Below, piece after piece: positions 1 to 64,000 of a stretch of 64,000 nt of DNA. The notes beneath the pieces are model-generated. The model had not been told where the DNA came from. It searched no databases and saw only the letters and a list, made by a program, of their open reading frames with translations. The DNA is from an uncultured Candidatus Saccharibacteria bacterium (GTDB taxonomy: Bacteria; Patescibacteriota; UBA1384; 2-12-FULL-50-11). Made by a program: the position numbers and the translations under genes. The stretch is taken from contig CAYHNZ010000001.1 of assembly GCA_964358205.1 (NCBI GenBank), positions 3,168 to 67,167 of the forward strand, in the 5' to 3' direction. Position 1 is the first letter of the stretch. Each line of letters begins with the position of its first letter.

Positions 1-38
1 ACAATTATTCTTTTCGTGGTCAGCGTTCTGACGAAACG

Positions 39-512
39 GTGGCGTTAGTGACCAAGCAACATGTTTGGCTCTTAATGCCGATTGCGGCGGTTTGGTTAGT
101 GATCGCTTTAGTTGTCGGTGTGGCCTTACTCGGATTTGGCGCCTCAAAAATAACTTCAATCGTCATCGGCCTGACCGTAGTCATTGGTGCTCTCTATAGC
201 TTTTACTTTTGGTTTATGTGGAACGGCTGTGATTACATTGTCACCAATCAACGAGTGATAAAAATTGATCAGGTTGGTTTGTTTAACCGGATGATTTCCG
301 AGGCCGAAATTCATCGAATCCAAGAAATATCAACCGAGATTAAGGGGCCGATCAGAACCCTGCTTAATTTTGGCACCGTGCGGATTAAAACCGCTTCTGA
401 CGATTCAAAATTAGATCTTGAAGATGTCACTGACCCCTACGATGTCCAGCAAGCCATCGTCCAAATCCAGAAACAAGCTTTAGAGCCATCTCGAGCCCCA
501 AGGCAGGTTTAG
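39..512 (+). CDS. Membrane protein with bacterial PH-like (bPH_2/DUF304-type) domain; GTG start; frame is open to window start so 5' end may be truncated
   Basis: N-terminal 2 TM helices followed by 'YIVTNQRVIKID...' motif typical of YdbS/YdbT-like bPH domains; frame open from nt 3. Confidence 0.45.
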   Translation: MALVTKQHVWLLMPIAAVWLVIALVVGVALLGFGASKITSIVIGLTVVIGALYSFYFWFMWNGCDYIVTNQRVIKIDQVGLFNRMISEAEIHRIQEISTEIKGPIRTLLNFGTVRIKTASDDSKLDLEDVTDPYDVQQAIVQIQKQALEPSRAPRQV

Positions 513-514
513 GG

Positions 515-3500
515 CTAGTTACTGCCGAGAACCTGATTTAGCTGCTCGGTCAGTTCTGGGGAGGGTTTTACCAAGAGTTTGGTCGGGAATACTTTTAACT
601 TCTCGCCCTGCATCATTCGCAGTTCTACCGGCAGGGGGCCGGGGTGGGCTTCCAGAATATTCTTTAGTTCGGCGATCGTTTCTTTAGTAGCCGATTTAGG
701 GAGATGGACAACGAAGGTTGTAGGTACTAGGGACTGGGTACTAGGTACTAGCTTTTGATTGACATTGAAATCACCATTTTTTCTAGCTAGTGGCCAGTTG
801 CCAGTTGCTAGTTGCTTCTTCGGTAAATTCACCGGATTGAGGCCATTCAAGGCCCAGGCCCGGTCAACCAAAACTTTGACGGAATTATCTTTGTCGGAAA
901 TCTTACCTTCGATCAAAACTAGCGTATCCGGCTGCCAAAGATGAGTTAATTCCTGGAAATGCGACGGAAAAACGACCAATTCTAGCGTACCGGTCAGATC
1001 TTCAAGCTCAATAAAGCCCATCGTCTGGCCATTTTTAGTGGTGATTTTTTTTAGTGTATGGATGATGCCGCCGACCCGAACCACTTGGCCGGCTTGGCTG
1101 ATGTCCAGCTCGGCGATCGGAGTGGCCAGCTCGGCCAGCAGGGCCGAAAATTGTTTGAGCGGGTGGTCAGACAAATAAAGTCCGAGCAGTTCTTTCTCCC
1201 AAATTAGATAAGCGGCCTTATCGGCGGTCACTTGCGGTAGCGCCAGTGTCGGGGCGGCACCGTTCTTGGCTCCTTCACCAAAAATCGACAGCTGGCTGGC
1301 GTCAGTCTTGCCGCTAGCGCTGACAAACTTGGTTATCAACTCTAGTCCAGCGTTCAAACGAGCCCGCTCTTCAAACCGATCGAGCGCCCCAGCTTTGATC
1401 ATATTCTCCAACACTTTTTTATTGAGATGGGGGCTATTGCGAACCAAAAAATCGTTCAAATCGGCAAACGAGCCGTTCTTTTTTCGTTCAGTGACGATCG
1501 CTTGAGCGGGGATAGTGCCGACATTTTTTATTGCTCCTAAGCCAAAACGCAGGGCTTTTTTCTCTCGGACAACAGCAAAGTCGGTAAACGATTCGTTGAC
1601 ATCCGGCGGTAAAACCGTCAGCCCCAGTCGCTCGCATTCGCTAATCTCAATCGATAATCGATCGGTATCGCCGAGGTCACTCGTCATCACCGCCGCCATA
1701 AAGCAGTCAGGGTAGTGGGCTTTGAGGTAGGCGGTTTGGAAGGCGATTAGAGCGTAGCAAGTGGCGTGACTTTTGTTGAAAGCATAAGCAGCAAAATCCT
1801 CCAAGGAACGGAAAATGTCGGTCGCCTGGTCTTTGGTGACGCCATTTTTAACCGCCCCGTCGATAAACTTGGTTTTCATCTCTTTCATCAACTTGGGGAT
1901 TTTCTTACCCATCGCTTTACGGAGGGTGTCGGCTTCGGCGCCGGTAAAGCCACACATATCTTTAGACAAACGCATCACTTGTTCCTGGTAAACAGGAATA
2001 CCGTAAGTATCGCGAAGGGCGCTTTCGGCCAACGGATGGAGGTACTTAACCTCCTCTAAACCGTTTTTACGGTCGATAAAACTTTGGATCCACTGCATCG
2101 GCCCTGGTCGGTAGAGCGAGACCATAGCCGTAATATCTTCAAATTTGGTTGGGCGCAATTCTTTGATATAGCGCCGCATCCCGCTACTTTCGAGCTGAAA
2201 GATCGATGTCGTCTCGCCACGGGCGAGCAGCTCAAAGGTTTTCTTATCATCAAGCGGCAGGTTTTCGATATCGATCTTGTCCCCGTAAACGGCTTCAATG
2301 ATTTCGGTCGCCCGGTGCATCGTCGTCAGGTTGGAAAGTCCCAGCAAGTCCATTTTAAGCAAACCGATTTTTTCAATCGGCAACATCGAGTATTGAGTGA
2401 CTTGATGGACGTCACCGCCCTGTGACGGCTGGACGGCGACATAGTTTTCCAACGGCTCTTTGGAGATAACGATGGCGCAGGCGTGTTGAGAGGCATGCCT
2501 AATCGTCCCTTCAAGGTGGGTGGCGGCGTCAATCAACTGCTTGTTTTCTGGGTCAGCGTCGTAGGCCGCTTTCAATTCTGGAGCTTGAGCGACCATTTGG
2601 GCCAGCGGGGTGTGACGGCCTTGAACGGGAGGCGGAACCAGCTTGGCCAAGGCATCGACCTTGCCGTAGGGGATGCCTAGCACCCGGCCGACATCGCGAA
2701 TAGCCGCTCGCGCCATAATTGTCCCAAAAGTAATAATACCAGCGACATGATTAGCGCCGTATTTTTCTTTCAAGTAATCAATCACTTCACCGCGGCGGGT
2801 ATCCTCAAAGTCCATATCAATATCCGGCATCGAGATTCGATTTAAGTCTAGAAAGCGCTCAAAGAGCAGACCGTACTTGAGCGGATCGACATTTGTAATG
2901 CCGGTGACAAAAGCAATAATCGAGCCAGCGGCCGAGCCACGGCCCGGGCCGACATAAATACCTTTGGAGCGGGCAAATTTAATCATATCGGCGACAATCA
3001 GGAAATAACCTGGGAAACCGGTTTTCATGACTGTTTCCAGTTCGTAATCTAGTCGAGCCCGAATTTCGAGGGTAATTTCGCCGTAGCGTTGGTGTAAACC
3101 TTTCTCACACCAAGAGCGCAAATAAGATTCCTCTGTTTCGCCCTTCGGTAGCTGGAAATGGGGCAGAAGACTTTGGCCGAGCGGAATCTCTAAATTGACC
3201 ATGTCGGCAATTTTTAGGGTATTAGACAGCGCTTCCGGCACATCACTAAAGGCCTCGGCCAATTCCTGGGGAGTTTTGAGCGAGAAATCACCGCCGTAGA
3301 CCATCCGATCGGTATCGCTGACTAATTTGCCAGTTTGAATGCAAATCAATTGGTCGTGGGCGACGGAGTCGTTGGAGTTAACATAGTGAACATCGTTGGT
3401 GGCAATCAGCGGTAGGCCAGTTTTGACGGCCAAATCTTTGAGATGAGTGTTCAGAACTTGCTGTTCGGGAATCGACGGGTGATGCTGGAGTTCGAGATAG

Positions 3501-4048
3501 TAATTATCTTTACCAAAAATCTCGCTGTACTCGCCGACGGTTTCGTTCAAGCCCTTGAAATCTTTGTTTTCGATCAGACGAGAAGTTTCGCTGGCCAGGC
3601 AGGCGGTGGTGGCAATCAGTCCTTCGTGATGGCGGGAGAGTAAATCGCGATCGATTCGAGGTTTGTAGTAGTAGCCATCTAGGTGGGCGGCGGAAGTGAG
3701 CTTGATCAAGTTTTGGTAGCCCTGAAAATTTTTAGCCAGGAGTAAAAGGTGATAGGGCTTGATGTCCTCGCCAGCGGTTTTGTCAGACATTTTGCGCCTG
3801 GCCACATAGGCCTCTACGCCGATAATCGGCTTGATGTCTTGTTTCTGACACTCCAGATAAAACTCGATCGCCCCGTACATCACACCGTGATCGGTAATGG
3901 CCAGTGCCGGCATCTCCAGCTCCTTGGCGCGACCAACTAATTCCGGCACCTTCCCCAACCCATCAAGCAATGAGTAATGCGAGTGAACATGAAGATGGAC
4001 AAAATTAGGTTTATCCGTCGTAGCTTTAGCGAAGTCGGGCTTACTCAT
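515..4048 (-). CDS. dnaE: DNA polymerase III alpha subunit (PHP domain + Pol IIIa core + OB fold), with low-complexity C-terminal tail; alternative start at 4096
   Basis: N-terminal PHP motif 'FVHLHVHSHYSLLDG', length ~1,180 aa, conserved Pol IIIa core motifs ('GFPGYFLIVAD', 'KMDLLGL'). Confidence 0.9.
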   Translation of the reverse strand: MSKPDFAKATTDKPNFVHLHVHSHYSLLDGLGKVPELVGRAKELEMPALAITDHGVMYGAIEFYLECQKQDIKPIIGVEAYVARRKMSDKTAGEDIKPYHLLLLAKNFQGYQNLIKLTSAAHLDGYYYKPRIDRDLLSRHHEGLIATTACLASETSRLIENKDFKGLNETVGEYSEIFGKDNYYLELQHHPSIPEQQVLNTHLKDLAVKTGLPLIATNDVHYVNSNDSVAHDQLICIQTGKLVSDTDRMVYGGDFSLKTPQELAEAFSDVPEALSNTLKIADMVNLEIPLGQSLLPHFQLPKGETEESYLRSWCEKGLHQRYGEITLEIRARLDYELETVMKTGFPGYFLIVADMIKFARSKGIYVGPGRGSAAGSIIAFVTGITNVDPLKYGLLFERFLDLNRISMPDIDMDFEDTRRGEVIDYLKEKYGANHVAGIITFGTIMARAAIRDVGRVLGIPYGKVDALAKLVPPPVQGRHTPLAQMVAQAPELKAAYDADPENKQLIDAATHLEGTIRHASQHACAIVISKEPLENYVAVQPSQGGDVHQVTQYSMLPIEKIGLLKMDLLGLSNLTTMHRATEIIEAVYGDKIDIENLPLDDKKTFELLARGETTSIFQLESSGMRRYIKELRPTKFEDITAMVSLYRPGPMQWIQSFIDRKNGLEEVKYLHPLAESALRDTYGIPVYQEQVMRLSKDMCGFTGAEADTLRKAMGKKIPKLMKEMKTKFIDGAVKNGVTKDQATDIFRSLEDFAAYAFNKSHATCYALIAFQTAYLKAHYPDCFMAAVMTSDLGDTDRLSIEISECERLGLTVLPPDVNESFTDFAVVREKKALRFGLGAIKNVGTIPAQAIVTERKKNGSFADLNDFLVRNSPHLNKKVLENMIKAGALDRFEERARLNAGLELITKFVSASGKTDASQLSIFGEGAKNGAAPTLALPQVTADKAAYLIWEKELLGLYLSDHPLKQFSALLAELATPIAELDISQAGQVVRVGGIIHTLKKITTKNGQTMGFIELEDLTGTLELVVFPSHFQELTHLWQPDTLVLIEGKISDKDNSVKVLVDRAWALNGLNPVNLPKKQLATGNWPLARKNGDFNVNQKLVPSTQSLVPTTFVVHLPKSATKETIAELKNILEAHPGPLPVELRMMQGEKLKVFPTKLLVKPSPELTEQLNQVLGSN
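716..751. repeat. GGGACT/AGTCCC-type hexamer microsatellite at dnaE 3' end (GGTACTAGGGACTGGGTACTAGGTACTAG); related copies at 4821-4935 in rplS tail
   Basis: Read directly; encodes 'LVPSTQSLVPTT' in DnaE and '[11 protein letters not shown]...SPVP' in L19. Confidence 0.7.
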
Positions 4049-4162
4049 CGGCTTTCTTGTTGTAACAACAAGAGGGGTTTTTAGCAAAAAGCTCAATATC
4101 TTCAGAGCATCTTAACGTTCAATTGACGCTTCCCAAGAAATTCGATATAATTTTCTCTACAA

Positions 4163-4435
4163 ATGGCGCATACAAAGGCGAAAGGTTCTAGTAAGAATAA
4201 CCGAGACTCGCAGTCGAAACGACTGGGGGTAAAGATTTATGGTGGGGAGGTGGTCAAAAAAGGCATGATCATCCTTCGTCAGCGTGGCAGTAAATATTTT
4301 ATGGGCGAAGGTGTCCAGAACGGTAACGACGATACGATTTTTGCCGTTGCCGACGGCGAGGTTAAATTTACCGAGAAAAAAGTCGTTAATTTTGCTGGTA
4401 ATCGGTCGCTTAAAACTTTTGTATCAGTAAAATGA
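4163..4435 (+). CDS. rpmA: 50S ribosomal protein L27
   Basis: '[24 protein letters not shown]...' canonical L27 N-terminus; 90 aa. Confidence 0.9.
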
Positions 4436-5085
4436 GCTTGAACGTTATCGACAAATTTCAGGTCACTCAAATGAAAGCCAAGGTCGCCGATGTTCGACCG
4501 GGCGAAACGGTTAAGGTTCACTACAAAATTCGCGAAGGCGGTAAAGAGCGTATTCAGATTTTTGAAGGTCTGGTAATCGGGACGAAAGCCACCAAATCTT
4601 ACCAAGGCTCTTTTACTGTTCGCAAAGTCGTTGACAGTATCGGTGTCGAGCGAACATTTCCGTTTCATTCGCCGTGGGTCACTAAAGTTGAGCGAGTTAA
4701 ATCCGGTAAAGTTCGCCGAGCCAAACTCAATTTTGTTCGCGAATACGCCATGTCCCGCCGTTTCAAGCTCAAAGACACGGGCTTGGCCGGGACAACCTGG
4801 GAGGAACTAGAAAAACAGGAACTAGGAGCTAGGGACTCGGGACTAGATGGAAAACCAGTACCTAGTTCCCAGTCCCCAGTCCCAGTCAATGCCCAGTCCC
4901 CAGTACCAGCCGAAGCCGAGTCCCCAGTCCCAGCTACCGCCGAACTTGTCAAAGCGGACGAAGCCACGGACAATGGCTCTGATGTCATTTCAGGGCAAGC
5001 TATTAGGGGCGAAAGCGGAGAACTGGGCGACGCAGTATCTGAAGGAAAAGAAATTCCGGATTCTGAAACGAAACTTCCGAACTAA
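4432..5085 (+). CDS. rplS: 50S ribosomal protein L19 with ~100-aa low-complexity C-terminal extension (SPVP repeats); ATGA overlap with rpmA
   Basis: L19 core ('[26 protein letters not shown]...') for first ~117 aa; ORF continues through hexamer-repeat DNA to 5085. Confidence 0.75.
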
Positions 5086-5344
5086 ATACGGCGAGATCGA
5101 CATTCTGGCTGGAGACGGTAAAACGCTGGTAATTGTTGAGGTTAAAGCTAAAACTTCCGATCGCCAAGGTGCGGCAATTGAAATGATCACCCCACGCAAA
5201 CGGGAGAAATTAATTTTGCTCTCCCATGAATTAATGATGAAATATCAGACCAACAATATCCGGATCGACGTCGTCACGGTTGACAACGCCGAAGATCAAC
5301 CAGCGATGAAGCACCATAAAGGTATAATAGAAAGTAACTATTAG
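4973..5344 (+). CDS. yraN: YraN-family (UPF0102) predicted endonuclease; start overlaps rplS tail
   Basis: '...[26 protein letters not shown]...RIDVVTV' matches YraN/UPF0102 pattern (GEIDxI, VEVK, RxDV); internal ATG at 4973 chosen over spurious upstream low-complexity ORF start 4847. Confidence 0.6.
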   Translation: MALMSFQGKLLGAKAENWATQYLKEKKFRILKRNFRTKYGEIDILAGDGKTLVIVEVKAKTSDRQGAAIEMITPRKREKLILLSHELMMKYQTNNIRIDVVTVDNAEDQPAMKHHKGIIESNY

Positions 5345-5348
5345 TTAT

Positions 5349-5480
5349 GAAAATCCCAAATCCCAATAATACAAATCCCAAACAAATCACAATATTCAAA
5401 TGCTCCAAGTTTTTGAATAGTTGGGGTTTTGGTAATTTGAGTTTGTTTGGAGCTTGGGATTTGGGATTTGGGATTTGGGG
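5349..5480. repeat. Long imperfect inverted repeat (AAATCCCAAATCCCAA... / ...TTGGGATTTGGGATTTGGG) with nested 8-bp palindrome (TATTCAAA/TTTGAATA); right arm carries G3N4G3N4G3N4G4 quadruplex motif (5456-5480)
   Basis: Read directly: left arm 5349-5390, right arm 5437-5482, four G-tracts at 5456-58, 5463-65, 5470-72, 5477-80, 12 nt before gltX ATG. Confidence 0.7.
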
Positions 5481-5492
5481 TTTTACTTATTG

Positions 5493-6950
5493 ATGGCTGA
5501 AGAAATTAGAGTTCGGATTGCTCCCAGCCCCACCGGCCGGTTTCATATTGGTACCGCCAGAACGGCCTTGTTTAATTACCTATTTGCCAAAAAGTTCGGC
5601 GGTAAATTTATTGTCCGAGTTGAAGATACTGATCAGGAGCGTCACGACGATTCGTCGCTAAAAGATATTCTCGAAGGTCTGTTGTGGTTAGGCATGAGCT
5701 GGGACGAAGGACCGGAAGTTGGTGGGCCTTATGGGCCGTACTTCCAGCAAGAACGACTCGGATTATATCAGCCGTTTGTTGACCAGCTACTGGAGAAAAA
5801 AACGGCCTACCGCTGTTACTGCACTCCGGAAGAATTGACGGCCGAGCGCGAAAGCCAGCAGGGTCATCACGCCGCACCCAAATACTCCGGTCGCTGTCGT
5901 AATTTATCAGCCCAAGAAATCGATCAGTTCGAACAGGCCGGTCGCACCAGTGCCGTTCGCTTTGTCGTCGAGCCGCAAACAGTTGGCTTTGACGATCTTG
6001 TTAAAGGCAAGGTTGAATTTGACGCATCGCTGTTTGGGGATTTTGTCATTCAAAGATCAGACGGTATGCCGCTGTTTGTTTTCTCCAATGTTATTGACGA
6101 TAATTTGATGAAAATTAGCCACGTTCTGCGAGGCGAAGAACACTTAGTCAACACCGCTAAACAAATGCTACTTGCTAACGCTCTAAATTTCTTGAGTCCG
6201 CAATTCGGACATTTCCCGCTGATTTTAAACGCTGATCGGTCGAAGATGAGTAAGCGCAAGAATCCGGTTTCAATATCGGACGACTACAAGGCCAAAGGTT
6301 TCTTGCCCGATGCCCTAGTCAACTTCATCGCCCTTTTGGGCTGGAATTCCGGTACCGACCAGGAGATATTCTCGCTGGCGGAGCTGGTTGACGAGTTTGA
6401 GATCAAGCGTGTAGGTACCAGCCCGTCAATATTTGATCCTGAAAAATTGCTCTGGATGAACGGCTACTACATTCGTCAGAAATCAATCGGTGAGATCGCC
6501 TCCGAAGCCCAAAATTTTATTACCGACAAGGAGCTCTTTCAAAAAACCCTCGCTAAGCCCGATTATTTTTTGGAAGCAATCGGCTTAGTTCACGATCGGA
6601 TGAAAATCTTGAGCGAAACGGAGGGATTAATCAACTACTTTTTCACCGCTCCCGAATATGATCCAGCGCTCTTAATCGCTAAAAAATCGACCAAAGAAAA
6701 TACCTTGGCCGCCCTCAAAGCGGCTGCTACTGTGGTTGGCGGGCTCAAAACTATGGCGCTCGATGAAGTTGAGCCAGCTCTGCGCGGTGCCGCAACAGAT
6801 CTAAAAATTAAAGATGGCGAACTGCTCTGGGCCGTCCGAGTCGCTCTATCTGGTCGCGACGCTTCACCGGGGGCATTTGAATTATTATCTGTAATTGGCA
6901 GGGAAGAGTCTTTGAAGCGCCTTAATTCTGCTATCGCTAAATTCAGGTAA
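5493..6950 (+). CDS. gltX: Glutamyl-tRNA synthetase (class I, HIGH 'HIGTAR', KMSK 'KMSKRK')
   Basis: 'IRVRIAPSPTGRFHIGTARTALFNYLFA', 'KMSKRKNP'; start moved to internal ATG 5493 matching GluRS N-terminus. Confidence 0.9.
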   Translation: MAEEIRVRIAPSPTGRFHIGTARTALFNYLFAKKFGGKFIVRVEDTDQERHDDSSLKDILEGLLWLGMSWDEGPEVGGPYGPYFQQERLGLYQPFVDQLLEKKTAYRCYCTPEELTAERESQQGHHAAPKYSGRCRNLSAQEIDQFEQAGRTSAVRFVVEPQTVGFDDLVKGKVEFDASLFGDFVIQRSDGMPLFVFSNVIDDNLMKISHVLRGEEHLVNTAKQMLLANALNFLSPQFGHFPLILNADRSKMSKRKNPVSISDDYKAKGFLPDALVNFIALLGWNSGTDQEIFSLAELVDEFEIKRVGTSPSIFDPEKLLWMNGYYIRQKSIGEIASEAQNFITDKELFQKTLAKPDYFLEAIGLVHDRMKILSETEGLINYFFTAPEYDPALLIAKKSTKENTLAALKAAATVVGGLKTMALDEVEPALRGAATDLKIKDGELLWAVRVALSGRDASPGAFELLSVIGREESLKRLNSAIAKFR

Positions 6951-7042
6951 TTATTGTTGACGGCCACCCTGTTTTAACGCATTGTTAAAGCACATGGAGG
7001 GTTTGTTTATATCCACTTACATGGGAGAGGGGGTTTTAGAGT

Positions 7043-10000
7043 ATGGCTCCACAGATTCAACGTGCCAGACGGCGATTTGACGGAGTTTACCAAGCCACTA
7101 GGGGAAAAATCCTTTGCGAGTACAATCTCCACCCAGTCAGGTTCTTCTCGGTATTTTTTTCCGTAGTTGTGTTACTCGGAGTAATCGCCTTCTTTAAGCC
7201 GGTTAGTGCCAGTATCGGTCTGCATCTAGACCAACGGGAGCTACAAAACAAATACCCGAATTTTTGGACATTGGCCGAACAAAAGAAGATCTCTCCAAGC
7301 AGCGATAAATATTTTATTGGAGACGAGCCGGTAGTGCCAAGTTCAAGCCCAGTTGTACTGGCCGTGGCCAGCGATTCTACAAACATTGAAGTAACCGCCG
7401 ACAGCGCGCACGAAGATATTGGTCAAAATCCTAACCAGTTCACAAAAAGCGTTAGCGTCGAACAGGTTGAAAGGGGGACGAAAATCTCCCAAAAGGAGAC
7501 CGATGGGCAAGCTGGCCTGTACAGAATCAAAGCCCAAGACAGGGTGACCGGTGCTGTTACGGCTGAAGAAACCATCGCTTGGGGGGTATTGGCGTTCAAC
7601 CCAGACTATTCAATCTACCCGACTGATACATCCGCCACTTTGGCGATGGCGGTCCTTGATGACCGAGGCAAGATGATCTGTGACGCCTCGCTGACGATCG
7701 AGATTACCGATCCAAACGGCAACAAAAAAATCTTATCGACCGAAAATGAGCTAGTGCTGGTAAATAATGCGTGTCTAATCTACGGCCCTACTTCTGAACC
7801 AGATTATATTGCCAATTATCAAACCGGCACTGAAGGCGATTATCAAGTCACGATAAAGGCACGTGTAGGAAGCGGTGTACGAACGCTCCACGACAAGTTT
7901 TCAGTTAAAGATAATCAGCCGTTTTACTTGCAGCGAGTCGGGGCGACTCGGACTTTTCCGAACGCTGAATATGTCTACAAACTTAATTTTCAGCCCAAAG
8001 TTGACGGCCAATATCAACTCACCGAAACTGTGCCGGCCGAGTTCATTATTTCCGACACCAGCGCCAAGATTACAGAGGTCGGTGATGTCAAAAAATTAGT
8101 CTGGCAAGTTGACGCCAAAGCTAAAGCAGACCAAACGTTGATGTTCGGTTACAAAGGGCCGCTCAAATCACCGCATCTTTATACTTTCGGCCCCGCCGAA
8201 GTCAGCTATGTCGCTGACGCTCGCTCTTCGTCGATAACTCAAAGTCAGCAATCAGCCAGCCGCAAGCTGCAAGCTGAAAGCTGGACCGAACCTCGGGCCT
8301 GGCAGATCGCCTCCGATGCGCCCTCCACCGTCAACTGGGATGGCAGCTCAAGTGCCAACTGGTCAGATGGCGCCAACTGGTCAACCAATGCCATACCACA
8401 GGCTGGCGACAACTTAGTTTTCCCGGCTGGTGCTGCAAATAAATCCAATTCCAACGATCTCGGCGAAAATATGCTGTTTAACTCGATTACTTTTAATGAC
8501 AGTGGCTACACCCTGGCTGGCAACACAATTATTGTCGGCCAAGGATTAAACGGCATCACCGACGCCGTAGTTTCTGGCGGAAACACCATTAGTCTTAACT
8601 TGCGCGTTGATGTAACTCGTTGGTTAACTGTCACCAATAGCGGTGAAACGTTAACAATTTCGGGAACGATTGCTGGCGTTGGCGGTATCACCAAAGAAGG
8701 TCAAGGCAAGTTGGTTCTATCTGGCGCAAATACCTACGGCGGCGTCACCAAAATTAACGGCGGTGATATTAGCGCACGAAGCAACACGGCTCTCGGCACC
8801 ATCGCCACCGGCACGGAAGTTGTAGGAGAAGCGGCGTTAGAATTACAAGGCACAATCGCTATCGGTCGCGAGCCGCTAACGCTGCGTGGCTACGGCGAAT
8901 CGAGCGGCGGCGCGCTTAAGAACGTTTCGGATAGTAATAGTTTTGATGGGCTGATCACTATTGCCGGTATCGCTGAAATTCAATCTGATTCTGGCACACT
9001 CACGCTAAACGGCGGCGTCACTGGTGCGGCAATCCCACTTGTTCTTGATGGGGCTGGCAATATTACGTTTGCCAAAGCCCCGGTCGCAAACACCAGCGGC
9101 TTAATCACTAAAAACGGCGCCGGGACGCTAACGTACAATTTCCCTAACACCTATACTGGTTTGACAACCGTCAATGCCGGGACGCTGACCTACGGGGTCG
9201 ATAACGCGATACTGTCTGGTGGTATCACCGTTAACGGCGGGACTGTCGATATCGCCACGTTCTCCGATATGGTCGGAACGGTGACGCTCGGGACGCTGGC
9301 CGGTGGGAGCGGCATTATTACTGGCTCGACCGGTGTGTTGAGCAGTGCGTCGTATGTGGTGTATGTCGGAACGATTAGCGCCATTATCGCCGGTGACGGT
9401 GGCACTTTAGCGAAATCGACCCCGGGAACGGTGACCCTAACTCGTCCAAATCTATTCAGCGGTGCGACCACGGTCACCGTCGGCACCCTGAAGATTCAAG
9501 ACAGCTTGGCGCTGGGCGTGATCGACGGCATTACCACTGTTTCCGCCGGTGCGACGTTGCAAGTTGATGGCACTGGCTTGTCGATCCCCGAATTTATAAC
9601 TATCTCGGGTGTCGGCCTTTTAAACCAAGGTGTGATCTGGAATTCAACCGGCAGCAACACCGTTACTGGCCTGGTGACCATGGCGGCCGCTTCAACTATT
9701 AAGGCTGATGTTAGTACTACCATTACGTACGCGACGAACGGTTTCACTGGAGCGTTCGGCTTAACCGTCAACGGGGATGGAGACACGACAATTTCCGGGC
9801 CGATTGCGACGACGAGCGGTACGCTCTCAAAAAATGGCCCTGGCACGCTCACCCTCACCGCCTTCAATCCCTACACCGGGGCCACCACAATCAATACCGG
9901 CACGCTCACCTTGAACAGTAACGGCGCCATCACTATGTCAGCTTCGATCGCCATCAACTCAAACGGGAAACTAATCGCTGATAACAGCAGCGTGGTCACT

Positions 10001-13000
10001 GATCGCATTGGCGACGCTGTCGCCGTCTCCATGAACGGTGGCTCTTGGGACTTTTACGGTAGCTCCAGTACCAATACGCTCGCGACCGCCGGCACGCTCA
10101 CGATGACCGGCGGGAAGAATGCCATCACCGTTTTTGCCGGTACCGGCGGTTACACGATTATGCGGTTTGCTTCATTTTCCCGGACCGCTGGCGCCAGAGG
10201 CCTATTTCGAGGTGCTAGTCTGGGCGCGACCCCAGCGGCCAACGTGGCCACAATTTTGTTCACCACGGCTCCAACGCTGCTCGGCGACGATGGCGTGGCC
10301 GGGACCTCGGCCGTCAGTATTATGCAGGGCGTATTTGGTGACAACTCAACCTCCGGAACTGGGACCGACATGGTCACCTACGGTCGCGGCAACAATAATG
10401 GCTTACGGCTCTTGAACGGCGCTGGCTTCAGCAATGAATACACCACAAATTTCTTGACCACCAACGCTAATATTAAAATCTCGTCCGCTACCGCCGCTAT
10501 CACTTCGCAAATTAATTCGCTCATTCTCGATTCCGGCGCCAGTATCACTAACCCCGGTTCGGCCCAAACAATCACTTTTATGTCCGGCAATATTCTTAAC
10601 CTTGAGGCTAGCGGGTCGATTGCCGGTGCTAACACCACCCTGGCCGCCGGAGCGGTTGAGTTTAGTATTAGCACGCCCCAAAGCCTCACGATCTCGTCTC
10701 TCATTACTACCACGGGCGGACTGACCAAAGGCGGCACAGGCACACTAACCTTCTCTACCGCCAAGACGTACACCGGTCTGACTTCGGTTAACGATGGAAC
10801 CTTGATCTACGGCATTAACGATGCGATTAGCTCGGGTGCGGTTACAGTCAACGACGCCACCTTAGATATCGCTACTTTTACTGACACTGTTGGGGCGGTC
10901 GTGGTCCAAGGCGGCACCATTACCGGGACTAGCGGTGTCCTGACAGCAACCTCCTACGATCTTCGGGCCGCCACGATAAATGCAATTTTAGCAGGCTCAG
11001 GAACGCTAACCGTGGTAAACACCAACGAACGCACCGATGCCGTCACGACGCTATCTAGGGACAATACCTTTACTGGTTCGATTGCGCTGACGAGTGGAGT
11101 CTTAAAGCTTGGTGGTGCTGGCGGTGGATCAAACACCCCCTTGGGGACAACTGCGGCAGGCATTACGATGACGAGCGGGGCGATGTTAGATCTGAATGGC
11201 TACACGCTTGTAACGAGTGAAGCAATTTCAGCGACCGGCACTGGCATTGCTCTACAGGGCGCAATTATTAACAGCTCAGCGAGTACGGTCACATATAACG
11301 GTGTGATTACGCAAACCGCGGCTGCTCGGATTGGGGCAAATTATGGGAAGATTATCATCGGGACCGGCGGCATCACTGGCACCTTTAACCTAACTCTTGG
11401 TGGCTTTGGCGATATTGACGTGACGAGTGCTATCACTATTAGCACCGGCACGATCACCAAAGACGGTTTCGGAATTTACACACCTTCAAGTGCGAGTTCT
11501 ACATACACCGGTCTGACGACGGTTAGCGCCGGAACACTGAAGCTTGGAGTTTCGGGCGGTGCAACGAATACCCCGTTGGGGACTAATGCTGGCGGTGTGA
11601 CCGTTACCGCCGGTGCGACGCTTGATATGAATGGCTTCTCTTTGGCGACAGTCGCCGATACCTTAACGATAAATGGAACTGGTTCCGGGACCGGAGATTT
11701 TGCAGCTGGCGCATTGGTGAATTCATCTGGAACGGGCGTTACATATGTCGGGGCTATCGTTCTCGGCTCAGCGACAACCGTCAAATCAAACTCTGGAACA
11801 ATCACCCTAACAACCGGCGGTATTACGGGTGCGTTTGCCTTAACGCTGGGTGGTACGGCGAGTAGTACAATTTCTGGTGTGATCGCGACCGCTGCCGGGA
11901 CGATCATCAAGATTGATACCGGGACGTGGACGTTGTCGAGCGTAAATACCTACACGGGCGCAGCGACAATTTACCAAGGAACAATTAAGAATGGGATCGC
12001 CGCTGCGGCCGGCGGTGGTCCGCTAGGGACGGCTGCTGGGGCAACAACAATTTTTAGCGGCGGCGTACTAGACATGAATGGTTTTTCGCTTAGCGCCTTA
12101 GCAGAAGGGTTAACGATCAACGGCTTCGGCATCGAGAGCGGTGGCGCCATGGTCAATAACTCTGGAAGCGGCGTAACCTATTTGGGGACACGGGCCCTCG
12201 GGTCTGACACTCGAACCACCAACTCCGGCGCCGGCCTGTTAACCCTAAGTGGAATTCAGAGCGGCGCCTTTGAATCTCGCTACGGGGGAGCGGGCAATAT
12301 CACCATTTCGGTGGCGATTGCCGCGACCGCCTCATCATTCTGGAAAGATGGGGCCGGAACAGTCATCTTGAGCGCCGCTAACGGTCATACCGGGGTGACG
12401 ACGGTCGCGGCTGGGACCTTACAATACGGTATTCTCAACACGCTGGCAGCTGGCGCGGTGGTAGTGAACGGCGGAACGCTCAACATCGTTTCGTTTAGCG
12501 ATACGGTCGGTGCGGTGACGTTAGTTGACGGTATGATTTCAGGTACAACCGGAATATTAACAGCAACCGGATACACTTTTGAAAGTGGCACGATCAGCGG
12601 AATTATCGCTGGTGCGGTGGCCGTCAATAAGTACACGGCCGGTACGGTTGTCATCTCCGGCGTCGAAACGATCTCCAGTACCCTGACTATCCACGCCGGA
12701 ACAATCGAGATCAGCGGCTCTGGTTCGGCGGTCGGTGTCACGGCAATTACTATCAACCTCGGTGCGACCTTAACGCTTGATAATTCAACGACGGCTGTGG
12801 CCAGTCGTCTGCTTGATACGATTGTCCTGACCATGAACGGCGGTAATTTTAATTACAAGGGCAATACCGCCAGCACCGCCGCCGAGACGATCGGACAGCT
12901 CCTTTTTTCATCTGGTCACAACACGGTTACCGTGACGCCGGGCGCCGGCGGATCGACGACGCTGACGGCGGCGACTAACCCGGGCATCAATCGTACGGCC

Positions 13001-16000
13001 GGCGCGACAGTGTTGTTTCGTGGGACAAGTCTTGGCTCGACCCCGGCCGCCAACATCTCGACCTTAAAGTTTACAACGGCGCCGATCGTTGTCGGCGGCG
13101 GCGGCGGTACGGGTACCACCACCATCAGTATTATCAAAGGCGCGTATGGGGACAATTCCCTGACTGGAACAGGGACAGACATGGTGACCCATAACGTTGG
13201 GAACACCAACGGTTTGCGACTTCTGAACGGACCTGGGTTTTCCGGTGAGTATGCAGCGAACCTGGGTACCGCTAGTGCCAACGTGAAATTGACAGGGGAT
13301 ACGGCCGCCACGACGACCAATACCAATTCGATTGTTCTGAACGGTGGCGGCGTCACGAACGCCTCGGTGACGTTGCCGATCGCCGCCACCGCCTTAGCCG
13401 GAAACATTTTAATTGCGACCGCCCATAACATTGCCGGCGCGAATACGGTGCTTGGTATAACAACATTCGAACTCAATGTTTTAGCGAACGCGGCCTCAAC
13501 CGTTTCGGCCACCGTTGGTACGGCCACGACTGGGTCGCTTACCCTGAGCGGGAGCGGGAATGTGACCTTTAGCGCGGCGAATCCATATACCGGTACAACC
13601 TTTATTAATAATGCGACGTATACCTATGGCGTGGCTAACGCGATCAGTTCCGGTGCGGCAACGGTGATTGGCGGCACCTATAATCTTAACGGCAACTCCG
13701 ATACGATCGGCGCCCTGAACGCGACAGGTGGCACCATTGCCACCGGCGCGGGCACCTTAACGCTTGGCGGTACTGTCACTACCGTCGCCAACGCCAATGT
13801 AACCTCGATAATTACTGGGAACCTCGCGCTGGGGGCAAACCGAATCTTTAACGTTGGTGACGGCCTGGTCGATAACGACCTCGTTGTTTCGGCGACGGTC
13901 ACCGGCGCCTTTACCGTGACGAAAAGTACGGGCACTGGGGTCTTAGTATTATCGGCGACCGACAGTACCTATAGCGGTAGCACCACGATTAGCACCGGAA
14001 CGTTTCGGTTCGGCAGTGGGGGGAGTGGCGCTAACGGTCCGCTCGGGACGACGGCCGCGGCGACTATTATTTCTAGCGGTGCGTCTCTTGATCTGAATGG
14101 CTATTCGTTAGCGACTGCCGAAGGACTGACTATCAGCGGTACGGGTGTTGGGGCAAACGGGGCAATTATGAACACATCATCGGCCGCCGCAACTTACCAG
14201 GGTCTAATAATCCTCGGCGCGGCGGCAACGATTACGTCGAACTACGGCGATATTACCATTTCCAATACCGGCAGTATGACTGGTACCGGATTTGCGTTGA
14301 CCTTGCGCGGTGCCGGGAATGGTTCAATAGCCACTCAAGTCAATACTTCCACGGGTGGTTCAAGGGTTAAAAATGGCTTAGGCACCTGGACGGTTTCGGG
14401 CGATGGTGGCTACACCGGCGTAACGACAATTACTCTGGGCGTATTAAAACTGGGTGCGGCTGGTGGCGCGACTAATACGCCGCTCGGCACAACCGGTACC
14501 AATACGACGATTGCCAGCGGAGCGATGCTGGACTTAAATGGTTTTACTCTTGGTACGGCCGAGCCCTTATCGATACAAGGCACCGGTATCGCCAACGCCG
14601 GGGCGATTACAACCAGCTCGGGGATCGCGACGAGTTACTCGGGGGCAATTACGATTGCGACCGCTTCCCGTATAACGAACTATGGCAACGGGACATTCTC
14701 ACTCAGCGGTGCAATTGCAGGCGGTGCCGTGGCCTTAACGACCGTCAACGCGCCGGGAACAATTACCCAGACAAGCGCCAGCGTCTGGTCGGGTACGACA
14801 TCGTCTCTCACAAAAGAAGGCTGGGGGACGACGATTTTGGCGGGTCAAAACTCAATCACTGGCTCGATGACCGTCAGTTCCGGCACTCTCCAGCTCGGGG
14901 CAAACGGCGGCGCGGCGAATACTCCGACCGGGACTATTGCCGGAGGCGTGATTGTTTCGGCCGGTGCCGTGTTTGATTTGAGCACCTTCGTGTTGGGCGG
15001 CGCATCCACCTGGGAGCCACTAACCCTTAACGGTTCGGGCATCAAAAACGGCGGCGCCTTAATTAGTGCCGCCACCAGCGGTAATAACTTTGGCGTGGTG
15101 ACTTATGGATCGAGTGCCCGCGTCGTCAACAACGCTTCGGGGACGATTACCTTTGTCGGTGCGCCAACCGGAACCTTTAACTACGTTTTCGGCGGGACAG
15201 GTCCGATCACTATTACGGGTGTAATGCCGGCGGTGGCGATTACCATCACCAAATATGACTCTGGGATCCTGCTCTTAAATGGTGCACATCTCAGCACTGG
15301 ACTGATTCGTATTAACGGCGGGACGGTCAGATACGGCGTGGCCAATGCGATTCTGGTGAACGCCGTGACCATTGCCGGCGGGACGCTCGATATTAACGGT
15401 CAGACCGATGCCGTTGGTGCCATTATCCTGATGAGCGGCACGATTACCAACGGCGGCGCGGCCGCGACGCTAACTGGAACAGCCTATACGTTTTACGGGG
15501 GCGCCATTACCGCAGTGCTGGCCGGAACGGCAATCGCAATGGCGAAAAACACCGGCGCCACGCTGACGATCAACCAAGCTTTGACGAATACCGGTACCTT
15601 AACTATCAACGCCGGCACGGTCCAGTATTTGGCTAGCAACGTCGTGGCTAACACCGCCGCGGTCATCGTGGCTGGCGGCACGCTGGATATCGGCGCGCAA
15701 ACGGATACCGTGGCCGCCGTGACCCTGACCAGCGGAGCGATCACTGGCAGTACCGGAATTTTAACCGGCACTTCCTACGCCGTTGCCAGTGGCACGATCA
15801 GCGCGATTTTAGCCGGCGCGGTTACTCTGGCCAAAACCACGGCCGGTACGGTCACGCTCTCGGGTGTGAATACGTACTCGGGCGTTACGACGATCAGCGG
15901 TGGAGTCTTAAGTGTTGGCACTATTGGTAATGGTGGTGTGGCCGGGAACCTGGGAGCGGCGCCGGCCGCCGCATCCAATATTGTTTCCAATACCGGTACC

Positions 16001-19000
16001 GGGACATTGCAATATACCGGCACGACCTCGTCGACTGACCGCAGCATTACGACGACCGCGGCGATCACTTTAAATCTTGATATTACAAATCCTGCCGCAG
16101 CGCTAACCATTTCGGGGACGACGACTGTAACGACTGCGCCGTTCACGAAAGTTGGACCAGGGACACTGATCTTGTCGGGCACGAACGGTCATACGGGGCT
16201 AACCACGGTCCTGGCTGGGACGCTAAAAGAGGGCGTCGCCAGTGCACTCTCAACGGGAGCGTTAACTGTTACGAACGGGACATTCGATCTCAATAACTTC
16301 TCGGATAGTGTCGGGACAACCACTCTTACTAACGGTGGGCAGATGATCGATTCCGGCGGTACGACCGCGGTTTTGACTAGTACAGCAACTTACGCATTGC
16401 AAAGCGGTAAGATCAGCGCCCGACTGGGTAGCGCCGTTGCTGCCGGTATCTCTAAAACGACAACGGATCGGGTTATTCTTTCCGGCGACAATACGTTTAC
16501 CAGCACCTCTATAGCCTTGAGTGCCGGCGCCCTGAACCTTCAAAGCAACAACGCGCTCGGCGCTGCCGGTACGACCTTAACGACCACCATTACCTCGGGC
16601 GCGGCTCTGGAAACCCAAAATAATATTACGATTCCCAGCACCAAGCCAATTACGGCTAACTTGGGCGGCGTTAACAACAGTGGCGCAATTAGGAATATCG
16701 CCGATGCCAATACGATTCAAGCCAACATCGTGCTTGGTGTGACCAACACTCGGGTGAACTCGGACAGCGGCACCCTCACCTTCCCAACCGTCTCCGGTAA
16801 CACCAACAATTTAATTGTGGGCGGCGCCGGCAATACGACAGTTACCGGTATTATTAGCACTACATCTGGCACCTTAACCAAAGACGGTGCAGGCACATTG
16901 ACGCTTCAAGGCAATAACAGTTATACGGGTCTGACAACGATCAGCGCCGGTGTCGTGAATGTTCGGCATGCCGCAGGTCTTGGCACAATTGCGGCCGGTA
17001 CCTCCGTCGCCGCTGGCGCGGCCCTGCAAATACAAGGGATCGTCACCGTTGGCGCCGAAACGTTAACGCTCAATGGCACGGGCGTTGCCAGCGACGGAGC
17101 GTTAAGAAATATCACCAACAATAATACTTATCAGGGTAATATTACTCTCAATACTACCAGTTCGATTGGCTCCGATGCCAACACGCTCACTCTAAGCGGA
17201 ACAATAACTGGCGGTGCATCCATTGGCTTAACTAAAGTTGGTGCCGGCGAGGTGTCAGCTTCCAATACGGTCACGGTTGGTGGCGACCTAACGATTTCAG
17301 CGGGAACCTTAACTGCCTCCAGCAACACCATTACGGTTAGCGGTAACTGGTCTAATAGCGGCACATTTACGGCCGGCGCGAGTACGGTGGTATTAAATGG
17401 GGGCGCCACCCAGACTTTATCCGGAACCATGACCACCACCAGCGCATTTAACAACCTAACCGTGACTAACGCCTTCGGTACCAACGCCTCGGACTGCGAA
17501 CGAACCAGCTTTGTGGCCTCGATCGATTTCGATGCTGCGGCCACGGTGACAACAAACCTAGTCTTTACGACCGCCAGTACCAGGGTGGAATTCAACAGCG
17601 GGTCAACCTATGCTTTTACCAACATCAACTGGAACGGTCAGGCATCAGGTACGAAAATTTACTTCCGCAACTCGGACGCTTCCGGTACCTGGTTATTAAA
17701 AGTCACCGGCACCCAAACTGCGGTCTCGTTTATTAATGTCTCCCGCTCCGACGCATCGGTCGTCGGCGGTAACGCCATTGTCGCCAACGACGGCACCAAC
17801 ACCGATTGCACCAATAACACCAACTGGACATTCCCGAGTAGCAATACTGCCCCAAATGCGCCAACTAGCTTGGCCCAAAAGCGCACAACCGATGTGGCGC
17901 TCGCCACCGGTGATTGGACCAATGAAACATCCGTTAAGTTTACGGCAACCGCCAGCGACACCGATAATCCCGACACACTGAAGCTCTGTATTGAAGCAAT
18001 TGCGATTGCCAGCAATTTTACTAACACCGACACCGGCTGTGGAAGCTTAACCGCCTATAGCGGTACACCAATCACTGTTACCGTCACCTTGTCTGGCCTA
18101 GTTACCAGTACCGAGTACAAATGGCAGGCGAGAATCAAGGACACGGCTGATGCCGCTTCGGCCTGGAGCGATTACGCCGCCAATGGGTCTAGTCGCGATT
18201 TTGGTGTTGATACAACCGCTTGTACGACCGCCACCGTTTACGATGGCAGTTCCGCTGGTGTAGATGCCGACTTTAACGATAGCTCGCTAACGGCGCTATC
18301 AGGCAACTGGGATGCTTTTACTTGTACTGTTTCGGGTCTGCAGAAGTATGAGTACTCAATCGGCGTGACCGCCGGCGGTACGACAATCAAGGGCTGGACC
18401 GATAACTCGACGACAGCATCGGTCACCGCCGGTAGCTTGATTTTACACACTAATGAGCTCTATTTCATTAACATCCGAGCGACCGACAACGCCAGCAACG
18501 TTTCGTCAGTGGTGTCGTCTAATGGCCAACAGGTTTTACCGTCGTTAAGTTTTACTATGGGCAGTAACACGATTAGCTTTACTAATTTAAATAGCACCAA
18601 CAACCGACTCGACACTAAAACCGTTAGTCTAACCACCAGCACTAATGCTTTCGGCGGTTATATTATTCGCCAGTACGCCGGTGGCTTACTAACCGACGGT
18701 ACCAATACCATACCGATGTTCTCGGCTGGCTCGTACGCCGCACCAGCTTCGTGGGGGACAGGGTTTTGCTCGGGTACAACTTGTGGTTACGGCTATACAT
18801 CTAACGACACAACTATCCAAGGCAGCAACTTATTTAGTAGTGGCACGCTTTATGCCCCCTTTAGCCAAACTCCTTCTGGCGATATTGTGGCCGATCACAC
18901 CGCCGCCGTTGACGGTACGAGCGGTGCAGTTAGCAACGAGTCGTTCACTATTACCCATAAAGTCGCCGTAACCGCTCTACAAGCGGCCAAAACCTATCAA

Positions 19001-19036
19001 GCAACAGTCTACTTGATTGTCACTGGCACTTTTTAA
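7043..19036 (+). CDS. Giant (3,997 aa) cell-surface repeat protein: N-terminal TM/signal anchor, >30 autotransporter-associated beta-strand (PATR-like) repeats 'TxTGxTxVNxGTLxLG', C-terminal Ig/FN3-like region
   Basis: Single uninterrupted ORF; repeated units such as 'NTYTGLTTVNAGTLTYGV', 'NSYTGLTTISAGVVNV', 'NPYTGATTINTGTLTL' throughout. Confidence 0.85.
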   Translation: MAPQIQRARRRFDGVYQATRGKILCEYNLHPVRFFSVFFSVVVLLGVIAFFKPVSASIGLHLDQRELQNKYPNFWTLAEQKKISPSSDKYFIGDEPVVPSSSPVVLAVASDSTNIEVTADSAHEDIGQNPNQFTKSVSVEQVERGTKISQKETDGQAGLYRIKAQDRVTGAVTAEETIAWGVLAFNPDYSIYPTDTSATLAMAVLDDRGKMICDASLTIEITDPNGNKKILSTENELVLVNNACLIYGPTSEPDYIANYQTGTEGDYQVTIKARVGSGVRTLHDKFSVKDNQPFYLQRVGATRTFPNAEYVYKLNFQPKVDGQYQLTETVPAEFIISDTSAKITEVGDVKKLVWQVDAKAKADQTLMFGYKGPLKSPHLYTFGPAEVSYVADARSSSITQSQQSASRKLQAESWTEPRAWQIASDAPSTVNWDGSSSANWSDGANWSTNAIPQAGDNLVFPAGAANKSNSNDLGENMLFNSITFNDSGYTLAGNTIIVGQGLNGITDAVVSGGNTISLNLRVDVTRWLTVTNSGETLTISGTIAGVGGITKEGQGKLVLSGANTYGGVTKINGGDISARSNTALGTIATGTEVVGEAALELQGTIAIGREPLTLRGYGESSGGALKNVSDSNSFDGLITIAGIAEIQSDSGTLTLNGGVTGAAIPLVLDGAGNITFAKAPVANTSGLITKNGAGTLTYNFPNTYTGLTTVNAGTLTYGVDNAILSGGITVNGGTVDIATFSDMVGTVTLGTLAGGSGIITGSTGVLSSASYVVYVGTISAIIAGDGGTLAKSTPGTVTLTRPNLFSGATTVTVGTLKIQDSLALGVIDGITTVSAGATLQVDGTGLSIPEFITISGVGLLNQGVIWNSTGSNTVTGLVTMAAASTIKADVSTTITYATNGFTGAFGLTVNGDGDTTISGPIATTSGTLSKNGPGTLTLTAFNPYTGATTINTGTLTLNSNGAITMSASIAINSNGKLIADNSSVVTDRIGDAVAVSMNGGSWDFYGSSSTNTLATAGTLTMTGGKNAITVFAGTGGYTIMRFASFSRTAGARGLFRGASLGATPAANVATILFTTAPTLLGDDGVAGTSAVSIMQGVFGDNSTSGTGTDMVTYGRGNNNGLRLLNGAGFSNEYTTNFLTTNANIKISSATAAITSQINSLILDSGASITNPGSAQTITFMSGNILNLEASGSIAGANTTLAAGAVEFSISTPQSLTISSLITTTGGLTKGGTGTLTFSTAKTYTGLTSVNDGTLIYGINDAISSGAVTVNDATLDIATFTDTVGAVVVQGGTITGTSGVLTATSYDLRAATINAILAGSGTLTVVNTNERTDAVTTLSRDNTFTGSIALTSGVLKLGGAGGGSNTPLGTTAAGITMTSGAMLDLNGYTLVTSEAISATGTGIALQGAIINSSASTVTYNGVITQTAAARIGANYGKIIIGTGGITGTFNLTLGGFGDIDVTSAITISTGTITKDGFGIYTPSSASSTYTGLTTVSAGTLKLGVSGGATNTPLGTNAGGVTVTAGATLDMNGFSLATVADTLTINGTGSGTGDFAAGALVNSSGTGVTYVGAIVLGSATTVKSNSGTITLTTGGITGAFALTLGGTASSTISGVIATAAGTIIKIDTGTWTLSSVNTYTGAATIYQGTIKNGIAAAAGGGPLGTAAGATTIFSGGVLDMNGFSLSALAEGLTINGFGIESGGAMVNNSGSGVTYLGTRALGSDTRTTNSGAGLLTLSGIQSGAFESRYGGAGNITISVAIAATASSFWKDGAGTVILSAANGHTGVTTVAAGTLQYGILNTLAAGAVVVNGGTLNIVSFSDTVGAVTLVDGMISGTTGILTATGYTFESGTISGIIAGAVAVNKYTAGTVVISGVETISSTLTIHAGTIEISGSGSAVGVTAITINLGATLTLDNSTTAVASRLLDTIVLTMNGGNFNYKGNTASTAAETIGQLLFSSGHNTVTVTPGAGGSTTLTAATNPGINRTAGATVLFRGTSLGSTPAANISTLKFTTAPIVVGGGGGTGTTTISIIKGAYGDNSLTGTGTDMVTHNVGNTNGLRLLNGPGFSGEYAANLGTASANVKLTGDTAATTTNTNSIVLNGGGVTNASVTLPIAATALAGNILIATAHNIAGANTVLGITTFELNVLANAASTVSATVGTATTGSLTLSGSGNVTFSAANPYTGTTFINNATYTYGVANAISSGAATVIGGTYNLNGNSDTIGALNATGGTIATGAGTLTLGGTVTTVANANVTSIITGNLALGANRIFNVGDGLVDNDLVVSATVTGAFTVTKSTGTGVLVLSATDSTYSGSTTISTGTFRFGSGGSGANGPLGTTAAATIISSGASLDLNGYSLATAEGLTISGTGVGANGAIMNTSSAAATYQGLIILGAAATITSNYGDITISNTGSMTGTGFALTLRGAGNGSIATQVNTSTGGSRVKNGLGTWTVSGDGGYTGVTTITLGVLKLGAAGGATNTPLGTTGTNTTIASGAMLDLNGFTLGTAEPLSIQGTGIANAGAITTSSGIATSYSGAITIATASRITNYGNGTFSLSGAIAGGAVALTTVNAPGTITQTSASVWSGTTSSLTKEGWGTTILAGQNSITGSMTVSSGTLQLGANGGAANTPTGTIAGGVIVSAGAVFDLSTFVLGGASTWEPLTLNGSGIKNGGALISAATSGNNFGVVTYGSSARVVNNASGTITFVGAPTGTFNYVFGGTGPITITGVMPAVAITITKYDSGILLLNGAHLSTGLIRINGGTVRYGVANAILVNAVTIAGGTLDINGQTDAVGAIILMSGTITNGGAAATLTGTAYTFYGGAITAVLAGTAIAMAKNTGATLTINQALTNTGTLTINAGTVQYLASNVVANTAAVIVAGGTLDIGAQTDTVAAVTLTSGAITGSTGILTGTSYAVASGTISAILAGAVTLAKTTAGTVTLSGVNTYSGVTTISGGVLSVGTIGNGGVAGNLGAAPAAASNIVSNTGTGTLQYTGTTSSTDRSITTTAAITLNLDITNPAAALTISGTTTVTTAPFTKVGPGTLILSGTNGHTGLTTVLAGTLKEGVASALSTGALTVTNGTFDLNNFSDSVGTTTLTNGGQMIDSGGTTAVLTSTATYALQSGKISARLGSAVAAGISKTTTDRVILSGDNTFTSTSIALSAGALNLQSNNALGAAGTTLTTTITSGAALETQNNITIPSTKPITANLGGVNNSGAIRNIADANTIQANIVLGVTNTRVNSDSGTLTFPTVSGNTNNLIVGGAGNTTVTGIISTTSGTLTKDGAGTLTLQGNNSYTGLTTISAGVVNVRHAAGLGTIAAGTSVAAGAALQIQGIVTVGAETLTLNGTGVASDGALRNITNNNTYQGNITLNTTSSIGSDANTLTLSGTITGGASIGLTKVGAGEVSASNTVTVGGDLTISAGTLTASSNTITVSGNWSNSGTFTAGASTVVLNGGATQTLSGTMTTTSAFNNLTVTNAFGTNASDCERTSFVASIDFDAAATVTTNLVFTTASTRVEFNSGSTYAFTNINWNGQASGTKIYFRNSDASGTWLLKVTGTQTAVSFINVSRSDASVVGGNAIVANDGTNTDCTNNTNWTFPSSNTAPNAPTSLAQKRTTDVALATGDWTNETSVKFTATASDTDNPDTLKLCIEAIAIASNFTNTDTGCGSLTAYSGTPITVTVTLSGLVTSTEYKWQARIKDTADAASAWSDYAANGSSRDFGVDTTACTTATVYDGSSAGVDADFNDSSLTALSGNWDAFTCTVSGLQKYEYSIGVTAGGTTIKGWTDNSTTASVTAGSLILHTNELYFINIRATDNASNVSSVVSSNGQQVLPSLSFTMGSNTISFTNLNSTNNRLDTKTVSLTTSTNAFGGYIIRQYAGGLLTDGTNTIPMFSAGSYAAPASWGTGFCSGTTCGYGYTSNDTTIQGSNLFSSGTLYAPFSQTPSGDIVADHTAAVDGTSGAVSNESFTITHKVAVTALQAAKTYQATVYLIVTGTF

Positions 19037-19109
19037 TAACCAACGAAGCGACGCAAATCAACTCTAGCTTGACAGTTGCCAAAGAAAATAATTACAGTAA
19101 AGTTACAGC

Positions 19110-20207
19110 ATGAGGGGAACAACGCTGCGACGTTTCGGAATATATTTATCAATCACAGTTCTTTTAGTCGCCTTTAGCCCAATTCAGGATACGGCTTTGG
19201 CGGCGGCCATTAGTACTGCTTCCGACACAATGTCCACCATCAAGCAGAGCGTTAACGCTGACCACACCATTCAGTTCATCACTCCTACTGGTGTCGCGGC
19301 CGGCGAAACTATTACTTACGCCTTCCCAACCGGTTTTACCCTGCTGGCCGAAGCGGTTAATAACTTTGACTTTGCCGTCAGTGCCGCTGGCTCGTGTGCC
19401 AGCTTTACCGATAAAGCTCTGGCCCTAACCGCTTCTGGTGCAACCTGGGGGTTAGACGTCACCAGCCAAACCATCACCGTTACATCGGGAACAGATACCA
19501 TCGCTGCTGGTCGTTGCGTGCAGCTAGAAGCTGGCACAGTTGCCACCGACGGCACCACTGGTGCGGCTAACACCATTGTCAACCAGACGGCGGTCCAAAA
19601 TACCACCGACGCCAAAATAGTAATTGATGGTAGTATGGTCGATACCGGTACGATTGCCGTCGAAATTGTGACCGACAACACCTTGGCGGTCACTGCCACC
19701 GTTGACCCAAGCATTACTTGTGCCGTCGATGGTAACATCGCCCAATTTGGGACGTTTGTGACCAGCACGGTTGACACCGCCAGTCAAACGCCGATCTGGA
19801 CCATTAGCACTAACGCCAACACTGGCTACAACTTGTCGGTTAAATCGGCCGGCAATGCCACCAACGCTGGACTATATAGTTCCTCTGCCGCCTATGTAAT
19901 CAAGTCGGCTGACGGTTCTGAAAACTCAACGGCTGACTTAAGCGTGGCCGCGACGATCGGTTATGGTATGCAGGCAAGCAAAGCGAACGGCGACGCCGGC
20001 TCCGCCGCGTCCACTATTTCATCGCCTTACACGTCAACTAGCGATACGGTTGGTCGCTTACAGCTCACTGCGCAAACCGTCTCGTCAGCCGGTGGGCCAG
20101 TTTCCAACGCCACCGTTACCACGACACTTAAAGCCAAAGTCACTGGTTTAGTGCCACCCGGCGCCTACGTTGATACCCTTACTTACGTTTGCAGCGGAAT
20201 CTATTAA
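19110..20207 (+). CDS. Secreted Thr/Ala/Ser-rich beta-rich protein of unknown function (signal peptide)
   Basis: N-terminal signal 'LSITVLLVAFSPIQDTALAAA'; composition typical of surface beta-sandwich proteins. Confidence 0.5.
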   Translation: MRGTTLRRFGIYLSITVLLVAFSPIQDTALAAAISTASDTMSTIKQSVNADHTIQFITPTGVAAGETITYAFPTGFTLLAEAVNNFDFAVSAAGSCASFTDKALALTASGATWGLDVTSQTITVTSGTDTIAAGRCVQLEAGTVATDGTTGAANTIVNQTAVQNTTDAKIVIDGSMVDTGTIAVEIVTDNTLAVTATVDPSITCAVDGNIAQFGTFVTSTVDTASQTPIWTISTNANTGYNLSVKSAGNATNAGLYSSSAAYVIKSADGSENSTADLSVAATIGYGMQASKANGDAGSAASTISSPYTSTSDTVGRLQLTAQTVSSAGGPVSNATVTTTLKAKVTGLVPPGAYVDTLTYVCSGIY

Positions 20208-20211
20208 TCTG

Positions 20212-21222
20212 ATGAGGCAGCGTCTCCACCTGCTTACCAAACTCTTTTTGGCTCTTTTGGTGGGTGGCGTTATTTTTATTTCGGCTACTCGGGCACAAAC
20301 TGACACCGGCATTACTTTCGGTATAACGATTGCGCCAGTTATAGACGAATTTAGCTCTGAATCGGGAACAACAACGTCGCGAACAATCAAGATTACTAAT
20401 CCCATTCAGGAGGTGGTCACCCTTTATCCACAAGCGCTTAATATTTACTCCGATAACGACAAGGGTCAGCCAAAATTTTACAGCCTGAACGAACGTAACT
20501 CGCGCTACTCTGTTTCCGACTGGATTACATTCTCCAAGCCGTTAATAAGGATTGCGCCAGGTGAAGTTGAAGAATTTGCCTACAAGCTAACCGTCCCCAA
20601 GGATGCCGAGCCCGGTGGCCATTACGGTGCGGTGCTGTTTTCAACCAAACCGCCAGTTGTCCAAACACCAGACCCTAAAAATAGTCAAGTCAGCGTGGTT
20701 GGTCTAATCGGCACGCTCGTACTGCACACGGTTCCTGGAGCGGTCGTTCAGAAAGCAACTCTAACTAATTACTCTGCGCCAACAATTTTAATCCGGGCAC
20801 CAGCCAATTTTTCACTAACTTTCCAGAACACCGGTAATGTTCATATTAAACCAGTTGGCGAGATAAAGGTTCGCAATCTTTTTGGGGAAGTAACGACCAG
20901 CCTGAAGGTCAACGACGGCGGCGGTAGCGTTCTGCCGGAAAGCACTCGAAAATATGAAACCAGCTGGAAATTTAACTGGCAGCAGATCGGTAAATTTACC
21001 GCCTCTGCCGTCGTTACTTTTGGTACACCCGAGCAGCAAATAATCTCTGTTAGAACCTTTTACATCATTCCAGTTTGGTCGCTAGTGTTATCTGGCCTGA
21101 TTATATTAATAATTATTTGGTTGATTTTCCGGCGCCAACGCCGAGCGAAAACTATGCCACCGCCACCAACCTCACCACCGTCACCACCGGAACCAAAACG
21201 ACCAGGATTTGCGATGCGCTAA
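20212..21222 (+). CDS. Cell-surface protein with signal peptide, C-terminal TM anchor followed by RRQRR and Pro-rich tail; architecture resembles DUF916/DUF3324-type surface proteins
   Basis: 'LFLALLVGGVIFISATRAQT' signal; C-terminal 'IIPVWSLVLSGLIILIIIWLIFRRQRRAKTMPPPPTSPPSPPEP'; start set at internal ATG 20212. Confidence 0.45.
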   Translation: MRQRLHLLTKLFLALLVGGVIFISATRAQTDTGITFGITIAPVIDEFSSESGTTTSRTIKITNPIQEVVTLYPQALNIYSDNDKGQPKFYSLNERNSRYSVSDWITFSKPLIRIAPGEVEEFAYKLTVPKDAEPGGHYGAVLFSTKPPVVQTPDPKNSQVSVVGLIGTLVLHTVPGAVVQKATLTNYSAPTILIRAPANFSLTFQNTGNVHIKPVGEIKVRNLFGEVTTSLKVNDGGGSVLPESTRKYETSWKFNWQQIGKFTASAVVTFGTPEQQIISVRTFYIIPVWSLVLSGLIILIIIWLIFRRQRRAKTMPPPPTSPPSPPEPKRPGFAMR

Positions 21223-21612
21223 TTAAATAAACCAACGGCTAACGATTCTCCAGATCCGTTTTAATAGAGCGGGAATTGGTCGCTCGTCGCGTTGATAAAC
21301 CAAGCCGGGTTTGGAAAAATTAAGACTGGACTTGATTGACTGATATTGCTCGATAATTGATTGCGAATAAGGAACTTCTTTACCGTCGACTTCGCCCAAC
21401 ACTACTCGAGGTCGAGTTTCCTCGGCGGTATTGCTAATGATTTTTTGGATAGTCAAATTTTGATCGACCACAATTATTCGCTGGGGCAGAACTGTTGCAA
21501 CTACTGTGATTGTGCTTGAGGTGGTTTCGGTCGCCAACAGTAGTGCGTTAGCCAGTAGCACCGTCAATAAGGTGATGAGGCCGTAGCTAATTAGGTTGAG
21601 ACTCCTTTTCAT
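21223..21612 (-). CDS. Small signal-anchored protein, unknown function
   Basis: ORF with N-terminal hydrophobic segment 'LISYGLITLLTVLLANALLLA'. Confidence 0.35.
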   Translation of the reverse strand: MKRSLNLISYGLITLLTVLLANALLLATETTSSTITVVATVLPQRIIVVDQNLTIQKIISNTAEETRPRVVLGEVDGKEVPYSQSIIEQYQSIKSSLNFSKPGLVYQRDERPIPALLKRIWRIVSRWFI

Positions 21613-21614
21613 AG

Positions 21615-22061
21615 CTAAAATCTCACCACCTTAGCGTACACCAAATACCCGCTCGTGGAGTCATTTGGAAAGAATGGAAACATAATATAGAACCGATGAT
21701 CGATAAAGAGGCGATACGGCCGTAAGCGTTTTAACGACTGCTCGGGACTCTCATTGAGCACGCCAAGTGAAGACGCTCGTGAGATGCCAATGAAATTTGG
21801 TTGGGGTAAATCCTGACCGTTGCTGTAAGAAACCGTCAGGTTATCTATCTGCTGATAATACAGTTTAAATTGCTTGGCTATCGTGGCTATCTTAGCCGAA
21901 TCACCTTCAGTGAAAGCGGTAAAAATCTCTCTATTGCCTATAAGTTTTTGATACCGAGAATTAGCGCGCTCGCTGGCCAAGAACCAACTACCGACAAGTA
22001 AAAGCAGAAAAATAGTACCCAATAAAACCCACCGATCACGAATTGATCGTTTCTTCGTCAT
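21615..22061 (-). CDS. Membrane-anchored protein, unknown function
   Basis: ORF with N-terminal TM 'WVLLGTIFLLLLVGSWFLA'; 26-nt overlap with upstream gene. Confidence 0.35.
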   Translation of the reverse strand: MTKKRSIRDRWVLLGTIFLLLLVGSWFLASERANSRYQKLIGNREIFTAFTEGDSAKIATIAKQFKLYYQQIDNLTVSYSNGQDLPQPNFIGISRASSLGVLNESPEQSLKRLRPYRLFIDHRFYIMFPFFPNDSTSGYLVYAKVVRF

Positions 22062-23073
22062 GTTTGCGGATTACCCAGTAGATAACGGCAATGGCCAGGA
22101 TTGTTAACAACATTGAGCGGGTGCCGTTGCCGGTATTGATTCGATTCAGAGATGCGTCAAGCAGTTGCAACTCCTTGGTAGCTTCACTCTTTGGTAGATA
22201 GTAAATAATAAAAACGCCGCCACTATTGCCCAAATCAACTCGACTGGCCTCTACAAATGTTTCAGTCCCTTCGAAATTGATTTCTTCATCACGGAAGGTT
22301 TGGGCGCCGGCTATCAGCGCCGCGACCGCTCGATCCTCCTTAATATTAGTAGTTTTTGAGCGGACCCCATTGTTATCAAAGAGTATGTTGCCGTCGATAT
22401 CCGTTACAACAGATTTAAATGTTGCGTAGTCACTTTTTAGGGCGGCCGCTTGGAAATGATCATTGAGGGCGCTTAAACGGACGGCACTACAAACGATTGC
22501 TTGCAAATCTTGACCCTTTAAGAATGGGGCGCAATAATTGATTGACGCCGCGCCGTCCTTGAGAGTGTAGTAAACTTTACTAGCCGACCCTCTTTTCGTT
22601 TCGATTATATTTTTATAATACGGCTGACTAGAGGCGTTCGTCCCCAACAGCTGTTTTAGGGGGTCACTATCAAGATTTACCGCGATCACTACGCCAGTTT
22701 TATCTAGCACAAACAGCCCACTCCCGATCCCAGTCACGTCATGTTGTTGGTCGATAATTTTCGCAAGCGCCACTTTGTCGCCGCCGATCACGGCCGTCAC
22801 TGCCGGTCCGTAGTTAGTTAGACGAGAGGTGATATTGTAGACTTCGTTGAAGTAGTCGCTGACTACGGATACACTACCAGCGTGAAGAATATCCAATTCG
22901 GCCCAATATTTTTTCTCAAAGGCCTGTAAGTAATGAGTTTTAATTTTCTGACCGGTGTAACTATTATTGAGATATGTAGAAAAACCGAAAATAATAACCG
23001 CTACTAAGACCACCCTCATAATTATCCGGTGGCGTTTTAGTAGTTTTTTCCCCTTCCAAACCATGATATTCAT
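22036..23073 (-). CDS. Membrane protein with extracytoplasmic sensor-like (Cache-like) domain between two TM helices
   Basis: TM 'VVLVAVIIFGFSTYL' ... periplasmic ~280 aa ... C-terminal TM 'MLLTILAIAVIYWVI'; ORF-track start 23229 rejected because the extension overlaps tRNA-like sequence. Confidence 0.4.
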   Translation of the reverse strand: MNIMVWKGKKLLKRHRIIMRVVLVAVIIFGFSTYLNNSYTGQKIKTHYLQAFEKKYWAELDILHAGSVSVVSDYFNEVYNITSRLTNYGPAVTAVIGGDKVALAKIIDQQHDVTGIGSGLFVLDKTGVVIAVNLDSDPLKQLLGTNASSQPYYKNIIETKRGSASKVYYTLKDGAASINYCAPFLKGQDLQAIVCSAVRLSALNDHFQAAALKSDYATFKSVVTDIDGNILFDNNGVRSKTTNIKEDRAVAALIAGAQTFRDEEINFEGTETFVEASRVDLGNSGGVFIIYYLPKSEATKELQLLDASLNRINTGNGTRSMLLTILAIAVIYWVIRKHDEETINS

Positions 23074-23165
23074 ATTCACTTTACCACATTGCCGGGTAGT
23101 ATTTTCCTCACCCAAGAGACGGGTAATTGACTCTGGTTTATGATAAAATTGCAGAAGTATTTTCG

Positions 23166-23217
23166 CTCCGGGATCGGCTAAGGGCAGGCCTGCAGAATCT
23201 GGATCTGCCAACCTTGG
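23166..23217 (+). other. tRNA-Gln(CUG)-like 5' fragment (acceptor 5', D arm, anticodon arm, variable loop and T-stem 5' strand; lacks T loop and 3' acceptor)
   Basis: 'CTCCGGGATCGGCTAAGGGCAGGCCTGCAGAATCTGGATCTGCCAACCTTGG' aligns to the full tRNA-Gln at 23281. Confidence 0.55.
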
Positions 23218-23245
23218 CCCGCCCCGCACTTTACAGTCGTTATGC

Positions 23246-23453
23246 TCCCGAGTCGTCTACTACGAACTGACACTTTCTGTTCCGGGATCGTCTAGCGGTA
23301 GGACTGCAGATTCTGGATCTGCCAACCTTGGTTCGAATCCAAGTCCCGGAACAAAGTGTGTCAGTGAGAAGCGAGTCCGCCAACAAGCGGACGACAATGG
23401 TAGGACGCTAGGTTCTGGTCCTAGTAACCGGGGTTCGAATCCCTGCTCGGGAA
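23246..23453 (+). other. Interrupted 'outer' tRNA-Gln(CUG)-like gene: 5' piece 23246-23259 (acceptor + D-stem + first D-loop nt) and 3' piece 23397-23453 (rest of D loop to acceptor), separated by a 137-nt insert that contains the complete tRNA-Gln
   Basis: TCCCGAG...CTCGGGA acceptor pairing; 3' piece has anticodon stem CTAGG/CCTAG, loop TTCTGGT (CUG), T arm CGGGG-TTCGAAT-CCCTG. Confidence 0.5.
23281..23351 (+). tRNA. tRNA-Gln (anticodon CUG), complete cloverleaf, no encoded CCA; flanked by 12-13-bp inverted repeats (CTGACACTTTCTG / CAAAGTGTGTCAG)
   Basis: TCCGGGA-TC-GTCT-AGCGGTA-GGAC-T-GCAGA-TTCTGGA-TCTGC-CAAC-CTTGG-TTCGAAT-CCAAG-TCCCGGA-A; close to E. coli tRNA-Gln. Confidence 0.85.
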
Positions 23454-23711
23454 CAGTTTAGGGTTGGTAACGATTGCCTCCTTTAACGATGAGCGTTGCT
23501 TCCTTTGCCAATCTTTTTGTGATGTACTACACTTAATGAAGGTACGATCAGGGAAATTAAATGTGGCAAATTGGCCTAATGACTCTTGCTCGGACAGCAA
23601 TTTTCAAGTAGAGTGTGACTTGCACGTTAGGTTATAGGCTGTTGCGGAGTTGAAAAGCAGAAAGGCTCTACTGCGGAGTGTTATTAGACTGGCTTGCCGG
23701 TATCGAACGCA

Positions 23712-24188
23712 CTACGATGAAGGAATGTCGCCCTTCCAACTCCACAATAGCTCATAACCCTTGAGATAATTCTCGTCTCGTACCCGAAGGCAAGTGACAA
23801 CGTAATTCATTTCTTCAATTACACCGTCCTCAAGGTCGGTCATTTTTGTTTCAATCGAGCAAAGGTACATAAATTTCCCAATCATTTTGAAGAAGCAAAG
23901 GCTGCCTCGCTTGCTGGTTTTATTAAGATAAACTCGATCAGGGAAACGCACAATTTTAGCCATATTTTTCAAAACTACATCAAACTCCTCGGCAGGCTTT
24001 CGGTCGTATAGGTGTTTGATAACTCTGGTTGTAATGTGCACTTTAGCGATAGTTAAATTGCAGCCTTGCCTGGTAGCGAGGGTCAAATTAGTAAGATAAA
24101 GAGTCAAATCGACAACAATGGCCTCTGGGTCTGTTCCTTCAATACGTTCCGAGAAGGCTTTATCGAGACTGCTTTCCATCTCGTCCAT
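23712..24188 (-). CDS. Hypothetical protein (158 aa)
   Basis: ORF only. Confidence 0.3.
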   Translation of the reverse strand: MDEMESSLDKAFSERIEGTDPEAIVVDLTLYLTNLTLATRQGCNLTIAKVHITTRVIKHLYDRKPAEEFDVVLKNMAKIVRFPDRVYLNKTSKRGSLCFFKMIGKFMYLCSIETKMTDLEDGVIEEMNYVVTCLRVRDENYLKGYELLWSWKGDIPSS

Positions 24189-24329
24189 AATAAGTCAAAA
24201 GTTGAACCCTGTCTTCAGGGCTGGCTGAAACAGCTCTAACTCCTGCTGAAACGAAAATTTGCTTCGTACGAGAAGCCAGCTCGGCGGATAGTTAGTACAA
24301 ATCAATGAAATTACGTTAAGATAAAAACT

Positions 24330-27300
24330 ATGATGGGTGGGAGGGGTTTTATAGGAGGGCGATTAATCCATTCCGGTCAAAAGTTTTGGCGAAGATTGTC
24401 GAGCCGACGGCGGGTAAATATTTTAATCGTAGTTGGAGTTTTAACACTGATTGTCGGTGGCTTACTTCGTAATGATTTTACGGCTCAAGAGATTGGCTCG
24501 AACGAAGCCCATAACGGTTTACCGCAACTACCGGCCGAACAAGGTGGACCGGTTATCTATCGCCCGAGCGAGAGCGTTTTGCCAGGCGAAACCCTTAACC
24601 TGACTGGCGGTAACTTTAGTGCCCAAGCGACGGCCGTGATCCAGTTGATCAACAACAACGGCACACGCGCCGCTAGCCGCGCCTTGACCCTCGAGAATCA
24701 GAGCGCTTTCTTAATTCAAGCCACCGTTCCTGCCGATTTGACACCCGGCCTCTGGTCGGTTTGGGTCGAACAAATTGTCGACAAGACATTGGTGGCCAGT
24801 AACGAAGTTTATATTAACGCCCCCGATGTGAGCCACTACCCAACTCCCGACGTTGCTCCGGGCGAGAGCCTTGCTATTTACGGTCGGAACCTCACAAAAG
24901 ATAAAAACGACGCTAACGGTTACCGGCAAAGTGCGGTGGTTTTCAAACATAATGGAACAAGCCTGACGGCATCGGTAACGGGTGGCGATTGGTTCCATTT
25001 GGTTGTCAAAGCCCCAGCGGGATTGCAACCGGGTACCGACTACGATGTCTATGTCTCGAATGGTTTGGGTGGTGAGCTAGGCTTGATTAAAGCCCAAAGC
25101 GATAAGCCGCTCAAAGTGGTGGCCGCCGGGACAGCCGATACCTTGGGACTTGGCGTCAACTGGGCTCGCAAACTGGATTTCGTCAACGATGCATCCCGAA
25201 CCTACAACGTTAAAACCGACCCGCGCCTTGCTCGTAAAGCCGTTGGTGACGGAGTAACCAACGATCGGCAAGCGATTCAAGAAGCCATTGACGCGGCCGC
25301 CGCTGGAGGTGGTGGAGTAGTCTACCTGCCGCAAAGTACCTACTACGTTAGTATTGGCACAAACGACACTATTGTTCTTCGTAGCAAGGTGGTTCTCAAG
25401 GGTGAAGGTACCGACAAGACGACGATTAAATACGGCGTGCGGGATGTGAAGGACTTAAGCTATTTCTTGCGTTTTCAGGATATCGATAATGGTGCTGGTG
25501 GTTTAGCCGGTATTACAAGTTTGACAATTACCAATATTAATCACGACAATAGTGATCCAAACTTAGATTTTGTCGGTGGCTCGGCTGGTATTAGTTTTGG
25601 TAACGCCGGTCAGACATTTATGACCAAAGTCAAATACGATATGGGCCCGCATGATTTCGTCGGAAGCGAGTACTCAAGCCAGCTACTAATTAGTGACTCG
25701 GAGATGACCAGCCTCTACAGCTGGATCGGCCCAGCTTTTCGTTTTTCTGGGAAAAAGCCAAATGCCGAGATGTCGGCCGAGCGGAGTGCAAACTCCGGTT
25801 ATTACAACCGATACAGCGGCAATACATTTACATACCTTAACGGCCGATTTTCTTTGTTTGAACAACAAGACTCGACTTTTGAAAATAATCAAGTCATTAG
25901 CGATGTCCGGGCCCAGCCGAACCTCCAAACCCATAACACATGTTGTAGCGGAGGCGTCACCTTTAATTTTAGTAACTTCACCGCCCTGATCGGCAATACC
26001 GTCAAGACCGTCAACGGTATCAATCGGTTCGGTGTAAACGACAGAGAAGCCTTTGTGACCGAGAACCCCCTCGAAGGCTTGTGGCATATGGGTAGCGTCA
26101 CCGACAGTACCGAAACCACCCTGACGGACAATACCCAACAGTGGGAAGATGTCATCAACGGTCGTTGGCCAACCTATAATAACGGCCTTAGTTTCGGCCA
26201 GCCGCATAAACGTGGTGACGCTGCATACAATGCTAGTACCAACACCAACGGTGACGACTGGGACGGTGATGTCCCGCTTAAGCCGGGTAGCCGGCTTCAG
26301 CCGTGGGACCCGATCAGCATTCAGCGTTTGGTGGTGGCGATTACCGATGGAACTGGGCAGGGACAGTGGCGTTACATTACGGCCAACACCCCCACCACCC
26401 TTACTATTGACCGACCCTGGGACTTAAAGCCAGACAGCACTAGCCAGTATAAAATTACCGTCCCGGTGACGATAGACGTGGTCATTGCCAAAAACACGAT
26501 TGAGAACGCTAACGCCGGAATTATCCTTTATGATGGGGGTATTCGAAACCTCATCGCTGACAACCGTGTCATTAATGCCGGCGAAGTGAGTATCTACGCT
26601 AAAGATATTCACAGCGGCTACAATCAACCCTCGTGCGATTTTATGGGGCGGATTATTGGCGATGACCCCTACTCGCCAACACGCGAATCTTTTCCTCGGG
26701 TGGAAAGCAATAACGTGCCGGCCGCTTTCCACGACTGTTATCGCCTCGGCTTAGCCTGGGATAACGAGATAGTCGACAACACCAACGAGAATACCAACGG
26801 CAATTACCCGGCCCAGTTCTACGTCATAAATAATAACTTTATTAACGGTAGCGACCATGACGAGCAGGATTATCTTACGGATGATTGCAACGGTGACGGT
26901 AAAGTTGATAGTGCTGACGCGGCTTGCAATAATGATTACCGCAAAAATCTTCGGGCACCTTTCCATAACAATTCCATGTTTAATACGGTCTTGCGAGACA
27001 ACAAAATCGTTGCCGGAGACAGATTGATGGACGGTAATTACTTATCTAAATTGCCAAATCGTTTTAATTATTTTAGTTTCGACTTCAGTTCCAAGGAACG
27101 TTACTACGTGTTGGCTGGTGGATCAGCTCAAGGACTACTCCAGGAGACTGATGCCGCCAACAAGGCCGTCATCGGGACGATCTTAGACAATAATACCATC
27201 AGTAATATGGGTAACGGTTCAGATGATCAACCTTATATTTTCTCGTTGGGTACGAGCCAAACTACGCTCAAAAGTCTCGGTCAACCTTCGACCGCCTGCT

Positions 27301-27896
27301 ACCGGATCAATCTCACCAAACCCCGTGGCGATCAATCGGCTGGAGGCCTAAATCTACTTTTCTTGGACGCGAATCGTCAAACCACAAACTACAAAACAAA
27401 CCAACAGTATGTAGCTAGTCTGGGTAGCGAGCAAACCGATGCCATCGGTCGAGCAACAATTAACGATGCCGCTGCCAATTTCCTTTTGCGCTATCGTTAC
27501 ACAATTACCCAACGAGCTGATAACGGGGTAATCTGGCAGCAACATCACTGGGTACCAATTGACGCCAACCAGAAGTACACCACTTGGTATAAAGTGCCTG
27601 GCTATCTAGGCAAGAGAACCAACGGGGTATTGGCGAGCGCTCTTTTTGACCCGACTAAATGCGGCACAACCGGCGTTCTCGATTTGACTAAAGCAATTTT
27701 GGGAGACTTCAATAATGATAATCAAATCACCGAGGCCGACATCACGGTCGCCATCCAAGCCTACAACGGCACGACGGATAGCGCCGCTGCAAAAACAGCC
27801 CTCGGTGCCTACAACGACCTTTTGACAATTAAGGATTTGGCGGCGCTTATCAAAACCTTCAACACCTCCTCTAAAGGCGATCCTAACTCGCCGTAA
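24330..27896 (+). CDS. Large secreted right-handed parallel beta-helix (pectate-lyase-fold) protein with Ca-binding DxDxDG-like loops and C-terminal dockerin-like module
   Basis: N-terminal TM/signal; beta-helix-style repeats; 'DDCNGDGKVDSADAA'; C-terminal 'LGDFNNDNQITEADITVAIQAY...AYNDLLTIKDLAALIK' dockerin-like duplicated segment. Confidence 0.6.
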   Translation: MMGGRGFIGGRLIHSGQKFWRRLSSRRRVNILIVVGVLTLIVGGLLRNDFTAQEIGSNEAHNGLPQLPAEQGGPVIYRPSESVLPGETLNLTGGNFSAQATAVIQLINNNGTRAASRALTLENQSAFLIQATVPADLTPGLWSVWVEQIVDKTLVASNEVYINAPDVSHYPTPDVAPGESLAIYGRNLTKDKNDANGYRQSAVVFKHNGTSLTASVTGGDWFHLVVKAPAGLQPGTDYDVYVSNGLGGELGLIKAQSDKPLKVVAAGTADTLGLGVNWARKLDFVNDASRTYNVKTDPRLARKAVGDGVTNDRQAIQEAIDAAAAGGGGVVYLPQSTYYVSIGTNDTIVLRSKVVLKGEGTDKTTIKYGVRDVKDLSYFLRFQDIDNGAGGLAGITSLTITNINHDNSDPNLDFVGGSAGISFGNAGQTFMTKVKYDMGPHDFVGSEYSSQLLISDSEMTSLYSWIGPAFRFSGKKPNAEMSAERSANSGYYNRYSGNTFTYLNGRFSLFEQQDSTFENNQVISDVRAQPNLQTHNTCCSGGVTFNFSNFTALIGNTVKTVNGINRFGVNDREAFVTENPLEGLWHMGSVTDSTETTLTDNTQQWEDVINGRWPTYNNGLSFGQPHKRGDAAYNASTNTNGDDWDGDVPLKPGSRLQPWDPISIQRLVVAITDGTGQGQWRYITANTPTTLTIDRPWDLKPDSTSQYKITVPVTIDVVIAKNTIENANAGIILYDGGIRNLIADNRVINAGEVSIYAKDIHSGYNQPSCDFMGRIIGDDPYSPTRESFPRVESNNVPAAFHDCYRLGLAWDNEIVDNTNENTNGNYPAQFYVINNNFINGSDHDEQDYLTDDCNGDGKVDSADAACNNDYRKNLRAPFHNNSMFNTVLRDNKIVAGDRLMDGNYLSKLPNRFNYFSFDFSSKERYYVLAGGSAQGLLQETDAANKAVIGTILDNNTISNMGNGSDDQPYIFSLGTSQTTLKSLGQPSTACYRINLTKPRGDQSAGGLNLLFLDANRQTTNYKTNQQYVASLGSEQTDAIGRATINDAAANFLLRYRYTITQRADNGVIWQQHHWVPIDANQKYTTWYKVPGYLGKRTNGVLASALFDPTKCGTTGVLDLTKAILGDFNNDNQITEADITVAIQAYNGTTDSAAAKTALGAYNDLLTIKDLAALIKTFNTSSKGDPNSP

Positions 27897-27898
27897 TA

Positions 27899-29113
27899 AT
27901 GCTACTCGGCGGAAAACGGCTAATTACATTGGGCTGTCTGCTAATTTTGGCGGTAGCTTACTCCGGCGACAGACTCTTAGCCAAAGATCTTCCCGGAGCG
28001 GGCGGCAATCAACAAGCCACCGTTAACGCTATTCTCGGTTTTAGCCAGGCCAGCTATACTGGCGCCGTTGGAACAAACACCTCAATCGATCTGGTTGTCA
28101 ACAGCGGCAGTAACGGCTTGAGTATTGTCTCCGTCGCTATTAGCTATCCGGCCAACCTGCTCCGATTTATCGGTGCGGACTATGGAGGTTCCGCTTTTCC
28201 GACTACTGTTAGGGAGGCCGAAGACACCGCTGGAACGATCACTCTTTCCCGAGCCAATTTGAATAACGGAGGGTTTAGTGGTAGTCAGGGTTTGATAGCC
28301 CATCTTAACTTTACCCTCATTGCCCAAGGCTCGACCTTAATCCAAATAAATCAAAATGCCTCCGATGTTCGCGACTATATCTTTGCCGAGAACGTTTTGG
28401 CCAGCGTCACTAGCGCCGCGGTAACTGTTACCCAGGCTGGCGGCGGTACGAGTAAAGGTCCGGGTGGCGGCACCGGCGGTGGAGGAGGGGGTGGTGGTAA
28501 TGGTGGCGGAGGAAGTGGATCTGGTGGCAGTGGTGGAACCGGCAGTGGTAACACCGGTGGGAGTAGCGGTAGTACCACCACCGAAGAAGGCTCGTCAATA
28601 TCAACGGACGGAAGTCAGTCAAACCCAGGCAACCAGAGCAATCAAACCCAGAGCAATAAGAGAGCGACCAAGCCGGTCGTTACCACCTATCCCGACACCG
28701 ATAACTTCCGCAATTTAGTAGTGAAGGCTCTGACCAACCAGGCCATTATTAGCTGGGAAAGTCCGACTGCTTACACTTACGAGCTGAAGTATCAGCTAAC
28801 GAACGGTCAAGCGATTGACGCCCAAACAATTCGCTCCGACCAACCCAACACTCTTTTCCAGGCGGTCATCTCCAATCTAGAAAGCTGTCGAAATTATGGT
28901 TTTACCATCACTCTTTTTGAGGAAAAAAAGACCGTCGAAATGCGCAACGACAGCTTCACCACCCTTGGTTGTAAATTTCTACTACCCGTCGATCCCGTGA
29001 CTGGTCGACTGTCCTCTGTCACCAGCCTACTGATTGCCATCGGTATAACGGCTCTAATAGGTCTAATCAGCTTTTTTACCATCTGGGCTGTCAAAATCTT
29101 TCACGGTCGATAA
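27899..29113 (+). CDS. Membrane-anchored scaffold-like protein: signal peptide, cohesin-like domain, Gly-rich linker, FN3-like domain, C-terminal TM anchor
   Basis: Cohesin-like ~150 aa ('TSIDLVVNSGSNGLSIVSVAISYPANLLRFIGADYG...'); GGT-repeat linker; C-terminal 'LLIAIGITALIGLISFFTIWAV'. Confidence 0.5.
   Translation: MLLGGKRLITLGCLLILAVAYSGDRLLAKDLPGAGGNQQATVNAILGFSQASYTGAVGTNTSIDLVVNSGSNGLSIVSVAISYPANLLRFIGADYGGSAFPTTVREAEDTAGTITLSRANLNNGGFSGSQGLIAHLNFTLIAQGSTLIQINQNASDVRDYIFAENVLASVTSAAVTVTQAGGGTSKGPGGGTGGGGGGGGNGGGGSGSGGSGGTGSGNTGGSSGSTTTEEGSSISTDGSQSNPGNQSNQTQSNKRATKPVVTTYPDTDNFRNLVVKALTNQAIISWESPTAYTYELKYQLTNGQAIDAQTIRSDQPNTLFQAVISNLESCRNYGFTITLFEEKKTVEMRNDSFTTLGCKFLLPVDPVTGRLSSVTSLLIAIGITALIGLISFFTIWAVKIFHGR
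28441..28600. repeat. GGT/GGC-rich low-complexity DNA encoding poly-Gly/Ser linker
   Basis: 'GGCGGCGGTACGAGTAAAGGTCCGGGTGGCGGCACCGGCGGTGGAGGAGGGGGTGGTGGTAATGGTGGC...'. Confidence 0.8.
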
Positions 29114-29612
29114 GATGTACAAAGTATTTTATGGCTTGGCAGTTTTGGTGGCGTTGGCGCTGATAATTATCGGCGTCGTGGCTAGTCGCAAAAACGATAG
29201 CCCAACCAACGGCGACTCCTTTAACACCGACCAACTCCAAGACGCTGAACAGAAAACCCCTTAGAGCCTGACAATAATCTAACCGCAACATCCAAACTAA
29301 TAACAATACTACTTGCCGGTTAAAACAGCCCCATTTCGTCTGCAAACCACTCATCCTTCCTCACCGTATCTCAATATGGTTCGTCGGTCTTCGTGGTTTT
29401 CGCTTGAAATGGGACAGTTTTTCCTCGGCATTAGATTTTGTCAGGCTCTTAAGGGCAAGGCTAAAGTTATAAGGCTAAAGTCTGAAGTAAGTGACAACTT
29501 TCAAGTATTAAGTAATTAGAACTTATTACCTATTACTTACTTTGAACGGACCGCCATCCGCCAGCGGCGGTGAAAAGCGAGGGATAGCGACAAATAACTA
29601 ATTGATCAGGTA

Positions 29613-30023
29613 TCAGGCGATTTGCTCAATATGTAGAGCGTGAGCTTGTTTTAGCAATTTCTTGTCATAGCTGAATAATTTAGAAATACCTGCGTCCAAC
29701 ATTAGCTGTAGTATCAATGCATCATTCACGCCGGTGTTTAATTTTTGGCCCAGGTCAGCATAGCGTAAAGCGAAATCAATACTCGGTGAAGGCTCAACTA
29801 GGATTAGGCCTGGTAGTTTAGCGATTCTTTCCACGGCCCTAACGATATCAGCATCGGGAGAGAGCTTTGATAAGACAAATAATACTTCCTCGATAATATG
29901 GTGCGAGGTTACAAGTTGCTCGTCATCATCTACCAGTTTTTGAAGGAGTCCAATGGTTTGGGAATGGTTATCAGATGTTTCATCTAAGTAATAGACCAGC
30001 ACATTAGCGTCTAGCAAAACCAT
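29613..30023 (-). CDS. vapC: PIN-domain ribonuclease toxin (VapC-like)
   Basis: 'MVLLDANVLVYYLDE...' with conserved acidic residues of PIN fold; 136 aa. Confidence 0.7.
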   Translation of the reverse strand: MVLLDANVLVYYLDETSDNHSQTIGLLQKLVDDDEQLVTSHHIIEEVLFVLSKLSPDADIVRAVERIAKLPGLILVEPSPSIDFALRYADLGQKLNTGVNDALILQLMLDAGISKLFSYDKKLLKQAHALHIEQIA

Positions 30024-30198
30024 TGGACTTCTTTCATAACCCCTATTTGACAGCTTAACTGGGAGCGATTTTGAGCGAAAGGCACGATCTTGTGAGAAGG
30101 CATAGACACATCTACGCTGACGAGCAAATCGTGACTTGTAGCCAAAGTCGCCAGTTGAGTTTGATCAATGGGGTTATGAAAGAAGTCCATTATTTGAG

Positions 30199-30438
30199 CT
30201 ACTCGTATTTACTCTCGGCAAGCTCGTTGAGATATTCCGGGGTTAATGGCCGACCGGCTTTTTCCTGCAGACGAAAGCCTCCGCCAATAACCTTGCGACT
30301 TTTAGCTGTAATAGAAAGCGGTTCAAGACGAGCAATGGGTCTGCCCGCCTTGCCAATGACAATCCGCTCTCCATTAGCCGCCCTCTCAAGTAGCTTGGAA
30401 AAGTTTGTTTTCGCTTCGTGTACATTGATTACATTCAT
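30199..30438 (-). CDS. Phd/YefM-family type II antitoxin
   Basis: 'MNVINVHEAKTNFSKLLERAANGERIVIGKAGRPIARLEPL' canonical Phd/YefM N-terminus; 79 aa. Confidence 0.75.
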   Translation of the reverse strand: MNVINVHEAKTNFSKLLERAANGERIVIGKAGRPIARLEPLSITAKSRKVIGGGFRLQEKAGRPLTPEYLNELAESKYE

Positions 30439-30539
30439 AACACTAGTCTAGTCGACTAAGTGGACTCTGTCAACAGCGACATTCAGTAATTTCGTAATTC
30501 TGTAATTCCCCGCTGTGACTGATTTAGGTTATTCTGGTA

Positions 30540-33254
30540 TTGATGGTATCAACTCACCCAACCCATACTCGTCCAGTGTCGAAAGATTTTTGGTCGCAAT
30601 CGAAGACCCAAGTCTTAACCGACTTGCGCAGTAACGAGCATCACGGCTTAACCAACCAGGAGGCTCGCCGTCGGCTACTAACTCACGGCTACAATGAGCT
30701 TAATAAACCCGATCGACCGTCGCCGGTCAAACTGTTAATTCGCCAGTTTATTAGCCCGTTCGTCTATATATTACTAGCCGCCTCGGCAATCTCGTTCTAC
30801 GAACGGCAGTGGACCGAGCTAGGGGTGATTCTGGTTGTTATCGTTGCCAACGGCATTATCGGTTTTTTGGAAGAATACCGAGCCGAACAAACCATCGGCA
30901 AATTACGGAGTATCCTTGCCCCCCAAGCCCGGGTTATTCGTGAATCGGTTGAGCAAAAAATTCCCGCCCGTTATTTAGTACCGGGCGACATTATTATCGT
31001 TGAAGCTGGTGATCGTGTTCCGGCCGATGCCCGGATACTTGAAGCTAGAAGTATGCGAGTTAATCAAGCGCCGTTAACGGGCGAATCGTTACCAGCTCAC
31101 AAACGCGACACGATTATTGCGAGTGCCTCGGCTCTGCTCGATCGGGACAATATGCTTTATCTGGCCACCCTAGTTGTCTCCGGTCGAGGGGTGGCGGTGG
31201 TTTGTGCCACCGGTATGGGAACGGAATTGGGCAGTATCGCCCGGGAAGTTTCGGGTGTTAAAGAAGCGCCGAGCGATCTGCAAAAAAAGTTACAGGTCTT
31301 GGGTTCTGCCCTACTACTGGCCTCGGTTGTTCTGTCGGTAATTTCTTTTGTCATCGGCTTTGCCAACGGCGTGCCGATTCTTCAGATGTTTCGGACGACG
31401 CTCGCCCTGTTGGTTTCGGTCGTACCAGAAGGTCTGCCGATTGCCCTAACGGTAACGCTCTCGATCGGTTTAACTAGATTGTTTCATCGCCACAGTTTGA
31501 TTCGCCAGCTCTCGGCCACCGAAACGCTGGGGAGTATCACAGTGCTGTGTGTCGACAAAACCGGCACCCTGACCGAAGGGGCAATGATGGTTGAAAAAAT
31601 AGTTCTGCCCTCGGGCGAGTATTCCGTTTCGGGTCGAGGTTTCGATTTGTCGGGCTCGTTCTTTGAAGCTGAAAACAAGATCACGGCGACCAAAGTGCCC
31701 CAGCTAGATTTGATTTTGAAACTAGCTAGCCTGGCGACGATGTCATCGATTTCCAAGGACGACTTGCTGAAAAATCGGGCCAAACAATTAACCGATCCGA
31801 CCGAAACAGCCTTGGCAGTGGTGGCGGCCAAAGCCGGATACTATGCCTTTGAGGAGGAGCGAGATTACCCAGAATTGCTGGAAATCCCTTTCGATCAAGA
31901 GCTTCGCTACTCGGCTTCAATTCATCAATTCGATCATCACCACCGAATCATCGTTAAGGGCTCGCCAGAGCGATTAATCGCTCTTTGCGATTATGTGGCC
32001 GGGACCAAAAAACGGCGATTGCTAAAAACCGACCGAGACAATTTATTGCGACAAGTCGACGAACTGGCAGGGGCGGGCTACCGGCTAGTGGCGCTCTCTT
32101 ACGCTGATTACCCGGCCTCGGCCAGCATTAATGCCAGCCTGGCGAAAAATCTCACCTGGGTTGGCCTGCTAGCGCTGGCTGACCCGATTCGTCCCGAAGC
32201 CAAAAAAGCTATTAGCAACGCCCTAGATGCGGGCATCCGAACAGTGATGATTACTGGCGACCACCTCTTAACCGCCGCTCACATCGCCCGTAAACTTGGT
32301 CTGGATCTTCAGGGCGAGATCGTTCACGCCCAAGACCTGGCTGGACACGATTTGCCTAAGGTGGCAGTCATTGCGCGGGCGACCCCTAAAGACAAACTGC
32401 TGATTGTTGAACGACTTCAACGGCACGGAGATCGGGTGGCAATGACCGGCGACGGGGTAAACGACGCTCCGGCCTTGAAGAAATCTGACATCGGCGTTTC
32501 TATGGGTCGAGGCGGTAGCGACATCGCCGTTGAGGCATCGCATATGGTTCTGCTCGATGATAACATCACCGGCATCGTCTTCGCCGTCGCTGAAGGGCGG
32601 CTAATTTGGGAGAACATCAAAAAAGTGGTTTACTACCTCGTTTCCACTAGTCTGGGGGAAATTCTAACGATTATTGGCGCCGTCTTACTCGGCTGGCCTC
32701 TACCTGTCCTGGCAGTGCAAATATTGTGGATGAATTTGGTCACGGACGGGGTGACTTCGATGGCGCTCGCCGTAGAACCGGCCGAGGAGGATCTGATGAA
32801 GCGACCGCCCAGAAACCTGAAAGAGCCGATTCTGTCGAGCTCAACTTTTGGTCGAATGATGCTGGTATCGGTGGTGATGGCGTTGGGGGCGTTGTTTATT
32901 TTTGAGCGCTTCGCCAGTGACCTGGTTTACGCTCGGTCAGCGACACTGACGACGCTGGTCTTTTTTCAGCTCTTTAATTTATTTAACAGTCGTTCGGCGA
33001 CGGCGTCCGTTTTCAAGATTAACTGGTTTGATAATCGATGGCTTCTATTAATGTTTGGTGTCGCGACAACCTTGCAATTGGGCGTCCTTTACTGGCCGAG
33101 CGTCAGCGGTGTTTTGGGCTTGACGGCCCTGGATTTACCGACGCTCGCTCTCTGTCTGGTGGTCTCTCTCTCGATTGTCTTAGTGGACGAGTTGCGTAAA
33201 TTAGGGCGTATAATGATGCTGTCTTGGGCTAAAACCCAAGCGGTGTTTAACTGA
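30540..33254 (+). CDS. Cation-transporting P-type ATPase (type IIA Ca2+-ATPase-like)
   Basis: 'CVDKTGTLTEG' phosphorylation site, 'MTGDGVNDAPALKKSDIGVSMG' hinge, 10 TM layout, 904 aa. Confidence 0.85.
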   Translation: MMVSTHPTHTRPVSKDFWSQSKTQVLTDLRSNEHHGLTNQEARRRLLTHGYNELNKPDRPSPVKLLIRQFISPFVYILLAASAISFYERQWTELGVILVVIVANGIIGFLEEYRAEQTIGKLRSILAPQARVIRESVEQKIPARYLVPGDIIIVEAGDRVPADARILEARSMRVNQAPLTGESLPAHKRDTIIASASALLDRDNMLYLATLVVSGRGVAVVCATGMGTELGSIAREVSGVKEAPSDLQKKLQVLGSALLLASVVLSVISFVIGFANGVPILQMFRTTLALLVSVVPEGLPIALTVTLSIGLTRLFHRHSLIRQLSATETLGSITVLCVDKTGTLTEGAMMVEKIVLPSGEYSVSGRGFDLSGSFFEAENKITATKVPQLDLILKLASLATMSSISKDDLLKNRAKQLTDPTETALAVVAAKAGYYAFEEERDYPELLEIPFDQELRYSASIHQFDHHHRIIVKGSPERLIALCDYVAGTKKRRLLKTDRDNLLRQVDELAGAGYRLVALSYADYPASASINASLAKNLTWVGLLALADPIRPEAKKAISNALDAGIRTVMITGDHLLTAAHIARKLGLDLQGEIVHAQDLAGHDLPKVAVIARATPKDKLLIVERLQRHGDRVAMTGDGVNDAPALKKSDIGVSMGRGGSDIAVEASHMVLLDDNITGIVFAVAEGRLIWENIKKVVYYLVSTSLGEILTIIGAVLLGWPLPVLAVQILWMNLVTDGVTSMALAVEPAEEDLMKRPPRNLKEPILSSSTFGRMMLVSVVMALGALFIFERFASDLVYARSATLTTLVFFQLFNLFNSRSATASVFKINWFDNRWLLLMFGVATTLQLGVLYWPSVSGVLGLTALDLPTLALCLVVSLSIVLVDELRKLGRIMMLSWAKTQAVFN

Positions 33255-33628
33255 TGAAACAGAAAAAGATTTTATTGGTCGAGGACAACGAGGAGCTCCG
33301 CCGACTCTACAAAGAGGCTTTTAGTCATCACGACTTCGCCGTTTTTGAATCTGGCGACGGCCAGTCAGCCATCGATTCCGCCTTACTTCATGCCCCGGAT
33401 ATTATCTTGCTGGATTTGATGTTACCTCGCCAGGGGGGACTGGGGGCGCTCAAAATTTTTCGCACCCTACCGGAGTGCAAGCACATCCCGATTATTATTC
33501 TGACGGCTCTGCCTAACCCCGAGTACAAAGAACAGGCCGAAGGTCGGGTTCAGGGCTACTACCTAAAAACCGAGATCACCCCGAAGGAACTGATTGAAAA
33601 AATCGAAACGTTGCTAGCACCCAGCTAA
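33254..33628 (+). CDS. Stand-alone response-regulator receiver domain (CheY-like); start overlaps ATPase stop (TGATG)
   Basis: 'KILLVEDNEELRRLY...DIILLDLMLP...IPIIILTA' receiver signature; 124 aa. Confidence 0.8.
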   Translation: MKQKKILLVEDNEELRRLYKEAFSHHDFAVFESGDGQSAIDSALLHAPDIILLDLMLPRQGGLGALKIFRTLPECKHIPIIILTALPNPEYKEQAEGRVQGYYLKTEITPKELIEKIETLLAPS

Positions 33629-33657
33629 ACTGACGAATCCTTGCTAGGGAAAGGGTA

Positions 33658-33720
33658 TTGACAAGCCGTGGTAGGTGTATATAATACACTTATATAGTGT
33701 AGAAAATACACTATTGTAGC
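33658..33720 (+). promoter_or_regulatory. Sigma-70-like promoter TTGACA-16nt-TATAAT (33658-33685) followed by operator-like palindromes (TACACT...AGTGTA) upstream of the SPFH operon
   Basis: Read directly: 'TTGACAagccgtggtaggtgtaTATAATacacttatatagtgtagaaaatacactattgtag'. Confidence 0.5.
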
Positions 33721-33766
33721 TTCACATTCATGTGTGCAAAGCGGAAAGAGCCTTCAGGAGACTAGA

Positions 33767-34642
33767 ATGTTTGGTATCTCACTGTTTCACTCGGCCGGTG
33801 CTACTGGCCACGTTTTCACTCTGAGTCGAGGAACGTTCCAGGACCGAGGTATCGGCTGGAGCGGACTGATCGGCCCGATGACCGCCGTGGCCGTCGTCCC
33901 CACAATCGCACAGGTGATCAACTTTTCTGTCGAAGCGTACACGCAAGACAGACAGCAGATCACCGTTAGCGGCAGTATTCAGGCCAGACTGAACGGCCAG
34001 GATGCTAAGAACAGTTTCGACTTCACCGTCGACAAACACAGCGGCGGCTACCGTAGCAGATGGGAGGCGCTACTCCAGCAGAGCATCGTCGAGCAGATTC
34101 TTGGTCCGATCCGGACCCAGGCGCTTAAACTCGATATCTCGACGGCCGTCACCTCGCAACCGCAATTTGAGGAAGCGATCCGTCAGGCGATCGCTGACAA
34201 GACCAACCCGCTCGTAGCCCGTGGCGTCACAATCGAAAGCTGCTCGGTCTCGACGGTCGAACCATCTGACGACGAAGTTAGCGAAGCGATCGGTTCCAAG
34301 GAGCGCGAAGATCTGCTCTCGGCGGCGGATACCGCCCGGCACGAACGTCGCTCCAAAGCGGCTAATCACGAGCGAGATATCAGAACTTTTGAGGCCGAAA
34401 CCAACCTCAAACTCGAAATGGATCGTTCCAAGCTAGTCGCCGAGCAGGGCAAGAACATGGTCGCGCTTGCCAAGTCGGAAGCCGAAGCCACCCAAGCTCG
34501 TCTCGAGCCGTTGACCAATATCGACCCCGGCAAATTGATGGCCGCGGCGCTGATGGTCGCTGCCGAGAAAGGAAAACTTGGCTCGCTTAACCTGACAACT
34601 GAGCTTCTCGCCGCAGTCACAGCGACTGAAAAAGGCGGCTAA
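33767..34642 (+). CDS. SPFH/band-7 (flotillin/stomatin-like) domain protein
   Basis: SPFH-like core followed by coiled-coil 'EAE..Q' region; start at 33767 has AGGAG 6 nt upstream. Confidence 0.55.
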   Translation: MFGISLFHSAGATGHVFTLSRGTFQDRGIGWSGLIGPMTAVAVVPTIAQVINFSVEAYTQDRQQITVSGSIQARLNGQDAKNSFDFTVDKHSGGYRSRWEALLQQSIVEQILGPIRTQALKLDISTAVTSQPQFEEAIRQAIADKTNPLVARGVTIESCSVSTVEPSDDEVSEAIGSKEREDLLSAADTARHERRSKAANHERDIRTFEAETNLKLEMDRSKLVAEQGKNMVALAKSEAEATQARLEPLTNIDPGKLMAAALMVAAEKGKLGSLNLTTELLAAVTATEKGG

Positions 34643-34644
34643 CG

Positions 34645-35556
34645 ATGGATCGCGTCGTCGTGGTTACTAAGCCAACTCGGCTCGAGGAGCTGATCCGGGA
34701 ACATCTCACTGAAGGGATGGCCCAGTTCTTCCTCGAATCGAAGGACGACTCCATCGCTCCGTATCGGGATGAACATACGACCTATCAAGACGCCTTGACC
34801 GCGGTTCGCCGCCAGATCCCCAACGATCTGGTAGTCACCACTGTCTCGCGGAGCGACTTACCGACGTTTCTCTTTCGAGACGACGATCTGGTGATCGTCT
34901 GCGGGCCAGACGGCCTGTTTGTCAACCTGGCTCAATACGTCACGAACCAGTTGGTGCTCGGAGTCAATCCCGATCCCGACAGCATCGCTGGCAACCTGAT
35001 GCCATTTGAGCCAACCCAGGTTGGCGACGTCATTACTCGCGTCAAGAACGACAAGTACCTCGTCGAGGATCTGCCGTTTGTCAAAGCGACGACGAGCGAC
35101 GACAAAGTCGTCTGGGGCATCAACGACATCTTTATCGGCCGCCGGGATCACATTTCGGCCCGATACAAGATTGCCTTTGGTAGTCGGGAGGAACGACACT
35201 CGTCGGACGGCGTGATCGTCTCAACTGGCGTCGGGACCAACGGCTGGTTACGTTCAATCGTGGCGATGGTCGATGGTCTAATCCCAGAACGGGGGCGCCA
35301 TCTTTTGACGCAGCTACCGGGTCCGACCGACTTAGAGCTAGTCTTCGTCGTTCGCGATCCGTTCCCCTCGCCGGTGACCGGCGCGACAATCGTGACCGGA
35401 CGAGTTGTCGTCGGGTCCTTGCTGAAACTAACCTCTGAGATGCCCAGGGGCGGCGTCATCTTCTCAGATGGCATTATCGAAAAGGGTGTCGACTGGCCGG
35501 CCGGTAGCACCGTGACCGTTACCGTTGGTGAACGTGTTGTTCACCGAGTTGTTTGA
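34645..35556 (+). CDS. ATP-NAD kinase / DAG-kinase-fold protein (divergent: GPDG instead of GGDG)
   Basis: 'VIVCGPDGLF' and 'DGVIVSTGVGTNGWLRSI' resemble NAD kinase GGDGT and DGxxVSTPTGSTAYS motifs. Confidence 0.45.
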   Translation: MDRVVVVTKPTRLEELIREHLTEGMAQFFLESKDDSIAPYRDEHTTYQDALTAVRRQIPNDLVVTTVSRSDLPTFLFRDDDLVIVCGPDGLFVNLAQYVTNQLVLGVNPDPDSIAGNLMPFEPTQVGDVITRVKNDKYLVEDLPFVKATTSDDKVVWGINDIFIGRRDHISARYKIAFGSREERHSSDGVIVSTGVGTNGWLRSIVAMVDGLIPERGRHLLTQLPGPTDLELVFVVRDPFPSPVTGATIVTGRVVVGSLLKLTSEMPRGGVIFSDGIIEKGVDWPAGSTVTVTVGERVVHRVV

Positions 35557-35619
35557 TAGAAAACCTTAGGGGGGCGAATAGCCCCCCTGTTCTTATAAAT
35601 GATATATTTCAATTAAACG

Positions 35620-36309
35620 ATGACAAAACAATCAAAAGAATCTTTCGTTGAGACTGTAGCTCGACTCAGGGTGGCAATCGCCGCCGTCGATGTCGTGCTT
35701 TTAAGTGTGCTCAAAAATAAAGTCCAAGTTTTTCTGATGCCGGTTCACCGGCCGCCGCACTACCGACATCAACATGGCGTACCAGGTGGGGTTATTCGTT
35801 CTGACGAATCGGCTGAGGCCTCGGCCAGGCGCCATCTCAGTGAAAAAGTAGGGGTCAAAGATGTTCATATTGAACAATTCCACACCTTCAGCGATCCCGA
35901 TCGTGATAAACGGAGCCGGGCGATTTCCGTCGCCTTTCTGGCCCTGGTCCCTGCTGTAGCCACTGATATAAATTCAACAGAAAGCGGCCAGTGGTTTCCG
36001 GTTTCCGCCTTGCCGGAGTTAGCCTTTGACCATAAAGATATGATTAAAGTCGCGGTCGAACGCTTGAAACTGAAATTGATAAACACCACTATCATTTCGA
36101 GCTTACTACCCGGGCAATTTACCTTGCCGCAGCTCCAAGAGCTCTACGAAATTATTCTCGCTCGACCGCTCGATAAGCGGAACTTCCGTCGCAAGATTAT
36201 TGCGCTTGATGTCGTTGAGACAGTCGGTCGACAGAAGGACAGTATTTATCGGCCAGCCAAACTCTTCTCCTTTAAGAAAAAGGGTACTCTTAGCAGTGAC
36301 GTTTTATAG
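35620..36309 (+). CDS. nrtR: NrtR-like regulator: N-terminal Nudix hydrolase-like domain + C-terminal winged-helix DNA-binding domain
   Basis: Nudix-box-like 'GGVIRSDESAEASARRHLSEKVGV'; C-terminal 'FTLPQLQELYEIILARPLDKRNFRRKI' typical of NrtR wHTH. Confidence 0.55.
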   Translation: MTKQSKESFVETVARLRVAIAAVDVVLLSVLKNKVQVFLMPVHRPPHYRHQHGVPGGVIRSDESAEASARRHLSEKVGVKDVHIEQFHTFSDPDRDKRSRAISVAFLALVPAVATDINSTESGQWFPVSALPELAFDHKDMIKVAVERLKLKLINTTIISSLLPGQFTLPQLQELYEIILARPLDKRNFRRKIIALDVVETVGRQKDSIYRPAKLFSFKKKGTLSSDVL

Positions 36310-36496
36310 CTCCTGACGTCGCCACAATCAGATCCAGGGTTACTACTTAAAAGCGGGATTAAGCCCGAGTAGCTGATTGGGGAGCACTAATCATCACCAG
36401 CTGCGTCAAGTAGTCGACTTAGGCCGGTTTTTTCGCTAAAATATCAGAGCTAAAAGGTTTTTTGGTCCATCGTCTACTTGGAGCAACAGAGCGACA

Positions 36497-36596
36497 AGCG
36501 AGCCCGAGCTTACGAGGGCGACAATGGCCTAGGACGCCTGGTTCTCACTTCGACCCGCCGGCTGGCGGGGAGAAGCGAGCTGATACTTACAAACTT
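36497..36596 (+). other. tRNA-Glu-like fragments upstream of the complete tRNA-Glu: D-arm piece 'TCGTCTA' + 47-nt insert + 'ATGGCCTAGGACGCCTGGTTCTCA' (D loop to anticodon CUC), then a second insert carrying the CCGCCGGCTGGCGG hairpin
   Basis: Aligns with inner tRNA-Glu 'TCGTCTAGTGGCCTAGGACACCTGGTTCTCAT'. Confidence 0.5.
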
Positions 36597-36673
36597 GGCG
36601 TGTTCGTCTAGTGGCCTAGGACACCTGGTTCTCATCCAGGAGATCACGGGTTCGACTCCCGTACACGCCGCCA
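36597..36673 (+). tRNA. tRNA-Glu (anticodon CUC), complete cloverleaf with encoded CCA; flanked by a perfect 9-bp inverted repeat GCTGATACT (36579-36587) / AGTATCAGC (36678-36686)
   Basis: GGCGTGT-TC-GTCT-AGTGGCCTA-GGAC-A-CCTGG-TTCTCAT-CCAGG-AGATC-ACGGG-TTCGACT-CCCGT-ACACGCC-G-CCA; matches bacterial tRNA-Glu D-loop signature. Confidence 0.85.
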
Positions 36674-36686
36674 AATCAGTATCAGC

Positions 36687-36775
36687 GACATCCAGGAGAT
36701 CACGGGCCTTCGCCCGCCGAAGCGGGGCTACTGCCCGCGAAGGCGGGGGTTCGACTCCTTCGTCACTGACTCGGT
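36687..36775 (+). other. tRNA-Glu-like 3' fragment ('ATCCAGGAGATCACGGG' anticodon-stem 3' strand + variable loop + T-stem 5' strand) continuing the upstream outer copy, followed by GC-rich hairpins and 'GGGGGTTCGACTCC' T-loop-like sequence
   Basis: Read directly; resumes the inner-tRNA sequence from anticodon-loop position 38 onward, then diverges. Confidence 0.45.
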
Positions 36776-36832
36776 TGATTTTTGTCATCAAGAGATATAC
36801 ACTAGCGCAGTATTCGTACCTAAGGAGTTGTT

Positions 36833-37636
36833 ATGGAAGAACCGATTGAAGAACAATTGTCATCGCTTCTTCGGCGACCGCTTCTAACGGTCGAGGAAGA
36901 ACGCTATCTAGCTCGTCAGATGCGCCTCGGTGGTTCGGAGGGAGCCGAGGCCCGAATTCGATTAATTGAGGGTAACATTCGTTTGGTAAATTCAATTGCC
37001 CATTCCTTCAACCGTCAGGAATACGTGAGCGACCTCATCGCCGAAGGAATGATTGGATTAGTGAGGGCTGTTGATGGATTTGATCCCGATAAAGGGTTCA
37101 GGCTCTCCACTTACGCCACTCCGTCCATTCGAAAAGCTATTTCGAAGTCGCTGGCTAATTTTCACAACAATCGCAATGTGGCCCGATTGCCAGATTATGC
37201 GGTTTGGGCACTTCGTCAGCTTCGCCAACTTATCGAGGAATCGCCGCAATTGCTGGGTGATATTGAGACTTTGGCGACAAGAATGGGAACGACACGAGAG
37301 ACGACGGTACTGTTGCTTTTTGCCCACCACGGTGGCCTGACGGCTCTATCGCTCGATGTGCCCGTCACGGGAGATTCCAGCACATCCTTCCTGGAAGTAG
37401 TTCCAGAGCTGAAAGTTGAGGATGCGAGCGTAGAATTGGTCGGTATTTTACTCGAACATTTAACAGAAAGAGAAGCTAAGATTTTCCGGCTTCATTATCT
37501 GGAGGGAGAGTTACTAGTTGAAATCGCGGCCAAAATGAATATCTCGATTACTGGGTTGGGAAGGATTATGTCTAGGGCCAAAGACAAGCTCCGCAGTAAA
37601 TATCCGACACTGACTGAATTAATCCTCGATTCCTGA
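36833..37636 (+). CDS. Sigma-70 family RNA polymerase sigma factor (regions 2-4)
   Basis: 'LIEGNIRLVNSIAHSF...DLIAEGMIGLVRAVDGFDPDKGFRLSTYATPSIRKAI' region 2; C-terminal HTH region 4; 267 aa. Confidence 0.8.
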   Translation: MEEPIEEQLSSLLRRPLLTVEEERYLARQMRLGGSEGAEARIRLIEGNIRLVNSIAHSFNRQEYVSDLIAEGMIGLVRAVDGFDPDKGFRLSTYATPSIRKAISKSLANFHNNRNVARLPDYAVWALRQLRQLIEESPQLLGDIETLATRMGTTRETTVLLLFAHHGGLTALSLDVPVTGDSSTSFLEVVPELKVEDASVELVGILLEHLTEREAKIFRLHYLEGELLVEIAAKMNISITGLGRIMSRAKDKLRSKYPTLTELILDS

Positions 37637-37725
37637 CCGTCACTAATGTGGCGGTCGTTTTTTAAAGGTAGGTATACTAAAGCTATGCTCATGTCAGTAT
37701 TGGTTTTAACACCTAATATTTCGAA

Positions 37726-38613
37726 ATGTCGTTAATTATTTTCTGGCTGATGCCAGTTGTGCTGTTATTGGTTTTAATTCTCTTGGTCCTGCCAATTATT
37801 AAGCCCCACCGAAACGGCCGTCTTTATGTCATCGAGCCGCTCGGCTGGTTGGTTACAACCTGGCAAGTAGCGCGGTTTGAGCCAAACACACAGTCGCTCG
37901 CCCGACTTTTTAAAGTGCTCGCTAGTAGCAATCTTTCGAAAGGCACACTGCTGGAGCAAATCATCGTCTCGGCGGCTGGAGCGCTTCGCATAAAATCCCA
38001 AACTACTTCTGCGACATTGATCGAACATCAGTCGATCGGACCGTTGGCCGAACGGTTTGTCCTGGAAATTAGCACCAAAACCCAATCGGTCATCGTTGGG
38101 CCGCTGGAGCAAATCGGAAGCTTGGTTGAGGATGAAAATATGGCCAAATACCGTATTTTGTCCCAAAAGTCCGCCGACCACGGCTACTTGGCGCTAACAA
38201 TTGCCACTGCTTTTGTTCACGGCGACAAACCCAAAAGAACCAAACATCGAATTGAGGGGCTAGTAGTGATTGAACCTAAGGTCGCCGTCGACCGAGCGGC
38301 AACATTGCAGAAACTTGGCCAAGACTCGGTTCGGTTTCTGTCTGTCGCGCCAGTTGGCTTTACCAGACATTTATATCAACAAATCTTTCCTGACCAAGCC
38401 CCCTTTGGTCTCGATGCCAAAGAGCTAGAAACAGTTCTGCCACCGAAATTTGCCGAAGCCGATTTGGAGAAGGCCGTCGTCGTCGGCGGAGCCGATATCG
38501 TCGCCCGCCATCAAGCCCTGCGAACTTGGCAACGTCGCTTTGACTGCGTCGTTGTCAGTATTAATCCTGAAGACCGAGATTTACCTATTACCCCCAAGAC
38601 CAACATTATCTAA
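37726..38613 (+). CDS. Hypothetical membrane-anchored protein (N-terminal TM)
   Basis: 'LIIFWLMPVVLLLVLILLVLPII' then soluble domain, no recognised motifs. Confidence 0.35.
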   Translation: MSLIIFWLMPVVLLLVLILLVLPIIKPHRNGRLYVIEPLGWLVTTWQVARFEPNTQSLARLFKVLASSNLSKGTLLEQIIVSAAGALRIKSQTTSATLIEHQSIGPLAERFVLEISTKTQSVIVGPLEQIGSLVEDENMAKYRILSQKSADHGYLALTIATAFVHGDKPKRTKHRIEGLVVIEPKVAVDRAATLQKLGQDSVRFLSVAPVGFTRHLYQQIFPDQAPFGLDAKELETVLPPKFAEADLEKAVVVGGADIVARHQALRTWQRRFDCVVVSINPEDRDLPITPKTNII

Positions 38614-38766
38614 ACACAGAATACCAACTTTCCCAGAATATTTCGTTAAACCCTGCGTATGTCATATAGGACATATTCGGTATTAGGGTCTTTGGGCTAT
38701 ACCTGTCTTCAAGCCCTCCCCATAGTTTGCTTTGGCTAAAACTCTCTGGTCGGGTAGAATACGGTA

Positions 38767-39993
38767 ATGAATCGAGACAATTTACTACCGTTATCGGGGT
38801 TTCGCGATCAGCTTGAGCCGAGTAAATCGGCCATATTAGACGAACTGAAGAAAATCTTTCAAAGCTACGGTTATCAGGAGTTGGAAACGCCGGTAATTGA
38901 GCGTCAGGAGATACTGCTCGGTAAGATGGGAGACGAAGCCCAGAAATTACTTTATCTATTCGAAGACAATGGGAAGCGGAAAGTCGGCTTGCGTTACGAT
39001 CTAACGGTGCCTTTGAGCCGATATGTGGCCGGCAATTACCAGAGTATGGCCTTGCCGTTCAAGCGCTTTGAGATCGGGCCGGTTTTTCGAGCCGAAAAGC
39101 CCCAGGCCGGTCGCTTCCGCCAATTTACCCAGGCCGATATCGATATTGTTGGCTCCGACGGAGGGGAGAGGGAAATTCTTGAGATAGTCGCCTCGGTTGC
39201 CCAAAACTTCGGCTTAAAAATCACCTGTGTTATTAACGATCGACGAATAGTTGAAGCGGTGTTTGAAGACCTGAAAGTCAAAACGGATATCCGTCAGTCG
39301 CTCCTGCGCCTGCTCGACAAAAAAGACAAGATTGCCGCCGAGCGGCTGGCTCGTGAGTTAGATGACTTAGGCATGACGACTGTTCAGAAGAAAGCCGTCA
39401 GCGGCCTGTTTCTGGGTGACGACGAGCCATTTGACGAGCTCGAAGGCCTACTTGGCAAGTCCGAAGCCCTAGCCGAACTTAAAAACCTGGTTAAATACGG
39501 CAAATCGATCGGCTTGAAGATGAAGTTTGATTTATCGATGGTTCGGGGGCTCGATTACTACACCGGCACGATTTTTGAATGCGTTGAAAAAAGTTACGGC
39601 GGCGGCACGCTGATGGGTGGCGGTCGCTATGACGGTTTGGTTGAGAGTTTGATCGGTCAGAAGCTACCAGCCGTCGGTATCTCTTTTGGGGTTGACCGGA
39701 TCGGCGAAGTGATGCAACTCAAAACTTCCGAGCAGTTGTTTGTCGTCTGCTTGCCGGAGAACGAAGTTGAAACTCGTCGCTGGGCAACCGAATTGCGCGA
39801 GCAGGGGAAGAGAGTTGAGGTTTATCTGGACTCGGCCGTCGAACTCGGCAAGCAGATTAAATATGCCGACAAGCGGGGCTATAAAACAATTATCATTCCA
39901 CTGGAAGAAGCCTGGAAAAAGGGCTGTGTTGAGGTGAAAGATCTTGAATCCGGCAAGCAGGAAGCAGTTGAGCGAAATCAAATAAGTAAATAG
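38767..39993 (+). CDS. hisS: Histidyl-tRNA synthetase (class II) with C-terminal anticodon-binding domain
   Basis: Motif 1/2 region 'KRFEIGPVFRAEKPQAGRFRQFTQADIDIVG'; 'GGGRYD' motif 3; 408 aa. Confidence 0.85.
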   Translation: MNRDNLLPLSGFRDQLEPSKSAILDELKKIFQSYGYQELETPVIERQEILLGKMGDEAQKLLYLFEDNGKRKVGLRYDLTVPLSRYVAGNYQSMALPFKRFEIGPVFRAEKPQAGRFRQFTQADIDIVGSDGGEREILEIVASVAQNFGLKITCVINDRRIVEAVFEDLKVKTDIRQSLLRLLDKKDKIAAERLARELDDLGMTTVQKKAVSGLFLGDDEPFDELEGLLGKSEALAELKNLVKYGKSIGLKMKFDLSMVRGLDYYTGTIFECVEKSYGGGTLMGGGRYDGLVESLIGQKLPAVGISFGVDRIGEVMQLKTSEQLFVVCLPENEVETRRWATELREQGKRVEVYLDSAVELGKQIKYADKRGYKTIIIPLEEAWKKGCVEVKDLESGKQEAVERNQISK

Positions 39994-40089
39994 CGTTCCA
40001 GCGAAAAACCGCGAGCCATGACCCATCAAAAGCAGGTCAGTGAGCGGTTTTTCACTTCTCCCCGAAGGGTAGCGTGCGGGGTAGGGAGT

Positions 40090-40135
40090 GTGAGGGTGTA
40101 GGGGCTGCTCCGCCACTAAGCCCCTCCACCCTCAC
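40090..40135. promoter_or_regulatory. Strong 17-bp-stem hairpin (GTGAGGGTGTAGGGGCT / AGCCCCTCCACCCTCAC, 1 mismatch) in hisS-ileS intergenic region / ileS leader; followed by A6 on + strand, so not a canonical intrinsic terminator in either orientation
   Basis: Read directly from sequence. Confidence 0.5.
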
Positions 40136-40192
40136 AAAAAAGCCAGCGACGCAGTCGCAAACCAATGTCTTTCGAGGTAAAATCAAACAACA

Positions 40193-43051
40193 ATGCCAAA
40201 GCCAGATTTTTCCGCAGAAACAAAATCGCTTTTTGAAGTAGAAGAAAAAGTCCTGAAGTTTTGGGACGAACAGAAGATTTTTCAGAAATCCCTCGATAAG
40301 AACCCTAAAGAGAATATCTTTTCTTTCTACGACGGCCCGCCGTTTATTACCGGCATTCCTCATTACGCCACGCTTTTGCCGTCTATCGCCAAAGACATTA
40401 TTCCCCGCTATCAAACGATGCGGGGTAAATACGTTCGGCGGATTTGGGGCTGGGATACCCACGGCTTGCCGGCCGAAAACCAAGTCGAAAAACAGCTCGG
40501 CCTGAAGGTAAAAAAAGACATCGAAACGCTGGGAGTCGATAAGTTTATCGCTGCTTGTCGCAACTATGTTGGCGAAGTCTCGGATGCTTGGAAGTGGTAC
40601 ATCGACCACATCGGTCGCTGGGTCGATATGGAGGGCGCCTATCGAACGGACAGCCTATCTTATATGGAGTCGGTGCTTTCTGTGTTCAAACAGCTTTACG
40701 ACAAAAACCTGATTTACCGTGGTCGCCGGACATCGCTCTATTGTCCGCGTTGTGCCACGCCGCTCTCGAAGTTTGAAGTGACGATGGACGACGATTCGTA
40801 TCGTGATGTTGAGGACCCGGCAGTTACAATTGCTTTCCCCCTTTTGGCCGACGACGTTTCACTCTTGGCCTGGACTACCACACCCTGGACTCTGCCTGCA
40901 AACCTTAGCTTGGCAGTCGATGAATTGGCCGAGTACGTCAAAGTAACCGACGGCAAGAAGCAGTACATTCTGGCGCATGAGGCCTTGTCACGTTACTCGG
41001 ATTGCGACTTTGAGATTCTTGAAACATTTAAAGGTAAGAAATTGATTGGTCAGAAATATGAACCGCTTTACAGTTTCCTACCAACCAATCCGGCCACTGA
41101 CTACCAAGTCTATCCAGCCGACTTCGTCTCGATGGATGAAGGCACGGGAATTGTCCATATTGCTCCAGGCTTTGGCGAGGACGATACCAAACTCGGGGAG
41201 AAGGTCGGTTTGTCACTGCACGAAACGATTGACGAAGCCGGGCATTTTATTCCCGAGGTCAAACCCTGGGCCGGTCAGTATTATAAAAAATCCAACTCCC
41301 AAATTTCCGCCGATTTACAAAAACGGGAGCTGTTATTTAAGGAAGAAACGATCACTCACTCCTACCCCCACTGCTACCGTTGCAGTACGCCGCTCATCTA
41401 CAAAGCCCAGGTTTCTTGGTACTTATCGATTGAACCGTTGCGAGCGCAGTTGCTCTCCAGCAATAAAAAAATAAACTGGATGCCCCAACATTTTGGCGAC
41501 AAGCGATTTGCCCACAATATTACTAATGCACCCGATTGGTCGATCAGTCGCACCCGTTATTGGGGGACGCTACTACCGGTTTGGGAGACCGAAGATGGTG
41601 AGATCTTTGTGCCCGAATCAATTACCGAACTGGAAAAATTAAGCGGTCAGAAAATAGACGATTTACATCGCCCCAAGATTGACGAGGTTGTCTTGACCCT
41701 ACCCAGCGGCAAAAAAGCTCGCCGAGTCAAAGACGTGCTCGATGTTTGGTTTGAATCCGGCTCGATGCCCTACGCCCAGGACCATTATCCGTTTGAGCAT
41801 CAAAAAGAATTTGACCAGCACTTCCCGACAGATTTCATTATTGAATACACCGGCCAGCTTCGGGGCTGGTTTTATTATTTACATGTTTTGGCCACTGCCC
41901 TCAAAAAAAGCATCGCTTTTAAAAATGTGGCTGTAACGGGAGTGCTGATGGGCAACGACGGTCGAAAAATGAGCAAATCCTACGGCAACTACCCCGATCC
42001 CCGTGGGACGATTGAGAAGTACGGCGCCGAGTCGCTCCGGCTCTATTTCATGGGATCGAAGATAATGGCTGGCGAGGATCTGGTGATTGCCGAGGAGGAT
42101 ATTCGCGAACAATCCCGCTTGCTTAATGTTTGGCACAACGCCCTAAAGTACTACTCAACCTACGCCGGAATCCACCCTTCTCCCACCCGGCGGGTGGGAG
42201 AAGGGGGAAACAAAGATAATAAGGGCGAAAAAAATGTGCTCGATCGGTGGGTTGAAGCCCGGCTCGAAGAGGCGATTAGGGACTACAGTCAGGGGTTGGA
42301 TAACTTCGATTTTCAATGCTCGACCAAAGCCATCCGGCCTTTTATTGAAGATTTATCGACGTGGTATATTCGACGGTCACGGGATCGTTTTGTCACGGGC
42401 GACCAAGCGGCGCTGGCGACTTTAGGGGCAGTTTTACAACGAGCGGCCATCGCTTTTGCCCCAACTCTGCCTTTTACCGGCGAGTATTTTTATCAGGTCC
42501 TCGGTGGTACGAAAGAGTCAGTTCACCTGGAAGATTATCCGACTGTTGACGAGGTAGTACTGAAAACTGAAAAAGAAACTATTGCCGTCATGGCAACTGT
42601 GCGAACCGTGGCTTCAGTAGCCCATATGCAACGCGCCGAGGCCAAAATGCCCCTGCGCCAACCGCTATCAAACTTGACCGTTGGCGGATCGCCAGATCTA
42701 GCCAATCGGGAAGATCTGATTGAGATTTTACGGGACGAGATGAATGTCGAGAGCGTTGAATTTGGTCAAGAGACCAGGATAGATACCGAGCTGACGCCAG
42801 AGCTGAAAGCCGAAGGCCGCACCCGAGAGTTAGCTCGCAAGCTTCAGGAGGCTCGCAAAAAATCTGGCTTAAAAGTGGGCGAATTGGCCAGTTTCCACTA
42901 CTTTACTCGTGACGACGAATTACGAGAGCTGATTGAAAAACATTCGACCGAATTAGCGAAAACTGCTTCACTGCGCTCCATCGAGCCGATCGCCGATTCT
43001 CCTGGCTTAACTAAACTCGACGGCGAAGAGCTGGCCTACAAATTTGAGTAG
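40193..43051 (+). CDS. ileS: Isoleucyl-tRNA synthetase, eukaryote-like type 2 (KMSKS intact; HIGH region reads 'PHYAT')
   Basis: 'DGPPFITGIPHYATLLPSIAKDIIPRY...WGWDTHGLPAE' matches type-2 IleRS N-terminus; 'KMSKSYGNYPDP'; 952 aa. Confidence 0.8.
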   Translation: MPKPDFSAETKSLFEVEEKVLKFWDEQKIFQKSLDKNPKENIFSFYDGPPFITGIPHYATLLPSIAKDIIPRYQTMRGKYVRRIWGWDTHGLPAENQVEKQLGLKVKKDIETLGVDKFIAACRNYVGEVSDAWKWYIDHIGRWVDMEGAYRTDSLSYMESVLSVFKQLYDKNLIYRGRRTSLYCPRCATPLSKFEVTMDDDSYRDVEDPAVTIAFPLLADDVSLLAWTTTPWTLPANLSLAVDELAEYVKVTDGKKQYILAHEALSRYSDCDFEILETFKGKKLIGQKYEPLYSFLPTNPATDYQVYPADFVSMDEGTGIVHIAPGFGEDDTKLGEKVGLSLHETIDEAGHFIPEVKPWAGQYYKKSNSQISADLQKRELLFKEETITHSYPHCYRCSTPLIYKAQVSWYLSIEPLRAQLLSSNKKINWMPQHFGDKRFAHNITNAPDWSISRTRYWGTLLPVWETEDGEIFVPESITELEKLSGQKIDDLHRPKIDEVVLTLPSGKKARRVKDVLDVWFESGSMPYAQDHYPFEHQKEFDQHFPTDFIIEYTGQLRGWFYYLHVLATALKKSIAFKNVAVTGVLMGNDGRKMSKSYGNYPDPRGTIEKYGAESLRLYFMGSKIMAGEDLVIAEEDIREQSRLLNVWHNALKYYSTYAGIHPSPTRRVGEGGNKDNKGEKNVLDRWVEARLEEAIRDYSQGLDNFDFQCSTKAIRPFIEDLSTWYIRRSRDRFVTGDQAALATLGAVLQRAAIAFAPTLPFTGEYFYQVLGGTKESVHLEDYPTVDEVVLKTEKETIAVMATVRTVASVAHMQRAEAKMPLRQPLSNLTVGGSPDLANREDLIEILRDEMNVESVEFGQETRIDTELTPELKAEGRTRELARKLQEARKKSGLKVGELASFHYFTRDDELRELIEKHSTELAKTASLRSIEPIADSPGLTKLDGEELAYKFE

Positions 43052-43402
43052 GGGCTTGACAGCCATCTCTAGCCTGGAGTAGCCTAGTTAGGCAGGTATC
43101 ATGCCTGCGGGTCTTCCAAAGACCAATGACGTGTTACAAGGAATAGTCCGTATGATGCGTACGAGGGAAATAGAAGGCAAGCAAGAAAAAAAATCGGCGG
43201 AGTTATAACTTCCGCCACGGCTTAGGCAAATGTTCTGTTCGGATGTTGAACTTCGGTTCAAATCAGTCTAGAAATAAGCTCTAGCCAAAAGTAGGGCTGC
43301 GATCGGTTCAATCTTGATTCGATCCAGCCGGCAATCATCCCGTTCTTTCATGAGAACACTTCCAACCGCCGGCCTCCTTCTGGAGGCCGGTACATTCATA
43401 TG

Positions 43403-43437
43403 AAAAAATGCCCGCTTCAATTGTTGAAGCGGGCATT
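43403..43437 (-). terminator. Rho-independent terminator (12-bp perfect stem GCCCGCTTCAAC... followed by T6 on minus strand) downstream of the lipase gene
   Basis: 'AATGCCCGCTTCAATTGTTGAAGCGGGCATT' with A6 upstream on + strand. Confidence 0.7.
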
Positions 43438-43449
43438 GAAGGGAAGTGA

Positions 43450-45162
43450 TTACTTCCGACGAATTGCGATAGATGATGGTGCGGATTGGCCGCGAGGGGC
43501 GCGAGTCGATGGTTCGGTTGGCGAAATGCCGTTGTAGGTCATATGCAGGACGAACCTTCGGTCGTAACGCTTACCATTCGTGTCGTGAGCCAGAACAATG
43601 ATATTCGAGGTCCGGGCTTTCCGTCGCTCGGGTGCGTTCCAGACGGGAGTTTCAGACTCATCGGGCCAGTAATCGATACCCAAAGTTTTGGAGGCACTGG
43701 GACTCATTTGATAGTTCCAGTCGTACCTTTGGTGAGGGAAGAAGACCCCCGGCGGGTAGCTGGGGTTGTACCAATAATTGCCCTGCCAAGCTCCGTATCG
43801 GTCGAACTCCTCAAACTGCACGTTCTCGATCGTCAGCTCGGTCGGTGAGTTGTTAGCGATCGTCACATCGACAGTCCAGTTTCCGTAGTAGCTGGACGCT
43901 TCACACGGCTCGGGGATTACGTTAAGCGACAGCCCGTTTTCGAGGGTCTGGATCCTCTGGTAGACTTCCGTGATAACAACCGGCTCATCCATAGTCAGGT
44001 GTCCGCTGTTTGGGAGGGTTTCTCGGTAGATGGTACCGTTGGTCATGTCGCCTATGCCGAATTGCTGGGCAAGGGCGCTGTTCGAGTTAACGACGTTGTC
44101 ACCGTTACTAGCAAAGAAGAGGTAGTCAACCTGCCCTCTCTGAACATGCTGATAGGCATTGAGACTGGTCAAGGCGGCACTGTTTGGCAGGAGCTCCGCG
44201 ATGGAATCATCGCCGATCGCTACCAACGGAATGCCAACTGGGCTAGTCAAAAATACACTCAAGTAGAAGCCGTACAAAAGCGTTAAGCTCAAGTTGCAGC
44301 CAGAGTTAGGAACAGCCAAAAAGATGGCTCTTTTGACTTTCTTCGTTTCTCCGCTGACCTCGAGGGCGTAGCGAGTAACCAATCCACCCTTGGAATAACC
44401 GATGATGTCGACCGACTTGTCGGCAAAACCGCCTTCGCGGATGGCCCTAGCTAGCTCGGCTCCGGCTTTTGCAAACGGGACCCGGTCGTCGTAACGGAAC
44501 GAGTACGAAGCGTCGTAACCGCCGACAGAAAAGGCTCTGTTGATGGCAGGTTTCATTTCGTCGGCGGTTTGAGAGACGCCGTGAACGATTATGACTGGTC
44601 GGTTTTTAGCTCCAAGGTCTAGGCTAATTCTCGTCAGGCCGTAGTCCGCATCTGGTGAGTTGAATACTGTCGAGATGCCAAGTACGAGCCGAGAAGCGAT
44701 AGTCGGCGACCGCCCGCGATCAAACATTTCCGGGCTGACCGTGATGACGATTTTGCCGTTTTGGCGCTTGACTTCGTACGCTCCGACAGGAGAGTTTCCG
44801 TCAAGCGAAGCGACAAATAGCGTGCCCGGTTGAGTGGTGTCAGGATATTCGACTTGAATGGTCTGGAGAGGAGCAGAGGGCATCTCAATATTGAGTGTTG
44901 GCTGTAAAGCCTTTTCGCCCGGTTGAGCGAAATTTGGCGCCGTCTGCTCAGTGACGGGCAAACTGGTAGGGCCGCCGAAGGTTCCGGCGGGAATGGTGAT
45001 CCTGGCCTGGCCGATGTCGCCAGTGGCAACTTGGTTGGCCGGAATATCGATCGCGATACGGTTAAAGGTGTTGGATCCGCCCGATTCTCCACCTCCACCA
45101 CCACAACCGACGAGTGTCAAAATTAGAACGCTAACAAGCGCCCAAGAACGGATTTCTGTCAT
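43450..45162 (-). CDS. Secreted alpha/beta-hydrolase lipase-family protein (lipoprotein-type signal; GYSKGG nucleophile elbow) with C-terminal beta domain
   Basis: 'VIIVHGVSQTADEM...DIIGYSKGGLVTRYAL' lipase class-2/PGAP1-like motif; signal 'ALVSVLILTLVGCGGGG'; start at 45162 preceded by GAGGA. Confidence 0.6.
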   Translation of the reverse strand: MTEIRSWALVSVLILTLVGCGGGGGESGGSNTFNRIAIDIPANQVATGDIGQARITIPAGTFGGPTSLPVTEQTAPNFAQPGEKALQPTLNIEMPSAPLQTIQVEYPDTTQPGTLFVASLDGNSPVGAYEVKRQNGKIVITVSPEMFDRGRSPTIASRLVLGISTVFNSPDADYGLTRISLDLGAKNRPVIIVHGVSQTADEMKPAINRAFSVGGYDASYSFRYDDRVPFAKAGAELARAIREGGFADKSVDIIGYSKGGLVTRYALEVSGETKKVKRAIFLAVPNSGCNLSLTLLYGFYLSVFLTSPVGIPLVAIGDDSIAELLPNSAALTSLNAYQHVQRGQVDYLFFASNGDNVVNSNSALAQQFGIGDMTNGTIYRETLPNSGHLTMDEPVVITEVYQRIQTLENGLSLNVIPEPCEASSYYGNWTVDVTIANNSPTELTIENVQFEEFDRYGAWQGNYWYNPSYPPGVFFPHQRYDWNYQMSPSASKTLGIDYWPDESETPVWNAPERRKARTSNIIVLAHDTNGKRYDRRFVLHMTYNGISPTEPSTRAPRGQSAPSSIAIRRK

Positions 45163-45267
45163 ATTATCCTCATTGTGAAAGTTCGAAACCTTCACTATCA
45201 GCTTTACAGTACCTAAAAAAACGGCCGGATTGAAATTAATCAATCCGGCCAGGGGATTCGGGGCGAT

Positions 45268-45864
45268 TTAGTTACCGATGATAGGATAGGGCTTGAGCCA
45301 GTCTTTGAGTAGATCACGCAGACCGTTAGCGACGGCGATTATTTGACGATCACTCCCCTTATCGAGACCAGCAAAGACACCGCCACCAGATTTGCCCTTA
45401 ATGGTTTTGGCGCTGACTATTGGCTCCTTCTTTTTGGCGTCAACCATCCAGACTTTCAGAGTTGCTGTGCCTTCGCGTTTGGCGACCAGAAACTGCTGGA
45501 TTAAACGTTGGTCGGTATCGGTGATAACGACGAAAATAACCAAATCAGCTTGGAGTAGGTTGCCGAGTGCGTAAAGTGTCTCTCTCTTCCACACTTCTTC
45601 GTCAGCAAAGTCAATTTTCAAGTTTTGAATCGCTTGAGCGACGGTTTCGGCGTCAATAACGACAAAATTCCGTTTCTCAAACTCCTCCTTCAGAAACTTG
45701 CCACCATGCGCAATTTGCTTATCAGTCAGTGCTTGCCACTTTTCACCAGTGATGCTCCTGACCGGCACTATCGCGACCTTGGTTTCCTTGGGAATGTAGG
45801 TCTGGGCTGAAGCTATATTGGCCACCAGCAGAACAACGATTATCAACAATTTTTTCATGTTCAT
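45268..45864 (-). CDS. Secreted/lipoprotein-like protein of unknown function (paralog of 51588-52299)
   Basis: Signal 'KKLLIIVVLLVANIASAQT'; shared motifs with the 51588-52299 gene. Confidence 0.4.
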   Translation of the reverse strand: MNMKKLLIIVVLLVANIASAQTYIPKETKVAIVPVRSITGEKWQALTDKQIAHGGKFLKEEFEKRNFVVIDAETVAQAIQNLKIDFADEEVWKRETLYALGNLLQADLVIFVVITDTDQRLIQQFLVAKREGTATLKVWMVDAKKKEPIVSAKTIKGKSGGGVFAGLDKGSDRQIIAVANGLRDLLKDWLKPYPIIGN

Positions 45865-45977
45865 TTCCCTCCAATGAGGATGCGCAAATTATACCGAAAA
45901 ATCAGCCAGACTTCCACCCATCCCAGACCAATTTCCGGTGGCTGTCGGTTTAGCCTTACTTCAAGTAGAATCAGGTC

Positions 45978-46625
45978 ATGTTGTTTGCTATTGCTCAATA
46001 TTTTTCGGCCGGGATGTCGTTAATTTTATTGCGGTTATTTACGAATTTACAGATCAAGGGACTCAAAAATCTCCAAGAGGTATCGAAGCCGTTTATTGTC
46101 GTGACCAACCACGAAAGTCACCTTGACCCCCAGCTAACTGGTGTCGCTCTCTTATGGCGACCGTCGTTGTTTCCCCTGCGCTATATGACCAAAAATGAGT
46201 TTTTTCGAATTCCGGTCTTTAATCTTTTTATATGGTTATTGGGTGCTTTTAAGGCGCACCGTAAGCAGGGTATCGGCCGATCGCTGTTGACGCCCATTCG
46301 GATATTGGAGCGCGGCGGCGCCGTGATTATGTTTCCCGAGGGTCGAATTATACCTGAACGCCCTCACCTCGGTGAAGGTCGTCGAGGCGCCGCTATTTTA
46401 GCTTTGAGTACTAGAGCGGCACTGGTACCGATGTCGCTCCACACTCCAGCCGGTTTCAGTTTGGTTGATTTCTTTTTCAAGCGAAAAACGGTGGTGATCA
46501 ATATCGGCTCTCCGTTTTATCTTAATAATTTAGACTATCCCGACTTGACTGATCAGTTTACCTACGCCGCCACCCAGGTGATTATGCAAAAAATATCCGA
46601 TCTGTATTACCAGCACGGGTATTGA
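45978..46625 (+). CDS. plsC: 1-acyl-sn-glycerol-3-phosphate acyltransferase (PlsC family)
   Basis: HX4D motif 'NHESHLD', 'MFPEGRI' motif; 215 aa. Confidence 0.75.
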   Translation: MLFAIAQYFSAGMSLILLRLFTNLQIKGLKNLQEVSKPFIVVTNHESHLDPQLTGVALLWRPSLFPLRYMTKNEFFRIPVFNLFIWLLGAFKAHRKQGIGRSLLTPIRILERGGAVIMFPEGRIIPERPHLGEGRRGAAILALSTRAALVPMSLHTPAGFSLVDFFFKRKTVVINIGSPFYLNNLDYPDLTDQFTYAATQVIMQKISDLYYQHGY

Positions 46626-46692
46626 GAACAGCCCAACTAAAAAACTCCCCGCCTGGTAGGGCGGGGAGCGGGTGGCCGGCGTTCAGCAGAAC

Positions 46693-47139
46693 TTATAGTT
46701 TCTCTATGCCGACACCGACGGCACCGATTGCTTGTCTGCACGGCTTACCATCACAACCGATGTTTGTCGGCGTCCAACCGAACTCATGGTCGAGACACCA
46801 GCCCAGGAAAGTCTTCACCCCTGTTTCCTGGTTAACACAGAAGACTTTGCGCCATAAGGCGTCGAGAGTCTTGCGCATGTTGCATTTCTTCCATGGGTTA
46901 GAGCACTTCCTGCTGTGGGTGACACAGAAGTCTTCCTGTGTCCTGACGGAATCGGTATCGACTTCGATAAGGTCGTAAACCCCACCGCAGCTTCCCCGAC
47001 CATGCTCATTAGAAACACCATCCGGGCAGGGAGGGCGACGTGGCGTCCAGCAAGAGCTGTCGGCGGCCCAGGCTAGAGAAGCGTAAGTGACGAAGACGGC
47101 CACTAGGGCCATCAGTTTTGTTAGAGTCCTACTTTTCAT
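46693..47139 (-). CDS. Small secreted cysteine-rich protein (148 aa, ~12 Cys); start overlaps pilin gene stop by 11 nt
   Basis: Signal 'LMALVAVFVTYASLAWA'; ORF-track 233-aa version rejected because its N-terminal half is out-of-frame overlap with pilin gene. Confidence 0.5.
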   Translation of the reverse strand: MKSRTLTKLMALVAVFVTYASLAWAADSSCWTPRRPPCPDGVSNEHGRGSCGGVYDLIEVDTDSVRTQEDFCVTHSRKCSNPWKKCNMRKTLDALWRKVFCVNQETGVKTFLGWCLDHEFGWTPTNIGCDGKPCRQAIGAVGVGIEKL

Positions 47140-47764
47140 TGGATTGCTCCGTTTTGAAGATGTGGTCAAGTTCCCACTTCTCGGTGGAATCGAACCATCT
47201 GACCGATCCTTGAGCGTTGACGCCCCGGACCTTGTACTTAACGGGGTGGTCGGTGGGGTTGGGGATCGAGTAGGTATAGAGCTTCTTGCCAAACTCGTGG
47301 CTTTGAGCTTTGCACTGCCCGCTACCCAAACCGCAGTTGAAGTTGTGCCACTCCATGTCTTTGATGATCGAGTTCTGCCCCTCTTGAAACTCAACTATGA
47401 GTTCTGGAAGACAAACTTCCACTTGCAGTTGAGCGTAACTCAAGGGGTAATAGAACGAAAAACCGCTGACAATCGAGTGGAGAATCCGAGCATCTTTGCC
47501 CGTCCGCTTGTCGTAGAGTTCCCGATCTTCGTTAATGACACCGACGTCGATCAAGGACTTGAGTCTGGGCGGGAAGTACTGATCGTTATCAGTCCGATAG
47601 ATCTCAATGGCCTTCGCCACTTGGCCTAAACCGGCAATTTCCGGCTGTTTACGAGCTTCGCCGATAGCGCTGCTGAAAACAGGGGAAAGAAGTGCTGCCA
47701 GCACCCCAAGAATGGCGATGACGACGATGATTTCAACGAGCGTGAAACCGATGAGGCGTTTCAT
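47129..47764 (-). CDS. Type IV pilin-like / pseudopilin protein (class III signal peptide, N-methylation site)
   Basis: 'MKRLIGFTLVEIIVVIAILGVLAALL' prepilin leader with G-F-T-L-V-E. Confidence 0.8.
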   Translation of the reverse strand: MKRLIGFTLVEIIVVIAILGVLAALLSPVFSSAIGEARKQPEIAGLGQVAKAIEIYRTDNDQYFPPRLKSLIDVGVINEDRELYDKRTGKDARILHSIVSGFSFYYPLSYAQLQVEVCLPELIVEFQEGQNSIIKDMEWHNFNCGLGSGQCKAQSHEFGKKLYTYSIPNPTDHPVKYKVRGVNAQGSVRWFDSTEKWELDHIFKTEQSNEK

Positions 47765-47767
47765 TGT

Positions 47768-48619
47768 TTATTTTTTCCCCAGCGTTGTTACCGCTGTGTT
47801 GGCGACGATTCGCCGGTCTTGGACCTCAAGAATGAAGTGCGGTTGGTCGGGCGAGAAGTTCCAACTTTGGAGGTCGTCTCGATTGATGATGACTACTGGA
47901 CTTTTGGGAGCCCATTCGGCCATCTGCGGTTCGAGACCCAGAGCCAGAATAATCGGGCTCTTGCCTTGTTGGTGAAGTAGTTTGAGGGCTGTTTGTAACC
48001 CGTTAATGGGGCAACCACACTGGGTCCAGACGAGGATAGTCGAAGTGGACGTCAAGAGCGGTCGCGAAGGCAGGGTACTGCCAACTTCTGGACCGCTGTT
48101 GGTGGCGCTGGATCGTAAACCCAGGCTCAAGAGCAAGCCCTTGGCGGCAATATTGGTACTTGGTAGAGCCCTAATCGCCACCGCCAGAATCAGACTCAAA
48201 GCCCAAGCCCCCAGAGCGAATTGGCCAAGCCGTTCTTTACTGCTGAAGGTAACTTGGAGAAAGAGGGCGATGACACCAGCCCAGACGACGCCACAGAGCC
48301 AGCAAGGGTGATACCCGAGCTGCATTAGCCCGAGCGGAAGTGGGCTTAGCACTCCGGCGACGAGAACCGCCGCCTCGATGTTCTTTCGGAGCAGTTGGTT
48401 CTTACTGAACCCAGCCAGCAGTAGGGTTAGGCCGAAACCAACTCCCATAATGGGTAGGCCAACCTGCTCTAGCCAATTGCGAGAGTGGCACGTCGGGCAC
48501 CACTGCAACAATAGAGCCAGAGAACTTATGGCGATGACGATTGAGCCCAGCGACCACCATACTGTCTTGACAGACAACGGCGAAGCTAGGCGTGAGCGTA
48601 ACGAACTATTTGATGTCAT
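47768..48619 (-). CDS. VKOR-like integral membrane thiol oxidoreductase with CXXC motifs and C-terminal thioredoxin-like soluble domain
   Basis: Multiple TM helices; 'CPTCHS', 'CWLC' in/near membrane segments; C-terminal 'WTQCGCP' region. Confidence 0.45.
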   Translation of the reverse strand: MTSNSSLRSRLASPLSVKTVWWSLGSIVIAISSLALLLQWCPTCHSRNWLEQVGLPIMGVGFGLTLLLAGFSKNQLLRKNIEAAVLVAGVLSPLPLGLMQLGYHPCWLCGVVWAGVIALFLQVTFSSKERLGQFALGAWALSLILAVAIRALPSTNIAAKGLLLSLGLRSSATNSGPEVGSTLPSRPLLTSTSTILVWTQCGCPINGLQTALKLLHQQGKSPIILALGLEPQMAEWAPKSPVVIINRDDLQSWNFSPDQPHFILEVQDRRIVANTAVTTLGKK

Positions 48620-48801
48620 AAGACCTCGTTCGGTGAAGTTTCGATTTCCCTTGATGTCAAGGAACCTCTGAATCCCCGATATTCTGCGCCGAATCAGCCC
48701 CTATGTCAATAGCCTTGTCAGCATTTTGCAATTATTGCTTTTAATACCCCGACGGCTTGTCGGAGATATTAATTTACTGCAAATGTTGTTAGCATAATTA
48801 T

Positions 48802-49644
48802 ATGCAACCAGATACTACCAACGAGCCGAATTCACCACCTGTCCCACCAGTCCAAACGGTGGCGGTCGATCCAGAGAAAAAATCCAAAATTGTCCGTTGG
48901 TTCGGTTGGTTTTTACTGGCTTTCGGTTTGGTAAGTCTTTTTGCGATGTTGAGTGATGCCTCGGACCCGAAAACCGCTCTGGGCACCGACGATCAGACTG
49001 GCTCTGATATCGGATCCTTTTGGCTTAACTTTGGCTTCATTTCAATTCTATTGATTGGAGGATCATTCTTGATTGAAAGCGGTAAACCAGTCATCAAAAT
49101 TCTGCGCAAGTTCTTTATTGTCATCCCAGTACTTTTCATTATTATCTTTGCCGCCACCATTCAAGGCACATTTAATGGCCTGGTTTTTCTCGACCAAGAA
49201 ATTGAGTCACAGCTCGGAGATATTCGGGTTGCCTATCAACAGCGAGCCGATCTCGTTGAACCGCTCCTGACTATCGCCCGTGAACCGCTTCAGCAAGAAA
49301 AGGATATTCAACTGACTTTAGCAAGCGCCCGAGGGAAAATTGCCACCAGCAAAAGTGTTGATGAAACCATCCAGGGTGCCAACCAATTCGAACAAACCTT
49401 GAGCAAACTAGTTTTTCTAGTCGAGCAGTACCCAACCTTACGGGAGACGAAAGAGTACCAAAATGCTCAAGTGGCTCTTGTCGATAGCACTAAATCCTTA
49501 ACACTGGAGAGAAAGATATATAACGAGCGAGTAAAACAATACAATCTAATGGTCAAGTCGTTTCCGACTGTCTTACTCGCCCGAACATTTAGCTATTCGC
49601 CGCACGAGTTCTGGAACGCTACTACCAATCTTGACAGCCAGTAA
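48802..49644 (+). CDS. LemA-family protein with extended N-terminal membrane region
   Basis: C-terminal 'RVAYQQRADLVEPLLTIAR...EQYPTLRETKEYQNAQVALVDSTKSLTLERKIYNERVKQYN...FPTVLLARTF' matches LemA pattern. Confidence 0.65.
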   Translation: MQPDTTNEPNSPPVPPVQTVAVDPEKKSKIVRWFGWFLLAFGLVSLFAMLSDASDPKTALGTDDQTGSDIGSFWLNFGFISILLIGGSFLIESGKPVIKILRKFFIVIPVLFIIIFAATIQGTFNGLVFLDQEIESQLGDIRVAYQQRADLVEPLLTIAREPLQQEKDIQLTLASARGKIATSKSVDETIQGANQFEQTLSKLVFLVEQYPTLRETKEYQNAQVALVDSTKSLTLERKIYNERVKQYNLMVKSFPTVLLARTFSYSPHEFWNATTNLDSQ

Positions 49645-49681
49645 GTCCAGCCAAAATTAACCTAGAAAATATTGGCTGGCG

Positions 49682-51397
49682 TCAACGAGCAACCGAGTAA
49701 ATCATATTCATTAAGCGCCAGCTCTTTTGTTCGCTATAGAGAGTGGGGTCGTATACACCAACCGAATTGCGTTCAAAATATTTGTAGCGGTGCTCGACGG
49801 TGGCCGGATCGGTGCTCAAAGCTAGTTTGTAGAGGGCGTCGGCGATTATTAGTAGGTCGGGATTTAGAGCCGACAGGCTTAACACCCCGCCAGTGAAAGC
49901 CGATGGCGATCCCAAAGCAAAGGGCGGGTCGCCGTAGGCCGGATTACCGCCGTAATTGACTCGATACCAACCGTTGGCGTTAGCGTAGTTAGTAAAAAGC
50001 GGTCGATCAAAGTTGCCGTTAAAAGTGCTGTAGGCGAACTGATTAGTAAACCCCCTCATCTGATTGTCGCTGGGAAATTGGCTACCGACCAGCGAGCGAG
50101 CGCTGTAAAGGGCTTGCAACATAAAAAGATAGCGACGGTTGTGGCTACTGTCGCCACTAACGCCCGCAACCGGCGATTTTTGGTTATCGTTTGGTTTCGT
50201 TTCGCTGGTGTAGCCGGCATAGGCAAAGTCCGGGTGGTCGGTCCAAATACCGGCATCAAAAAACATTCCGGCTACTGTTGCCCCGGTTAAATTTCGTAAG
50301 CTCGTGACGGTTATACGAGTTTCTAAGAGTCGAGACGCCAGGCTGGTGAAATCGAGAAGTTTTTGACGGTCGGGAGCGCTAAGACTGACGAAAGCGGCAT
50401 CATCAGCTTGAGCTTGCAAAAGGAGGGCGTTGCTAGCGACCATCCAAACTAATCGATCAAGAATCGCCCGACGGTAACTAGGAGAAGTGCCTTGAGTTTT
50501 GTTGATTAAGCACTGGCTGTAATTAAAGTAGTTATCGGGATGGGGACAGACAGTGAAGGGGTAATCAAAAACTTTAGGACCGTATTCCCAACGGAGTAAT
50601 TGATCTTGAACGATGATCGGTAAAAAACGCTGGACATAATTGGTCATCACTGCAGTACGTTGGGCTGGTGGAGTGTCGGCAATTAGACTGATGACTTTGG
50701 CGTGAACATAGGTAAATTGAGTCGTGTCAATAATTTGCTCGTTATACGGAGCGTTATACGGCGTGCCGTTAGCGACATTTTTCCAGACCCGAAAACCGTC
50801 GATGCTGGTCAGTCCTTTTTCGCTTTCCATTAGCACCCGGGCCAGATAGTCGAGTTTGCCGTAATCACGACAGGCACCGATCATACTAAGGGTATTATCA
50901 ACTAACGGTTCAAACTGGTAGAGCAGAGCAGAATTATAAGTTTTATTGTAAAGACGAATCGTATTATTCAAATAACTGGTTCCCGGAGTACCGAACTGCT
51001 CTTGTTGGTAATAATTCCAGATGGCGTCAGCCTTCGCTCTGGCTGTTGGCGGTAGACAAGTGGCAAAGTTGAAAGATGAGAATACCTTATCATTAGAACC
51101 ACCGCCTCCAGAACCACCACCGTTTTCATTACCCGAATCGTTTCCCGAGCCACCATTATTTCCACCGGTTGAATTATCTGTCGATTGATTTTTATTAGTC
51201 TTGGAGTTATTACCCGAACTAGTAGAATCTGGGGATGATTCGGAAAGAGCTGGCTGATCAAAGGTCAACGGGTCGAGTACGACATTGCTTGGGCTATCGT
51301 CCTTTTTCCAGCCGAAAACACCGACCGCGACAACGGTTAAGATCAGCAGCCAACCCAGCGCTGTTCCCACGACTAGGCGGCGAACTCTATGCTTCAT
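49682..51397 (-). CDS. Secreted hypothetical protein (571 aa) with N-terminal TM/signal and Gly/Asn/Ser-rich linker
   Basis: ORF; 'GNNSKTNKNQSTDNSTGGNNGGSGNDSGNENGGGSGGGG' linker. Confidence 0.4.
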   Translation of the reverse strand: MKHRVRRLVVGTALGWLLILTVVAVGVFGWKKDDSPSNVVLDPLTFDQPALSESSPDSTSSGNNSKTNKNQSTDNSTGGNNGGSGNDSGNENGGGSGGGGSNDKVFSSFNFATCLPPTARAKADAIWNYYQQEQFGTPGTSYLNNTIRLYNKTYNSALLYQFEPLVDNTLSMIGACRDYGKLDYLARVLMESEKGLTSIDGFRVWKNVANGTPYNAPYNEQIIDTTQFTYVHAKVISLIADTPPAQRTAVMTNYVQRFLPIIVQDQLLRWEYGPKVFDYPFTVCPHPDNYFNYSQCLINKTQGTSPSYRRAILDRLVWMVASNALLLQAQADDAAFVSLSAPDRQKLLDFTSLASRLLETRITVTSLRNLTGATVAGMFFDAGIWTDHPDFAYAGYTSETKPNDNQKSPVAGVSGDSSHNRRYLFMLQALYSARSLVGSQFPSDNQMRGFTNQFAYSTFNGNFDRPLFTNYANANGWYRVNYGGNPAYGDPPFALGSPSAFTGGVLSLSALNPDLLIIADALYKLALSTDPATVEHRYKYFERNSVGVYDPTLYSEQKSWRLMNMIYSVAR

Positions 51398-51544
51398 TTC
51401 GGAGAAAACGAGCTAATATGATGAGAGGCATGTCTCAATTGTAAATGGCTTCATCCCTGATGGCAAAAAAGAACCATGGGGTTTTTTAACTTAAATAAAT
51501 ATCCTCGCGGCCAGCCGCCGAGGTTTCTTGCAAAAAATCAAATT

Positions 51545-51580
51545 AAAAAAAGCGGCTCAATTACAGGGTAATCGAGCCGC
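51545..51580 (-). terminator. Rho-independent terminator (GCGGCTC/GAGCCGC stem, 15-nt loop, T7 on minus strand) downstream of 51588 gene
   Basis: 'AAAAAAAGCGGCTCAATTACAGGGTAATCGAGCCGC' on + strand. Confidence 0.65.
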
Positions 51581-51587
51581 GAGACAT

Positions 51588-52299
51588 TCACTTGCCAATC
51601 TTATTCATGTTAGGTTGAGCTGTTAGCCAAGTCTCCAGGGCCTTGGACAGCGACAGTTGACCAGAGCGCTCCATGTGGGGAGTTTTGGGTCCGCCAGAGA
51701 AGACGCTGATGGGCACAATCAAAAGAGTTACCGCCGTTTTCCAGCCAGGTTCTTTCTCTGTGCTGTCGGACCTAACCTTGTCGGCTTTGAGGGAAAACTC
51801 GGATTTAGCGACATCGACGATCCAGAGGTCGACCGTACTGTGGGCTTTCGTCTTTGGCCCCAAGAAGATCCACTGGGGAACGGATGTTCCAATGGCAACG
51901 AGAGACAGCCACATAATCAACATCCAGCTTCTTGCCTAAGGCTACCAGTTGGGTGGCATCGGGCATGATGAAAGCCTCGGTGTTGAAAACAGCGCCTCCT
52001 AACATCTGCCAGCTAGCGTTTACCTTGGCCTGGTCGACGGTGACGATGCCGAGCTTCTCGAAGGCACCGAAGAGCGCCTTGTGATAGGTCTCGACGGCCT
52101 TGTTGTCAGTGCCAACTTCTCTTTCTTGTCCTTTGTCTGTTTCTTGAAACATTAAGGGCAGAACGGCGACGGTCTTGATCTTAGCGGCTTCTCCCTTAGC
52201 TGGAGTGCCGATTTTCTGGGCCGATGCCGAAGTTGCGAGCAACAGGGTGCCGAGCAACGCCACGGCCAGTGTGAAACAAGTTTTTCTGATCATAGTCAT
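51588..52299 (-). pseudogene. Frameshifted lipoprotein-like gene (paralog of 45268-45864): N-terminal 164-aa ORF and C-terminal 111-aa ORF in different frames
   Basis: ORFs 51805-52299 and 51588-51923 overlap; both halves align to successive parts of the 45268-45864 protein ('KTVAVLPL'~'KVAIVPV'; 'WIVDVAKSEF'~'VWMVDAKKKE'; 'SGGP...LSKALETWL'~'SGGG...ANGLRDLLKDWL'). Confidence 0.5.
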
Positions 52300-52373
52300 G
52301 TGAGATACGCTCCTTAAAAAGGATCAGGATTATCTTAATGCTCTTTGCAATATTAAGCAAGGGTTCTCTTGGT

Positions 52374-52440
52374 ACTTTTCTGGCAATCTGGGGGTAAGAT
52401 GTTTCCGCCGTCCGCCAGCCAGCGGAGGAGGACGGCAGAG
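52374..52440. repeat. Leader repeat copy 1 (ACTTTTCTGG.AATCTGGGGGTAAGATGTTTCCGCCG... with GC hairpin)
   Basis: Near-identical to copies at 52914 and 55961. Confidence 0.8.
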
Positions 52441-52456
52441 TCTAACCTTACTTTCG

Positions 52457-52771
52457 CTAAGCTAGTGGCAAACCGGTGCGTTTAATTTCCGTAGCGAAGA
52501 AATTTAGACGGTCGTCAAAATCCGTGCTTCGAATCGGATGAGGCTCGATCATATCGGTCTGGTCATTGCGAAGATTCATTAACCGAACTCTTTCGGCTTG
52601 ACGGTCATCGCTGAAATCCGCCGAGACGACACAAAGATCGATGTCACTGTCTATGTGTTCAGTGCCCTTGGTTCGTGAGCCGAAAATATAAGCTCGTTCC
52701 GGGTTGATGCCCGAGTTTCGAACCAGTTGCAGATAGAGTTCGGCTGTTTTTAAAGTCTCTGATTTAGTCAT
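52457..52771 (-). CDS. Minimal nucleotidyltransferase (MNT) domain protein (type VII TA antitoxin-like / Pol-beta superfamily)
   Basis: 'AYIFGSRTKGTEHIDSDIDLCVV' GS..(11)..DxD motif; 104 aa. Confidence 0.65.
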   Translation of the reverse strand: MTKSETLKTAELYLQLVRNSGINPERAYIFGSRTKGTEHIDSDIDLCVVSADFSDDRQAERVRLMNLRNDQTDMIEPHPIRSTDFDDRLNFFATEIKRTGLPLA

Positions 52772-52913
52772 TAATCTTTTGGGCGAAGGAAAGGTAGAAT
52801 TCCTCCACCACCTTCAGCCATTTTTCAGCGTACTGCTCGGTTGCTTTCAGGAAGACATCCCATTCTGTCATTTTCTAATTTGAGTTTAACAAAAGGGGTC
52901 GCCCAAAGCCAGT

Positions 52914-52984
52914 CATTTTCTGGTAATCTGGGGGTAAGATGTTTCCGCCGGCTGGCGGAGTGATTTTTGAAGGCGAAAGTTGAG
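52914..52984. repeat. Leader repeat copy 2 (contains CCGCCGGCTGGCGG hairpin and 'GAAGGCGAAAG')
   Basis: ~95% identical to copy 3 over ~70 nt. Confidence 0.8.
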
Positions 52985-53049
52985 AGGGTTGCGAATCTTC
53001 AGGGAAAAAGAGAACCGCCCCCTAACGCCTAACGGTCCTTAAGTATTGT

Positions 53050-53619
53050 CTATTTCTTCTTGCCCGTGACAAAATATAAACCACGCTGGATACCGTCATA
53101 TTTACTAGAAATTGCAGTGAAGACTTCTTCTGTAGAAAGGACTCGGAAAAAAGGCAACTCGGGGTTGCCAACAGTGAATGTGTCTTTTTCGCTGTTGTAG
53201 GCTATTAATAGTGAAAAATGTCCGTAACCTTTTTCGGAACCGTAGATACCCGTGTGATAGCGAAGGATGACGTCATAGTTCGATTCTTGTCCAAAAAGGA
53301 ATCTACTAATTAGATTCTCCCTATCCTTAGGAATAATTTGCCCCGAAATTGATAGAGGGATGCTATGGGATCGAAAAAAGTTATTTATTGAGTATTTTTT
53401 CTTCTCAATCTGGGTGCCATAACCCTCCCTGGGCTCGGAGGCAAGAAACTTAATCTGGGGGTGCTTGAACCTAGAGCGTCCTTTTTCGGGCAAACGTAAA
53501 CCCAGTTCAGCACCAATCGTCTCTTGGTCGAGAATGTCCAGCTTCCGTCGGTAGAGTATCCACTGAAGGGTGGCTGGGACGCAACAATACGGCAGTTGAT
53601 AAAATGGGCGGTAGTCCAT
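53050..53619 (-). CDS. Putative papain-like cysteine peptidase (C39-like fold)
   Basis: Candidate catalytic Cys in 'YCCVPATLQWIL' and His in 'GYGHFSLLIAY'; 189 aa. Confidence 0.35.
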   Translation of the reverse strand: MDYRPFYQLPYCCVPATLQWILYRRKLDILDQETIGAELGLRLPEKGRSRFKHPQIKFLASEPREGYGTQIEKKKYSINNFFRSHSIPLSISGQIIPKDRENLISRFLFGQESNYDVILRYHTGIYGSEKGYGHFSLLIAYNSEKDTFTVGNPELPFFRVLSTEEVFTAISSKYDGIQRGLYFVTGKKK

Positions 53620-53786
53620 ACATACGTATTATACGAAAAAGAGGGACGCTACCACGGAGGAGCGTCCCTTGTCGATGCTGGCCGAGCTTAGCCCATGTCG
53701 CCTTCGGAGCCACCTTCGCAGCTTGTCCGGCTGTTTAGTGCGCTTTGCCCCGATCGCCAATACGGGTGTCCCAAGAGGGATGCCCG

Positions 53787-54608
53787 CTATTTTATAAGAC
53801 GGCCAATTACGCAGGCCTCTTGCCCGATTTCGGTATTTGGTCGAGGGAAAATTATGTACTCGCCCTCTCTGGCTACATATTTAATCTCGCCATCAGTGGC
53901 AAAGATCTTGCCCGTTTCGAGTTTATCGAAGTTTTGGTACTCCTTGTCGAACGCGAATCGAGAGCTAGTTTTTTTAATAAAACGGTCCACGTTAATGTGT
54001 AGCCGACTCCTAAGTGTATCTTCGGGAAGTGAAGCGATGATACCGAAATAGCCCAAAAACTGCAGGATGGTTTTTTCGGCCAAGCCGATATATTTTTCTG
54101 GGTAGAAATTGGACCCACATTCGGCGCAGATGGCTATTTTATTCTGCGCGTGCATATATCCGTCGGTCCCGCCTGGTTCTGATACAGACCAACCAGAGGA
54201 AATGATCTCAAAATTAAATTTGCAGGCTAAATCAAACGACTCTTTCTCGCAGATAAGGAATGGTCGATCTTCCGGACCGTTGTAACCATGTAGATCTAGT
54301 AATGCGTCGCAGCCGTCGAGTAGTTTCATCAGCTCTCGAGCCAAGCCGTCCTCATAGACGGCTCCAGTATTTCCATTAATGAAACAACGATTGAGATTTT
54401 TTTCGGTAAAACGAACGTTCTGCTCGACAGCTTTAGGGTTAGCAATGACGAAATGAACAGTACCCGCATCAATTCGCAGGGCTCCTATTAGTTTCGTGAC
54501 AGCCAGTACGCCTGCTGGCTCATTCCCATGGATACCAGCAAAAACGGCAACGGTTCGGCCAGGTAGTTTTCCACGAACCGTCGTAATCTCAGGATTCATA
54601 GTACGCAT
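53787..54608 (-). CDS. Succinylglutamate desuccinylase/aspartoacylase (AstE/AspA, M14-like) family zinc deacylase
   Basis: 'TVAVFAGIHGNEPAGVLAV...DLHG' zinc-ligand motifs of AstE/AspA family; 273 aa. Confidence 0.6.
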   Translation of the reverse strand: MRTMNPEITTVRGKLPGRTVAVFAGIHGNEPAGVLAVTKLIGALRIDAGTVHFVIANPKAVEQNVRFTEKNLNRCFINGNTGAVYEDGLARELMKLLDGCDALLDLHGYNGPEDRPFLICEKESFDLACKFNFEIISSGWSVSEPGGTDGYMHAQNKIAICAECGSNFYPEKYIGLAEKTILQFLGYFGIIASLPEDTLRSRLHINVDRFIKKTSSRFAFDKEYQNFDKLETGKIFATDGEIKYVAREGEYIIFPRPNTEIGQEACVIGRLIK

Positions 54609-54725
54609 TCTAGCCCCTCGAGTAATTCTTTTCCAGCCCAGTACTAACGAGCTATCAAGCCCTGCTTGTGATTCCGCGCAATCTTATGCCCAAGCTCGTG
54701 GTATTCAGGTAATCTGAGAATCATA

Positions 54726-55199
54726 ATGTTACCAGCCCTCTACATAATGTGCGGCCTGCCCTACTCCGGAAAAACGGTACTCGCCAAGAAATTAAGTAAG
54801 AAATACGGCTGGAAACTGGTGGAAATCGATGGAATCAAGGCACGACATGGTTTTGCTGGCATATGGCAAGATATGAAGATGAAAGATTGGGATGAGATTT
54901 TTAGTGAATCATTCGAAGTCGTCCGAAACGAACTAGGAGCAGGTAGAAGTATTATTTATGACTCGGCTAATCTAACCAGGGAAAGCCGGGACAGACTGAA
55001 GAATATAGCGAAGGAGTCTAGTGCTGAGGCGAGACTGATTTTTCTTGATATTCCAACGGAAGAAGCCATCTCTCGATGGCGGGAGAATGAAAAAGCAAAG
55101 TTTCGACATCACCTACCGGAGTGGGCTTTGAAGGCCGCAATTAAAACATATCAGCCACCGACTACTGATGAGATGCCTGTTTCTCTTGACCTGCCTTAG
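54726..55199 (+). CDS. P-loop kinase (AAA_33/zeta-toxin-like small kinase)
   Basis: Walker A 'GLPYSGKTVLAKKL'; 157 aa. Confidence 0.55.
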   Translation: MLPALYIMCGLPYSGKTVLAKKLSKKYGWKLVEIDGIKARHGFAGIWQDMKMKDWDEIFSESFEVVRNELGAGRSIIYDSANLTRESRDRLKNIAKESSAEARLIFLDIPTEEAISRWRENEKAKFRHHLPEWALKAAIKTYQPPTTDEMPVSLDLP

Positions 55200-55218
55200 T
55201 CCTGGACAAAATCCTTTT

Positions 55219-55899
55219 TTACACCAAGGCAAGCCCTTTTTCTATGAAGACATTGATATCAGAGTAATGCGGGGTCAGCTTTTTCTGTAGATCGACTAGG
55301 TTCGGATAGTTGTGGTCGGTGTACGCGCCGGAGCGATTCCATGGCCAAAAAGTTTTCATGATGGGATCGAGGCCGGTGATGGCGAAAGCATAGACTTCCG
55401 CTAGTTTCCAAATTATTTGATCTGAAACTCCAGGATTCTTAGTGCGCATCCGCGAAAAGAAATGCGAAATGATTAGTTCGTGAGCAGTGATGCGTCGCTG
55501 TTCTCGAGCGTCTTTGTCCCAAATCCGCACCACTTTGTTACCGCCCCAGTTACTGATCCCGGGGTGGAAAAGACTGACGACACATTCGTAATGTTTGTGG
55601 GCGAGCGGAAACCTGGTTAGTTCAGCCAAGCGCTCGAAAAACTTCTGGTCAATCTCGTCCCAACCGCGTTGATACGTCCCAATAACTTCGTCGAGCTTAT
55701 TCCCGATTTCGAGATATCGCTTATTGGCGACTGTCTTGGCGAGTAATTTGTCACCATTAGCGATTTTCTTAGAGTCTTCTGCTGAAATTTTCATAGTTTC
55801 GGCGTACTCCAAAACACCTTGCTCGCTCCGCCCTTTAAGCATCACAACAATCATCTCCGTATCGTATTTTTGGTCTTTGATAAACCGCAGTAGCGACAT
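55219..55899 (-). CDS. Hypothetical protein (226 aa)
   Basis: ORF with AAGGAG RBS upstream of ATG 55899. Confidence 0.4.
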   Translation of the reverse strand: MSLLRFIKDQKYDTEMIVVMLKGRSEQGVLEYAETMKISAEDSKKIANGDKLLAKTVANKRYLEIGNKLDEVIGTYQRGWDEIDQKFFERLAELTRFPLAHKHYECVVSLFHPGISNWGGNKVVRIWDKDAREQRRITAHELIISHFFSRMRTKNPGVSDQIIWKLAEVYAFAITGLDPIMKTFWPWNRSGAYTDHNYPNLVDLQKKLTPHYSDINVFIEKGLALV

Positions 55900-55960
55900 A
55901 TAGCAATCTTACTCCTTAGGGCTTCACGGATAAACCCATTTCTTTTTAAGCCAATTCGGT

Positions 55961-56113
55961 ACTTTTCTGGTAATCTGGGGGTAAGATGTTTCCGCCGGCT
56001 GGCGGAGTCATTATTGAAGGCGAAAGTTGACTTGTCCTCCGAAGCCTCGGCGAAGGTGGGGAAAGCTGTTAACCGTTCCGCCGGCTGGCGGAGACAAGAT
56101 GGCGGGAACGGGT
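55961..56113. repeat. Leader repeat copy 3 (55961-56030) plus adjacent partial copy/hairpin CCGTTCCGCCGGCTGGCGGAG...GGCGGGAACGG (56073-56111)
   Basis: Read directly. Confidence 0.8.
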
Positions 56114-56170
56114 TAGAAGGTTCGGGAGTATGAGGGTGTAATTTTGTATTGATAAAATTAGATCACGGCT

Positions 56171-56590
56171 ATGGATACTATTAAGATATATCGAGCTAAG
56201 ACTGGGCGATGGGGCGGAACGAGCTTTGACGAACTAATTAAAAAAACTCGTCGCTTGTTTAAGGAGATTGAAAGTAATCCGAGACGAAAGCTACATATCC
56301 GTTCGGCGTATTTCAAGAAGGAGAAAATATTCTTTGATTATTTCTGGCCACACCTTAATCAAAAACCACCTCGCCAGCGCCAGAAAAGATTAGCCTACTT
56401 GGAATGTGGTATTGAGTTACTCCAAAATTCTCATCACGCTCCGACATCAAAAGCAAATCCCAATAGGAAGTCTGAACTTTTGCACCGCTTTGCGGGAGTA
56501 ACCAAAGACGACGAACTATTTTTTGTGCAAGTCAAAGAAGATACTAAAACCAAGAAAAAGTTTCTAATGTCAGTTTTTCCACCAGACTAA
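56171..56590 (+). CDS. Hypothetical protein (139 aa)
   Basis: ORF only. Confidence 0.3.
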   Translation: MDTIKIYRAKTGRWGGTSFDELIKKTRRLFKEIESNPRRKLHIRSAYFKKEKIFFDYFWPHLNQKPPRQRQKRLAYLECGIELLQNSHHAPTSKANPNRKSELLHRFAGVTKDDELFFVQVKEDTKTKKKFLMSVFPPD

Positions 56591-56655
56591 CAAAAAATCC
56601 CCCGCAAGTGAGGTATATCAACCTCGTGCCGGAGATTCTTCTTGAACCAAAGATA

Positions 56656-57789
56656 TCATTTACCTGGCAGGCTGTCAATAGTCACAGACCCCAATTTCTC
56701 GGCGACTAATTCCCAGGGGTTAGTAAAGCGGTGATTGCCAACACATTTTTGGAGCTCCCGAAAATTTTCAAAGTTACACTCGCTTTTTAGATAGTCGCCC
56801 AGATCTTTGTTGGTGCTACTTATATAGGCCAGAGTTTGTTTGCAAGAAACAGACTCCGCAAAGGCTTTTCTGAATTCACTCTCATTTTGGCAGTTGTCCT
56901 TTAGGATGATTGAACCCAGGATCAAATCTCGAGTCAGAGACGGCGGGCCGAGATTACCAGTTGCAATAATAGAATCGACACTGGAGGCTTTCTCCATTTT
57001 CTCAAGCAGAGAATCTCTGATCTCTAGGTCTTCTTCATCTTGAGAGACAATGGTTTGGTTGAGGGCTTTAATTACATCGTAGGAGGATGAGTGTTTCTCC
57101 TCCATCTCTTCTTCTTCGATGACTGAAAAAACTTTTTCGGCGATCTTTTCGGCAGTGGTGAAACCCATAAAGGCAGTGAGAATTGCCAGCTCATTATAGG
57201 TGTAATCGCCGTTTTCCCCACCATCGGAAGTGACGACTTTCACTCCGTCCAAGCTCTTTTTCGTAAAACTATCTTGGAAAATCGCGAGACCAGGCTTAAT
57301 TTCGGAAACCTTGTGGTTATTATCGCCGAAGGATCGAGAGAGCAGGGTTAACAAGATCGTGCATATGCCCGCATACGAGGCTTTGTAAAATAGGGGTAGA
57401 TTGCTAAGTTTCTCCCCGTGACTAAATGGTACATTCATTCCCATTCCACCAGACCCGGTTGTTCCAACCTGAATATAGTGAACTTCCTTCAACTTTTTCA
57501 GAACTGGATAGAGGCCTACGTGAAATTTGGTGATGTCAGTTAGATTGTCGTGTGATTTGCGGAAAAATATCGTGGCGATATTTAAGCAGTTGACGATCAC
57601 ATTTGGAGTGATTTTATCGACTATTTCTGCTAAGCTGTCGAGATTTAAAACATCAAGTTGTATGGAATCAATATCTTGTGAGCTGAACTTCTTAAGATCA
57701 GCTCCGGTTACCTCGTAACCTTTTTCCAATCCAATCTCGCAAATCTTTCTGCCAACAGATCCCGCTCCACCCAAGACCAGTATTTTCAT
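56656..57789 (-). CDS. NAD(P)-binding Rossmann-fold dehydrogenase (saccharopine-dehydrogenase-like)
   Basis: 'MKILVLGGAGSVGRKICE' N-terminal GxGxxG; 377 aa. Confidence 0.4.
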   Translation of the reverse strand: MKILVLGGAGSVGRKICEIGLEKGYEVTGADLKKFSSQDIDSIQLDVLNLDSLAEIVDKITPNVIVNCLNIATIFFRKSHDNLTDITKFHVGLYPVLKKLKEVHYIQVGTTGSGGMGMNVPFSHGEKLSNLPLFYKASYAGICTILLTLLSRSFGDNNHKVSEIKPGLAIFQDSFTKKSLDGVKVVTSDGGENGDYTYNELAILTAFMGFTTAEKIAEKVFSVIEEEEMEEKHSSSYDVIKALNQTIVSQDEEDLEIRDSLLEKMEKASSVDSIIATGNLGPPSLTRDLILGSIILKDNCQNESEFRKAFAESVSCKQTLAYISSTNKDLGDYLKSECNFENFRELQKCVGNHRFTNPWELVAEKLGSVTIDSLPGK

Positions 57790-57842
57790 CGGCCTAATTG
57801 TACATCTTGTTAGATAGGGGTAAAAATAATAAAGTCAAGGTA

Positions 57843-59312
57843 ATGAAACTAAAGACCATTACGGGGGAAGCAAAGATTCAAACCCATGAGACCGAGGGGA
57901 TAATTCCCGGGTTTCAACATGCTTTGACTTTATTCAAGCAAGCGTCAATCAATGTCCCGGCATATAAGGCTTTTTTGAAAAGTCACGGAGTGGATCCTAA
58001 AAAAATCAACACTCCAACTGACTTTTCCCGACTCCCCATAATTACCAAGGAGAATTACCTAAAGAAGTATCCGCTACAGGAATTGATGTGGCAGAGAGGA
58101 GTTAGCGACGCTCGGATGATATCGGCTAGTTCAGGGTCGAGCGGACAACCGTTTTTTTGGCCAAGAGGCAATCAAAGCGTTGAAGACTCGGTCGTGATAC
58201 TGGACGAGCTGTTAGACAAGACCTTTCAGACCAAAACCAAAGAGACACTGTGTATCAACGCCTTTGCCATGGGGACATGGATTGCCGGTACTTATATGAA
58301 TTCGGCAATGTGGCGATTGGCTGATTTAGGGCATCGGATAGTCACCATTACGCCCGGAATTACCAAAGAGGAAATTGCTCGCGAACTTGAAGTGTTGGGA
58401 CCAACTTTTCAGCAGGTTCTAATTATGGGTTATCCACCTTTCGTCAAAGATGTCGTCGATTATGCGAAAACCCGTAATATTAAACTCGCTCGACTCGATA
58501 TAAAGTGCTTATTGGCCGGTGAGAACTTTTCCGAGCAATGGCGAGACTACATTCTAGCGAGGATTGGCAAGAAGAACCAACCAGAATCAACTCTGGGGAT
58601 GTATGGAACTGCGGATGCGGGAATAGTTGGTACAGAAACACCCTTATCGATATTTATCAGAAGACTCTCTGCCGATGACCGCCGACTGTACGAAGCTCTT
58701 TTCGGTAACGACTCTATTTTGCCAACTCTGGTTCAATACAATCCCGATCTTCGTTATGCAGAAGAGATCGACGGTAAAATCATCTTCACAACCGACAACT
58801 CCTTGCCCCTGATAAGATATGAGATATTAGACGAAGGCAGAGTCTTGACACCGAGTATGGTTAATAACGTACTTGGCCGGTTTGGAAAGAGAATCCCAGC
58901 TGAAATGAAACCATTTTCTGACAACCCATACATTGCCCTCTATGGAAGACAGGATGTGGCGGCGACATTCTACGCCCTAAATATTTATCCAGAGAATGTT
59001 AAATATGGGCTAGAGATTCCAGCTCTTCAAGCAATTGTGACGGGGAAATTCGTCATTAAGGCCGAATTCGACGACACAACACAAACGCAGGCGTTAGACT
59101 TAAGTGTCGAGCTCCAGCCGGGAGTAAAACCAGACCAAAAGATCGAGAGGAAAATATTTAAAGCGGTTGTCGACAGTTTAGTGCAGAACAACAGCGAATA
59201 CAGCAAGTTATACCAGGAGATTGGCAAGAAGGCGGAGCCGATCGTGCATCTGATGGAGCAAGGGAATCCGGATTTCAAGCCAGGAATTAAGCACCGTTGG
59301 TTTAAGAAATGA
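57843..59312 (+). CDS. Adenylate-forming enzyme of the PaaK / coenzyme F390 synthetase-like family
   Basis: 'SASSGSSGQPFFWPR' (cf. PaaK SSGTTGKP); ~490 aa; start set at 57843 because 57798 would sit 8 nt from divergent gene start. Confidence 0.55.
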   Translation: MKLKTITGEAKIQTHETEGIIPGFQHALTLFKQASINVPAYKAFLKSHGVDPKKINTPTDFSRLPIITKENYLKKYPLQELMWQRGVSDARMISASSGSSGQPFFWPRGNQSVEDSVVILDELLDKTFQTKTKETLCINAFAMGTWIAGTYMNSAMWRLADLGHRIVTITPGITKEEIARELEVLGPTFQQVLIMGYPPFVKDVVDYAKTRNIKLARLDIKCLLAGENFSEQWRDYILARIGKKNQPESTLGMYGTADAGIVGTETPLSIFIRRLSADDRRLYEALFGNDSILPTLVQYNPDLRYAEEIDGKIIFTTDNSLPLIRYEILDEGRVLTPSMVNNVLGRFGKRIPAEMKPFSDNPYIALYGRQDVAATFYALNIYPENVKYGLEIPALQAIVTGKFVIKAEFDDTTQTQALDLSVELQPGVKPDQKIERKIFKAVVDSLVQNNSEYSKLYQEIGKKAEPIVHLMEQGNPDFKPGIKHRWFKK

Positions 59313-59338
59313 ACGAGGAATACGAGCCGATATTCTTC
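59268..59338 (+). repeat. Direct repeat DR1 (~71 nt) spanning the 3' end of the adenylate-forming gene and a 10-codon relic 'MNEEYEPIFF*' of the E1-like gene start
   Basis: ~88% identical to 60593-60663. Confidence 0.8.
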
Positions 59339-59350
59339 TAAATAAAACGA

Positions 59351-59920
59351 ATGAATAAGCCTCAATTACAAATAATTAATTCCAAAGTTTACAATAATAC
59401 TATCCGCCTCTGGCTGGGTCGAGACGATTATTTAAGTCACGACGAGCTCGATGAGTATTGCGTCGCGCTCAAGACAGAGTGGAACAAGGGCGGCGATACA
59501 TTTATAGAGTTAATGATAAAGTGCTTGGGATGGCCGTGGGCTGAAGATGTAGTTAAATGTTATGTCACCGGCACTCGAGCCAGCTTTTCTAGTCCGTTGA
59601 CCGTCGGGTACAAGAAAAATATTAATTTAGCGCTGAATGTATTAACTCACGAGCTTATCCATTGCTATATCAGTCAGCACATTCCCGAGCTTCGGAAGAA
59701 AATTGACGATTTCTACGCTGAATATTCGAACGAAAATCGATTGACCCAAAATCATATTATGGTTCATGCTATTCACGAATATATTTACCGTAACACAAGC
59801 AGAGTTGAAGAATTGGAAGCAGATATTAAGAGTTGCCAGTCAGCACCAGACTACGCCAAATCTTGGGAGATTGTTGGTCGAGTCGGCTATCAAGAGGTTG
59901 TAAAGAAAATAGCCCGCTGA
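59351..59920 (+). CDS. Hypothetical protein with HExxH motif ('LTHELIHCY'), possible metallopeptidase-like
   Basis: ORF; motif only. Confidence 0.3.
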   Translation: MNKPQLQIINSKVYNNTIRLWLGRDDYLSHDELDEYCVALKTEWNKGGDTFIELMIKCLGWPWAEDVVKCYVTGTRASFSSPLTVGYKKNINLALNVLTHELIHCYISQHIPELRKKIDDFYAEYSNENRLTQNHIMVHAIHEYIYRNTSRVEELEADIKSCQSAPDYAKSWEIVGRVGYQEVVKKIAR

Positions 59921-59964
59921 GATTTTGGTCTCAAGGGGCTAAGGGTGTTCGGAGCGGGTTGTTG

Positions 59965-60441
59965 CTACGCTCCCGTGCAACGACTGGTGCAACCGCCTTC
60001 GCCGCTACCACCGTCACCGCCGCATTCGCTGGGAGTGCTACAGTCACCGGCCTTGCCTTGTGGCCAGTAGATTGGATTCAGTTTGCCGAAGCGTAGGCGG
60101 AGTGCGGTCAGAGTCCGTTTGTAAGCGGACTTAGCTGGTTCATCGCTCGGAGAGTGGTGGATGAACTGGCTGAAGTGTTGCGTACAGAACTTGGCGTATT
60201 CCTGCGTGTGGAGGACGAAGCTGTGCCACATCTCGTCAATGATGAGAGATGGCGCATGTGTCTTGTCGGGCTTTTCAGCACAAACGATGAGGAATTTCTT
60301 GCACTCCTCGAACTGCTGGCGTGCTTCTGGTTCGGAAACTTCATATTTCCGACAAAAGTTCATGATGAGTAGGGGAGGAGGTTGATAAGCCATCACCTCC
60401 TCTGCGTTGACGATGTTAACGGTGCTTAATACAGTAGCCAT
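59965..60441 (-). CDS. Hypothetical protein with structured N-terminal domain and Cys/Gly-rich C-terminal tail (CSTPSECGGDGGSGEGGCTSRCTGA)
   Basis: ORF; tail composition. Confidence 0.35.
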   Translation of the reverse strand: MATVLSTVNIVNAEEVMAYQPPPLLIMNFCRKYEVSEPEARQQFEECKKFLIVCAEKPDKTHAPSLIIDEMWHSFVLHTQEYAKFCTQHFSQFIHHSPSDEPAKSAYKRTLTALRLRFGKLNPIYWPQGKAGDCSTPSECGGDGGSGEGGCTSRCTGA

Positions 60442-60592
60442 TTAGGTATCCTCGTATTTTTTCTCAAAGAAGGATCCTTGAGAAGCTCAAGATACAACTT
60501 TATTAATTCATAATCAATAGTTTAACCCCAAGTCAGCCATTTTATGCTAGTCTAAAGGCAAGATGTCGTCATTTCTAAAGGAAATTCTCTTC

Positions 60593-60663
60593 CCGGATTT
60601 TAAGCCAGGAGTTAAGCATCGTTGGTTTAAGCGATGAACGAGGAATATGAGCCGAGATTTTTT
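60593..60663 (+). repeat. Direct repeat DR2: relic 3' end of an adenylate-forming gene ('...FPDFKPGVKHRWFKR*') fused to the true start of the E1-like gene
   Basis: Aligns to 59268-59338 with ~8 mismatches. Confidence 0.8.
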
Positions 60664-61797
60664 CAGTCTCGTGAACATTCTGATGTCAAGGAGCTTATTA
60701 AGGAAGGAAAAATTCGTGAGGTTATTGATAATCTTTCAGAAGAGCTGGAGAATCTATTTCGCATAAACTTTCCCTTCATAACCCCCGCTACCCCAGAGTA
60801 CATCACTACTTTTCAGAAGTTTCTCGGTAGATATCTGAACGGGAAGAAAGAAGCTGAGGTTGGGGTTTGGGCTTACTATCCTTGGAAGCAAACTTTGGTT
60901 CACTTACCCGAAAGTGCAGACTTCTTTAAACTAAGAACTTCCAGAAACAAATTTTTAATAAATAATGAAGAACAGCAGAAGTTCTATAGCTCAAAGATAG
61001 GTATAGCTGGTCTCAGTGTTGGACTCGCAGCCGTAAACTCACTCGTGTTATCAGGCGGTGGTGGGCAAATGAGAATCGCGGATTTTGATAATCTATCCAT
61101 TACAAATTTGAATAGATTGCACTCATCGGTATGTGATTTGAACAGAAGTAAAGCAGCTATTGCCGCAAGAAAGGTTTACGAAATAAATCCTTTTCAAGTT
61201 CTCGAAGTCTTCCGGGATGGAATAACAACAAAGAACATAAGCAAGTTTTTTGGGAGGGGGAGTGATAAACTCGACATTTTTATTGAGGAGATAGATGATA
61301 TTAAGCTGAAAATAGACACGCGAATCTGGGCTAGAAAACTAAAGATACCTGTCGTTATGGCTACAGACAACGGAGATAATGCAATCATTGATGTGGAAAG
61401 ATTTGATTTGGAGCCTAATCGGAAGTTGTTTCACGGTAGAATTGAGGAATCAAAGCTCCTAAGCGTTGGGGAGAACCTTGGAATGACGGAGAGAATAAGG
61501 CTAGCTAGCGCAATCGTTGGAGCAGATATTACTCCGAGGACACGCATGTCGCTCACTATGGTGGGAACAAAAATACCAGCATGGCCCCAGTTAGGCAATG
61601 CAGCAACCCTCTCTGGTGTGGCGGTGAGCTACGTTTCAAGAAGAATACTTACGGGGTTAAGTATGCCCTCTGGTAGGTATGAAGTATCGCTTGACGAGAA
61701 ACTTGATCCCACCTACTTCAGAGGTTCATCTGTACAAGAGAGGGAAATAGACAGAAAAGAGTTCATTTTTACGCTTGGTAAAATATTCGGGAGTTAA
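60634..61797 (+). CDS. E1-like ThiF/MoeB-family adenylyltransferase with ~110-aa N-terminal extension
   Basis: 'KIGIAGLSVGLAAVNSLVLSGGGGQMRIADFDNLSITNLNRL' (GxGxxG + DxDx5NLNRQ-like). Confidence 0.7.
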   Translation: MNEEYEPRFFQSREHSDVKELIKEGKIREVIDNLSEELENLFRINFPFITPATPEYITTFQKFLGRYLNGKKEAEVGVWAYYPWKQTLVHLPESADFFKLRTSRNKFLINNEEQQKFYSSKIGIAGLSVGLAAVNSLVLSGGGGQMRIADFDNLSITNLNRLHSSVCDLNRSKAAIAARKVYEINPFQVLEVFRDGITTKNISKFFGRGSDKLDIFIEEIDDIKLKIDTRIWARKLKIPVVMATDNGDNAIIDVERFDLEPNRKLFHGRIEESKLLSVGENLGMTERIRLASAIVGADITPRTRMSLTMVGTKIPAWPQLGNAATLSGVAVSYVSRRILTGLSMPSGRYEVSLDEKLDPTYFRGSSVQEREIDRKEFIFTLGKIFGS

Positions 61798-61803
61798 TAA
61801 AAG

Positions 61804-62820
61804 ATGTCAATTATAAATCCCTGGTTGATCGAAGAGAAGGATTTCGCAGCGGCTAAAGATCTTAGGAGCCAGATAAACTTCTGGTTGAAATACGCCGTAT
61901 TAGCGGCATCTGCGCACAATACCCAACCTTGGGGCTGTATCTTTAGAGACAACTCCCTAATTGTATATAGGGACGAAGATCGAACTCTTGGAAGCGATCA
62001 AACTACTAGATTGGCTCATATAGGTATAGGAGCGTTTATCGAAAATCTATCCATCGCATCAAAAAGCTGGGGGTATGAACCCAAAATACACATTACTGCT
62101 TTCTATCCTAATGAGTTAGAGATAGCTCATATTTCATTCGAGAAGGCCGTAGAAACTACAGGGAGAGATGATCTCGAGTTGTTCAAAGCAATAACCTCTA
62201 GACACACCAACAGGGGTCTCTATGTGCCAGGAAAGCTAGATGAATCCCTACTAAATAAAATTGCAACTGACAAAGAAGGTACCGCCAAATCTTTTGTAAT
62301 TACTGAGGAAAGTGGGAGAAAACGGATCGGAGAGCTGGTAGCAAAAGGCACCGACATAGCGCTATCGCTGCCCTTTATGAAAAGAGAGTTGGCAAGTTTT
62401 ATTTATTCCTCAAGCAAGCCTAGGGAAATAGGAATGCCAATAGAGTCAATGATTCCGGGTCAACTCAAGAACTTTATAAGACCAGAAACTGCAATAAAAT
62501 ATATGAATCCCGAATCGCTTGCTAGGGAAAATTTGAAAAAATATTCCCAAGCCCCCGCATTAGTAATAGTGGGAACTTATGAGGATGACCCTACGGCATG
62601 GATTGATGCGGGCAGACTCATGCAACGAACCTTACTTAGAGCAGCTGCAAAGGGCTACAGCCATGATATAGCAGCGGGACCTATTGAGATACCTACACTC
62701 CTTCCCATTCTCAGACAAGAGATACAACCCGATACAAGGCCTCAATTACTATTCAGAATCGGTCGAGCCGAAAAGTCTTCGTTATCAGTTAGCTCTGGTA
62801 GGAAAGCCGTAATAGTTTAA
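61804..62820 (+). CDS. Nitroreductase-family protein with tandem/extended nitroreductase fold (SagB-type dehydrogenase-like)
   Basis: 'AASAHNTQPW' nitroreductase signature; second half 'TSRHTNRGLYV'; 338 aa. Confidence 0.55.
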   Translation: MSIINPWLIEEKDFAAAKDLRSQINFWLKYAVLAASAHNTQPWGCIFRDNSLIVYRDEDRTLGSDQTTRLAHIGIGAFIENLSIASKSWGYEPKIHITAFYPNELEIAHISFEKAVETTGRDDLELFKAITSRHTNRGLYVPGKLDESLLNKIATDKEGTAKSFVITEESGRKRIGELVAKGTDIALSLPFMKRELASFIYSSSKPREIGMPIESMIPGQLKNFIRPETAIKYMNPESLARENLKKYSQAPALVIVGTYEDDPTAWIDAGRLMQRTLLRAAAKGYSHDIAAGPIEIPTLLPILRQEIQPDTRPQLLFRIGRAEKSSLSVSSGRKAVIV

Positions 62821-62871
62821 CTTATTGCCAGTTCTTAGATCTGTCGGGTTCGTATGTGGTAGGCTAATCTT

Positions 62872-64000
62872 ATGGAGCTTGTTGTCTTAACTCTCTCAAC
62901 CTTGGCTAACTTGGTAGTAGGGACATTTATCTTAGTGAAGGATAGAGGGAGCCATACGAATCGTTTTTTCTGGGCATTTACGGTTTTTTCCGCTATCTGG
63001 GGAGTGTCTAACTACTTTTCTCTGCACCAAACAAATCCTGAGGCAAGTCTTGGATCAATCAGGATCGTGATGTTCTTCGCTGTTTACTATTCGCTTACTC
63101 TATTTTTAACAATACACACCTTCCCCTCAAGAACTATTTTATTGAAACGGTGGTTGTTTATTATCATAACTCTCGGGAGTGTATTTGTATCAATCTTAAC
63201 TCAAACATCATTGATATTTTCCGGTATAGAAGGCTCTGGATCGAACGCAGCGCCCATTGCCGGTCCGGGGATATTCCTATTTGCTCTAACAACTGGTTCA
63301 TTAATACTATCGTCAATAATTCTGTTGGTTACGCGATATATCAAATCTCGCGACACTCTAAGGGCTCAACTCAAGATGCTATTAATCGGAGTGACTGGAA
63401 GTGCGCTACTCATATTCTTGAGCAATTTTCTGCTCGTAGTTGTGTTTAAATTTAATCTCTTGTTAAATTTTGGGCCGTCGTTTACGTTGATTTTCATTAT
63501 TGCAACCGCTTACGCGATCACCCAACATGGTTTGTTTAATGTTAAGGTCGTTGTAGCAGAAATCGGTGCTGCGGCAATAGTGTTAGTGAACTTCACGCAA
63601 CTCTTTGGCTCAGAGGGAGTTGCAGATTTAGTATTCAGGTTGATTATTTTTGGGATGGTAACTATCTTCGGCTTTCTACTCGTCAGATCTGTCCAAAACG
63701 AGGTCTCCCGTCGTGAGGAAGTCGAGATTTTGGCCAAGGAGAAGACGGCGGCGTTGGGGGAGGTTGAGGAGCGCAACAAGAATCTAGCGACACTGCAGAG
63801 GATTTCCGACATCGTGTTGAACGAAAGTGAGATGCGACCGATGACCCAGAAGATTCTCGATGAGATTCCCAAACAACTGGAATCGTGCGCTGGGGCACTA
63901 CTGTCCGTCGTCAAGGATAGTCAGCTAGTGGCTTACGGCCTGTCGGAGCATCAGTTTGCTCATAAGATCCTGTCGTTGGTCGGTGGAGACTTGGAAAAAT
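62872..64000 (+). CDS. Partial (3'-truncated by window) polytopic membrane sensor protein: ~7 TM helices then coiled-coil and GAF-like start, probably the N-terminus of a sensor histidine kinase
   Basis: Frame from ATG 62872 is open to window end (manually translated); not in ORF track because no stop. Confidence 0.5.
   Translation, partial: MELVVLTLSTLANLVVGTFILVKDRGSHTNRFFWAFTVFSAIWGVSNYFSLHQTNPEASLGSIRIVMFFAVYYSLTLFLTIHTFPSRTILLKRWLFIIITLGSVFVSILTQTSLIFSGIEGSGSNAAPIAGPGIFLFALTTGSLILSSIILLVTRYIKSRDTLRAQLKMLLIGVTGSALLIFLSNFLLVVVFKFNLLLNFGPSFTLIFIIATAYAITQHGLFNVKVVVAEIGAAAIVLVNFTQLFGSEGVADLVFRLIIFGMVTIFGFLLVRSVQNEVSRREEVEILAKEKTAALGEVEERNKNLATLQRISDIVLNESEMRPMTQKILDEIPKQLESCAGALLSVVKDSQLVAYGLSEHQFAHKILSLVGGDLEK

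What the first reader, a model, noticed from the sequence alone, without database searches (positions are those of the whole stretch)
716..5085. Hexamer microsatellite (GGGACT/AGTCCC) builds C-terminal tails on two essential proteins; L19 tail overlaps yraN
The same simple repeat occurs at the 3' end of dnaE, where it encodes LVPSTQSLVPTT. It also occurs, in both orientations, at 4821-4935 in an ~100-aa extension of ribosomal protein L19, where it encodes (Q/E)SPVP repeats. Because of the repeat, all three frames are open here, and the L19 ORF runs 112 nt into the YraN-family gene. Either L19 genuinely carries a Pro-rich tail with a long gene overlap, or there is a missed stop or frameshift in the repeat.
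Basis: seen in the sequence. Interest (0 to 1): 0.5.

Follow-up and report, generated by a model that had tools for sequence, protein, structure and literature searches.

The report
Acidic L19 tail overlapping yraN
In this groundwater Berkelbacteria (CPR) genome, ribosomal protein L19 really does carry a ~100-residue disordered acidic tail whose last ~35 codons are read in a second frame across the start of the nuclease gene yraN. The tail is shared across the lineage, and the "hexamer microsatellite" is an ordinary 7-base tandem repeat, arranged as hairpins, that sits only in variable linkers.

Summary
The sequence features are real but were partly mis-described. The repeats have period 7, not 6, and each site is an inverted pair of ~4-unit heptamer arrays that folds into a regularly bulged hairpin. 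They sit in the variable part of the L19 tail, in an internal DnaE linker 66-101 residues before the C-terminus (not a tail), and in the yraN-gltX spacer.

The L19 extension is not an error. The repeat region is identical in five independent assemblies or cluster members. All 120 best homologs, three of them named Candidatus Berkelbacteria, are 148-287 aa long. Of these, 115 carry a tail of median 81 aa and net charge -19.

The L19 frame has no stops in six of six divergent genomes, while the other forward frames do. yraN overlaps the L19 3' end by 92-113 nt in 8 of 10 lineages. YraN is the better-conserved frame in 15 of 15 pairs. The tail-like reading persists over yraN even where L19 stops earlier (L212), so the distal tail is an overprinted by-product.

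Gene callers usually drop yraN. Heptamer arrays of this type (GGGGA(C/T)T, TAACTGA) are already known from cyanobacteria, Xanthomonas and Beggiatoaceae. Overall this is a modestly interesting, largely explained finding.

The parts
515..4048 (-). dnaE (DNA polymerase III alpha). The ORF is open to 4096; the ATG at 4048 gives the 1177-aa product called in the public record.
   Evidence: Pfam PHP, DNA_pol3_alpha, finger, HHH_6 and OB-fold domains. Gene call in L001.
715..823 (.). Heptamer-array hairpin inside the dnaE linker. The arms are 721-751 (TAGGTAC x4.4) and 786-816 (GCTAGTT x4.4). They encode DnaE residues ~1093-1127 (KKQLATGNWPLARK...LVPSTQSLVPTT), between the OB fold and the conserved C-terminal domain.
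   Evidence: TRF. Fold gives z -5.0 on the mRNA strand and -3.6 on the + strand, with 5-bp segments at a 7-nt period. The sister genome L213 has arrays in register at the same place with different units, and 7 of 21 predicted pairs are compensatory.
4123..4151 (+). Sigma-70-like promoter (TTGACG-17-TATAAT, 11 of 12 matches) upstream of rpmA. It is the likely start of the rpmA-rplS-yraN(-gltX) transcript.
   Evidence: Consensus scan only.
4163..4435 (+). rpmA (ribosomal protein bL27). It overlaps the rplS start by 4 nt.
   Evidence: Pfam PF01016, E 7e-30.
4432..4776 (+). rplS core (bL19 residues 1-115).
   Evidence: Pfam PF01245, E 1.3e-33, residues 4-106. AlphaFold pLDDT is 82-92 for residues 21-90.
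4777..5085 (+). bL19 C-terminal tail (residues 116-217). It is acidic and predicted disordered. It consists of a proximal linker (4777-4981) and a distal part (4982-5085) read across yraN.
   Evidence: The tail is present in 115 of 120 homologs, with median length 81 aa and net charge -19. pLDDT is 39-58 per 10-residue block over residues 111-217. The L19 frame has 0 stops in 6 of 6 genomes.
4817..4887 (+). Inverted pair of heptamer arrays in the L19 linker. The arms are AGGAACT/AGGGACT x4.3 (4817-4846) and CCAGTCC x4.9 (4855-4887). They encode [22 protein letters not shown].
   Evidence: TRF. Hairpin -31 kcal/mol, z -3.6. A similar pair lies in the L087 L19 tail.
4868..4939 (+). In-frame 24-nt (8-codon) triplication derived from the right arm. 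It encodes [16 protein letters not shown] and ESPVPATA.
   Evidence: Three copies at 100%, 83% and 79% identity. TRF score 99.
4982..5344 (+). yraN (UPF0102, a PD-(D/E)xK endonuclease). ATG 4982 is conserved in all relatives; an alternative ATG lies at 4973.
   Evidence: Pfam PF02021, E 5e-22. tblastn gives 50-79% identity to the same gene in 7 relatives. Start alignment.
4982..5085 (+). Dual-coding overlap. The last 34 L19 codons plus the stop lie in frame 0, and the first 34 YraN codons lie in frame +1. The L19 stop sits in the YraN T-K codons, 2-3 codons before the catalytic GEID motif.
   Evidence: Both frames are open and the third frame has 2-4 stops in every genome. The overlap is 92-113 nt in 8 of 10 lineages.
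5350..5484 (+). Long hairpin filling the yraN-gltX spacer. The arms are AAATCCC x4.4 (5351-5382) and TTGGGAT x4.3 (5454-5483). The right arm is G3N4G3N4G3N4G4.
   Evidence: -55 kcal/mol, z -6.4. Analogous hairpins with different units occupy the same spacer in L087, L089, L090, L211 and L212. No Rfam family reaches threshold.
5494..6950 (+). gltX (glutamyl-tRNA synthetase). The ATG at 5494 matches MAEEIRV in relatives.
   Evidence: ORF. Pfam tRNA-synt_1c in gene calls.

Best explanation
The window comes from a Candidatus Berkelbacteria (CPR) genome. Three relatives at 49-54% L19 identity carry that name.

**L19 tail.** bL19 has a lineage-wide, intrinsically disordered, strongly acidic C-terminal tail. 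I infer that an ancestor lost the rplS stop codon. Translation then ran through the former rplS-yraN spacer and on into yraN, one frame off, until the first stop. That stop falls in the YraN Thr-Lys codons just before the catalytic GEID motif.
- The proximal ~55-65 residues are kept open by selection. This is shown by the absence of stops in every lineage while the other frames are closed.
- The distal ~34 residues are an overprinted reading of the yraN 5' end. Their apparent conservation is imposed by YraN.
- Ribosomes finishing L19 therefore traverse the yraN start site. I infer, without a test, that this couples or throttles translation of the nuclease.

**Repeat.** The "microsatellite" is a heptanucleotide simple-sequence repeat. 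It is of the kind long known from cyanobacteria, Xanthomonas and Beggiatoaceae (GGGGA(C/T)T, TAACTGA) and is generally attributed to polymerase slippage.
- In Berkelbacteria it occurs as inverted pairs of ~4-unit arrays that form bulged hairpins.
- Most pairs lie in intergenic spacers. Some lie in coding DNA, but only where the protein is a variable disordered linker that tolerates any open frame (the L19 tail linker and the DnaE OB-to-C-terminal-domain linker).
- In the window's L19, an in-frame 24-nt triplication of the right arm added the (Q/E)SPVP motifs.
For: **Identity and assembly.**
- Three relatives (P0039, P0047, P0111) are named Candidatus Berkelbacteria. The window is 100% identical to a Hainich groundwater contig.
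- The repeat region is identical in assemblies L001, L002 and L003 and in cluster members P0175 and P0176.

**Tail.**
- The 120 best homologs are 148-287 aa long. In 115 of them the tail has median length 81 aa and net charge -19.
- In non-CPR L19 proteins, the match ends at about query residue 104 in most of the 80 loci. In most of those measured, the protein ends ~92-100 residues after the GETV motif, against 194 here.
- The core is confidently folded and the tail is predicted disordered.
- The L19 frame has 0 stops in a 163-235-nt linker in 6 of 6 genomes. The other forward frames have 1-9 stops.

**Overlap.**
- yraN lies in the +1 frame, with its ATG 92-113 nt before the L19 stop, in W, L004/L213, L087, L088, L089, L090, L214 and L215.
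- The YraN Pfam domain starts at 5015 and the GEID motif follows the L19 stop directly.
- The YraN frame is more conserved than the L19 frame in 15 of 15 pairs (53% against 32% identity).
- In L212, L19 stops 73 nt before yraN. Even so, the same alternative frame over yraN is still open, tail-like, and ends at the same stop.

**Repeats.**
- Only period 7 is enriched.
- The hairpins have z-scores of -3.6 to -6.4.
- Period-7 arrays number 13 in 119 kb of Berkelbacteria loci, against 13 in 449 kb of control loci.
- The DnaE site is a variable linker.
- Literature precedent: Rehm 2015 (PMC4692102); MacGregor 2015 (PMC4679880); and bL19 listed as enlarged in CPR by Tsurumaki 2022 (PMC9297842).
Against: - There are no protein-level data. 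Translation of the tail and of YraN from the overlapped start is inferred from sequence alone.
- The stop-loss and ex-spacer origin is a reconstruction. L212's separate arrangement could be ancestral rather than derived.
- Slippage alone does not obviously explain three observations. The arrays come as inverted pairs. The same positions keep hairpins while the unit sequence turns over. The two arms change in a compensatory way. Some structural selection or templated correction may also act.
- The hairpin in the L19 linker is not consistently strong in relatives (z -1.9 to -3.5).
- Taxonomic assignment rests on names attached to relatives, not on the window's own record (one search returned no name).
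Confidence: 0.85

Rival explanations
1. The heptamer-array hairpins are selected structural elements, not slippage debris. They would act as RNA or DNA hairpins, or as G-quadruplex/i-motif switches. Possible roles are transcript-end or stability determinants, RNase sites, or translation regulators. On this view they are conserved by position and shape while their sequence drifts.
For: - The yraN-gltX spacer holds a hairpin of inverted heptamer (once octamer) arrays in 6 of 7 lineages with DNA for that spacer. The units are unrelated (AAATCCC, ATTGAAA, AGTTATC/TGAAAAC, AATGTCT/ATTAGTA, TTTAGAC), with z from -2.7 to -6.4.
- The dnaE-linker hairpin is in register in W and L213 with different units, and 7 of 21 pairs are compensatory.
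- Arrays cluster at ~4.3-4.6 units, echoing the four-unit preference reported by Rehm 2015.
- The right arm at 5454-5484 is a canonical G4 motif.
Against: - The covariation rests on only two sequences.
- Arms made of repeats can be homogenised and made complementary by slippage or template switching without any selection.
- L213 has lost three of these spacers entirely, with genes abutting or overlapping.
- No terminator-like call and no Rfam family.
- Many units are A/T-rich and cannot form G4.
- No function was found in the best-studied cases.
Confidence: 0.3
2. The whole L19 tail is selectively neutral read-through with no role. It is tolerated simply because a disordered appendage on L19 does no harm.
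For: - The distal third is explained by yraN constraint alone.
- L212 and L211 lack the distal part.
- The linker sequence is hypervariable.
- The tail is predicted to be disordered.
Against: - A neutral 55-80-codon stretch should acquire stops. None is seen in the L19 frame in any of 10 lineages or 115 homologs, while neighbouring frames carry 1-9 stops.
- Composition (net charge about -19) and the motifs W-E-E after the core and VAExxETxxN are retained. They persist even in L212, where the overlap is gone.
Confidence: 0.1
3. There is no real dual-coding overlap. Either yraN starts downstream of the L19 stop, or it is a decaying pseudogene in these genomes.
For: Gene callers omit yraN in five loci: L001, L004, L088, L090 and L089, where an antisense ORF was called instead. 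There is no consistent Shine-Dalgarno motif before the ATG (from reading the sequences).
Against: - The UPF0102 Pfam match begins at 5015, inside the overlap.
- The N-terminal helix and first strand ([23 protein letters not shown]) are conserved at 53% mean identity, with a conserved ATG.
- The catalytic GEID motif begins 2-3 codons after the L19 stop, so a downstream start would delete part of the fold.
- The ORF is intact in all 10 lineages at 50-79% identity.
Confidence: 0.03
4. The tail is an artefact of sequencing or assembly within the repeat, that is, a missed stop or a frameshift.
For: Repeats are error-prone in short-read assemblies. One relative contig (L211) does show a frame change near the yraN start.
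Against: - The tail is identical in five independent assemblies or cluster members.
- A tail of similar length exists in relatives that have no repeat.
- The stop position relative to yraN is conserved.
Confidence: 0.02

Closest known systems
Enlarged ribosomal proteins of CPR bacteria (Tsurumaki et al. 2022, RNA 28:1041, PMC9297842)
   Same: That survey lists bL19 among the ribosomal proteins that are larger in CPR bacteria than elsewhere. The Berkelbacteria L19 tail is an instance of this.
   Different: In the passages retrieved by term search, the paper gives no anatomy for bL19. Found here: the tail is C-terminal, acidic and disordered, has a variable linker, and its distal third is read across the start of yraN.
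G-rich heptameric simple-sequence repeats: GGGGA(C/T)T in Nostoc and GGGAATC in Xanthomonas (Rehm et al. 2015, PMC4692102). The cyanobacterial STRR1 unit CCCCA(G/A)T (Mazel 1990) is recalled from memory.
   Same: The 7-nt unit is shared. The units AGGGACT/GGGGACT and GGGATTT are near-identical. About 4 units per array. Paired inverted arrays, as in Xanthomonas. Location between co-directional genes close to ORF ends. Some arrays lie inside genes. A metagenome scan for CCCAGTCCCCAGTACC hit many long NCCCAGT arrays.
   Different: Found here in a CPR lineage. Many arrays in the same genomes have unrelated A/T-rich units. Two sit in frame inside essential genes. G4 formation was not tested.
TAACTGA heptamer direct repeats of Beggiatoaceae, cyanobacteria and Bacteroidetes (MacGregor 2015, PMC4679880)
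   Same: Short heptamer arrays lie just upstream of start codons, including in ribosomal-protein operons. Occasional in-ORF copies are confined to protein termini or non-domain regions. Relative L212 carries AGTTATC x4.6, the exact complement of TAACTGA, in the spacer upstream of the gltX start.
   Different: One dominant unit is found genome-wide there. Here there are many different units, usually as inverted pairs.
Same-strand overlapping (overprinted) gene pairs
   Same: Two open frames lie over the same ~104 nt and the third frame is closed. The older frame (YraN) is better conserved than the newer one (L19 tail). This asymmetry is the classic signature of overprinting (general knowledge).
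   Different: The novel frame is not a new gene. It is a C-terminal extension of an essential ribosomal protein. The overlap is conserved across a class-level bacterial lineage rather than in a virus.
Tandem repeats that create intrinsically disordered regions in proteins (Borg elements, Schoelmerich et al. 2023, PMC9879509; abstract seen)
   Same: Fast-evolving nucleotide repeats are translated into disordered, low-complexity protein segments.
   Different: Here the units are 7 nt, degenerate, arranged as inverted pairs, and only secondarily amplified in frame (24 nt x3).

Membership tests
Ribosomal protein bL19 (PF01245) | Significant match to the L19 profile across the core domain | tested here: met
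   E 1.3e-33, 115.7 bits, residues 4-106 against profile positions 1-102 of 111. The core is folded with pLDDT 82-92.
YraN / UPF0102 (PF02021), PD-(D/E)xK endonuclease | Profile match above the gathering score | tested here: met
   E 5.1e-22, 78.5 bits against a cutoff of 23.6, full profile 1-80.
YraN / UPF0102 (PF02021), PD-(D/E)xK endonuclease | Catalytic D ... E-x-K motif | tested here: met
   GEIDIL ... VIVEVKAK is read directly in the translation. The family's role as a transformation D-loop endonuclease is taken from Hardy et al., bioRxiv 10.1101/2024.02.06.579203. Activity was not tested.
Heptameric SSR class (GGGGA(C/T)T / GGGAATC; STRR-like) | Tandem unit of 7 nt | tested here: met
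   TRF gives period 7 for six arrays in 716-5485. Only period 7 exceeds shuffles.
Heptameric SSR class (GGGGA(C/T)T / GGGAATC; STRR-like) | Unit consensus GGGGA(C/T)T or its complement | tested here: inconclusive
   Met by the L19 arrays (AGGGACT, CGGGACT; complement CCCCAGT). Nearly met by the spacer arrays (TTGGGAT). Not met by the dnaE arrays (TAGGTAC, GCCAGTT) or by the arrays in relatives.
Heptameric SSR class (GGGGA(C/T)T / GGGAATC; STRR-like) | Preference for about four units and formation of G-quadruplexes | not testable with these tools
   Copy numbers of 4.3-4.9 fit the preference, and 5454-5484 is G3N4G3N4G3N4G4. G4 formation needs CD or other biophysics.
Phase-variable contingency locus (SSR-driven frameshifting) | Repeat-number polymorphism between strains or reads that switches the reading frame | tested here: not met
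   The repeat region is identical in L001, L002, L003, P0175 and P0176. Read-level data were not available.
Same-strand dual-coding overlap | Both frames open and conserved across lineages, with the third frame closed | tested here: met
   The L19 and yraN frames have 0 stops and the third frame has 2-4 stops in each of 6 genomes. The overlap is present in 8 of 10 lineages.
Same-strand dual-coding overlap | Both products actually translated | not testable with these tools
   Needs proteomics or ribosome profiling.
Rho-independent terminator | GC-rich stem with a short loop, followed by a U-tract | tested here: not met
   The scan reports no terminator at 4817-4887 or 5350-5490. The spacer hairpin is followed only by UUUU, and gltX starts 10 nt later with no promoter call in between.
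MITE or other small mobile element | Multiple near-identical copies with terminal inverted repeats and target-site duplications | tested here: not met
   Each site has its own unit sequence. Only the L19 and dnaE arrays resemble each other (85% over 33 nt). No duplication was seen at the junctions. The junctions were inspected by eye only.
Known structured RNA (Rfam 15) | Match reaching a family's gathering score | tested here: not met
   The only hit in 1-7000 is a miRNA-precursor model at 26.6 bits against 120 required.

The most novel reading that the evidence does not exclude
Berkelbacteria maintain a class of heptamer-periodic hairpins as selected structural signals. Each is an inverted pair of ~4-unit arrays with 5-6-bp segments and regular bulges. 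They are conserved in position and shape while their sequence turns over through compensatory, concerted change. Some are embedded in frame in essential genes (dnaE, rplS). On this reading the rplS tail, its hairpin and the 104-nt overlap together form a device. It sets how many ribosomes reach or occlude the yraN start, tying expression of a recombination nuclease to ribosomal-protein synthesis.
Probability: 0.15. Interest if true: 0.6.

Novelty: new member of a known kind. Interest (0 to 1): 0.35.

Why it matters
1. **Annotation.** yraN is omitted from the gene calls in five loci (L001, L004, L088, L089, L090) and shortened or mis-called in two more, because it is hidden under the L19 tail. 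Surveys of natural-transformation machinery (YraN/ComM) in CPR bacteria would therefore wrongly score this lineage as lacking YraN.
2. **Overlapping genes.** This is a clean, evolutionarily replicated bacterial example of a long same-strand overlap created by extending an essential protein over its neighbour. There is a natural control, L212. It shows that the apparent conservation of the new frame is a by-product of the old one.
3. **Ribosome biology.** The tail adds an anatomical description to the general observation that CPR ribosomal proteins carry lineage-specific extensions.
4. **Repeat biology.** Heptanucleotide repeats of the cyanobacterial/Xanthomonas type are extended to CPR bacteria, with positional conservation that could be used to test whether they have a function.

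Tried and rejected
- **Genome-contig scan with the L19 alignment.** The loci served only as controls for L19 length and repeat density.
- **DnaE C-terminus protein search.** It returned only fragments, but these were enough to show the variable linker.
- **Metagenome scan for CCCAGTCCCCAGTACC.** There were at least 120 hits and none lay next to an L19 gene. Chance hits are expected for a 16-mer in a collection of that size. Many others lie inside long NCCCAGT heptamer arrays in contigs of 41-72% GC. The scan showed that the unit is widespread, not that the element is mobile.
- **Conserved RNA hairpin in every L19 linker.** Sliding-window z-scores are weak or inconsistent in relatives, so this was not adopted.
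- **P0019 as a natural L19-YraN fusion.** Rejected. The contig has an in-frame TGA that the caller read through, plus a frame change. The ancestral distal-tail frame is still intact.
- **Terminator and known-RNA readings of the hairpins.** No support.
- **Literal hexamer enrichment.** Rejected.
- **P0115 locus.** No DNA was available. Its 267-nt L19-gltX gap is compatible with an overlapped yraN, but this is inference only.

Full report
**What is in the window**

Positions 1-7000 carry the following genes:
- a bPH-domain gene (39-512, +)
- dnaE (515-4048/4096, -)
- rpmA/bL27 (4163-4435, +)
- rplS/bL19 (4432-5085, +; 217 aa)
- a UPF0102/YraN gene in the +1 frame (ATG 4973 or 4982, ending at 5344)
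- gltX (ATG 5494, ending at 6950)

A strong sigma-70-like promoter lies at 4123-4151. The window is 100% identical to a Hainich groundwater metagenome contig. Named relatives of its L19 are Candidatus Berkelbacteria.

**The repeat is a heptamer arranged as hairpins**

Tandem Repeats Finder reports period 7 for six arrays in the first 5.5 kb. These are 721-751, 786-816, 4817-4846, 4855-4887, 5351-5382 and 5454-5483, each with 4.3-4.9 copies.

An independent scan found 7 arrays of at least 4 copies at period 7, against 0 in shuffles. It found none at periods 6 or 8-12.

The literal hexamer GGGACT/AGTCCC is not enriched in the window (23 copies against ~26 expected). It occurs only once in dnaE.

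The three sites are each an inverted pair of arrays. They fold into hairpins with 5-6-bp segments and a regular 7-nt bulge period:

| Site | Folding result |
|---|---|
| dnaE linker, mRNA strand | z = -5.0 |
| L19 tail | z = -3.6 |
| yraN-gltX spacer | -55 kcal/mol, z = -6.4 |

In the L19 tail, the right arm was secondarily amplified as an in-frame 24-nt unit repeated 3 times (4868-4939). This gives [16 protein letters not shown] and ESPVPATA. All three forward frames are open only at 4866-4979, because the left arm has TAG stops in the two other frames.

**DnaE: an internal linker, not a tail**

The repeat-encoded peptides occupy residues ~1093-1127 of the 1193-codon ORF. They lie between the OB fold and a conserved 66-residue C-terminal domain (F.V.LP...LK..L...PG..VELR...). 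This linker is hypervariable among relatives.

The sister genome L213 is ~83% identical in dnaE. It has heptamer arrays at the same place and in register, but with different units: GGCTTTC/GGCTGTC and GCCGTTA, against TAGGTAC and GCCAGTT here. These arrays also fold into a periodic hairpin. RNAalifold finds 7 of 21 pairs changed on both sides. With only two sequences this is suggestive, not proof.

**The L19 tail is genuine and lineage-wide**

- The 217-aa product, including the repeat region, is identical in three further assemblies and two cluster members. Only the N-terminal part differs in the cluster members: P0176 has one substitution and P0175 has a divergent first ~40 residues. There is therefore no sign of assembly error or repeat-length variation.
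- All 120 best homologs are 148-287 aa long. The 287-aa entry is a mis-called fusion.
- 115 homologs share the FKLKD end of the core, followed by a tail with a median of 81 residues, ~30% D+E and a median net charge of -19.
- In the non-CPR L19 genes from the control scan, the match ends at about query residue 104 in most of the 80 loci. In most of those measured, the protein ends ~92-100 residues after the GETV motif, against 194 here.
- AlphaFold with the family alignment folds the core confidently (pLDDT 82-92). It leaves residues 111-217 at a mean pLDDT of 39-58 per 10-residue block.
- In six divergent genomes, the L19 frame has no stop in the 163-235-nt stretch between the core and yraN. 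The other two forward frames have 1-9 stops.
- Relatives such as L004 have a tail of the same length with no repeat at all. The repeat therefore did not build the tail. It occupies the tail's variable middle.
- L087, a more distant relative, has a similar inverted pair in its linker: GGGGAACTGGGTGCTGGGAACTTGGAACTGG ... CCCAGTCCCCAGTACCTAGTGCCGAGTCCCCA. It sits at a somewhat different position.
- Tsurumaki et al. 2022 already list bL19 among the ribosomal proteins that are enlarged in CPR bacteria.

**The overlap with yraN is real and conserved, and the distal tail is a by-product**

- yraN lies in the +1 frame with a conserved ATG 104 nt before the L19 stop in W (4982), L004/L213, L088, L089, L090, L214 and L215. 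The distance is 92 nt in L087. W, L214 and L215 have an additional ATG 9 nt further upstream.
- The UPF0102 profile match begins at 5015. The L19 stop sits in the YraN Thr-Lys codons immediately before the catalytic GEID motif. No downstream start could therefore give an intact enzyme.
- In the overlap, both coding frames are open and the third frame has 2-4 stops.
- The YraN reading is more conserved than the L19 reading in 15 of 15 genome pairs (53% against 32% identity).
- L212 is the decisive natural control. Its L19 (170 aa) stops before a 73-nt spacer, so the genes do not overlap. Yet the same alternative frame across the yraN 5' end is still open. It reads like the tail (DVSEQSAGSESRELGSGAASEEAAPDPAEKSAD) and ends at the same stop.
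- The motif conservation in the last ~34 tail residues is therefore imposed by YraN. It says nothing about tail function.
- The proximal tail, including W-E-E and the VAExxETxxN motif, is retained in L212. It is the part that appears to be under its own selection.
- P0019, annotated as an L19-UPF0102 fusion, is a call that read through an in-frame TGA after a frame change.

**Mechanism**

Shown:
- The tail is lineage-wide, disordered and acidic.
- The 92-113-nt dual-coding overlap is conserved.
- YraN is the dominant frame in the overlap.
- The heptamer arrays are paired as hairpins in linkers and spacers.

Inferred:
- An ancestral stop loss let rplS read through the former spacer into yraN. 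Such spacers typically carry these hairpins in this lineage.
- Ribosomes completing L19 run over the yraN start site, coupling or limiting YraN synthesis.
- The arrays arise and turn over by slippage, as proposed for heptameric SSRs generally (citing Mrazek 2007). In coding DNA they persist only where a disordered linker tolerates them.

**Heptamer hairpins across Berkelbacteria**

- Period-7 arrays number 13 in 119 kb of Berkelbacteria loci, against 13 in 449 kb of control loci. They dominate the repeat spectrum only in the Berkelbacteria set.
- The yraN-gltX spacer carries a hairpin of inverted arrays in W, L087, L089 (octamers), L090, L211 and L212, with unrelated units. L213 has no spacer there.
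- Compared with L213, the window genome also has array-bearing spacers between ndk and the glycosyltransferase gene, and between that gene and the bPH gene.
- L212 carries AGTTATC x4.6, the complement of the TAACTGA repeat of Beggiatoaceae and cyanobacteria.
- The units GGGACT and GGGATTT match the GGGGA(C/T)T class of Nostoc. The inverted pairing and the ~4-unit preference match Xanthomonas.
- No Rfam family and no terminator call fits the hairpins.
- Whether the positional conservation and compensatory change reflect selection or templated homogenisation is open. I give the functional reading about 0.3.

**Verdict**

The "microsatellite builds tails" framing is wrong.

The components belong to known kinds:
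- CPR ribosomal-protein extensions
- overprinted same-strand overlaps
- heptameric SSRs

The combination is a tidy new example. Its practical consequence is that yraN is missed or mis-called by gene callers in most of the loci examined. YraN is a transformation D-loop endonuclease according to Hardy et al..

Noticed in passing
window 4982-5344; L001, L004, L088, L089, L090: Public gene calls omit yraN wherever it is overlapped by the L19 tail. In L089 a spurious 98-aa antisense ORF is called instead. In L087 the call starts 30 nt late. Presence/absence surveys of YraN in CPR bacteria would be biased by this.
   Followed up: yes
L001 152-307 and 1403-1452 (upstream of the window on the same contig): Further heptamer arrays (AGCTCAA, AGTTTTG x7.6, TTTAGAC, AAGGCTG, ACAAGTT) fill the ndk-glycosyltransferase and glycosyltransferase-bPH spacers. 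In sister genome L213 the same genes are only 2 and 11 nt apart.
   Followed up: partly
L212 3957-4020: A perfect AGTTATC x4.6 array, the complement of the Beggiatoaceae/cyanobacterial TAACTGA repeat. It is paired with TGAAAAC x4.3 as a hairpin (z -5.1) ending ~20 nt upstream of the gltX start.
   Followed up: partly
window 8253-8286: A period-7 array (AGCTGCA x3.7) lies inside the giant gene at 7043-19036, showing a third in-ORF heptamer array in this window.
   Followed up: no
window 7043-19036: A single 3997-aa ORF with a PATR (autotransporter-associated repeat) Pfam hit in the public gene call. It takes up 19% of the window and is probably a giant surface protein.
   Followed up: no
L087 1-2636 and L088 1-4260: DnaE of these more distant Berkelbacteria is ~1530-1540 aa and contains an intein (Intein_splicing plus an endonuclease hit) in the finger domain. 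The window's DnaE (1177 aa) has none.
   Followed up: no
L211 (P0019), 275-1138: The 287-aa "L19-UPF0102 fusion" in the protein collection comes from reading an in-frame TGA as sense on a 1.4-kb Logan contig. The contig also has a frame change just upstream of yraN, either a real variant or an assembly error.
   Followed up: partly
P0175 (cluster member of the window L19): A 219-aa variant is identical from residue ~40 onward but has an unrelated L19-like N-terminus. It is probably a chimeric assembly of two co-occurring Berkelbacteria strains.
   Followed up: no
L213 6685-9626, compared with window 4049-4162: The sister genome has YcaO, TrmB-family and PP-binding (carrier protein) genes inserted between dnaE and rpmA. 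The window has only a 114-nt spacer with the promoter. A LAGLIDADG-like ORF follows gltX in L213.
   Followed up: no
window 5454-5484 and the minus strand of 4868-4939: Canonical G-quadruplex motifs are present: G3N4G3N4G3N4G4 in the spacer, and multiple GGG(G)ACT tracts on the template strand of the rplS tail. The complementary strands are i-motif-capable.
   Followed up: no
L089 4886-4917: A perfect AAATCCG x4.6 array lies in the rpmA-rplS spacer of a relative. In the window these two genes overlap by 4 nt.
   Followed up: no

What the first reader, a model, noticed from the sequence alone, without database searches (positions are those of the whole stretch)
7043..21222. 3,997-aa PATR-repeat surface protein followed by two secreted/anchored proteins resembling a surface-complex locus
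One uninterrupted 12-kb ORF encodes an N-terminally anchored protein built from dozens of autotransporter-type beta-strand repeats (TYTGxTTVNAGTLxLG). Internal DNA repeats are strong enough to cause assembly risk. Downstream lie a secreted Thr/Ala-rich beta protein and a protein with signal peptide, C-terminal TM and Pro-rich tail, an architecture like the DUF916/DUF3324 partners of Firmicutes WxL surface complexes. Giant repeat adhesins of this kind are typical of episymbiotic lineages.
Basis: partly seen in the sequence, partly recalled or inferred. Interest (0 to 1): 0.5.

Follow-up and report, generated by a model that had tools for sequence, protein, structure and literature searches.

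The report
Giant adhesin on a CPR pilus
A 3,997-residue repeat protein from a groundwater ultra-small (CPR) bacterium ends in a pilin-type domain and sits next to a pilin gene and a membrane-anchored chaperone gene, so it is most likely carried at the tip of the recently described "Pam" pilus, giving a testable lead on how these episymbionts grip host cells.

Summary
The three ORFs exist as described: 7043-19036 (3,997 aa), 19110-20207 (365 aa) and 20212-21222 (336 aa). The claimed strong DNA repeats do not. There is no tandem repeat, the best direct pair is 84 nt at 70%, and three assemblies are collinear.

ORF2 is a divergent Pam-type pilin of CPR bacteria (signal peptide, beta-sandwich, linker, C-terminal domain). 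ORF3 is a two-Ig-domain protein with a C-terminal membrane helix. No WxL-domain protein is present, however.

The main new point concerns the last 168 aa of the giant protein. They are homologous to the pilin C-terminal domain (hhalign 98%, E 1e-13; 54% pairwise identity in a Nomurabacteria locus). The giant lacks the pilin N-domain and linker. At least 311 protein clusters, mostly 1,000-3,700 aa, carry this domain, and the 150 best-scoring ones I examined all carry it at the extreme C-terminus.

Best reading (confidence about 0.6): a minimal Pam-type donor-strand pilus with the PATR giant as tip adhesin. This is a new variant of a very recently described kind. Assembly itself is inferred, not shown.

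The parts
7043..19036 (+). Giant surface protein, 3,997 aa. Proposed pilus-tip adhesin.
   Evidence: ORF list and translation. The same product is called in an independent assembly. Other assemblies are collinear.
7043..7213 (+). Extended N-terminal leader. It has the basic motif RRRFDGVY (aa 9-16), a hydrophobic segment at aa 33-52, and a possible signal-peptidase site VSA|S.
   Evidence: Hydropathy scan. The motif [LIVFM]D[GT][ILV]x occurs in the first 50 aa of 29 of 121 full-length giants with the same C-terminal domain, against 0.7% background. Cleavage is inferred, not tested.
7214..8329 (+). N-terminal non-repeat region (aa 58-429). Possible distal binding head.
   Evidence: No family hit. 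The role is inferred only from its position.
8330..17722 (+). PATR-repeat body (about aa 430-3560), T/G/A/S-rich. Presumed beta-helical stalk; its structure was not modelled here.
   Evidence: PF12951 (138 bits) and TIGR02601 (184 bits), 15 stretches each. Motif positions and composition. DNA-level repeats are weak.
17864..18487 (+). Two FN3/Ig-like modules (aa 3608-3700 and 3720-3815) linking the repeat body to the C-terminal domain.
   Evidence: AlphaFold2 model with pLDDT 94.7. Foldseek finds tandem FN3 structures.
18530..19033 (+). C-terminal Pam-pilin-type domain of the giant (aa 3830-3997), ending in an aromatic residue. Proposed donor-strand acceptor.
   Evidence: hhalign of the giant C-terminal family against the pilin family gives 98.1%, E 9.9e-14, end-to-end to both C-termini. 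9 of 23 relatives hit NF058581 CPR_Pam_pilin_C. Pairwise identity is 54% (E 2.6e-52) in L007. There are 311 representative clusters; in the best 150 the domain is always at the extreme C-terminus and none has a pilin N-domain.
19069..19098 (+). Sigma-70-like site TTGACA-18-TACAGT in the 73-nt gap before the pilin gene.
   Evidence: Best consensus match (10 of 12) in 6700-21700. This is a consensus match only.
19110..20207 (+). Pam-type pilin, 365 aa. Signal peptide aa 1-33 (19110-19208), N-domain aa 34-183 (19209-19658), linker / putative donor strand aa 184-201 (19659-19712), C-domain aa 202-365 (19713-20204).
   Evidence: NF058581 at 24.3 bits over profile positions 2-148 of 148, below the 55-bit cut-off. 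27 of 34 relatives hit it, best 7e-31, and 7 hit the PamT model. The AF2 model (pLDDT 91.9) shows two beta domains with an unstructured linker. The linker VTATVDPSITF is the most conserved stretch. Cys204 and Cys361 covary.
20212..21222 (+). Membrane-anchored WxLIP-like protein, 336 aa; putative chaperone. Signal peptide; domain 1 aa 35-168 (20314-20715, PGGHYG motif); domain 2 aa 169-280 (20716-21051, NTGNVH motif); TM aa 285-306 (21064-21129); Pro-rich tail ending FAMR.
   Evidence: PF06030 at 25.2 bits. 29 of 34 relatives hit PF06030. The family profile matches PDB 9i25_C EfmWxLIP1 at E 9e-4 over both domains. Invariant motifs. Hydropathy. In 72 of 79 related loci a gene with the pilin C-domain lies directly upstream.

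Best explanation
The three genes form a minimal Pam-type pilus operon of a CPR/Patescibacteria bacterium from groundwater.

Proposed mechanism. Apart from the domain architecture, every step is inferred:
1. All three products are exported by Sec.
2. ORF3 stays in the membrane through its C-terminal helix. Its two Ig-like domains cap the incomplete C-terminal beta-domain of newly exported subunits.
3. The giant protein has that acceptor domain at its very C-terminus, which is the last part to leave the translocon and so emerges next to the membrane. It has no pilin N-domain or linker. It can therefore accept a strand but not donate one, and it should start the fibre as the distal tip subunit.
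4. The linker strand of ORF2 displaces the chaperone from the giant's C-domain. Further ORF2 copies add in the same way at the base.
5. This pushes the roughly 3,100-aa PATR stalk and its N-terminal head outward as a host- or surface-binding adhesin.

No PamR-type anchor gene lies in the operon. The base is then either held by the chaperone itself, anchored by a protein encoded elsewhere, or the fibres are shed.
For: Shown by computation:
- ORF2 belongs to a CPR-only family continuous with the NCBIfam Pam pilin models. It has the published pilin architecture: a signal peptide, a beta-sandwich N-domain, a conserved linker that the monomer model leaves unstructured, and a C-domain (preprint 10.64898/2026.03.03.709456).
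- The giant's last 168 aa are homologous to the pilin C-domain. Evidence: hhalign 98.1%, E 1e-13; NF058581 hits in relatives; 54% identity at E 3e-52 between giant and adjacent pilin in L007; 28% identity at E 3e-16 in L084.
- None of the 150 best-scoring proteins with this C-domain has a pilin N-domain. All 150 carry it within 10 aa of the C-terminus, and 122 are 1,000 aa or longer.
- The last residue is F or Y in 34 of 34 pilins and 147 of 147 giants.
- Synteny. The order giant, then 1-4 pilins, then WxLIP-like gene recurs in Saccharimonadia-, Berkelbacteria- and Nomurabacteria-labelled genomes. 72 of 79 loci have a C-domain gene directly upstream of the chaperone-like gene.
- Short C-domain-only (PamT-like) genes occupy the same position as the giant in 21 loci. 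They never co-occur with a giant in the 79 loci.
- ORF3 has the architecture published for PamC/PamD (two beta domains plus a C-terminal TM helix). [quoted passage not shown]
- In other loci, the proteins downstream of the chaperone gene begin with linker-like strands (VTVTATV and similar) and end in a TM helix, as expected for PamR-like anchors.

Established elsewhere: PamA and PamB polymerise by donor-strand exchange (cryo-EM).
Against: - ORF2 itself scores 24.3 bits against a 55-bit cut-off for NF058581. It is a divergent member.
- I could not obtain the PamC/PamD sequences, so the identity of ORF3 with those chaperones rests on architecture and synteny.
- No complex was modelled, so strand insertion of ORF2 into the giant's C-domain is not shown.
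- The giant's N-terminal hydrophobic segment may be an uncleaved anchor, which would not fit a free tip subunit.
- The operon has a single pilin and no PamR-like anchor.
- The absence of co-occurrence between giants and PamT-like genes is not statistically significant (by my own estimate about 1.9 overlaps expected by chance, P of none about 0.1).
Confidence: 0.6

Rival explanations
1. A static WxL-like surface complex rather than a fibre. ORF3 would be a permanent membrane anchor whose strand completes the C-terminal domain of the giant, and separately of ORF2. Both would be tethered to the cell surface one-to-one, as proposed for WxLIP and small/large WxL proteins in Firmicutes.
For: ORF3 is homologous to WxLIP over both domains. 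The gene set parallels small WxL + large WxL + WxLIP (PMC10599100). There is only one pilin and no PamR-like terminator in the operon.
Against: No WxL domain is found in ORF2 or in 34 of its relatives, nor by Pfam in the giant. ORF2 has the full Pam pilin architecture, with a highly conserved linker that would have no role in a static complex. Its family grades into pilins shown by cryo-EM to polymerise. Many related loci carry 2-4 pilin paralogues plus anchor-like proteins with donor-like N-terminal strands.
Confidence: 0.22
2. The giant is an independent fibrillar adhesin anchored by its N-terminal transmembrane segment. Its C-terminal domain would be a distal binding or wall-binding module, and adjacency to the pilin and chaperone genes would reflect only co-regulation of surface proteins.
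For: There is a single strong hydrophobic segment at aa 33-52, and cleavage is not proven. Giants lie downstream of the chaperone gene, not upstream of the pilin, in three loci (L015, L016, L024).
Against: The C-domain is homologous to the subunit-subunit interaction domain of the neighbouring pilin. It is invariably at the extreme C-terminus with an aromatic last residue, as in the pilins. In L007 it is 54% identical to the adjacent pilin's C-domain, far closer than in the window, which would fit the two evolving together. The passenger varies freely (PATR, laminin-G/sialidase-like, none) while the C-domain is constant.
Confidence: 0.1
3. A type V autotransporter-like adhesin, or an assembly artefact of a repeat-rich gene.
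For: PATR repeats are typical of autotransporter passengers. All assemblies are short-read.
Against: There is no beta-barrel translocator; the C-terminus is FN3-FN3-pilin domain. The homologous and syntenic loci are almost all from MAGs labelled as CPR, a group that the Pam preprint describes as lacking an outer membrane. No significant DNA repeats were found, and three assemblies are collinear with 0 gaps.
Confidence: 0.03

Closest known systems
Pam pili of Candidatus Mycosynbacter amalyticus (CPR). Troman et al., bioRxiv 2026, 10.64898/2026.03.03.709456. NCBIfam NF058581 CPR_Pam_pilin_C and NF058579 PamT.
   Same: Sec-exported two-domain pilin with an internal linker strand and an incomplete C-terminal Ig-like domain. 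A chaperone-like two-domain protein with a C-terminal TM helix. No usher. A tip subunit that has the C-domain but no linker. CPR-restricted.
   Different: The tip subunit here is a 3,997-aa PATR protein rather than a small single-domain PamT. The operon has one pilin, one chaperone and no PamR anchor. ORF2 is below the NCBIfam cut-off. The preprint text has no occurrence of the words adhesin, DUF916 or WxL.
WxL surface-protein clusters of Lactobacillales/Bacillales: small WxL, large WxL and WxLIP = DUF916-DUF3324-TM. PMC10599100; PDB 9i25/9i1y.
   Same: A three-part logic of a small protein and a large multi-domain protein sharing a C-terminal incomplete beta-sandwich, plus a TM-anchored two-Ig-domain partner predicted to complete it by strand insertion. 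ORF3 is a detectable sequence homologue of WxLIP.
   Different: No WxL domain or Trp-x-Leu motifs. The C-domains are Pam-pilin type. The small protein has an extra N-domain and a donor linker, implying polymerisation. Different phylum.
Two-domain tip adhesins of chaperone-usher pili (FimH, PapG).
   Same: An N-terminal binding part and a C-terminal pilin domain that accepts but cannot donate a strand, so the protein is incorporated first and ends up at the tip (own knowledge).
   Different: No usher and no outer membrane. No PapD Pfam hit in 34 ORF3 relatives. The donor strand is internal rather than N-terminal. The passenger is more than ten times larger.
TafC, the tip subunit of haloarchaeal Tat-fimbriae (PMC11821415).
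   Same: A minor adhesin subunit with a laminin-G-like domain at the tip of a donor-strand filament assembled at a cytoplasmic membrane. Some CPR giants with this C-domain carry laminin-G passengers, and one hits the TafC model through that domain.
   Different: The similarity lies in the passenger only. In the AlphaFold models of the tafi paper, TafC donates an N-terminal strand, which is the opposite polarity. Export is by Tat. The system is archaeal.
PATR-repeat passengers of autotransporters and other giant adhesins (PF12951 / TIGR02601).
   Same: The repeat motif and the T/G/A-rich composition. A beta-helical stalk is presumed from the repeat type, not modelled.
   Different: No translocator barrel. 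Attachment is proposed through a pilin domain. PATR-like motifs are rare among proteins with this C-domain: one of the 150 best representatives has three or more, and I did not check whether that one is the truncated copy of this same protein, P0218.

Membership tests
Pam pilus system (CPR) | Secreted pilin with a beta-sandwich N-domain, a single linker strand and an incomplete C-terminal Ig-like domain. | tested here: met
   ORF2 has a signal peptide. The AF2 model has two beta domains (aa 37-183 and 202-363) and an unstructured linker at 184-201 with a pLDDT dip. The linker VTATVDPSITF is conserved.
Pam pilus system (CPR) | C-domain matches NCBIfam NF058581 CPR_Pam_pilin_C above its curated cut-off. 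| tested here: inconclusive
   ORF2 scores 24.3 bits against a 55-bit cut-off, but covers profile positions 2-148 of 148. 27 of 34 family members hit, best 7.2e-31, and 7 hit PamT NF058579.
Pam pilus system (CPR) | Adjacent PapD-like two-domain chaperone retained by a C-terminal TM helix (PamC/PamD). | tested here: inconclusive
   The architecture is met, and the gene lies next to a pilin C-domain gene in 72 of 79 loci. The PamC/PamD sequences could not be retrieved and NCBIfam has no model for them.
Pam pilus system (CPR) | Tip subunit with an acceptor C-domain but no N-domain or linker (PamT). | tested here: met
   The giant's last 168 aa are homologous to the pilin C-domain. There is no pilin N-domain in the window's giant or in any of the 150 representative relatives. 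The sequence before the domain (VSSNGQQV) differs from the pilin linker.
Pam pilus system (CPR) | PamR-type terminator/anchor with an N-terminal donor strand and a C-terminal TM helix. | tested here: not met
   None in the operon. A motif and TM scan of the window's ORFs found no ORF that combines an N-terminal linker-like strand with a C-terminal TM helix. Such proteins are present in other loci.
Pam pilus system (CPR) | Filament formed by donor-strand exchange. | not testable with these tools
   Needs complex modelling or cryo-EM. Only single chains could be predicted.
WxL surface-protein cluster (Firmicutes) | At least two proteins with a WxL domain (dual Trp-x-Leu motifs). | tested here: not met
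   No WxL hit for ORF2 or the giant, nor for 34 ORF2 relatives at E up to 1. The A1 profile finds no WxL chain in the PDB.
WxL surface-protein cluster (Firmicutes) | WxLIP protein: DUF916 + DUF3324 + a TM helix. | tested here: inconclusive
   PF06030 at 25.2 bits against a 27.3-bit cut-off for ORF3. 29 of 34 relatives hit it. DUF3324 is not hit by Pfam, but the family profile aligns to EfmWxLIP1 residues 24-250, covering both domains, at E 9e-4. The TM helix is present.
Type V autotransporter | C-terminal beta-barrel translocator after the PATR passenger. | tested here: not met
   The C-terminal 400 aa fold as FN3-FN3-pilin domain. Only PATR was detected by Pfam and NCBIfam.
Classical chaperone-usher pili | An outer-membrane usher and a PapD_N/PapD_C chaperone. 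| tested here: not met
   No usher among the neighbouring genes. 0 of 34 ORF3 relatives hit the PapD Pfam families. One relative carries a JGI name 'chaperone PapD'.

The most novel reading that the evidence does not exclude
The Pam-pilin C-domain is a general 'tip-display tag'. Hundreds of distinct, highly variable giant CPR surface proteins (at least 311 clusters at 50% identity, up to about 3,700-4,000 aa) would be mounted on Pam-type pili through it, so host specificity of episymbionts would be set by swapping passengers. In addition, the Pam chaperones are homologues of Firmicutes WxLIP. CPR Pam pili and WxL clusters would then be two branches of one chaperone-only, usher-less donor-strand system of single-membrane bacteria.
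Probability: 0.4. Interest if true: 0.8.

Novelty: new variant of a known kind. Interest (0 to 1): 0.6.

Why it matters
How CPR/Patescibacteria find and hold their hosts is largely unknown. The 2026 Pam-pilus preprint states that it is not known how the pili contact the host envelope. A conserved pilin domain at the end of hundreds of giant, variable proteins gives a concrete candidate for the recognition element. It also gives a simple rule for finding such proteins in metagenomes: a C-terminal Pam-type domain, an aromatic last residue, and a neighbouring pilin and WxLIP-like gene.

The sequence link between the CPR chaperone-like protein and WxLIP would also bear on the poorly understood WxL clusters of enterococci, listeriae and lactobacilli. 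It suggests they may work by donor-strand complementation. Both ideas can be tested by complex modelling and by cryo-ET or proteomics of cultivated Saccharibacteria.

Tried and rejected
- Whole-model Foldseek against the PDB gave only generic tandem Ig (MSCRAMM, integrin; TM about 0.2) for ORF2 and tandem FN3 for the giant's C-terminus.
- A PDB sequence search with the pilin profile found nothing relevant, so Pam structures are not in that copy.
- The search for related loci with the pilin alignment failed because no stretch was conserved enough. The chaperone alignment was used instead.
It was redone with A4.
- The 'TafC family fimbrial protein' hit in one relative looked like a link to archaeal donor-strand fimbriae. 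It lies in the laminin-G passenger, not in the pilin domain.
- NCBIfam has no model matching the chaperone family.
- No PapD or DUF3324 Pfam hit was found in 34 relatives.
- I could not obtain the PamA-T, PamC/D or PamR sequences for direct comparison.
- The taxonomic class of the source organism was not pinned down. The nearest named relatives are Saccharimonadales MAGs.
Full report
**1. What is in the sequence**

The window carries three co-directional ORFs:
- 7043-19036, 3,997 aa;
- 19110-20207, 365 aa, after a 73-nt gap;
- 20212-21222, 336 aa, starting at an ATG 4 nt after the previous stop. The mechanical ORF list starts it at a TTG at 20170.

The flanks are housekeeping genes: dnaE, rpmA, rplS, yraN and gltX upstream, and convergent small ORFs plus tRNA-Gln downstream. 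This is therefore a chromosomal operon and not a mobile element.

The same DNA occurs in three public assemblies of Hainich groundwater 0.1-um filtrates. They are collinear over 9197-30207, 9197-20820 and 14944-23352, with no gaps and at most two mismatches. One of them calls the same 3,997-aa product.

**2. Checking the observation**

PATR repeats are real: PF12951 at 138 bits and TIGR02601 at 184 bits, with 15 scoring stretches each. They are not 'dozens'. A strict motif regex finds 9 and a loose one 20, spread through a T/G/A/S-rich body of about 3,100 aa.

The claim of strong DNA repeats fails.
- Tandem Repeats Finder reports nothing.
- The best direct pair is 84 nt at 70% identity.
- Protein self-BLAST at 1e-10 finds no internal copy.

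The N-terminus has one strong hydrophobic segment (aa 33-52) followed by VSA|S. Whether it is an anchor or a cleaved signal is open.

**3. ORF2 is a Pam-type pilin**

NCBIfam gives a sub-threshold but full-length match to NF058581 'CPR_Pam_pilin_C': 24.3 bits against a 55-bit cut-off, covering profile positions 2-148 of 148 and aa 207-365.

That model derives from a 2026 preprint (10.64898/2026.03.03.709456) reporting cryo-EM structures of two pilins of Ca. Mycosynbacter amalyticus.
- The pilins have a nine-strand N-domain, a single linker strand and an incomplete Ig-like C-domain.
- The C-domain is completed by the linker of the neighbouring subunit.
- The operon also encodes PapD-like chaperones PamC/PamD that carry a C-terminal TM helix, a C-domain-only tip subunit PamT, and a TM-anchored terminator PamR.

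ORF2 has 78 relatives, and those that carry a source name are from CPR MAGs. Of 34 aligned relatives, 27 hit NF058581 (best 7e-31) and 7 hit the PamT model. ORF2 is therefore a divergent member of a family continuous with Pam pilins.

The AlphaFold2 model (pLDDT 91.9) has two beta domains (aa 37-183 and 202-363). They are joined by an unstructured segment at aa 184-201 with a confidence dip. That segment (…LAVTATVDPS…) is among the best conserved in the family, as the preprint reports for the donated linker.

Cys204 and Cys361 covary (16 both, 16 neither, 2 single), which suggests a disulfide stapling the first and last strands of the C-domain. The last residue is F or Y in 34 of 34 sequences.

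**4. ORF3 is a WxLIP homologue with the Pam-chaperone architecture**

It has a signal peptide, two beta domains with invariant PGGHY(G/A) and NxGNxH…P.G motifs, a TM helix and a Pro-rich tail.
- PF06030 (DUF916, WxLIP_PGBD) scores 25.2 bits against a 27.3-bit cut-off for ORF3, and is hit by 29 of 34 relatives.
- A family profile aligns to residues 24-250 of the solved E. faecium WxLIP1 (9i25_C, 9i1y_A; E about 1e-3), spanning both domains.
- No relative hits the PapD families, and NCBIfam has no model for this family.

In Firmicutes, WxLIP is encoded with a small WxL protein and a large protein that has a C-terminal WxL domain. However, no WxL domain is detectable in ORF2 or its family, nor by Pfam in the giant.

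**5. The giant ends in the pilin C-domain**

The C-termini look alike by eye (…KTYQATVYLIVTGTF versus …GAYVDTLTYVCSGIY). BLASTP aligns the last 167/168 residues end to end at 25% identity (E 0.05).

Stronger evidence follows.
- The profile of the giant's C-terminal family against the pilin family gives hhalign 98.1%, E 9.9e-14, over 158 columns running to both C-termini.
- 9 of 23 relatives of the giant's C-terminus hit NF058581, each over their last ~150 residues.
- In other lineages the homology is plain pairwise. In the complete Ca. Nomurabacteria genome CP060230.1, a 2,547-aa protein ends in 173 residues that are 54% identical (E 2.6e-52) to the C-domain of the adjacent pilin. In L084 the figures are 28% and E 3e-16.
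- The AF2 model of the last 400 aa (pLDDT 94.7) is FN3, then an FN3-like module, then the C-domain.
- The hhalign match starts just after the linker. The giant has VSSNGQQV where pilins have V.VTATV, and the pilin N-domain HMM does not hit it.

**6. How general this is**

A phmmer search with the giant's last 170 aa against 1.84 billion representative proteins finds 311 clusters at E <= 1e-3 and 245 at <= 1e-10. The statistics below refer to the best 150 of these.
- All 150 have the domain within 10 residues of the C-terminus.
- 122 are 1,000 aa or longer (median 1,613, maximum 3,674).
- None has a pilin N-domain.
- Only one carries three or more PATR-like motifs.

Passengers elsewhere include laminin-G / sialidase-like domains, or nothing recognisable. 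The module is therefore constant and the passenger free.

**7. Synteny**

Scanning GTDB representative genomes with the ORF3 family found 470 relatives. The 79 loci kept are almost all from CPR MAGs. HMMs built locally show the following.
- 72 of 79 loci have a gene with the pilin C-domain directly upstream of the WxLIP-like gene.
- 7 loci have a protein of 1,000 aa or more with the C-domain at its end.
- 21 loci have a short C-domain-only (PamT-like) gene, usually in the very position the giant holds here.
- No locus has both. By my own estimate the expected overlap by chance is only about 1.9, so this is weak evidence.

The order giant, then 1-4 pilins, then chaperone also appears in loci reached through the pilin.

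In other loci, proteins just downstream of the chaperone gene often begin, after their signal peptide, with linker-like strands (VTVTATV, VSISATV, VNVSAVV). They end in a TM helix or in dockerin-like repeats, as expected for PamR-like anchors. The window's operon has none.

**8. Mechanism**

The architecture is shown. Assembly is inferred.

A subunit with an acceptor domain but no donor strand can only sit at the distal end of a donor-strand fibre, like FimH, PapG or PamT. The C-terminal position means that the acceptor domain emerges last from the translocon, next to the membrane-anchored chaperone.

I therefore read the locus as a minimal Pam-type pilus in which:
- ORF3 caps the subunits;
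- ORF2 polymerises through its linker;
- the giant is the first-incorporated tip adhesin, with the PATR stalk and the N-terminal region (aa 58-429) pointing outward.

The best sigma-70-like site of the region lies in the gap before the pilin gene. This would fit higher expression of the major subunit, but it is only a consensus match.

Rivals:
- a static WxL-like complex anchored by ORF3 (0.22);
- an N-terminally anchored independent adhesin (0.10);
- an autotransporter or an assembly artefact (0.03).

**9. Comparison and novelty**

Pam pili are known only from the 2026 preprint and the NCBIfam models. The preprint text has no occurrence of the words adhesin, WxL or DUF916. It states that host contact is not understood.

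This locus is therefore a new variant of a very recent kind. It adds two testable ideas: giant variable adhesins are displayed through a Pam-pilin domain, and the chaperone family is related to Firmicutes WxLIP.

Membership in the WxL, autotransporter and classical chaperone-usher families fails on defining features.

**10. Limits**

- No complex prediction was possible.
- The PDB copy holds no Pam structure.
- Fold searches were uninformative beyond showing Ig, FN3 and pilin-like folds.
- All assemblies are short-read.

Noticed in passing
window 7067-7108 (giant aa 9-22); also P0219-P0265 and the giants of L005, L013, L015 and L024: Giants that carry the C-terminal pilin domain share an extended N-terminal leader. 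The motif (R/K)x(L/I/F/V)D(G/T)(I/V/L)(Y/H/T) lies about 20 aa before a basic cluster and the hydrophobic segment. The core motif occurs in the first 50 aa of 29 of 121 full-length proteins, against 0.7% of other 50-aa windows. It may be a dedicated export or targeting signal for very large CPR surface proteins. I know of no described family for it.
   Followed up: partly
window 24330-29113 (+): A second surface-protein pair. The first is a 1,188-aa protein with a pectate-lyase/rhamnogalacturonase-like fold and a weak dockerin-like C-terminus. The second is a 404-aa protein with a signal peptide, a long Gly-rich linker and a C-terminal TM helix, with no Pfam hit. Proteins with dockerin-like C-termini (…DFSILLFYWTG) and linker-like N-terminal strands lie right after the chaperone gene in L007, L035 and L061, and L079 has the same kind of C-terminus with a similar but unmatched N-terminal strand. 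This hints at a cohesin/dockerin-type attachment linked to these pili.
   Followed up: no
window 19110-19208: The public gene call for ORF2 (P0001, 336 aa) starts 29 codons downstream and removes the signal peptide. Alignment with 33 relatives supports the ATG at 19110.
   Followed up: yes
window 21130-21219; alignment A2: Close relatives of ORF3 end, after a Pro-rich cytoplasmic tail, in a conserved (I/F)VMR at the extreme C-terminus (FAMR in the window). Its function is unknown.
   Followed up: no
window 19069-19098: The best sigma-70-like match of the 15-kb region (TTGACA-18-TACAGT) sits between the giant gene and the pilin gene, only about 11 nt before the ATG. It may be a separate promoter for the major subunit, or a chance match.
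   Followed up: no
P0210 aa 45-200: One giant-type C-terminal fragment hits NCBIfam 'TafC family fimbrial protein' (5.5e-14). The match lies in its laminin-G domain. TafC is the proposed tip adhesin of haloarchaeal Tat-fimbriae, which also assemble by strand donation. This is an analogy in passenger choice, not homology of the pilin part.
   Followed up: yes
L053, L064, L080, L081, L082, L088 (genes just downstream of the chaperone gene): Proteins of 1,100-1,400 aa begin with a pilin-type N-domain (HMM E 1e-28 to 1e-42) but have no pilin C-domain. They are the mirror image of the giants studied here, and may be base or anchor subunits, or a different display mode.
   Followed up: no
window 29613-30300 (-): A PIN-domain / PhdYeFM antitoxin pair downstream of the surface-protein genes, according to the precomputed Pfam hits on the identical contig L001.
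   Followed up: no
window 23712-24188 (-): A 158-aa ORF with a weak match to PBECR3, a phage Barnase-EndoU-ColicinE5/D-RelE-like nuclease (E 1.6e-4, below cut-off), next to tRNA-Gln at 23281-23352.
   Followed up: no

What the first reader, a model, noticed from the sequence alone, without database searches (positions are those of the whole stretch)
23166..23453. Nested tRNA-Gln locus: a complete tRNA-Gln(CUG) with inverted-repeat flanks sits inside the D loop of a second, interrupted tRNA-Gln-like gene, with a third 5' fragment upstream
The sequence shows three tRNA-Gln(CUG)-like elements within 290 nt. A is a 5' two-thirds copy at 23166-23217. The outer gene has a 5' acceptor, D-stem and first D-loop nucleotide at 23246-23259, and the remainder at 23397-23453, with perfect acceptor pairing TCCCGAG/CTCGGGA. 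B is a canonical complete tRNA-Gln at 23281-23351. It is flanked by inverted repeats (CTGACACTTTCTG / CAAAGTGTGTCAG) and lies, with a 45-nt GC-hairpin motif, exactly after the first D-loop nucleotide of the outer gene. This could be an intron-like or MITE-like insertion that carries its own replacement tRNA. It could also be a split/permuted tRNA arrangement, or decayed duplications. tRNA introns at D-loop positions and tRNA-carrying miniature insertions are not standard bacterial features.
Basis: seen in the sequence. Interest (0 to 1): 0.85.

Follow-up and report, generated by a model that had tools for sequence, protein, structure and literature searches.

The report
Working tRNA-Gln nested in broken copy
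A working glutamine tRNA gene sits exactly inside the D loop of a second, split glutamine tRNA gene, next to the stump of a third; these are most likely scars of repeated gene replacement at a recombination hot spot in a groundwater Patescibacterium, not a new kind of intron.

Summary
B (23281-23351) is the only element that scores as a tRNA (Rfam 59 bits). Joining the outer pieces, 23246-23259 and 23397-23453, rebuilds a canonical tRNA-Gln(CUG). An uninterrupted copy of that gene exists in another metagenome (L136): 14/14 and 58/58 bases are identical, with one D-loop difference.

A (23167-23217) is the 5' 51 nt of the tRNA-Gln type typical of this Berkelbacteria-like clade. It still lies behind the conserved TGnTAAAAT promoter, the only promoter-like site I found for the cluster.

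Most likely B is the functional gene. O is a gene inactivated by a precise 137-nt insertion, and A is an older relic. Sister species carry a LAGLIDADG homing-endonuclease gene between a 24-nt tRNA-Gln stump and the full gene at the same locus. tRNA-Gln identity is also decoupled from GltX identity, which indicates recurrent allele replacement.

I found no evidence for a group I intron, a bulge-helix-bulge (BHB) intron, a MITE or an integrase scar. The insertion mechanism is unresolved. Whether O is ever matured is untested and unlikely. Interest is moderate.

The parts
23141..23149 (+). Extended -10 promoter TGATAAAAT, the only promoter-like site found for the whole cluster
   Evidence: Read directly. 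The same TGnTA(A/G)AAT box precedes tRNA-Gln in relatives L015, L133, L136, L138, L143, L144, L146 and L147 (alignment of leaders). No such box lies in 23218-23280. The consensus scan did not list the site because it has no -35 hexamer.
23167..23217 (+). A: 5' relic (positions 1-53) of the clade-typical tRNA-Gln(CUG), cut off at the start of the T loop
   Evidence: nhmmer tRNA-Gln profile E=7.9e-8, profile positions 2-51. Its D stem GGCT/GGCC and anticodon loop ATCTGGA match the full genes of L051, L133 and L144. A plus B's last 20 nt gives an ARAGORN tRNA-Gln.
23218..23245 (+). 28-nt spacer between A and O5' (leader of O)
   Evidence: No tRNA similarity. It contains CACTTTACAGT, which resembles B's leader CACTTTCTGT (inspection).
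23246..23259 (+). O5': first 14 nt of the split tRNA-Gln (acceptor strand TCCCGAG, U8 C9, D-stem strand GTCT, A14)
   Evidence: 14/14 identical to the intact gene in L136. Perfect complement of 23446-23452.
23260..23396 (+). 137-nt insert in O's D loop: 6-nt CTACGA, 15-nt leader, tRNA B, 45-nt trailer with hairpin
   Evidence: It is bounded by the two halves of O. Removing it restores the consensus GTCGTCTAATGGTAGGAC. It has no target duplication beyond 1 nt and no other copy in the window or in 1.09 Mb of fetched loci.
23266..23280 (+). Left arm of the leader/trailer inverted repeat (ACTGACACTTTCTGT)
   Evidence: the repeat finder I1. 12/15 complementary in register with the acceptor stem.
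23281..23351 (+). B: complete tRNA-Gln(CUG), the presumed functional gene
   Evidence: ARAGORN. Rfam RF00005 59 bits over model positions 1-71. 92-93% identical to the tRNA-Gln of sister species L144, L146 and L051.
23351..23365 (+). Right arm of the inverted repeat (ACAAAGTGTGTCAGT), the start of B's trailer
   Evidence: The trailer is homologous to the native trailer of L138 (ACAACAAGTTCAGTGAGAACC versus ACAAAGTGTGTCAGTGAGAAGC).
23375..23392 (+). GC hairpin GTCCGC-CAACAA-GCGGAC, 4 nt before the right junction; no T run follows
   Evidence: It sits where L015's tRNA-Gln has a hairpin followed by a T run.
23397..23453 (+). O3': positions 15-73 of the split tRNA-Gln(CUG)
   Evidence: nhmmer E=1e-14. 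Rfam partial match 22.4 bits, model positions 10-63. 23398-23455 is 58/58 identical to L136's intact gene.
23498..24245 (-). Neighbouring single-gene cassette (PBECR3-like 158-aa ORF, 23712-24188); part of the variable DNA beside the cluster, not part of the tRNA structure
   Evidence: 85% nt identity to L008, where it lies in a different context. Weak PBECR3 match. Homologues occur in unrelated contexts and never beside a tRNA.

Best explanation
The cluster is a layered record of tRNA-Gln(CUG) gene replacement at one chromosomal hot spot in a Berkelbacteria-like Patescibacterium.

Shown:
- A is the stump (positions 1-53) of the clade's native gene and still lies behind the conserved promoter.
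- O is a different tRNA-Gln allele. It is foreign to this clade and 71/72 identical to an intact gene in a more distant organism.
- O has been cut exactly between A14 and position 15 by a 137-nt piece of DNA.
- That piece is a complete, near-native tRNA-Gln (B) with 21 nt of leader and 45 nt of native-looking trailer.

Inferred:
- All pieces are transcribed as one precursor from the promoter upstream of A. Only B can be released as a tRNA by RNase P and 3' processing. A and O are non-functional passengers.
- The events happened at the DNA level through repair of breaks inside the resident tRNA-Gln gene. The repair used another tRNA-Gln allele as filler or donor (fragment capture, or homing-like gene conversion).
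- The 15-bp leader/trailer complementarity could be a by-product, for example fold-back synthesis that extended the acceptor-stem palindrome.
- A homing endonuclease of the kind found at the orthologous locus in sister species is a plausible source of such breaks. None is present here, and O's break point (14|15) differs from theirs (24|25).
For: - Only B passes as a tRNA.
- O5' plus O3' rebuild a canonical gene. An intact copy of it exists (L136, 61.3 bits).
- A carries the D stem and anticodon loop of full genes in L051, L133 and L144.
- The TGnTAAAAT promoter is conserved upstream of tRNA-Gln in relatives. In the window it occurs only upstream of A.
- The closest syntenic relative, L015, has one intact tRNA-Gln, no relics, and the opposite orientation. 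DNA between the tRNA and the cation ATPase gene is unrelated between the two genomes.
- L140 and L051 share this layout: promoter, 24-nt 5' stump, LAGLIDADG_3 ORF (43.5 bits), full tRNA-Gln.
- tRNA-Gln identity is decoupled from GltX identity. L140 versus L143 is 90% for GltX and 61% for the tRNA.
- Partial tRNA-Gln copies flank intact genes in other Patescibacteria: L035, L052, L059, L086 and L128 at E<0.01, and more with short exact 3'-end repeats.
- In L086 a full tRNA-Gln unit sits in the T loop of an outer copy. That outer copy carries stem-breaking substitutions, so it is decaying.
- A published analogue exists: the SegB homing endonuclease cuts inside phage tRNA genes and drives local duplication (PMC13096335).
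Against: - No nuclease, recombinase, transposase or reverse transcriptase was found among the window ORFs scanned (tblastn).
- The insertion is unusually clean: no loss, no duplication and no obvious junction microhomology. Ordinary break repair rarely gives that.
- O has no mutation relative to L136. The disruption is therefore very recent, or O arrived recently by transfer, or O is still under selection.
- The leader/trailer helix is far beyond random expectation (binomial about 1e-5). It recurs in 4 of 113 control loci, which could point to an RNA-level role.
- No expression data are available.
Confidence: 0.7

Rival explanations
1. Functional 'tRNA-as-intron' or split tRNA. The precursor folds with O's acceptor stem closed. 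RNase P and 3' processing release B. The two O halves stay together through the 7-bp acceptor stem and the 15-bp leader/trailer helix. They are then trimmed and ligated (RtcB-type) or work as a nicked tRNA.
For: The MFE and centroid folds keep O's acceptor stem, anticodon arm and T arm, with B as a separate domain (z=-4.6). The sequences flanking B are complementary, like the leader/trailer of archaeal split-tRNA halves (PMC3218864). The O halves carry no mutation relative to an intact orthologue.
Against: B already supplies the same anticodon, so O is redundant. There is no bulge-helix-bulge at the junctions. Bacteria are not known to have a splicing endonuclease. The analogous nested case, L086, has a decaying outer copy and no flanking helix. 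The closest relative has a plain single gene. Rfam does not accept O3'.
Confidence: 0.04
2. A miniature mobile element (MITE-like, or IS200/IS605-derived with hairpin ends) that carries a tRNA-Gln. A transposase acting in trans inserted it into a resident tRNA-Gln.
For: The insertion is precise and has no target duplication. There is an imperfect inverted repeat and a subterminal GC hairpin near the right end. Other Patescibacteria have tRNA-Gln units with flanking inverted repeats next to tRNA-Gln fragments (L059, L061, L128).
Against: There is a single copy in the window and none in 1.09 Mb of related loci or in viral contigs. The repeats lie 6 and 31 nt inside the insert ends. The two end structures are unrelated to each other. 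The trailer is homologous to native tRNA-Gln trailers. No transposase was found among the window ORFs scanned.
Confidence: 0.08
3. Scars of tyrosine- or serine-integrase islands that used tRNA-Gln as their attachment site. The partial tRNA copies would be attL/attR remnants left after the islands decayed.
For: The DNA downstream of the cluster is a variable island. Several other loci have exact repeats of the tRNA 3' end 50-200 nt downstream (L107, L130, L135, L145). Such repeats are the classical signature (general knowledge: Williams 2002).
Against: O3' is not a repeat of B's 3' part: the two are 72% identical and have different acceptor stems. A and O5' are 5' fragments lying upstream, which 3'-targeting integrases do not produce. 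No integrase was found in the window or beside the fragment-bearing loci examined. The insert has no direct repeats at its ends.
Confidence: 0.08
4. Tandem duplication of tRNA-Gln genes followed by random deletions, with no insertion event.
For: A and B form a 114-nt-period direct repeat. L128 and L113 look like decayed tandem copies.
Against: Two independent deletions would have to stop at exactly complementary positions of O. A, B and O are different alleles, not recent copies: 88% and about 70% identity, with a compensatory D-stem change.
Confidence: 0.06
5. Metagenome assembly chimera that joins tRNA-Gln loci of co-occurring species.
For: Several related Berkelbacteria occur in the same aquifer. 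Logan contigs break inside B at a 33-mer shared with the L140 species.
Against: Four independent assemblies from different samples give the identical 421 nt. The O5'/insert and insert/O3' junctions share no k-mer that could cause a false join.
Confidence: 0.02

Closest known systems
Free-standing homing-endonuclease cassettes at tRNA genes (phage T4/T6 SegB; here the LAGLIDADG ORF at the orthologous locus in L140 and L051)
   Same: Breaks occur inside tRNA genes. Repair duplicates or replaces tRNA sequence and leaves partial copies beside an intact gene. The locus behaves as a hot spot (PMC13096335).
   Different: No endonuclease gene is present in the window. The break point in O (14|15) is not the one seen in L140 and L051 (24|25). 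The inserted unit here is a whole tRNA gene, not an endonuclease ORF plus a partial 5' copy.
tRNA-targeting integrative elements that restore the target with their own tRNA segment (general knowledge: Williams 2002, sublocation classes)
   Same: Mobile DNA lands inside a tRNA gene and brings the sequence needed to keep a working copy. Displaced fragments of the old gene remain.
   Different: Those elements replace the 3' part, leave 3' fragments kilobases away and encode an integrase. Here the whole gene is supplied, a 5' and a 3' fragment lie 21 and 45 nt away, and no integrase is present.
Archaeal split tRNAs and tRNAs with non-canonical introns (Nanoarchaeum, Desulfurococcales, Thermoproteales; PMC3218864)
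   Same: The tRNA body is interrupted outside the anticodon loop. Complementary sequences flank the break and could hold the halves together. Mobile elements have been suggested as their origin.
   Different: Those depend on a bulge-helix-bulge motif and the archaeal splicing endonuclease. This locus is bacterial and has no such motif. The intervening sequence is itself a complete isoacceptor tRNA, which makes the outer gene dispensable.
Group I introns in Patescibacteria tRNA genes (PMC13011429)
   Same: Same phylum, and tRNA genes interrupted by extra sequence that standard annotation misses.
   Different: Those are self-splicing group I introns in anticodon loops of other tRNAs (the paper's abstract names Asn and Asp). 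The 137-nt insert has no group I or II signal and lies in the D loop.

Membership tests
Canonical bacterial tRNA gene (applies to B) | Full cloverleaf scoring above Rfam RF00005's gathering score, with an anticodon in a 7-nt loop | tested here: met
   59 bits against a gathering score of 29, model positions 1-71. ARAGORN tRNA-Gln(ctg).
Canonical bacterial tRNA gene (applies to O as it stands in the genome) | Contiguous cloverleaf above the gathering score | tested here: not met
   Only a partial match, 22.4 bits, model positions 10-63. It becomes a tRNA only after 23260-23396 is removed in silico.
Group I / group II tRNA intron | Match to an intron covariance model; conserved catalytic core | tested here: not met
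   No intron family matched at E<=10 in 23000-23700. At 137 nt, with 71 nt of that being a tRNA, the insert is too short for either ribozyme (general knowledge).
Archaeal-type BHB intron / split tRNA | Bulge-helix-bulge: two 3-nt bulges holding the splice sites, separated by a 4-bp helix | tested here: not met
   In the MFE fold the 5' junction lies in a 5-nt hairpin loop, and the centroid leaves the 3' junction region unpaired. Inspection found only CTAC/GTAG with a 2-nt bulge and no second flanking helix.
Archaeal-type BHB intron / split tRNA | Splicing endonuclease and RNA ligase encoded by the organism | not testable with these tools
   Only 64 kb of the genome is available. Nothing of the kind was found among the ORFs scanned.
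MITE | Terminal inverted repeats at the element ends | tested here: not met
   The repeat arms are 23266-23280 and 23351-23365, which is 6 nt and 31 nt inside the insert ends.
MITE | Target-site duplication | tested here: not met
   The junctions are GTCTA|CTACG and GACA|ATGG, with at most 1 nt (A) shared. O is restored exactly.
MITE | Multiple dispersed copies | tested here: not met
   One copy in the window. None in 1.09 Mb of fetched loci or in viral contigs. The whole genome was not available.
Integrase-mediated island at a tRNA gene | Direct repeat of the tRNA 3' segment (attL/attR) flanking the inserted DNA | tested here: not met
   B's 3' part and O3' are 72% identical and have different acceptor and T stems. 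The insert ends share no direct repeat.
Integrase-mediated island at a tRNA gene | Integrase gene next to the tRNA | tested here: not met
   No recombinase domain in the ORFs from 19110 to 33254.
Homing-endonuclease cassette with partial target duplication | Endonuclease ORF between the displaced fragment and the restored gene | tested here: not met
   Present in L140 and L051. tblastn with both proteins finds nothing in the window. The spaces between the fragments are 28, 21 and 45 nt.
IS200/IS605-type hairpin-ended element | Similar subterminal hairpins at both ends, a specific 4-5-nt target 5' of the left end, and TnpA | tested here: inconclusive
   The precise insertion without duplication fits. 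The two end structures are unrelated to each other, no TnpA was found among the ORFs scanned, and a single copy does not allow the target rule to be tested.

The most novel reading that the evidence does not exclude
The locus is a bacterial 'tRNA inside a tRNA'. One precursor is cut by RNase P and 3' processing to release B. This leaves two halves of O held together by the 15-bp leader/trailer helix and the acceptor stem. The halves are then joined, or used as a nicked molecule. The embedded tRNA would be acting as the excisable intervening sequence of a split tRNA.
Probability: 0.04. Interest if true: 0.9.

Novelty: new variant of a known kind. Interest (0 to 1): 0.45.

Why it matters
If the relic reading is right, the locus is a compact fossil record. 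It shows that tRNA-Gln genes in Berkelbacteria and other Patescibacteria are overwritten again and again by other alleles, in some species together with a homing-endonuclease gene. That is unexpected for genes usually treated as stable markers. It affects tRNA annotation, the use of tRNAs as integration-site landmarks, and ideas about how mobile DNA keeps an essential target working: it brings a replacement copy instead of splicing out. It also offers a concrete test case. One RNA-seq junction read would decide whether any bacterial outer tRNA is ever matured. If it were, this would be the first split or nested tRNA in Bacteria.

Tried and rejected
- Synteny through the downstream 158-aa gene failed. 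Its homologues sit in unrelated contexts and never next to a tRNA. This also removes the idea that the PBECR3-like nuclease is functionally coupled to the tRNA-Gln cluster.
- The single genome-contig scan used too broad a pattern. I reused these loci as a control set.
- Viral contig scans for the B and O alleles, the trailer/hairpin, the whole allele family and the LAGLIDADG protein found nothing relevant. The one hit, L150, is a high-GC phage with an ordinary tRNA-Gln.
- Integrase adjacency was checked in the window and next to fragment-bearing loci and not found. What turned up instead was a LEM-3-like GIY-YIG nuclease (Pfam) and, by reading the sequences, what look like a restriction-modification methylase and specificity subunit.
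- The hairpin is not a repeated element.
- My leader/trailer measure on non-Gln tRNAs was mis-registered with ARAGORN coordinates, so I do not use it. The fragment counts from that call are used only qualitatively.
- The Logan contigs that end inside B looked like a population variant at first. The break is explained by a 33-mer shared with a co-occurring species.

Full report
**1. What is in the sequence**

The window is chromosomal DNA of a Patescibacterium related to Candidatus Berkelbacteria.
- It encodes L19, GltX, HisRS, IleRS and a sigma factor.
- Its GltX is about 73-80% identical over the full length (82-83% in local alignments) to MAG proteins, several named Berkelbacteria.
- Contigs carrying identical proteins come from Hainich groundwater (well H43), 0.1/0.2 µm filter fractions.

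Between 23141 and 23453 on the + strand lie, in order:
- an extended -10 box, TGATAAAAT (23141-23149);
- A (23167-23217);
- 28 nt of spacer;
- O5' (23246-23259);
- a 137-nt insert (23260-23396) made of CTACGA, a 15-nt leader, tRNA B (23281-23351) and a 45-nt trailer with one GC hairpin (23375-23392);
- O3' (23397-23453).

**2. Check of the observation**

- Only B is called by ARAGORN and by Rfam at gathering level (59 bits).
- With permissive thresholds Rfam adds a partial match to O3' (22.4 bits, model positions 10-63). It reports no intron family.
- A profile built from 118 tRNA-Gln(CUG) genes (117 Patescibacteria and other bacterial loci plus B) detects A (E=7.9e-8, positions 2-51) and O3' (E=1e-14, positions 14-70).
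- Joining 23259 to 23397 gives a 72-nt ARAGORN tRNA-Gln(ctg) with a perfect 7-bp acceptor stem and D loop AATGGTA. A plus B's last 20 nt does the same.
- The flanks of B are 12/15 complementary in register with its acceptor stem, or 13/15 counting G-U. This makes a 22-bp helix.
- The same 421 nt occur at 100% identity in four assemblies from different samples. The arrangement is therefore real DNA, not a chimera.

**3. The empty site**

A scan of JGI metagenomes for the B and O anticodon/T-arm sequences returned five loci.

L136 carries an uninterrupted gene, TCCCGAGTCGTCTAGTGGTAGGACGCTAGG…CTCGGGAA.
- It equals window 23246-23259 (14/14), then one base (G instead of A23397), then 23398-23455 (58/58).
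- It scores 61.3 bits in Rfam.

O5' and O3' are thus the two halves of a genuine tRNA-Gln allele, split with no base lost or gained.

L136's GltX C-terminus is only 60% identical to the window's. O is only 66-73% identical to the tRNA-Gln genes of the window's own clade. So O is a foreign allele here.

L136 also has a short A-like stump (TCCGGGGTCGTTTAGGGCGA) between its promoter and the O-type gene. An O-type gene placed behind a truncated resident gene therefore occurs in two lineages.

**4. The native state of the locus**

Sister species (L140, L143, L147-L149) share the order L19, gltX, tRNA-Gln, (PIN/antitoxin), cation ATPase, Band_7, NrtR, tRNA-Glu, sigma-70.

The window keeps this frame with two additions:
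- a 16-kb block with a 3997-aa PATR-repeat protein between gltX and tRNA-Gln;
- three extra genes between tRNA-Gln and PIN.

The conserved TGnTAAAAT box precedes tRNA-Gln in relatives. In the window it precedes A only, and B's 21-nt leader has no such box. A's D stem (GGCT/GGCC) and anticodon loop (ATCTGGA) are those of the full genes of L051, L133 and L144. A is therefore the stump of the original resident gene. B must be read from A's promoter as part of one precursor (inference).

The closest syntenic relative, L015, has 66-86% protein identity over window 7043-23073. It carries a single intact tRNA-Gln, no relics, the opposite orientation, and unrelated DNA up to the ATPase gene. Both lineages have rearranged this spot since they diverged.

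**5. A hot spot with a homing endonuclease**

L140 (same aquifer) and L051 share this layout:
- the promoter;
- the stump TCCGGTGATCGTCTAGTGGTAGGA, positions 1-24 with a 1-nt insertion, 24/24 identical in the two;
- a LAGLIDADG_3 ORF (Pfam 43.5 bits);
- 4 nt after its stop, a full tRNA-Gln whose D stem is GGCT/GGCC rather than the stump's GTCT/GGA.

The two endonucleases are only 36% identical to each other.

Across seven relatives, tRNA-Gln identity does not follow GltX identity. L140 versus L143 is 90% for GltX and 61% for the tRNA. The alleles are mosaics of shared arms. For example, L135 has O's anticodon arm with B's acceptor and T arms.

This is what recurrent break-induced allele replacement would produce. 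SegB, a phage homing endonuclease, is known to cut inside tRNA genes and to drive local duplications by recombination (PMC13096335).

The window itself has no endonuclease homologue. O's break point is ten bases from that of the L140/L051 stump. The link is therefore an analogy, not a demonstration.

**6. The phenomenon is wider**

Among 117 tRNA-Gln(CUG) loci from GTDB genomes, five have extra partial copies at E<0.01 (L035, L052, L059, L086, L128). Several more have exact repeats of the last 14-20 nt within 200 nt (L061, L107, L125, L130, also L135 and L145).

L086 is a second nested case. A full tRNA-Gln with its leader and terminator lies in the T loop of an outer copy. The outer pieces carry stem-breaking substitutions, so the outer gene is decaying.

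Leader/trailer helices of at least 11/15 occur in 4 of 113 control loci. Three of these also have tRNA-Gln fragments just downstream.

tRNA-Ala (L113) and tRNA-Thr (L025) show the same layout of a 5' copy upstream and a 3' copy downstream.

**7. What it is not**

- Not a group I or II intron. PMC13011429 describes the known Patescibacteria tRNA introns, all group I, in anticodon loops.
- Not a BHB intron (inspection).
- Not a MITE: single copy, no target duplication, repeats not terminal.
- Not an integrase scar: no att-type direct repeats and no integrase.
- Not a phage-borne cassette in the collections searched.
- The neighbouring PBECR3-like gene is an independent single-gene cassette.

**8. 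Best reading and its limits**

B is the working tRNA-Gln(CUG). O is a recently inactivated foreign allele. A is the stump of the native gene. The cluster records at least two successive replacements at a break-prone locus.

The steps that are shown are the identities of A, B and O, the exact junction, the empty site, the promoter position, and the turnover and endonuclease in relatives.

The steps that are inferred are co-transcription, the non-function of O, and break repair or fragment capture as the mechanism.

Unexplained points:
- the unusually clean junctions;
- the origin of the 15-bp leader/trailer complementarity, given that the trailer is homologous to native trailers (L138) while the leader is not;
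- the absence of any mutation in O.

These keep a small probability (about 4%) for an RNA-level function of the outer gene. Only expression data can settle that.

Noticed in passing
L140:11503-12311 and L051:2092-2931: A LAGLIDADG_3 homing-endonuclease ORF lies between a 24-nt tRNA-Gln 5' stump and a complete tRNA-Gln directly downstream of gltX. The stump is identical in both species, while the two endonucleases are only 36% identical.
   Followed up: partly
window 23498-24245 (ORF 23712-24188, - strand); L008, L009, L014: A 158-aa PBECR3-like (BECR-fold nuclease) gene behaves as a single-gene cassette. It is 85% identical in nucleotides to L008, where it sits next to ParB, a large serine recombinase and restriction genes. 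Other homologues lie between prfA and rpmE or beside rpsG. None lies next to a tRNA.
   Followed up: partly
window 7043-23073 versus L140, L143, L147: A 16-kb block lies between gltX and tRNA-Gln only in the window and in L015. It holds a 3997-aa PATR-repeat protein, a WxL-interacting-like protein and small membrane proteins. Sister species have gltX directly followed by tRNA-Gln.
   Followed up: partly
L035 (about 330 nt upstream of its tRNA-Gln) and L059 (about 50 nt downstream of its tRNA-Gln): Two different Patescibacteria carry the same two-hairpin GC motif, TCGCCTCnnCGGCGACCCGCCGnnnnGnCGGG. In both it is inserted between G22 and G23 of a tRNA-Gln fragment.
   Followed up: no
L086 (GTDB contig NZCD01000058.1), region around its tRNA-Gln: This is a second nested case. 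A full tRNA-Gln with leader and terminator lies inside the T loop of an outer tRNA-Gln copy, with a CG overlap at the junction. The outer copy is also interrupted near position 27 and carries stem-breaking substitutions.
   Followed up: partly
L113 (tRNA-Ala) and L025 (tRNA-Thr): An exact 19-nt copy of the tRNA 5' end lies 200-260 nt upstream of the intact gene, and an exact 13-19-nt copy of the 3' end lies 90-150 nt downstream. GC-rich hairpins lie in between. Relics are therefore not confined to tRNA-Gln.
   Followed up: no
L145, L135/L137, L107, L130: GC-rich inserts of about 45-180 nt are followed by a repeat of the last 14-20 nt of tRNA-Gln. L107 has three such repeats in a row.
   Followed up: no
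L015:9716-9787: The closest syntenic relative has its single tRNA-Gln, with the homologous promoter, inverted relative to the flanking genes. The gene is a mosaic of the A-type anticodon arm and the O-type T arm.
   Followed up: partly
window 23326 (ends of Logan contigs L003 and L006): Two independent Logan contigs stop at the same base inside B. B shares a 33-mer (CAACCTTGG…GGAACAAA) with the tRNA-Gln of an abundant co-occurring species (L140), which would branch a k=31 assembly graph.
   Followed up: yes
window 29091-30023 (- strand): A PIN-domain toxin and a small upstream ORF lie next to the cation ATPase gene. The pair is conserved as PIN/PhdYeFM in L147-L149 and marks the ancestral right-hand border of the variable region.
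   Followed up: no
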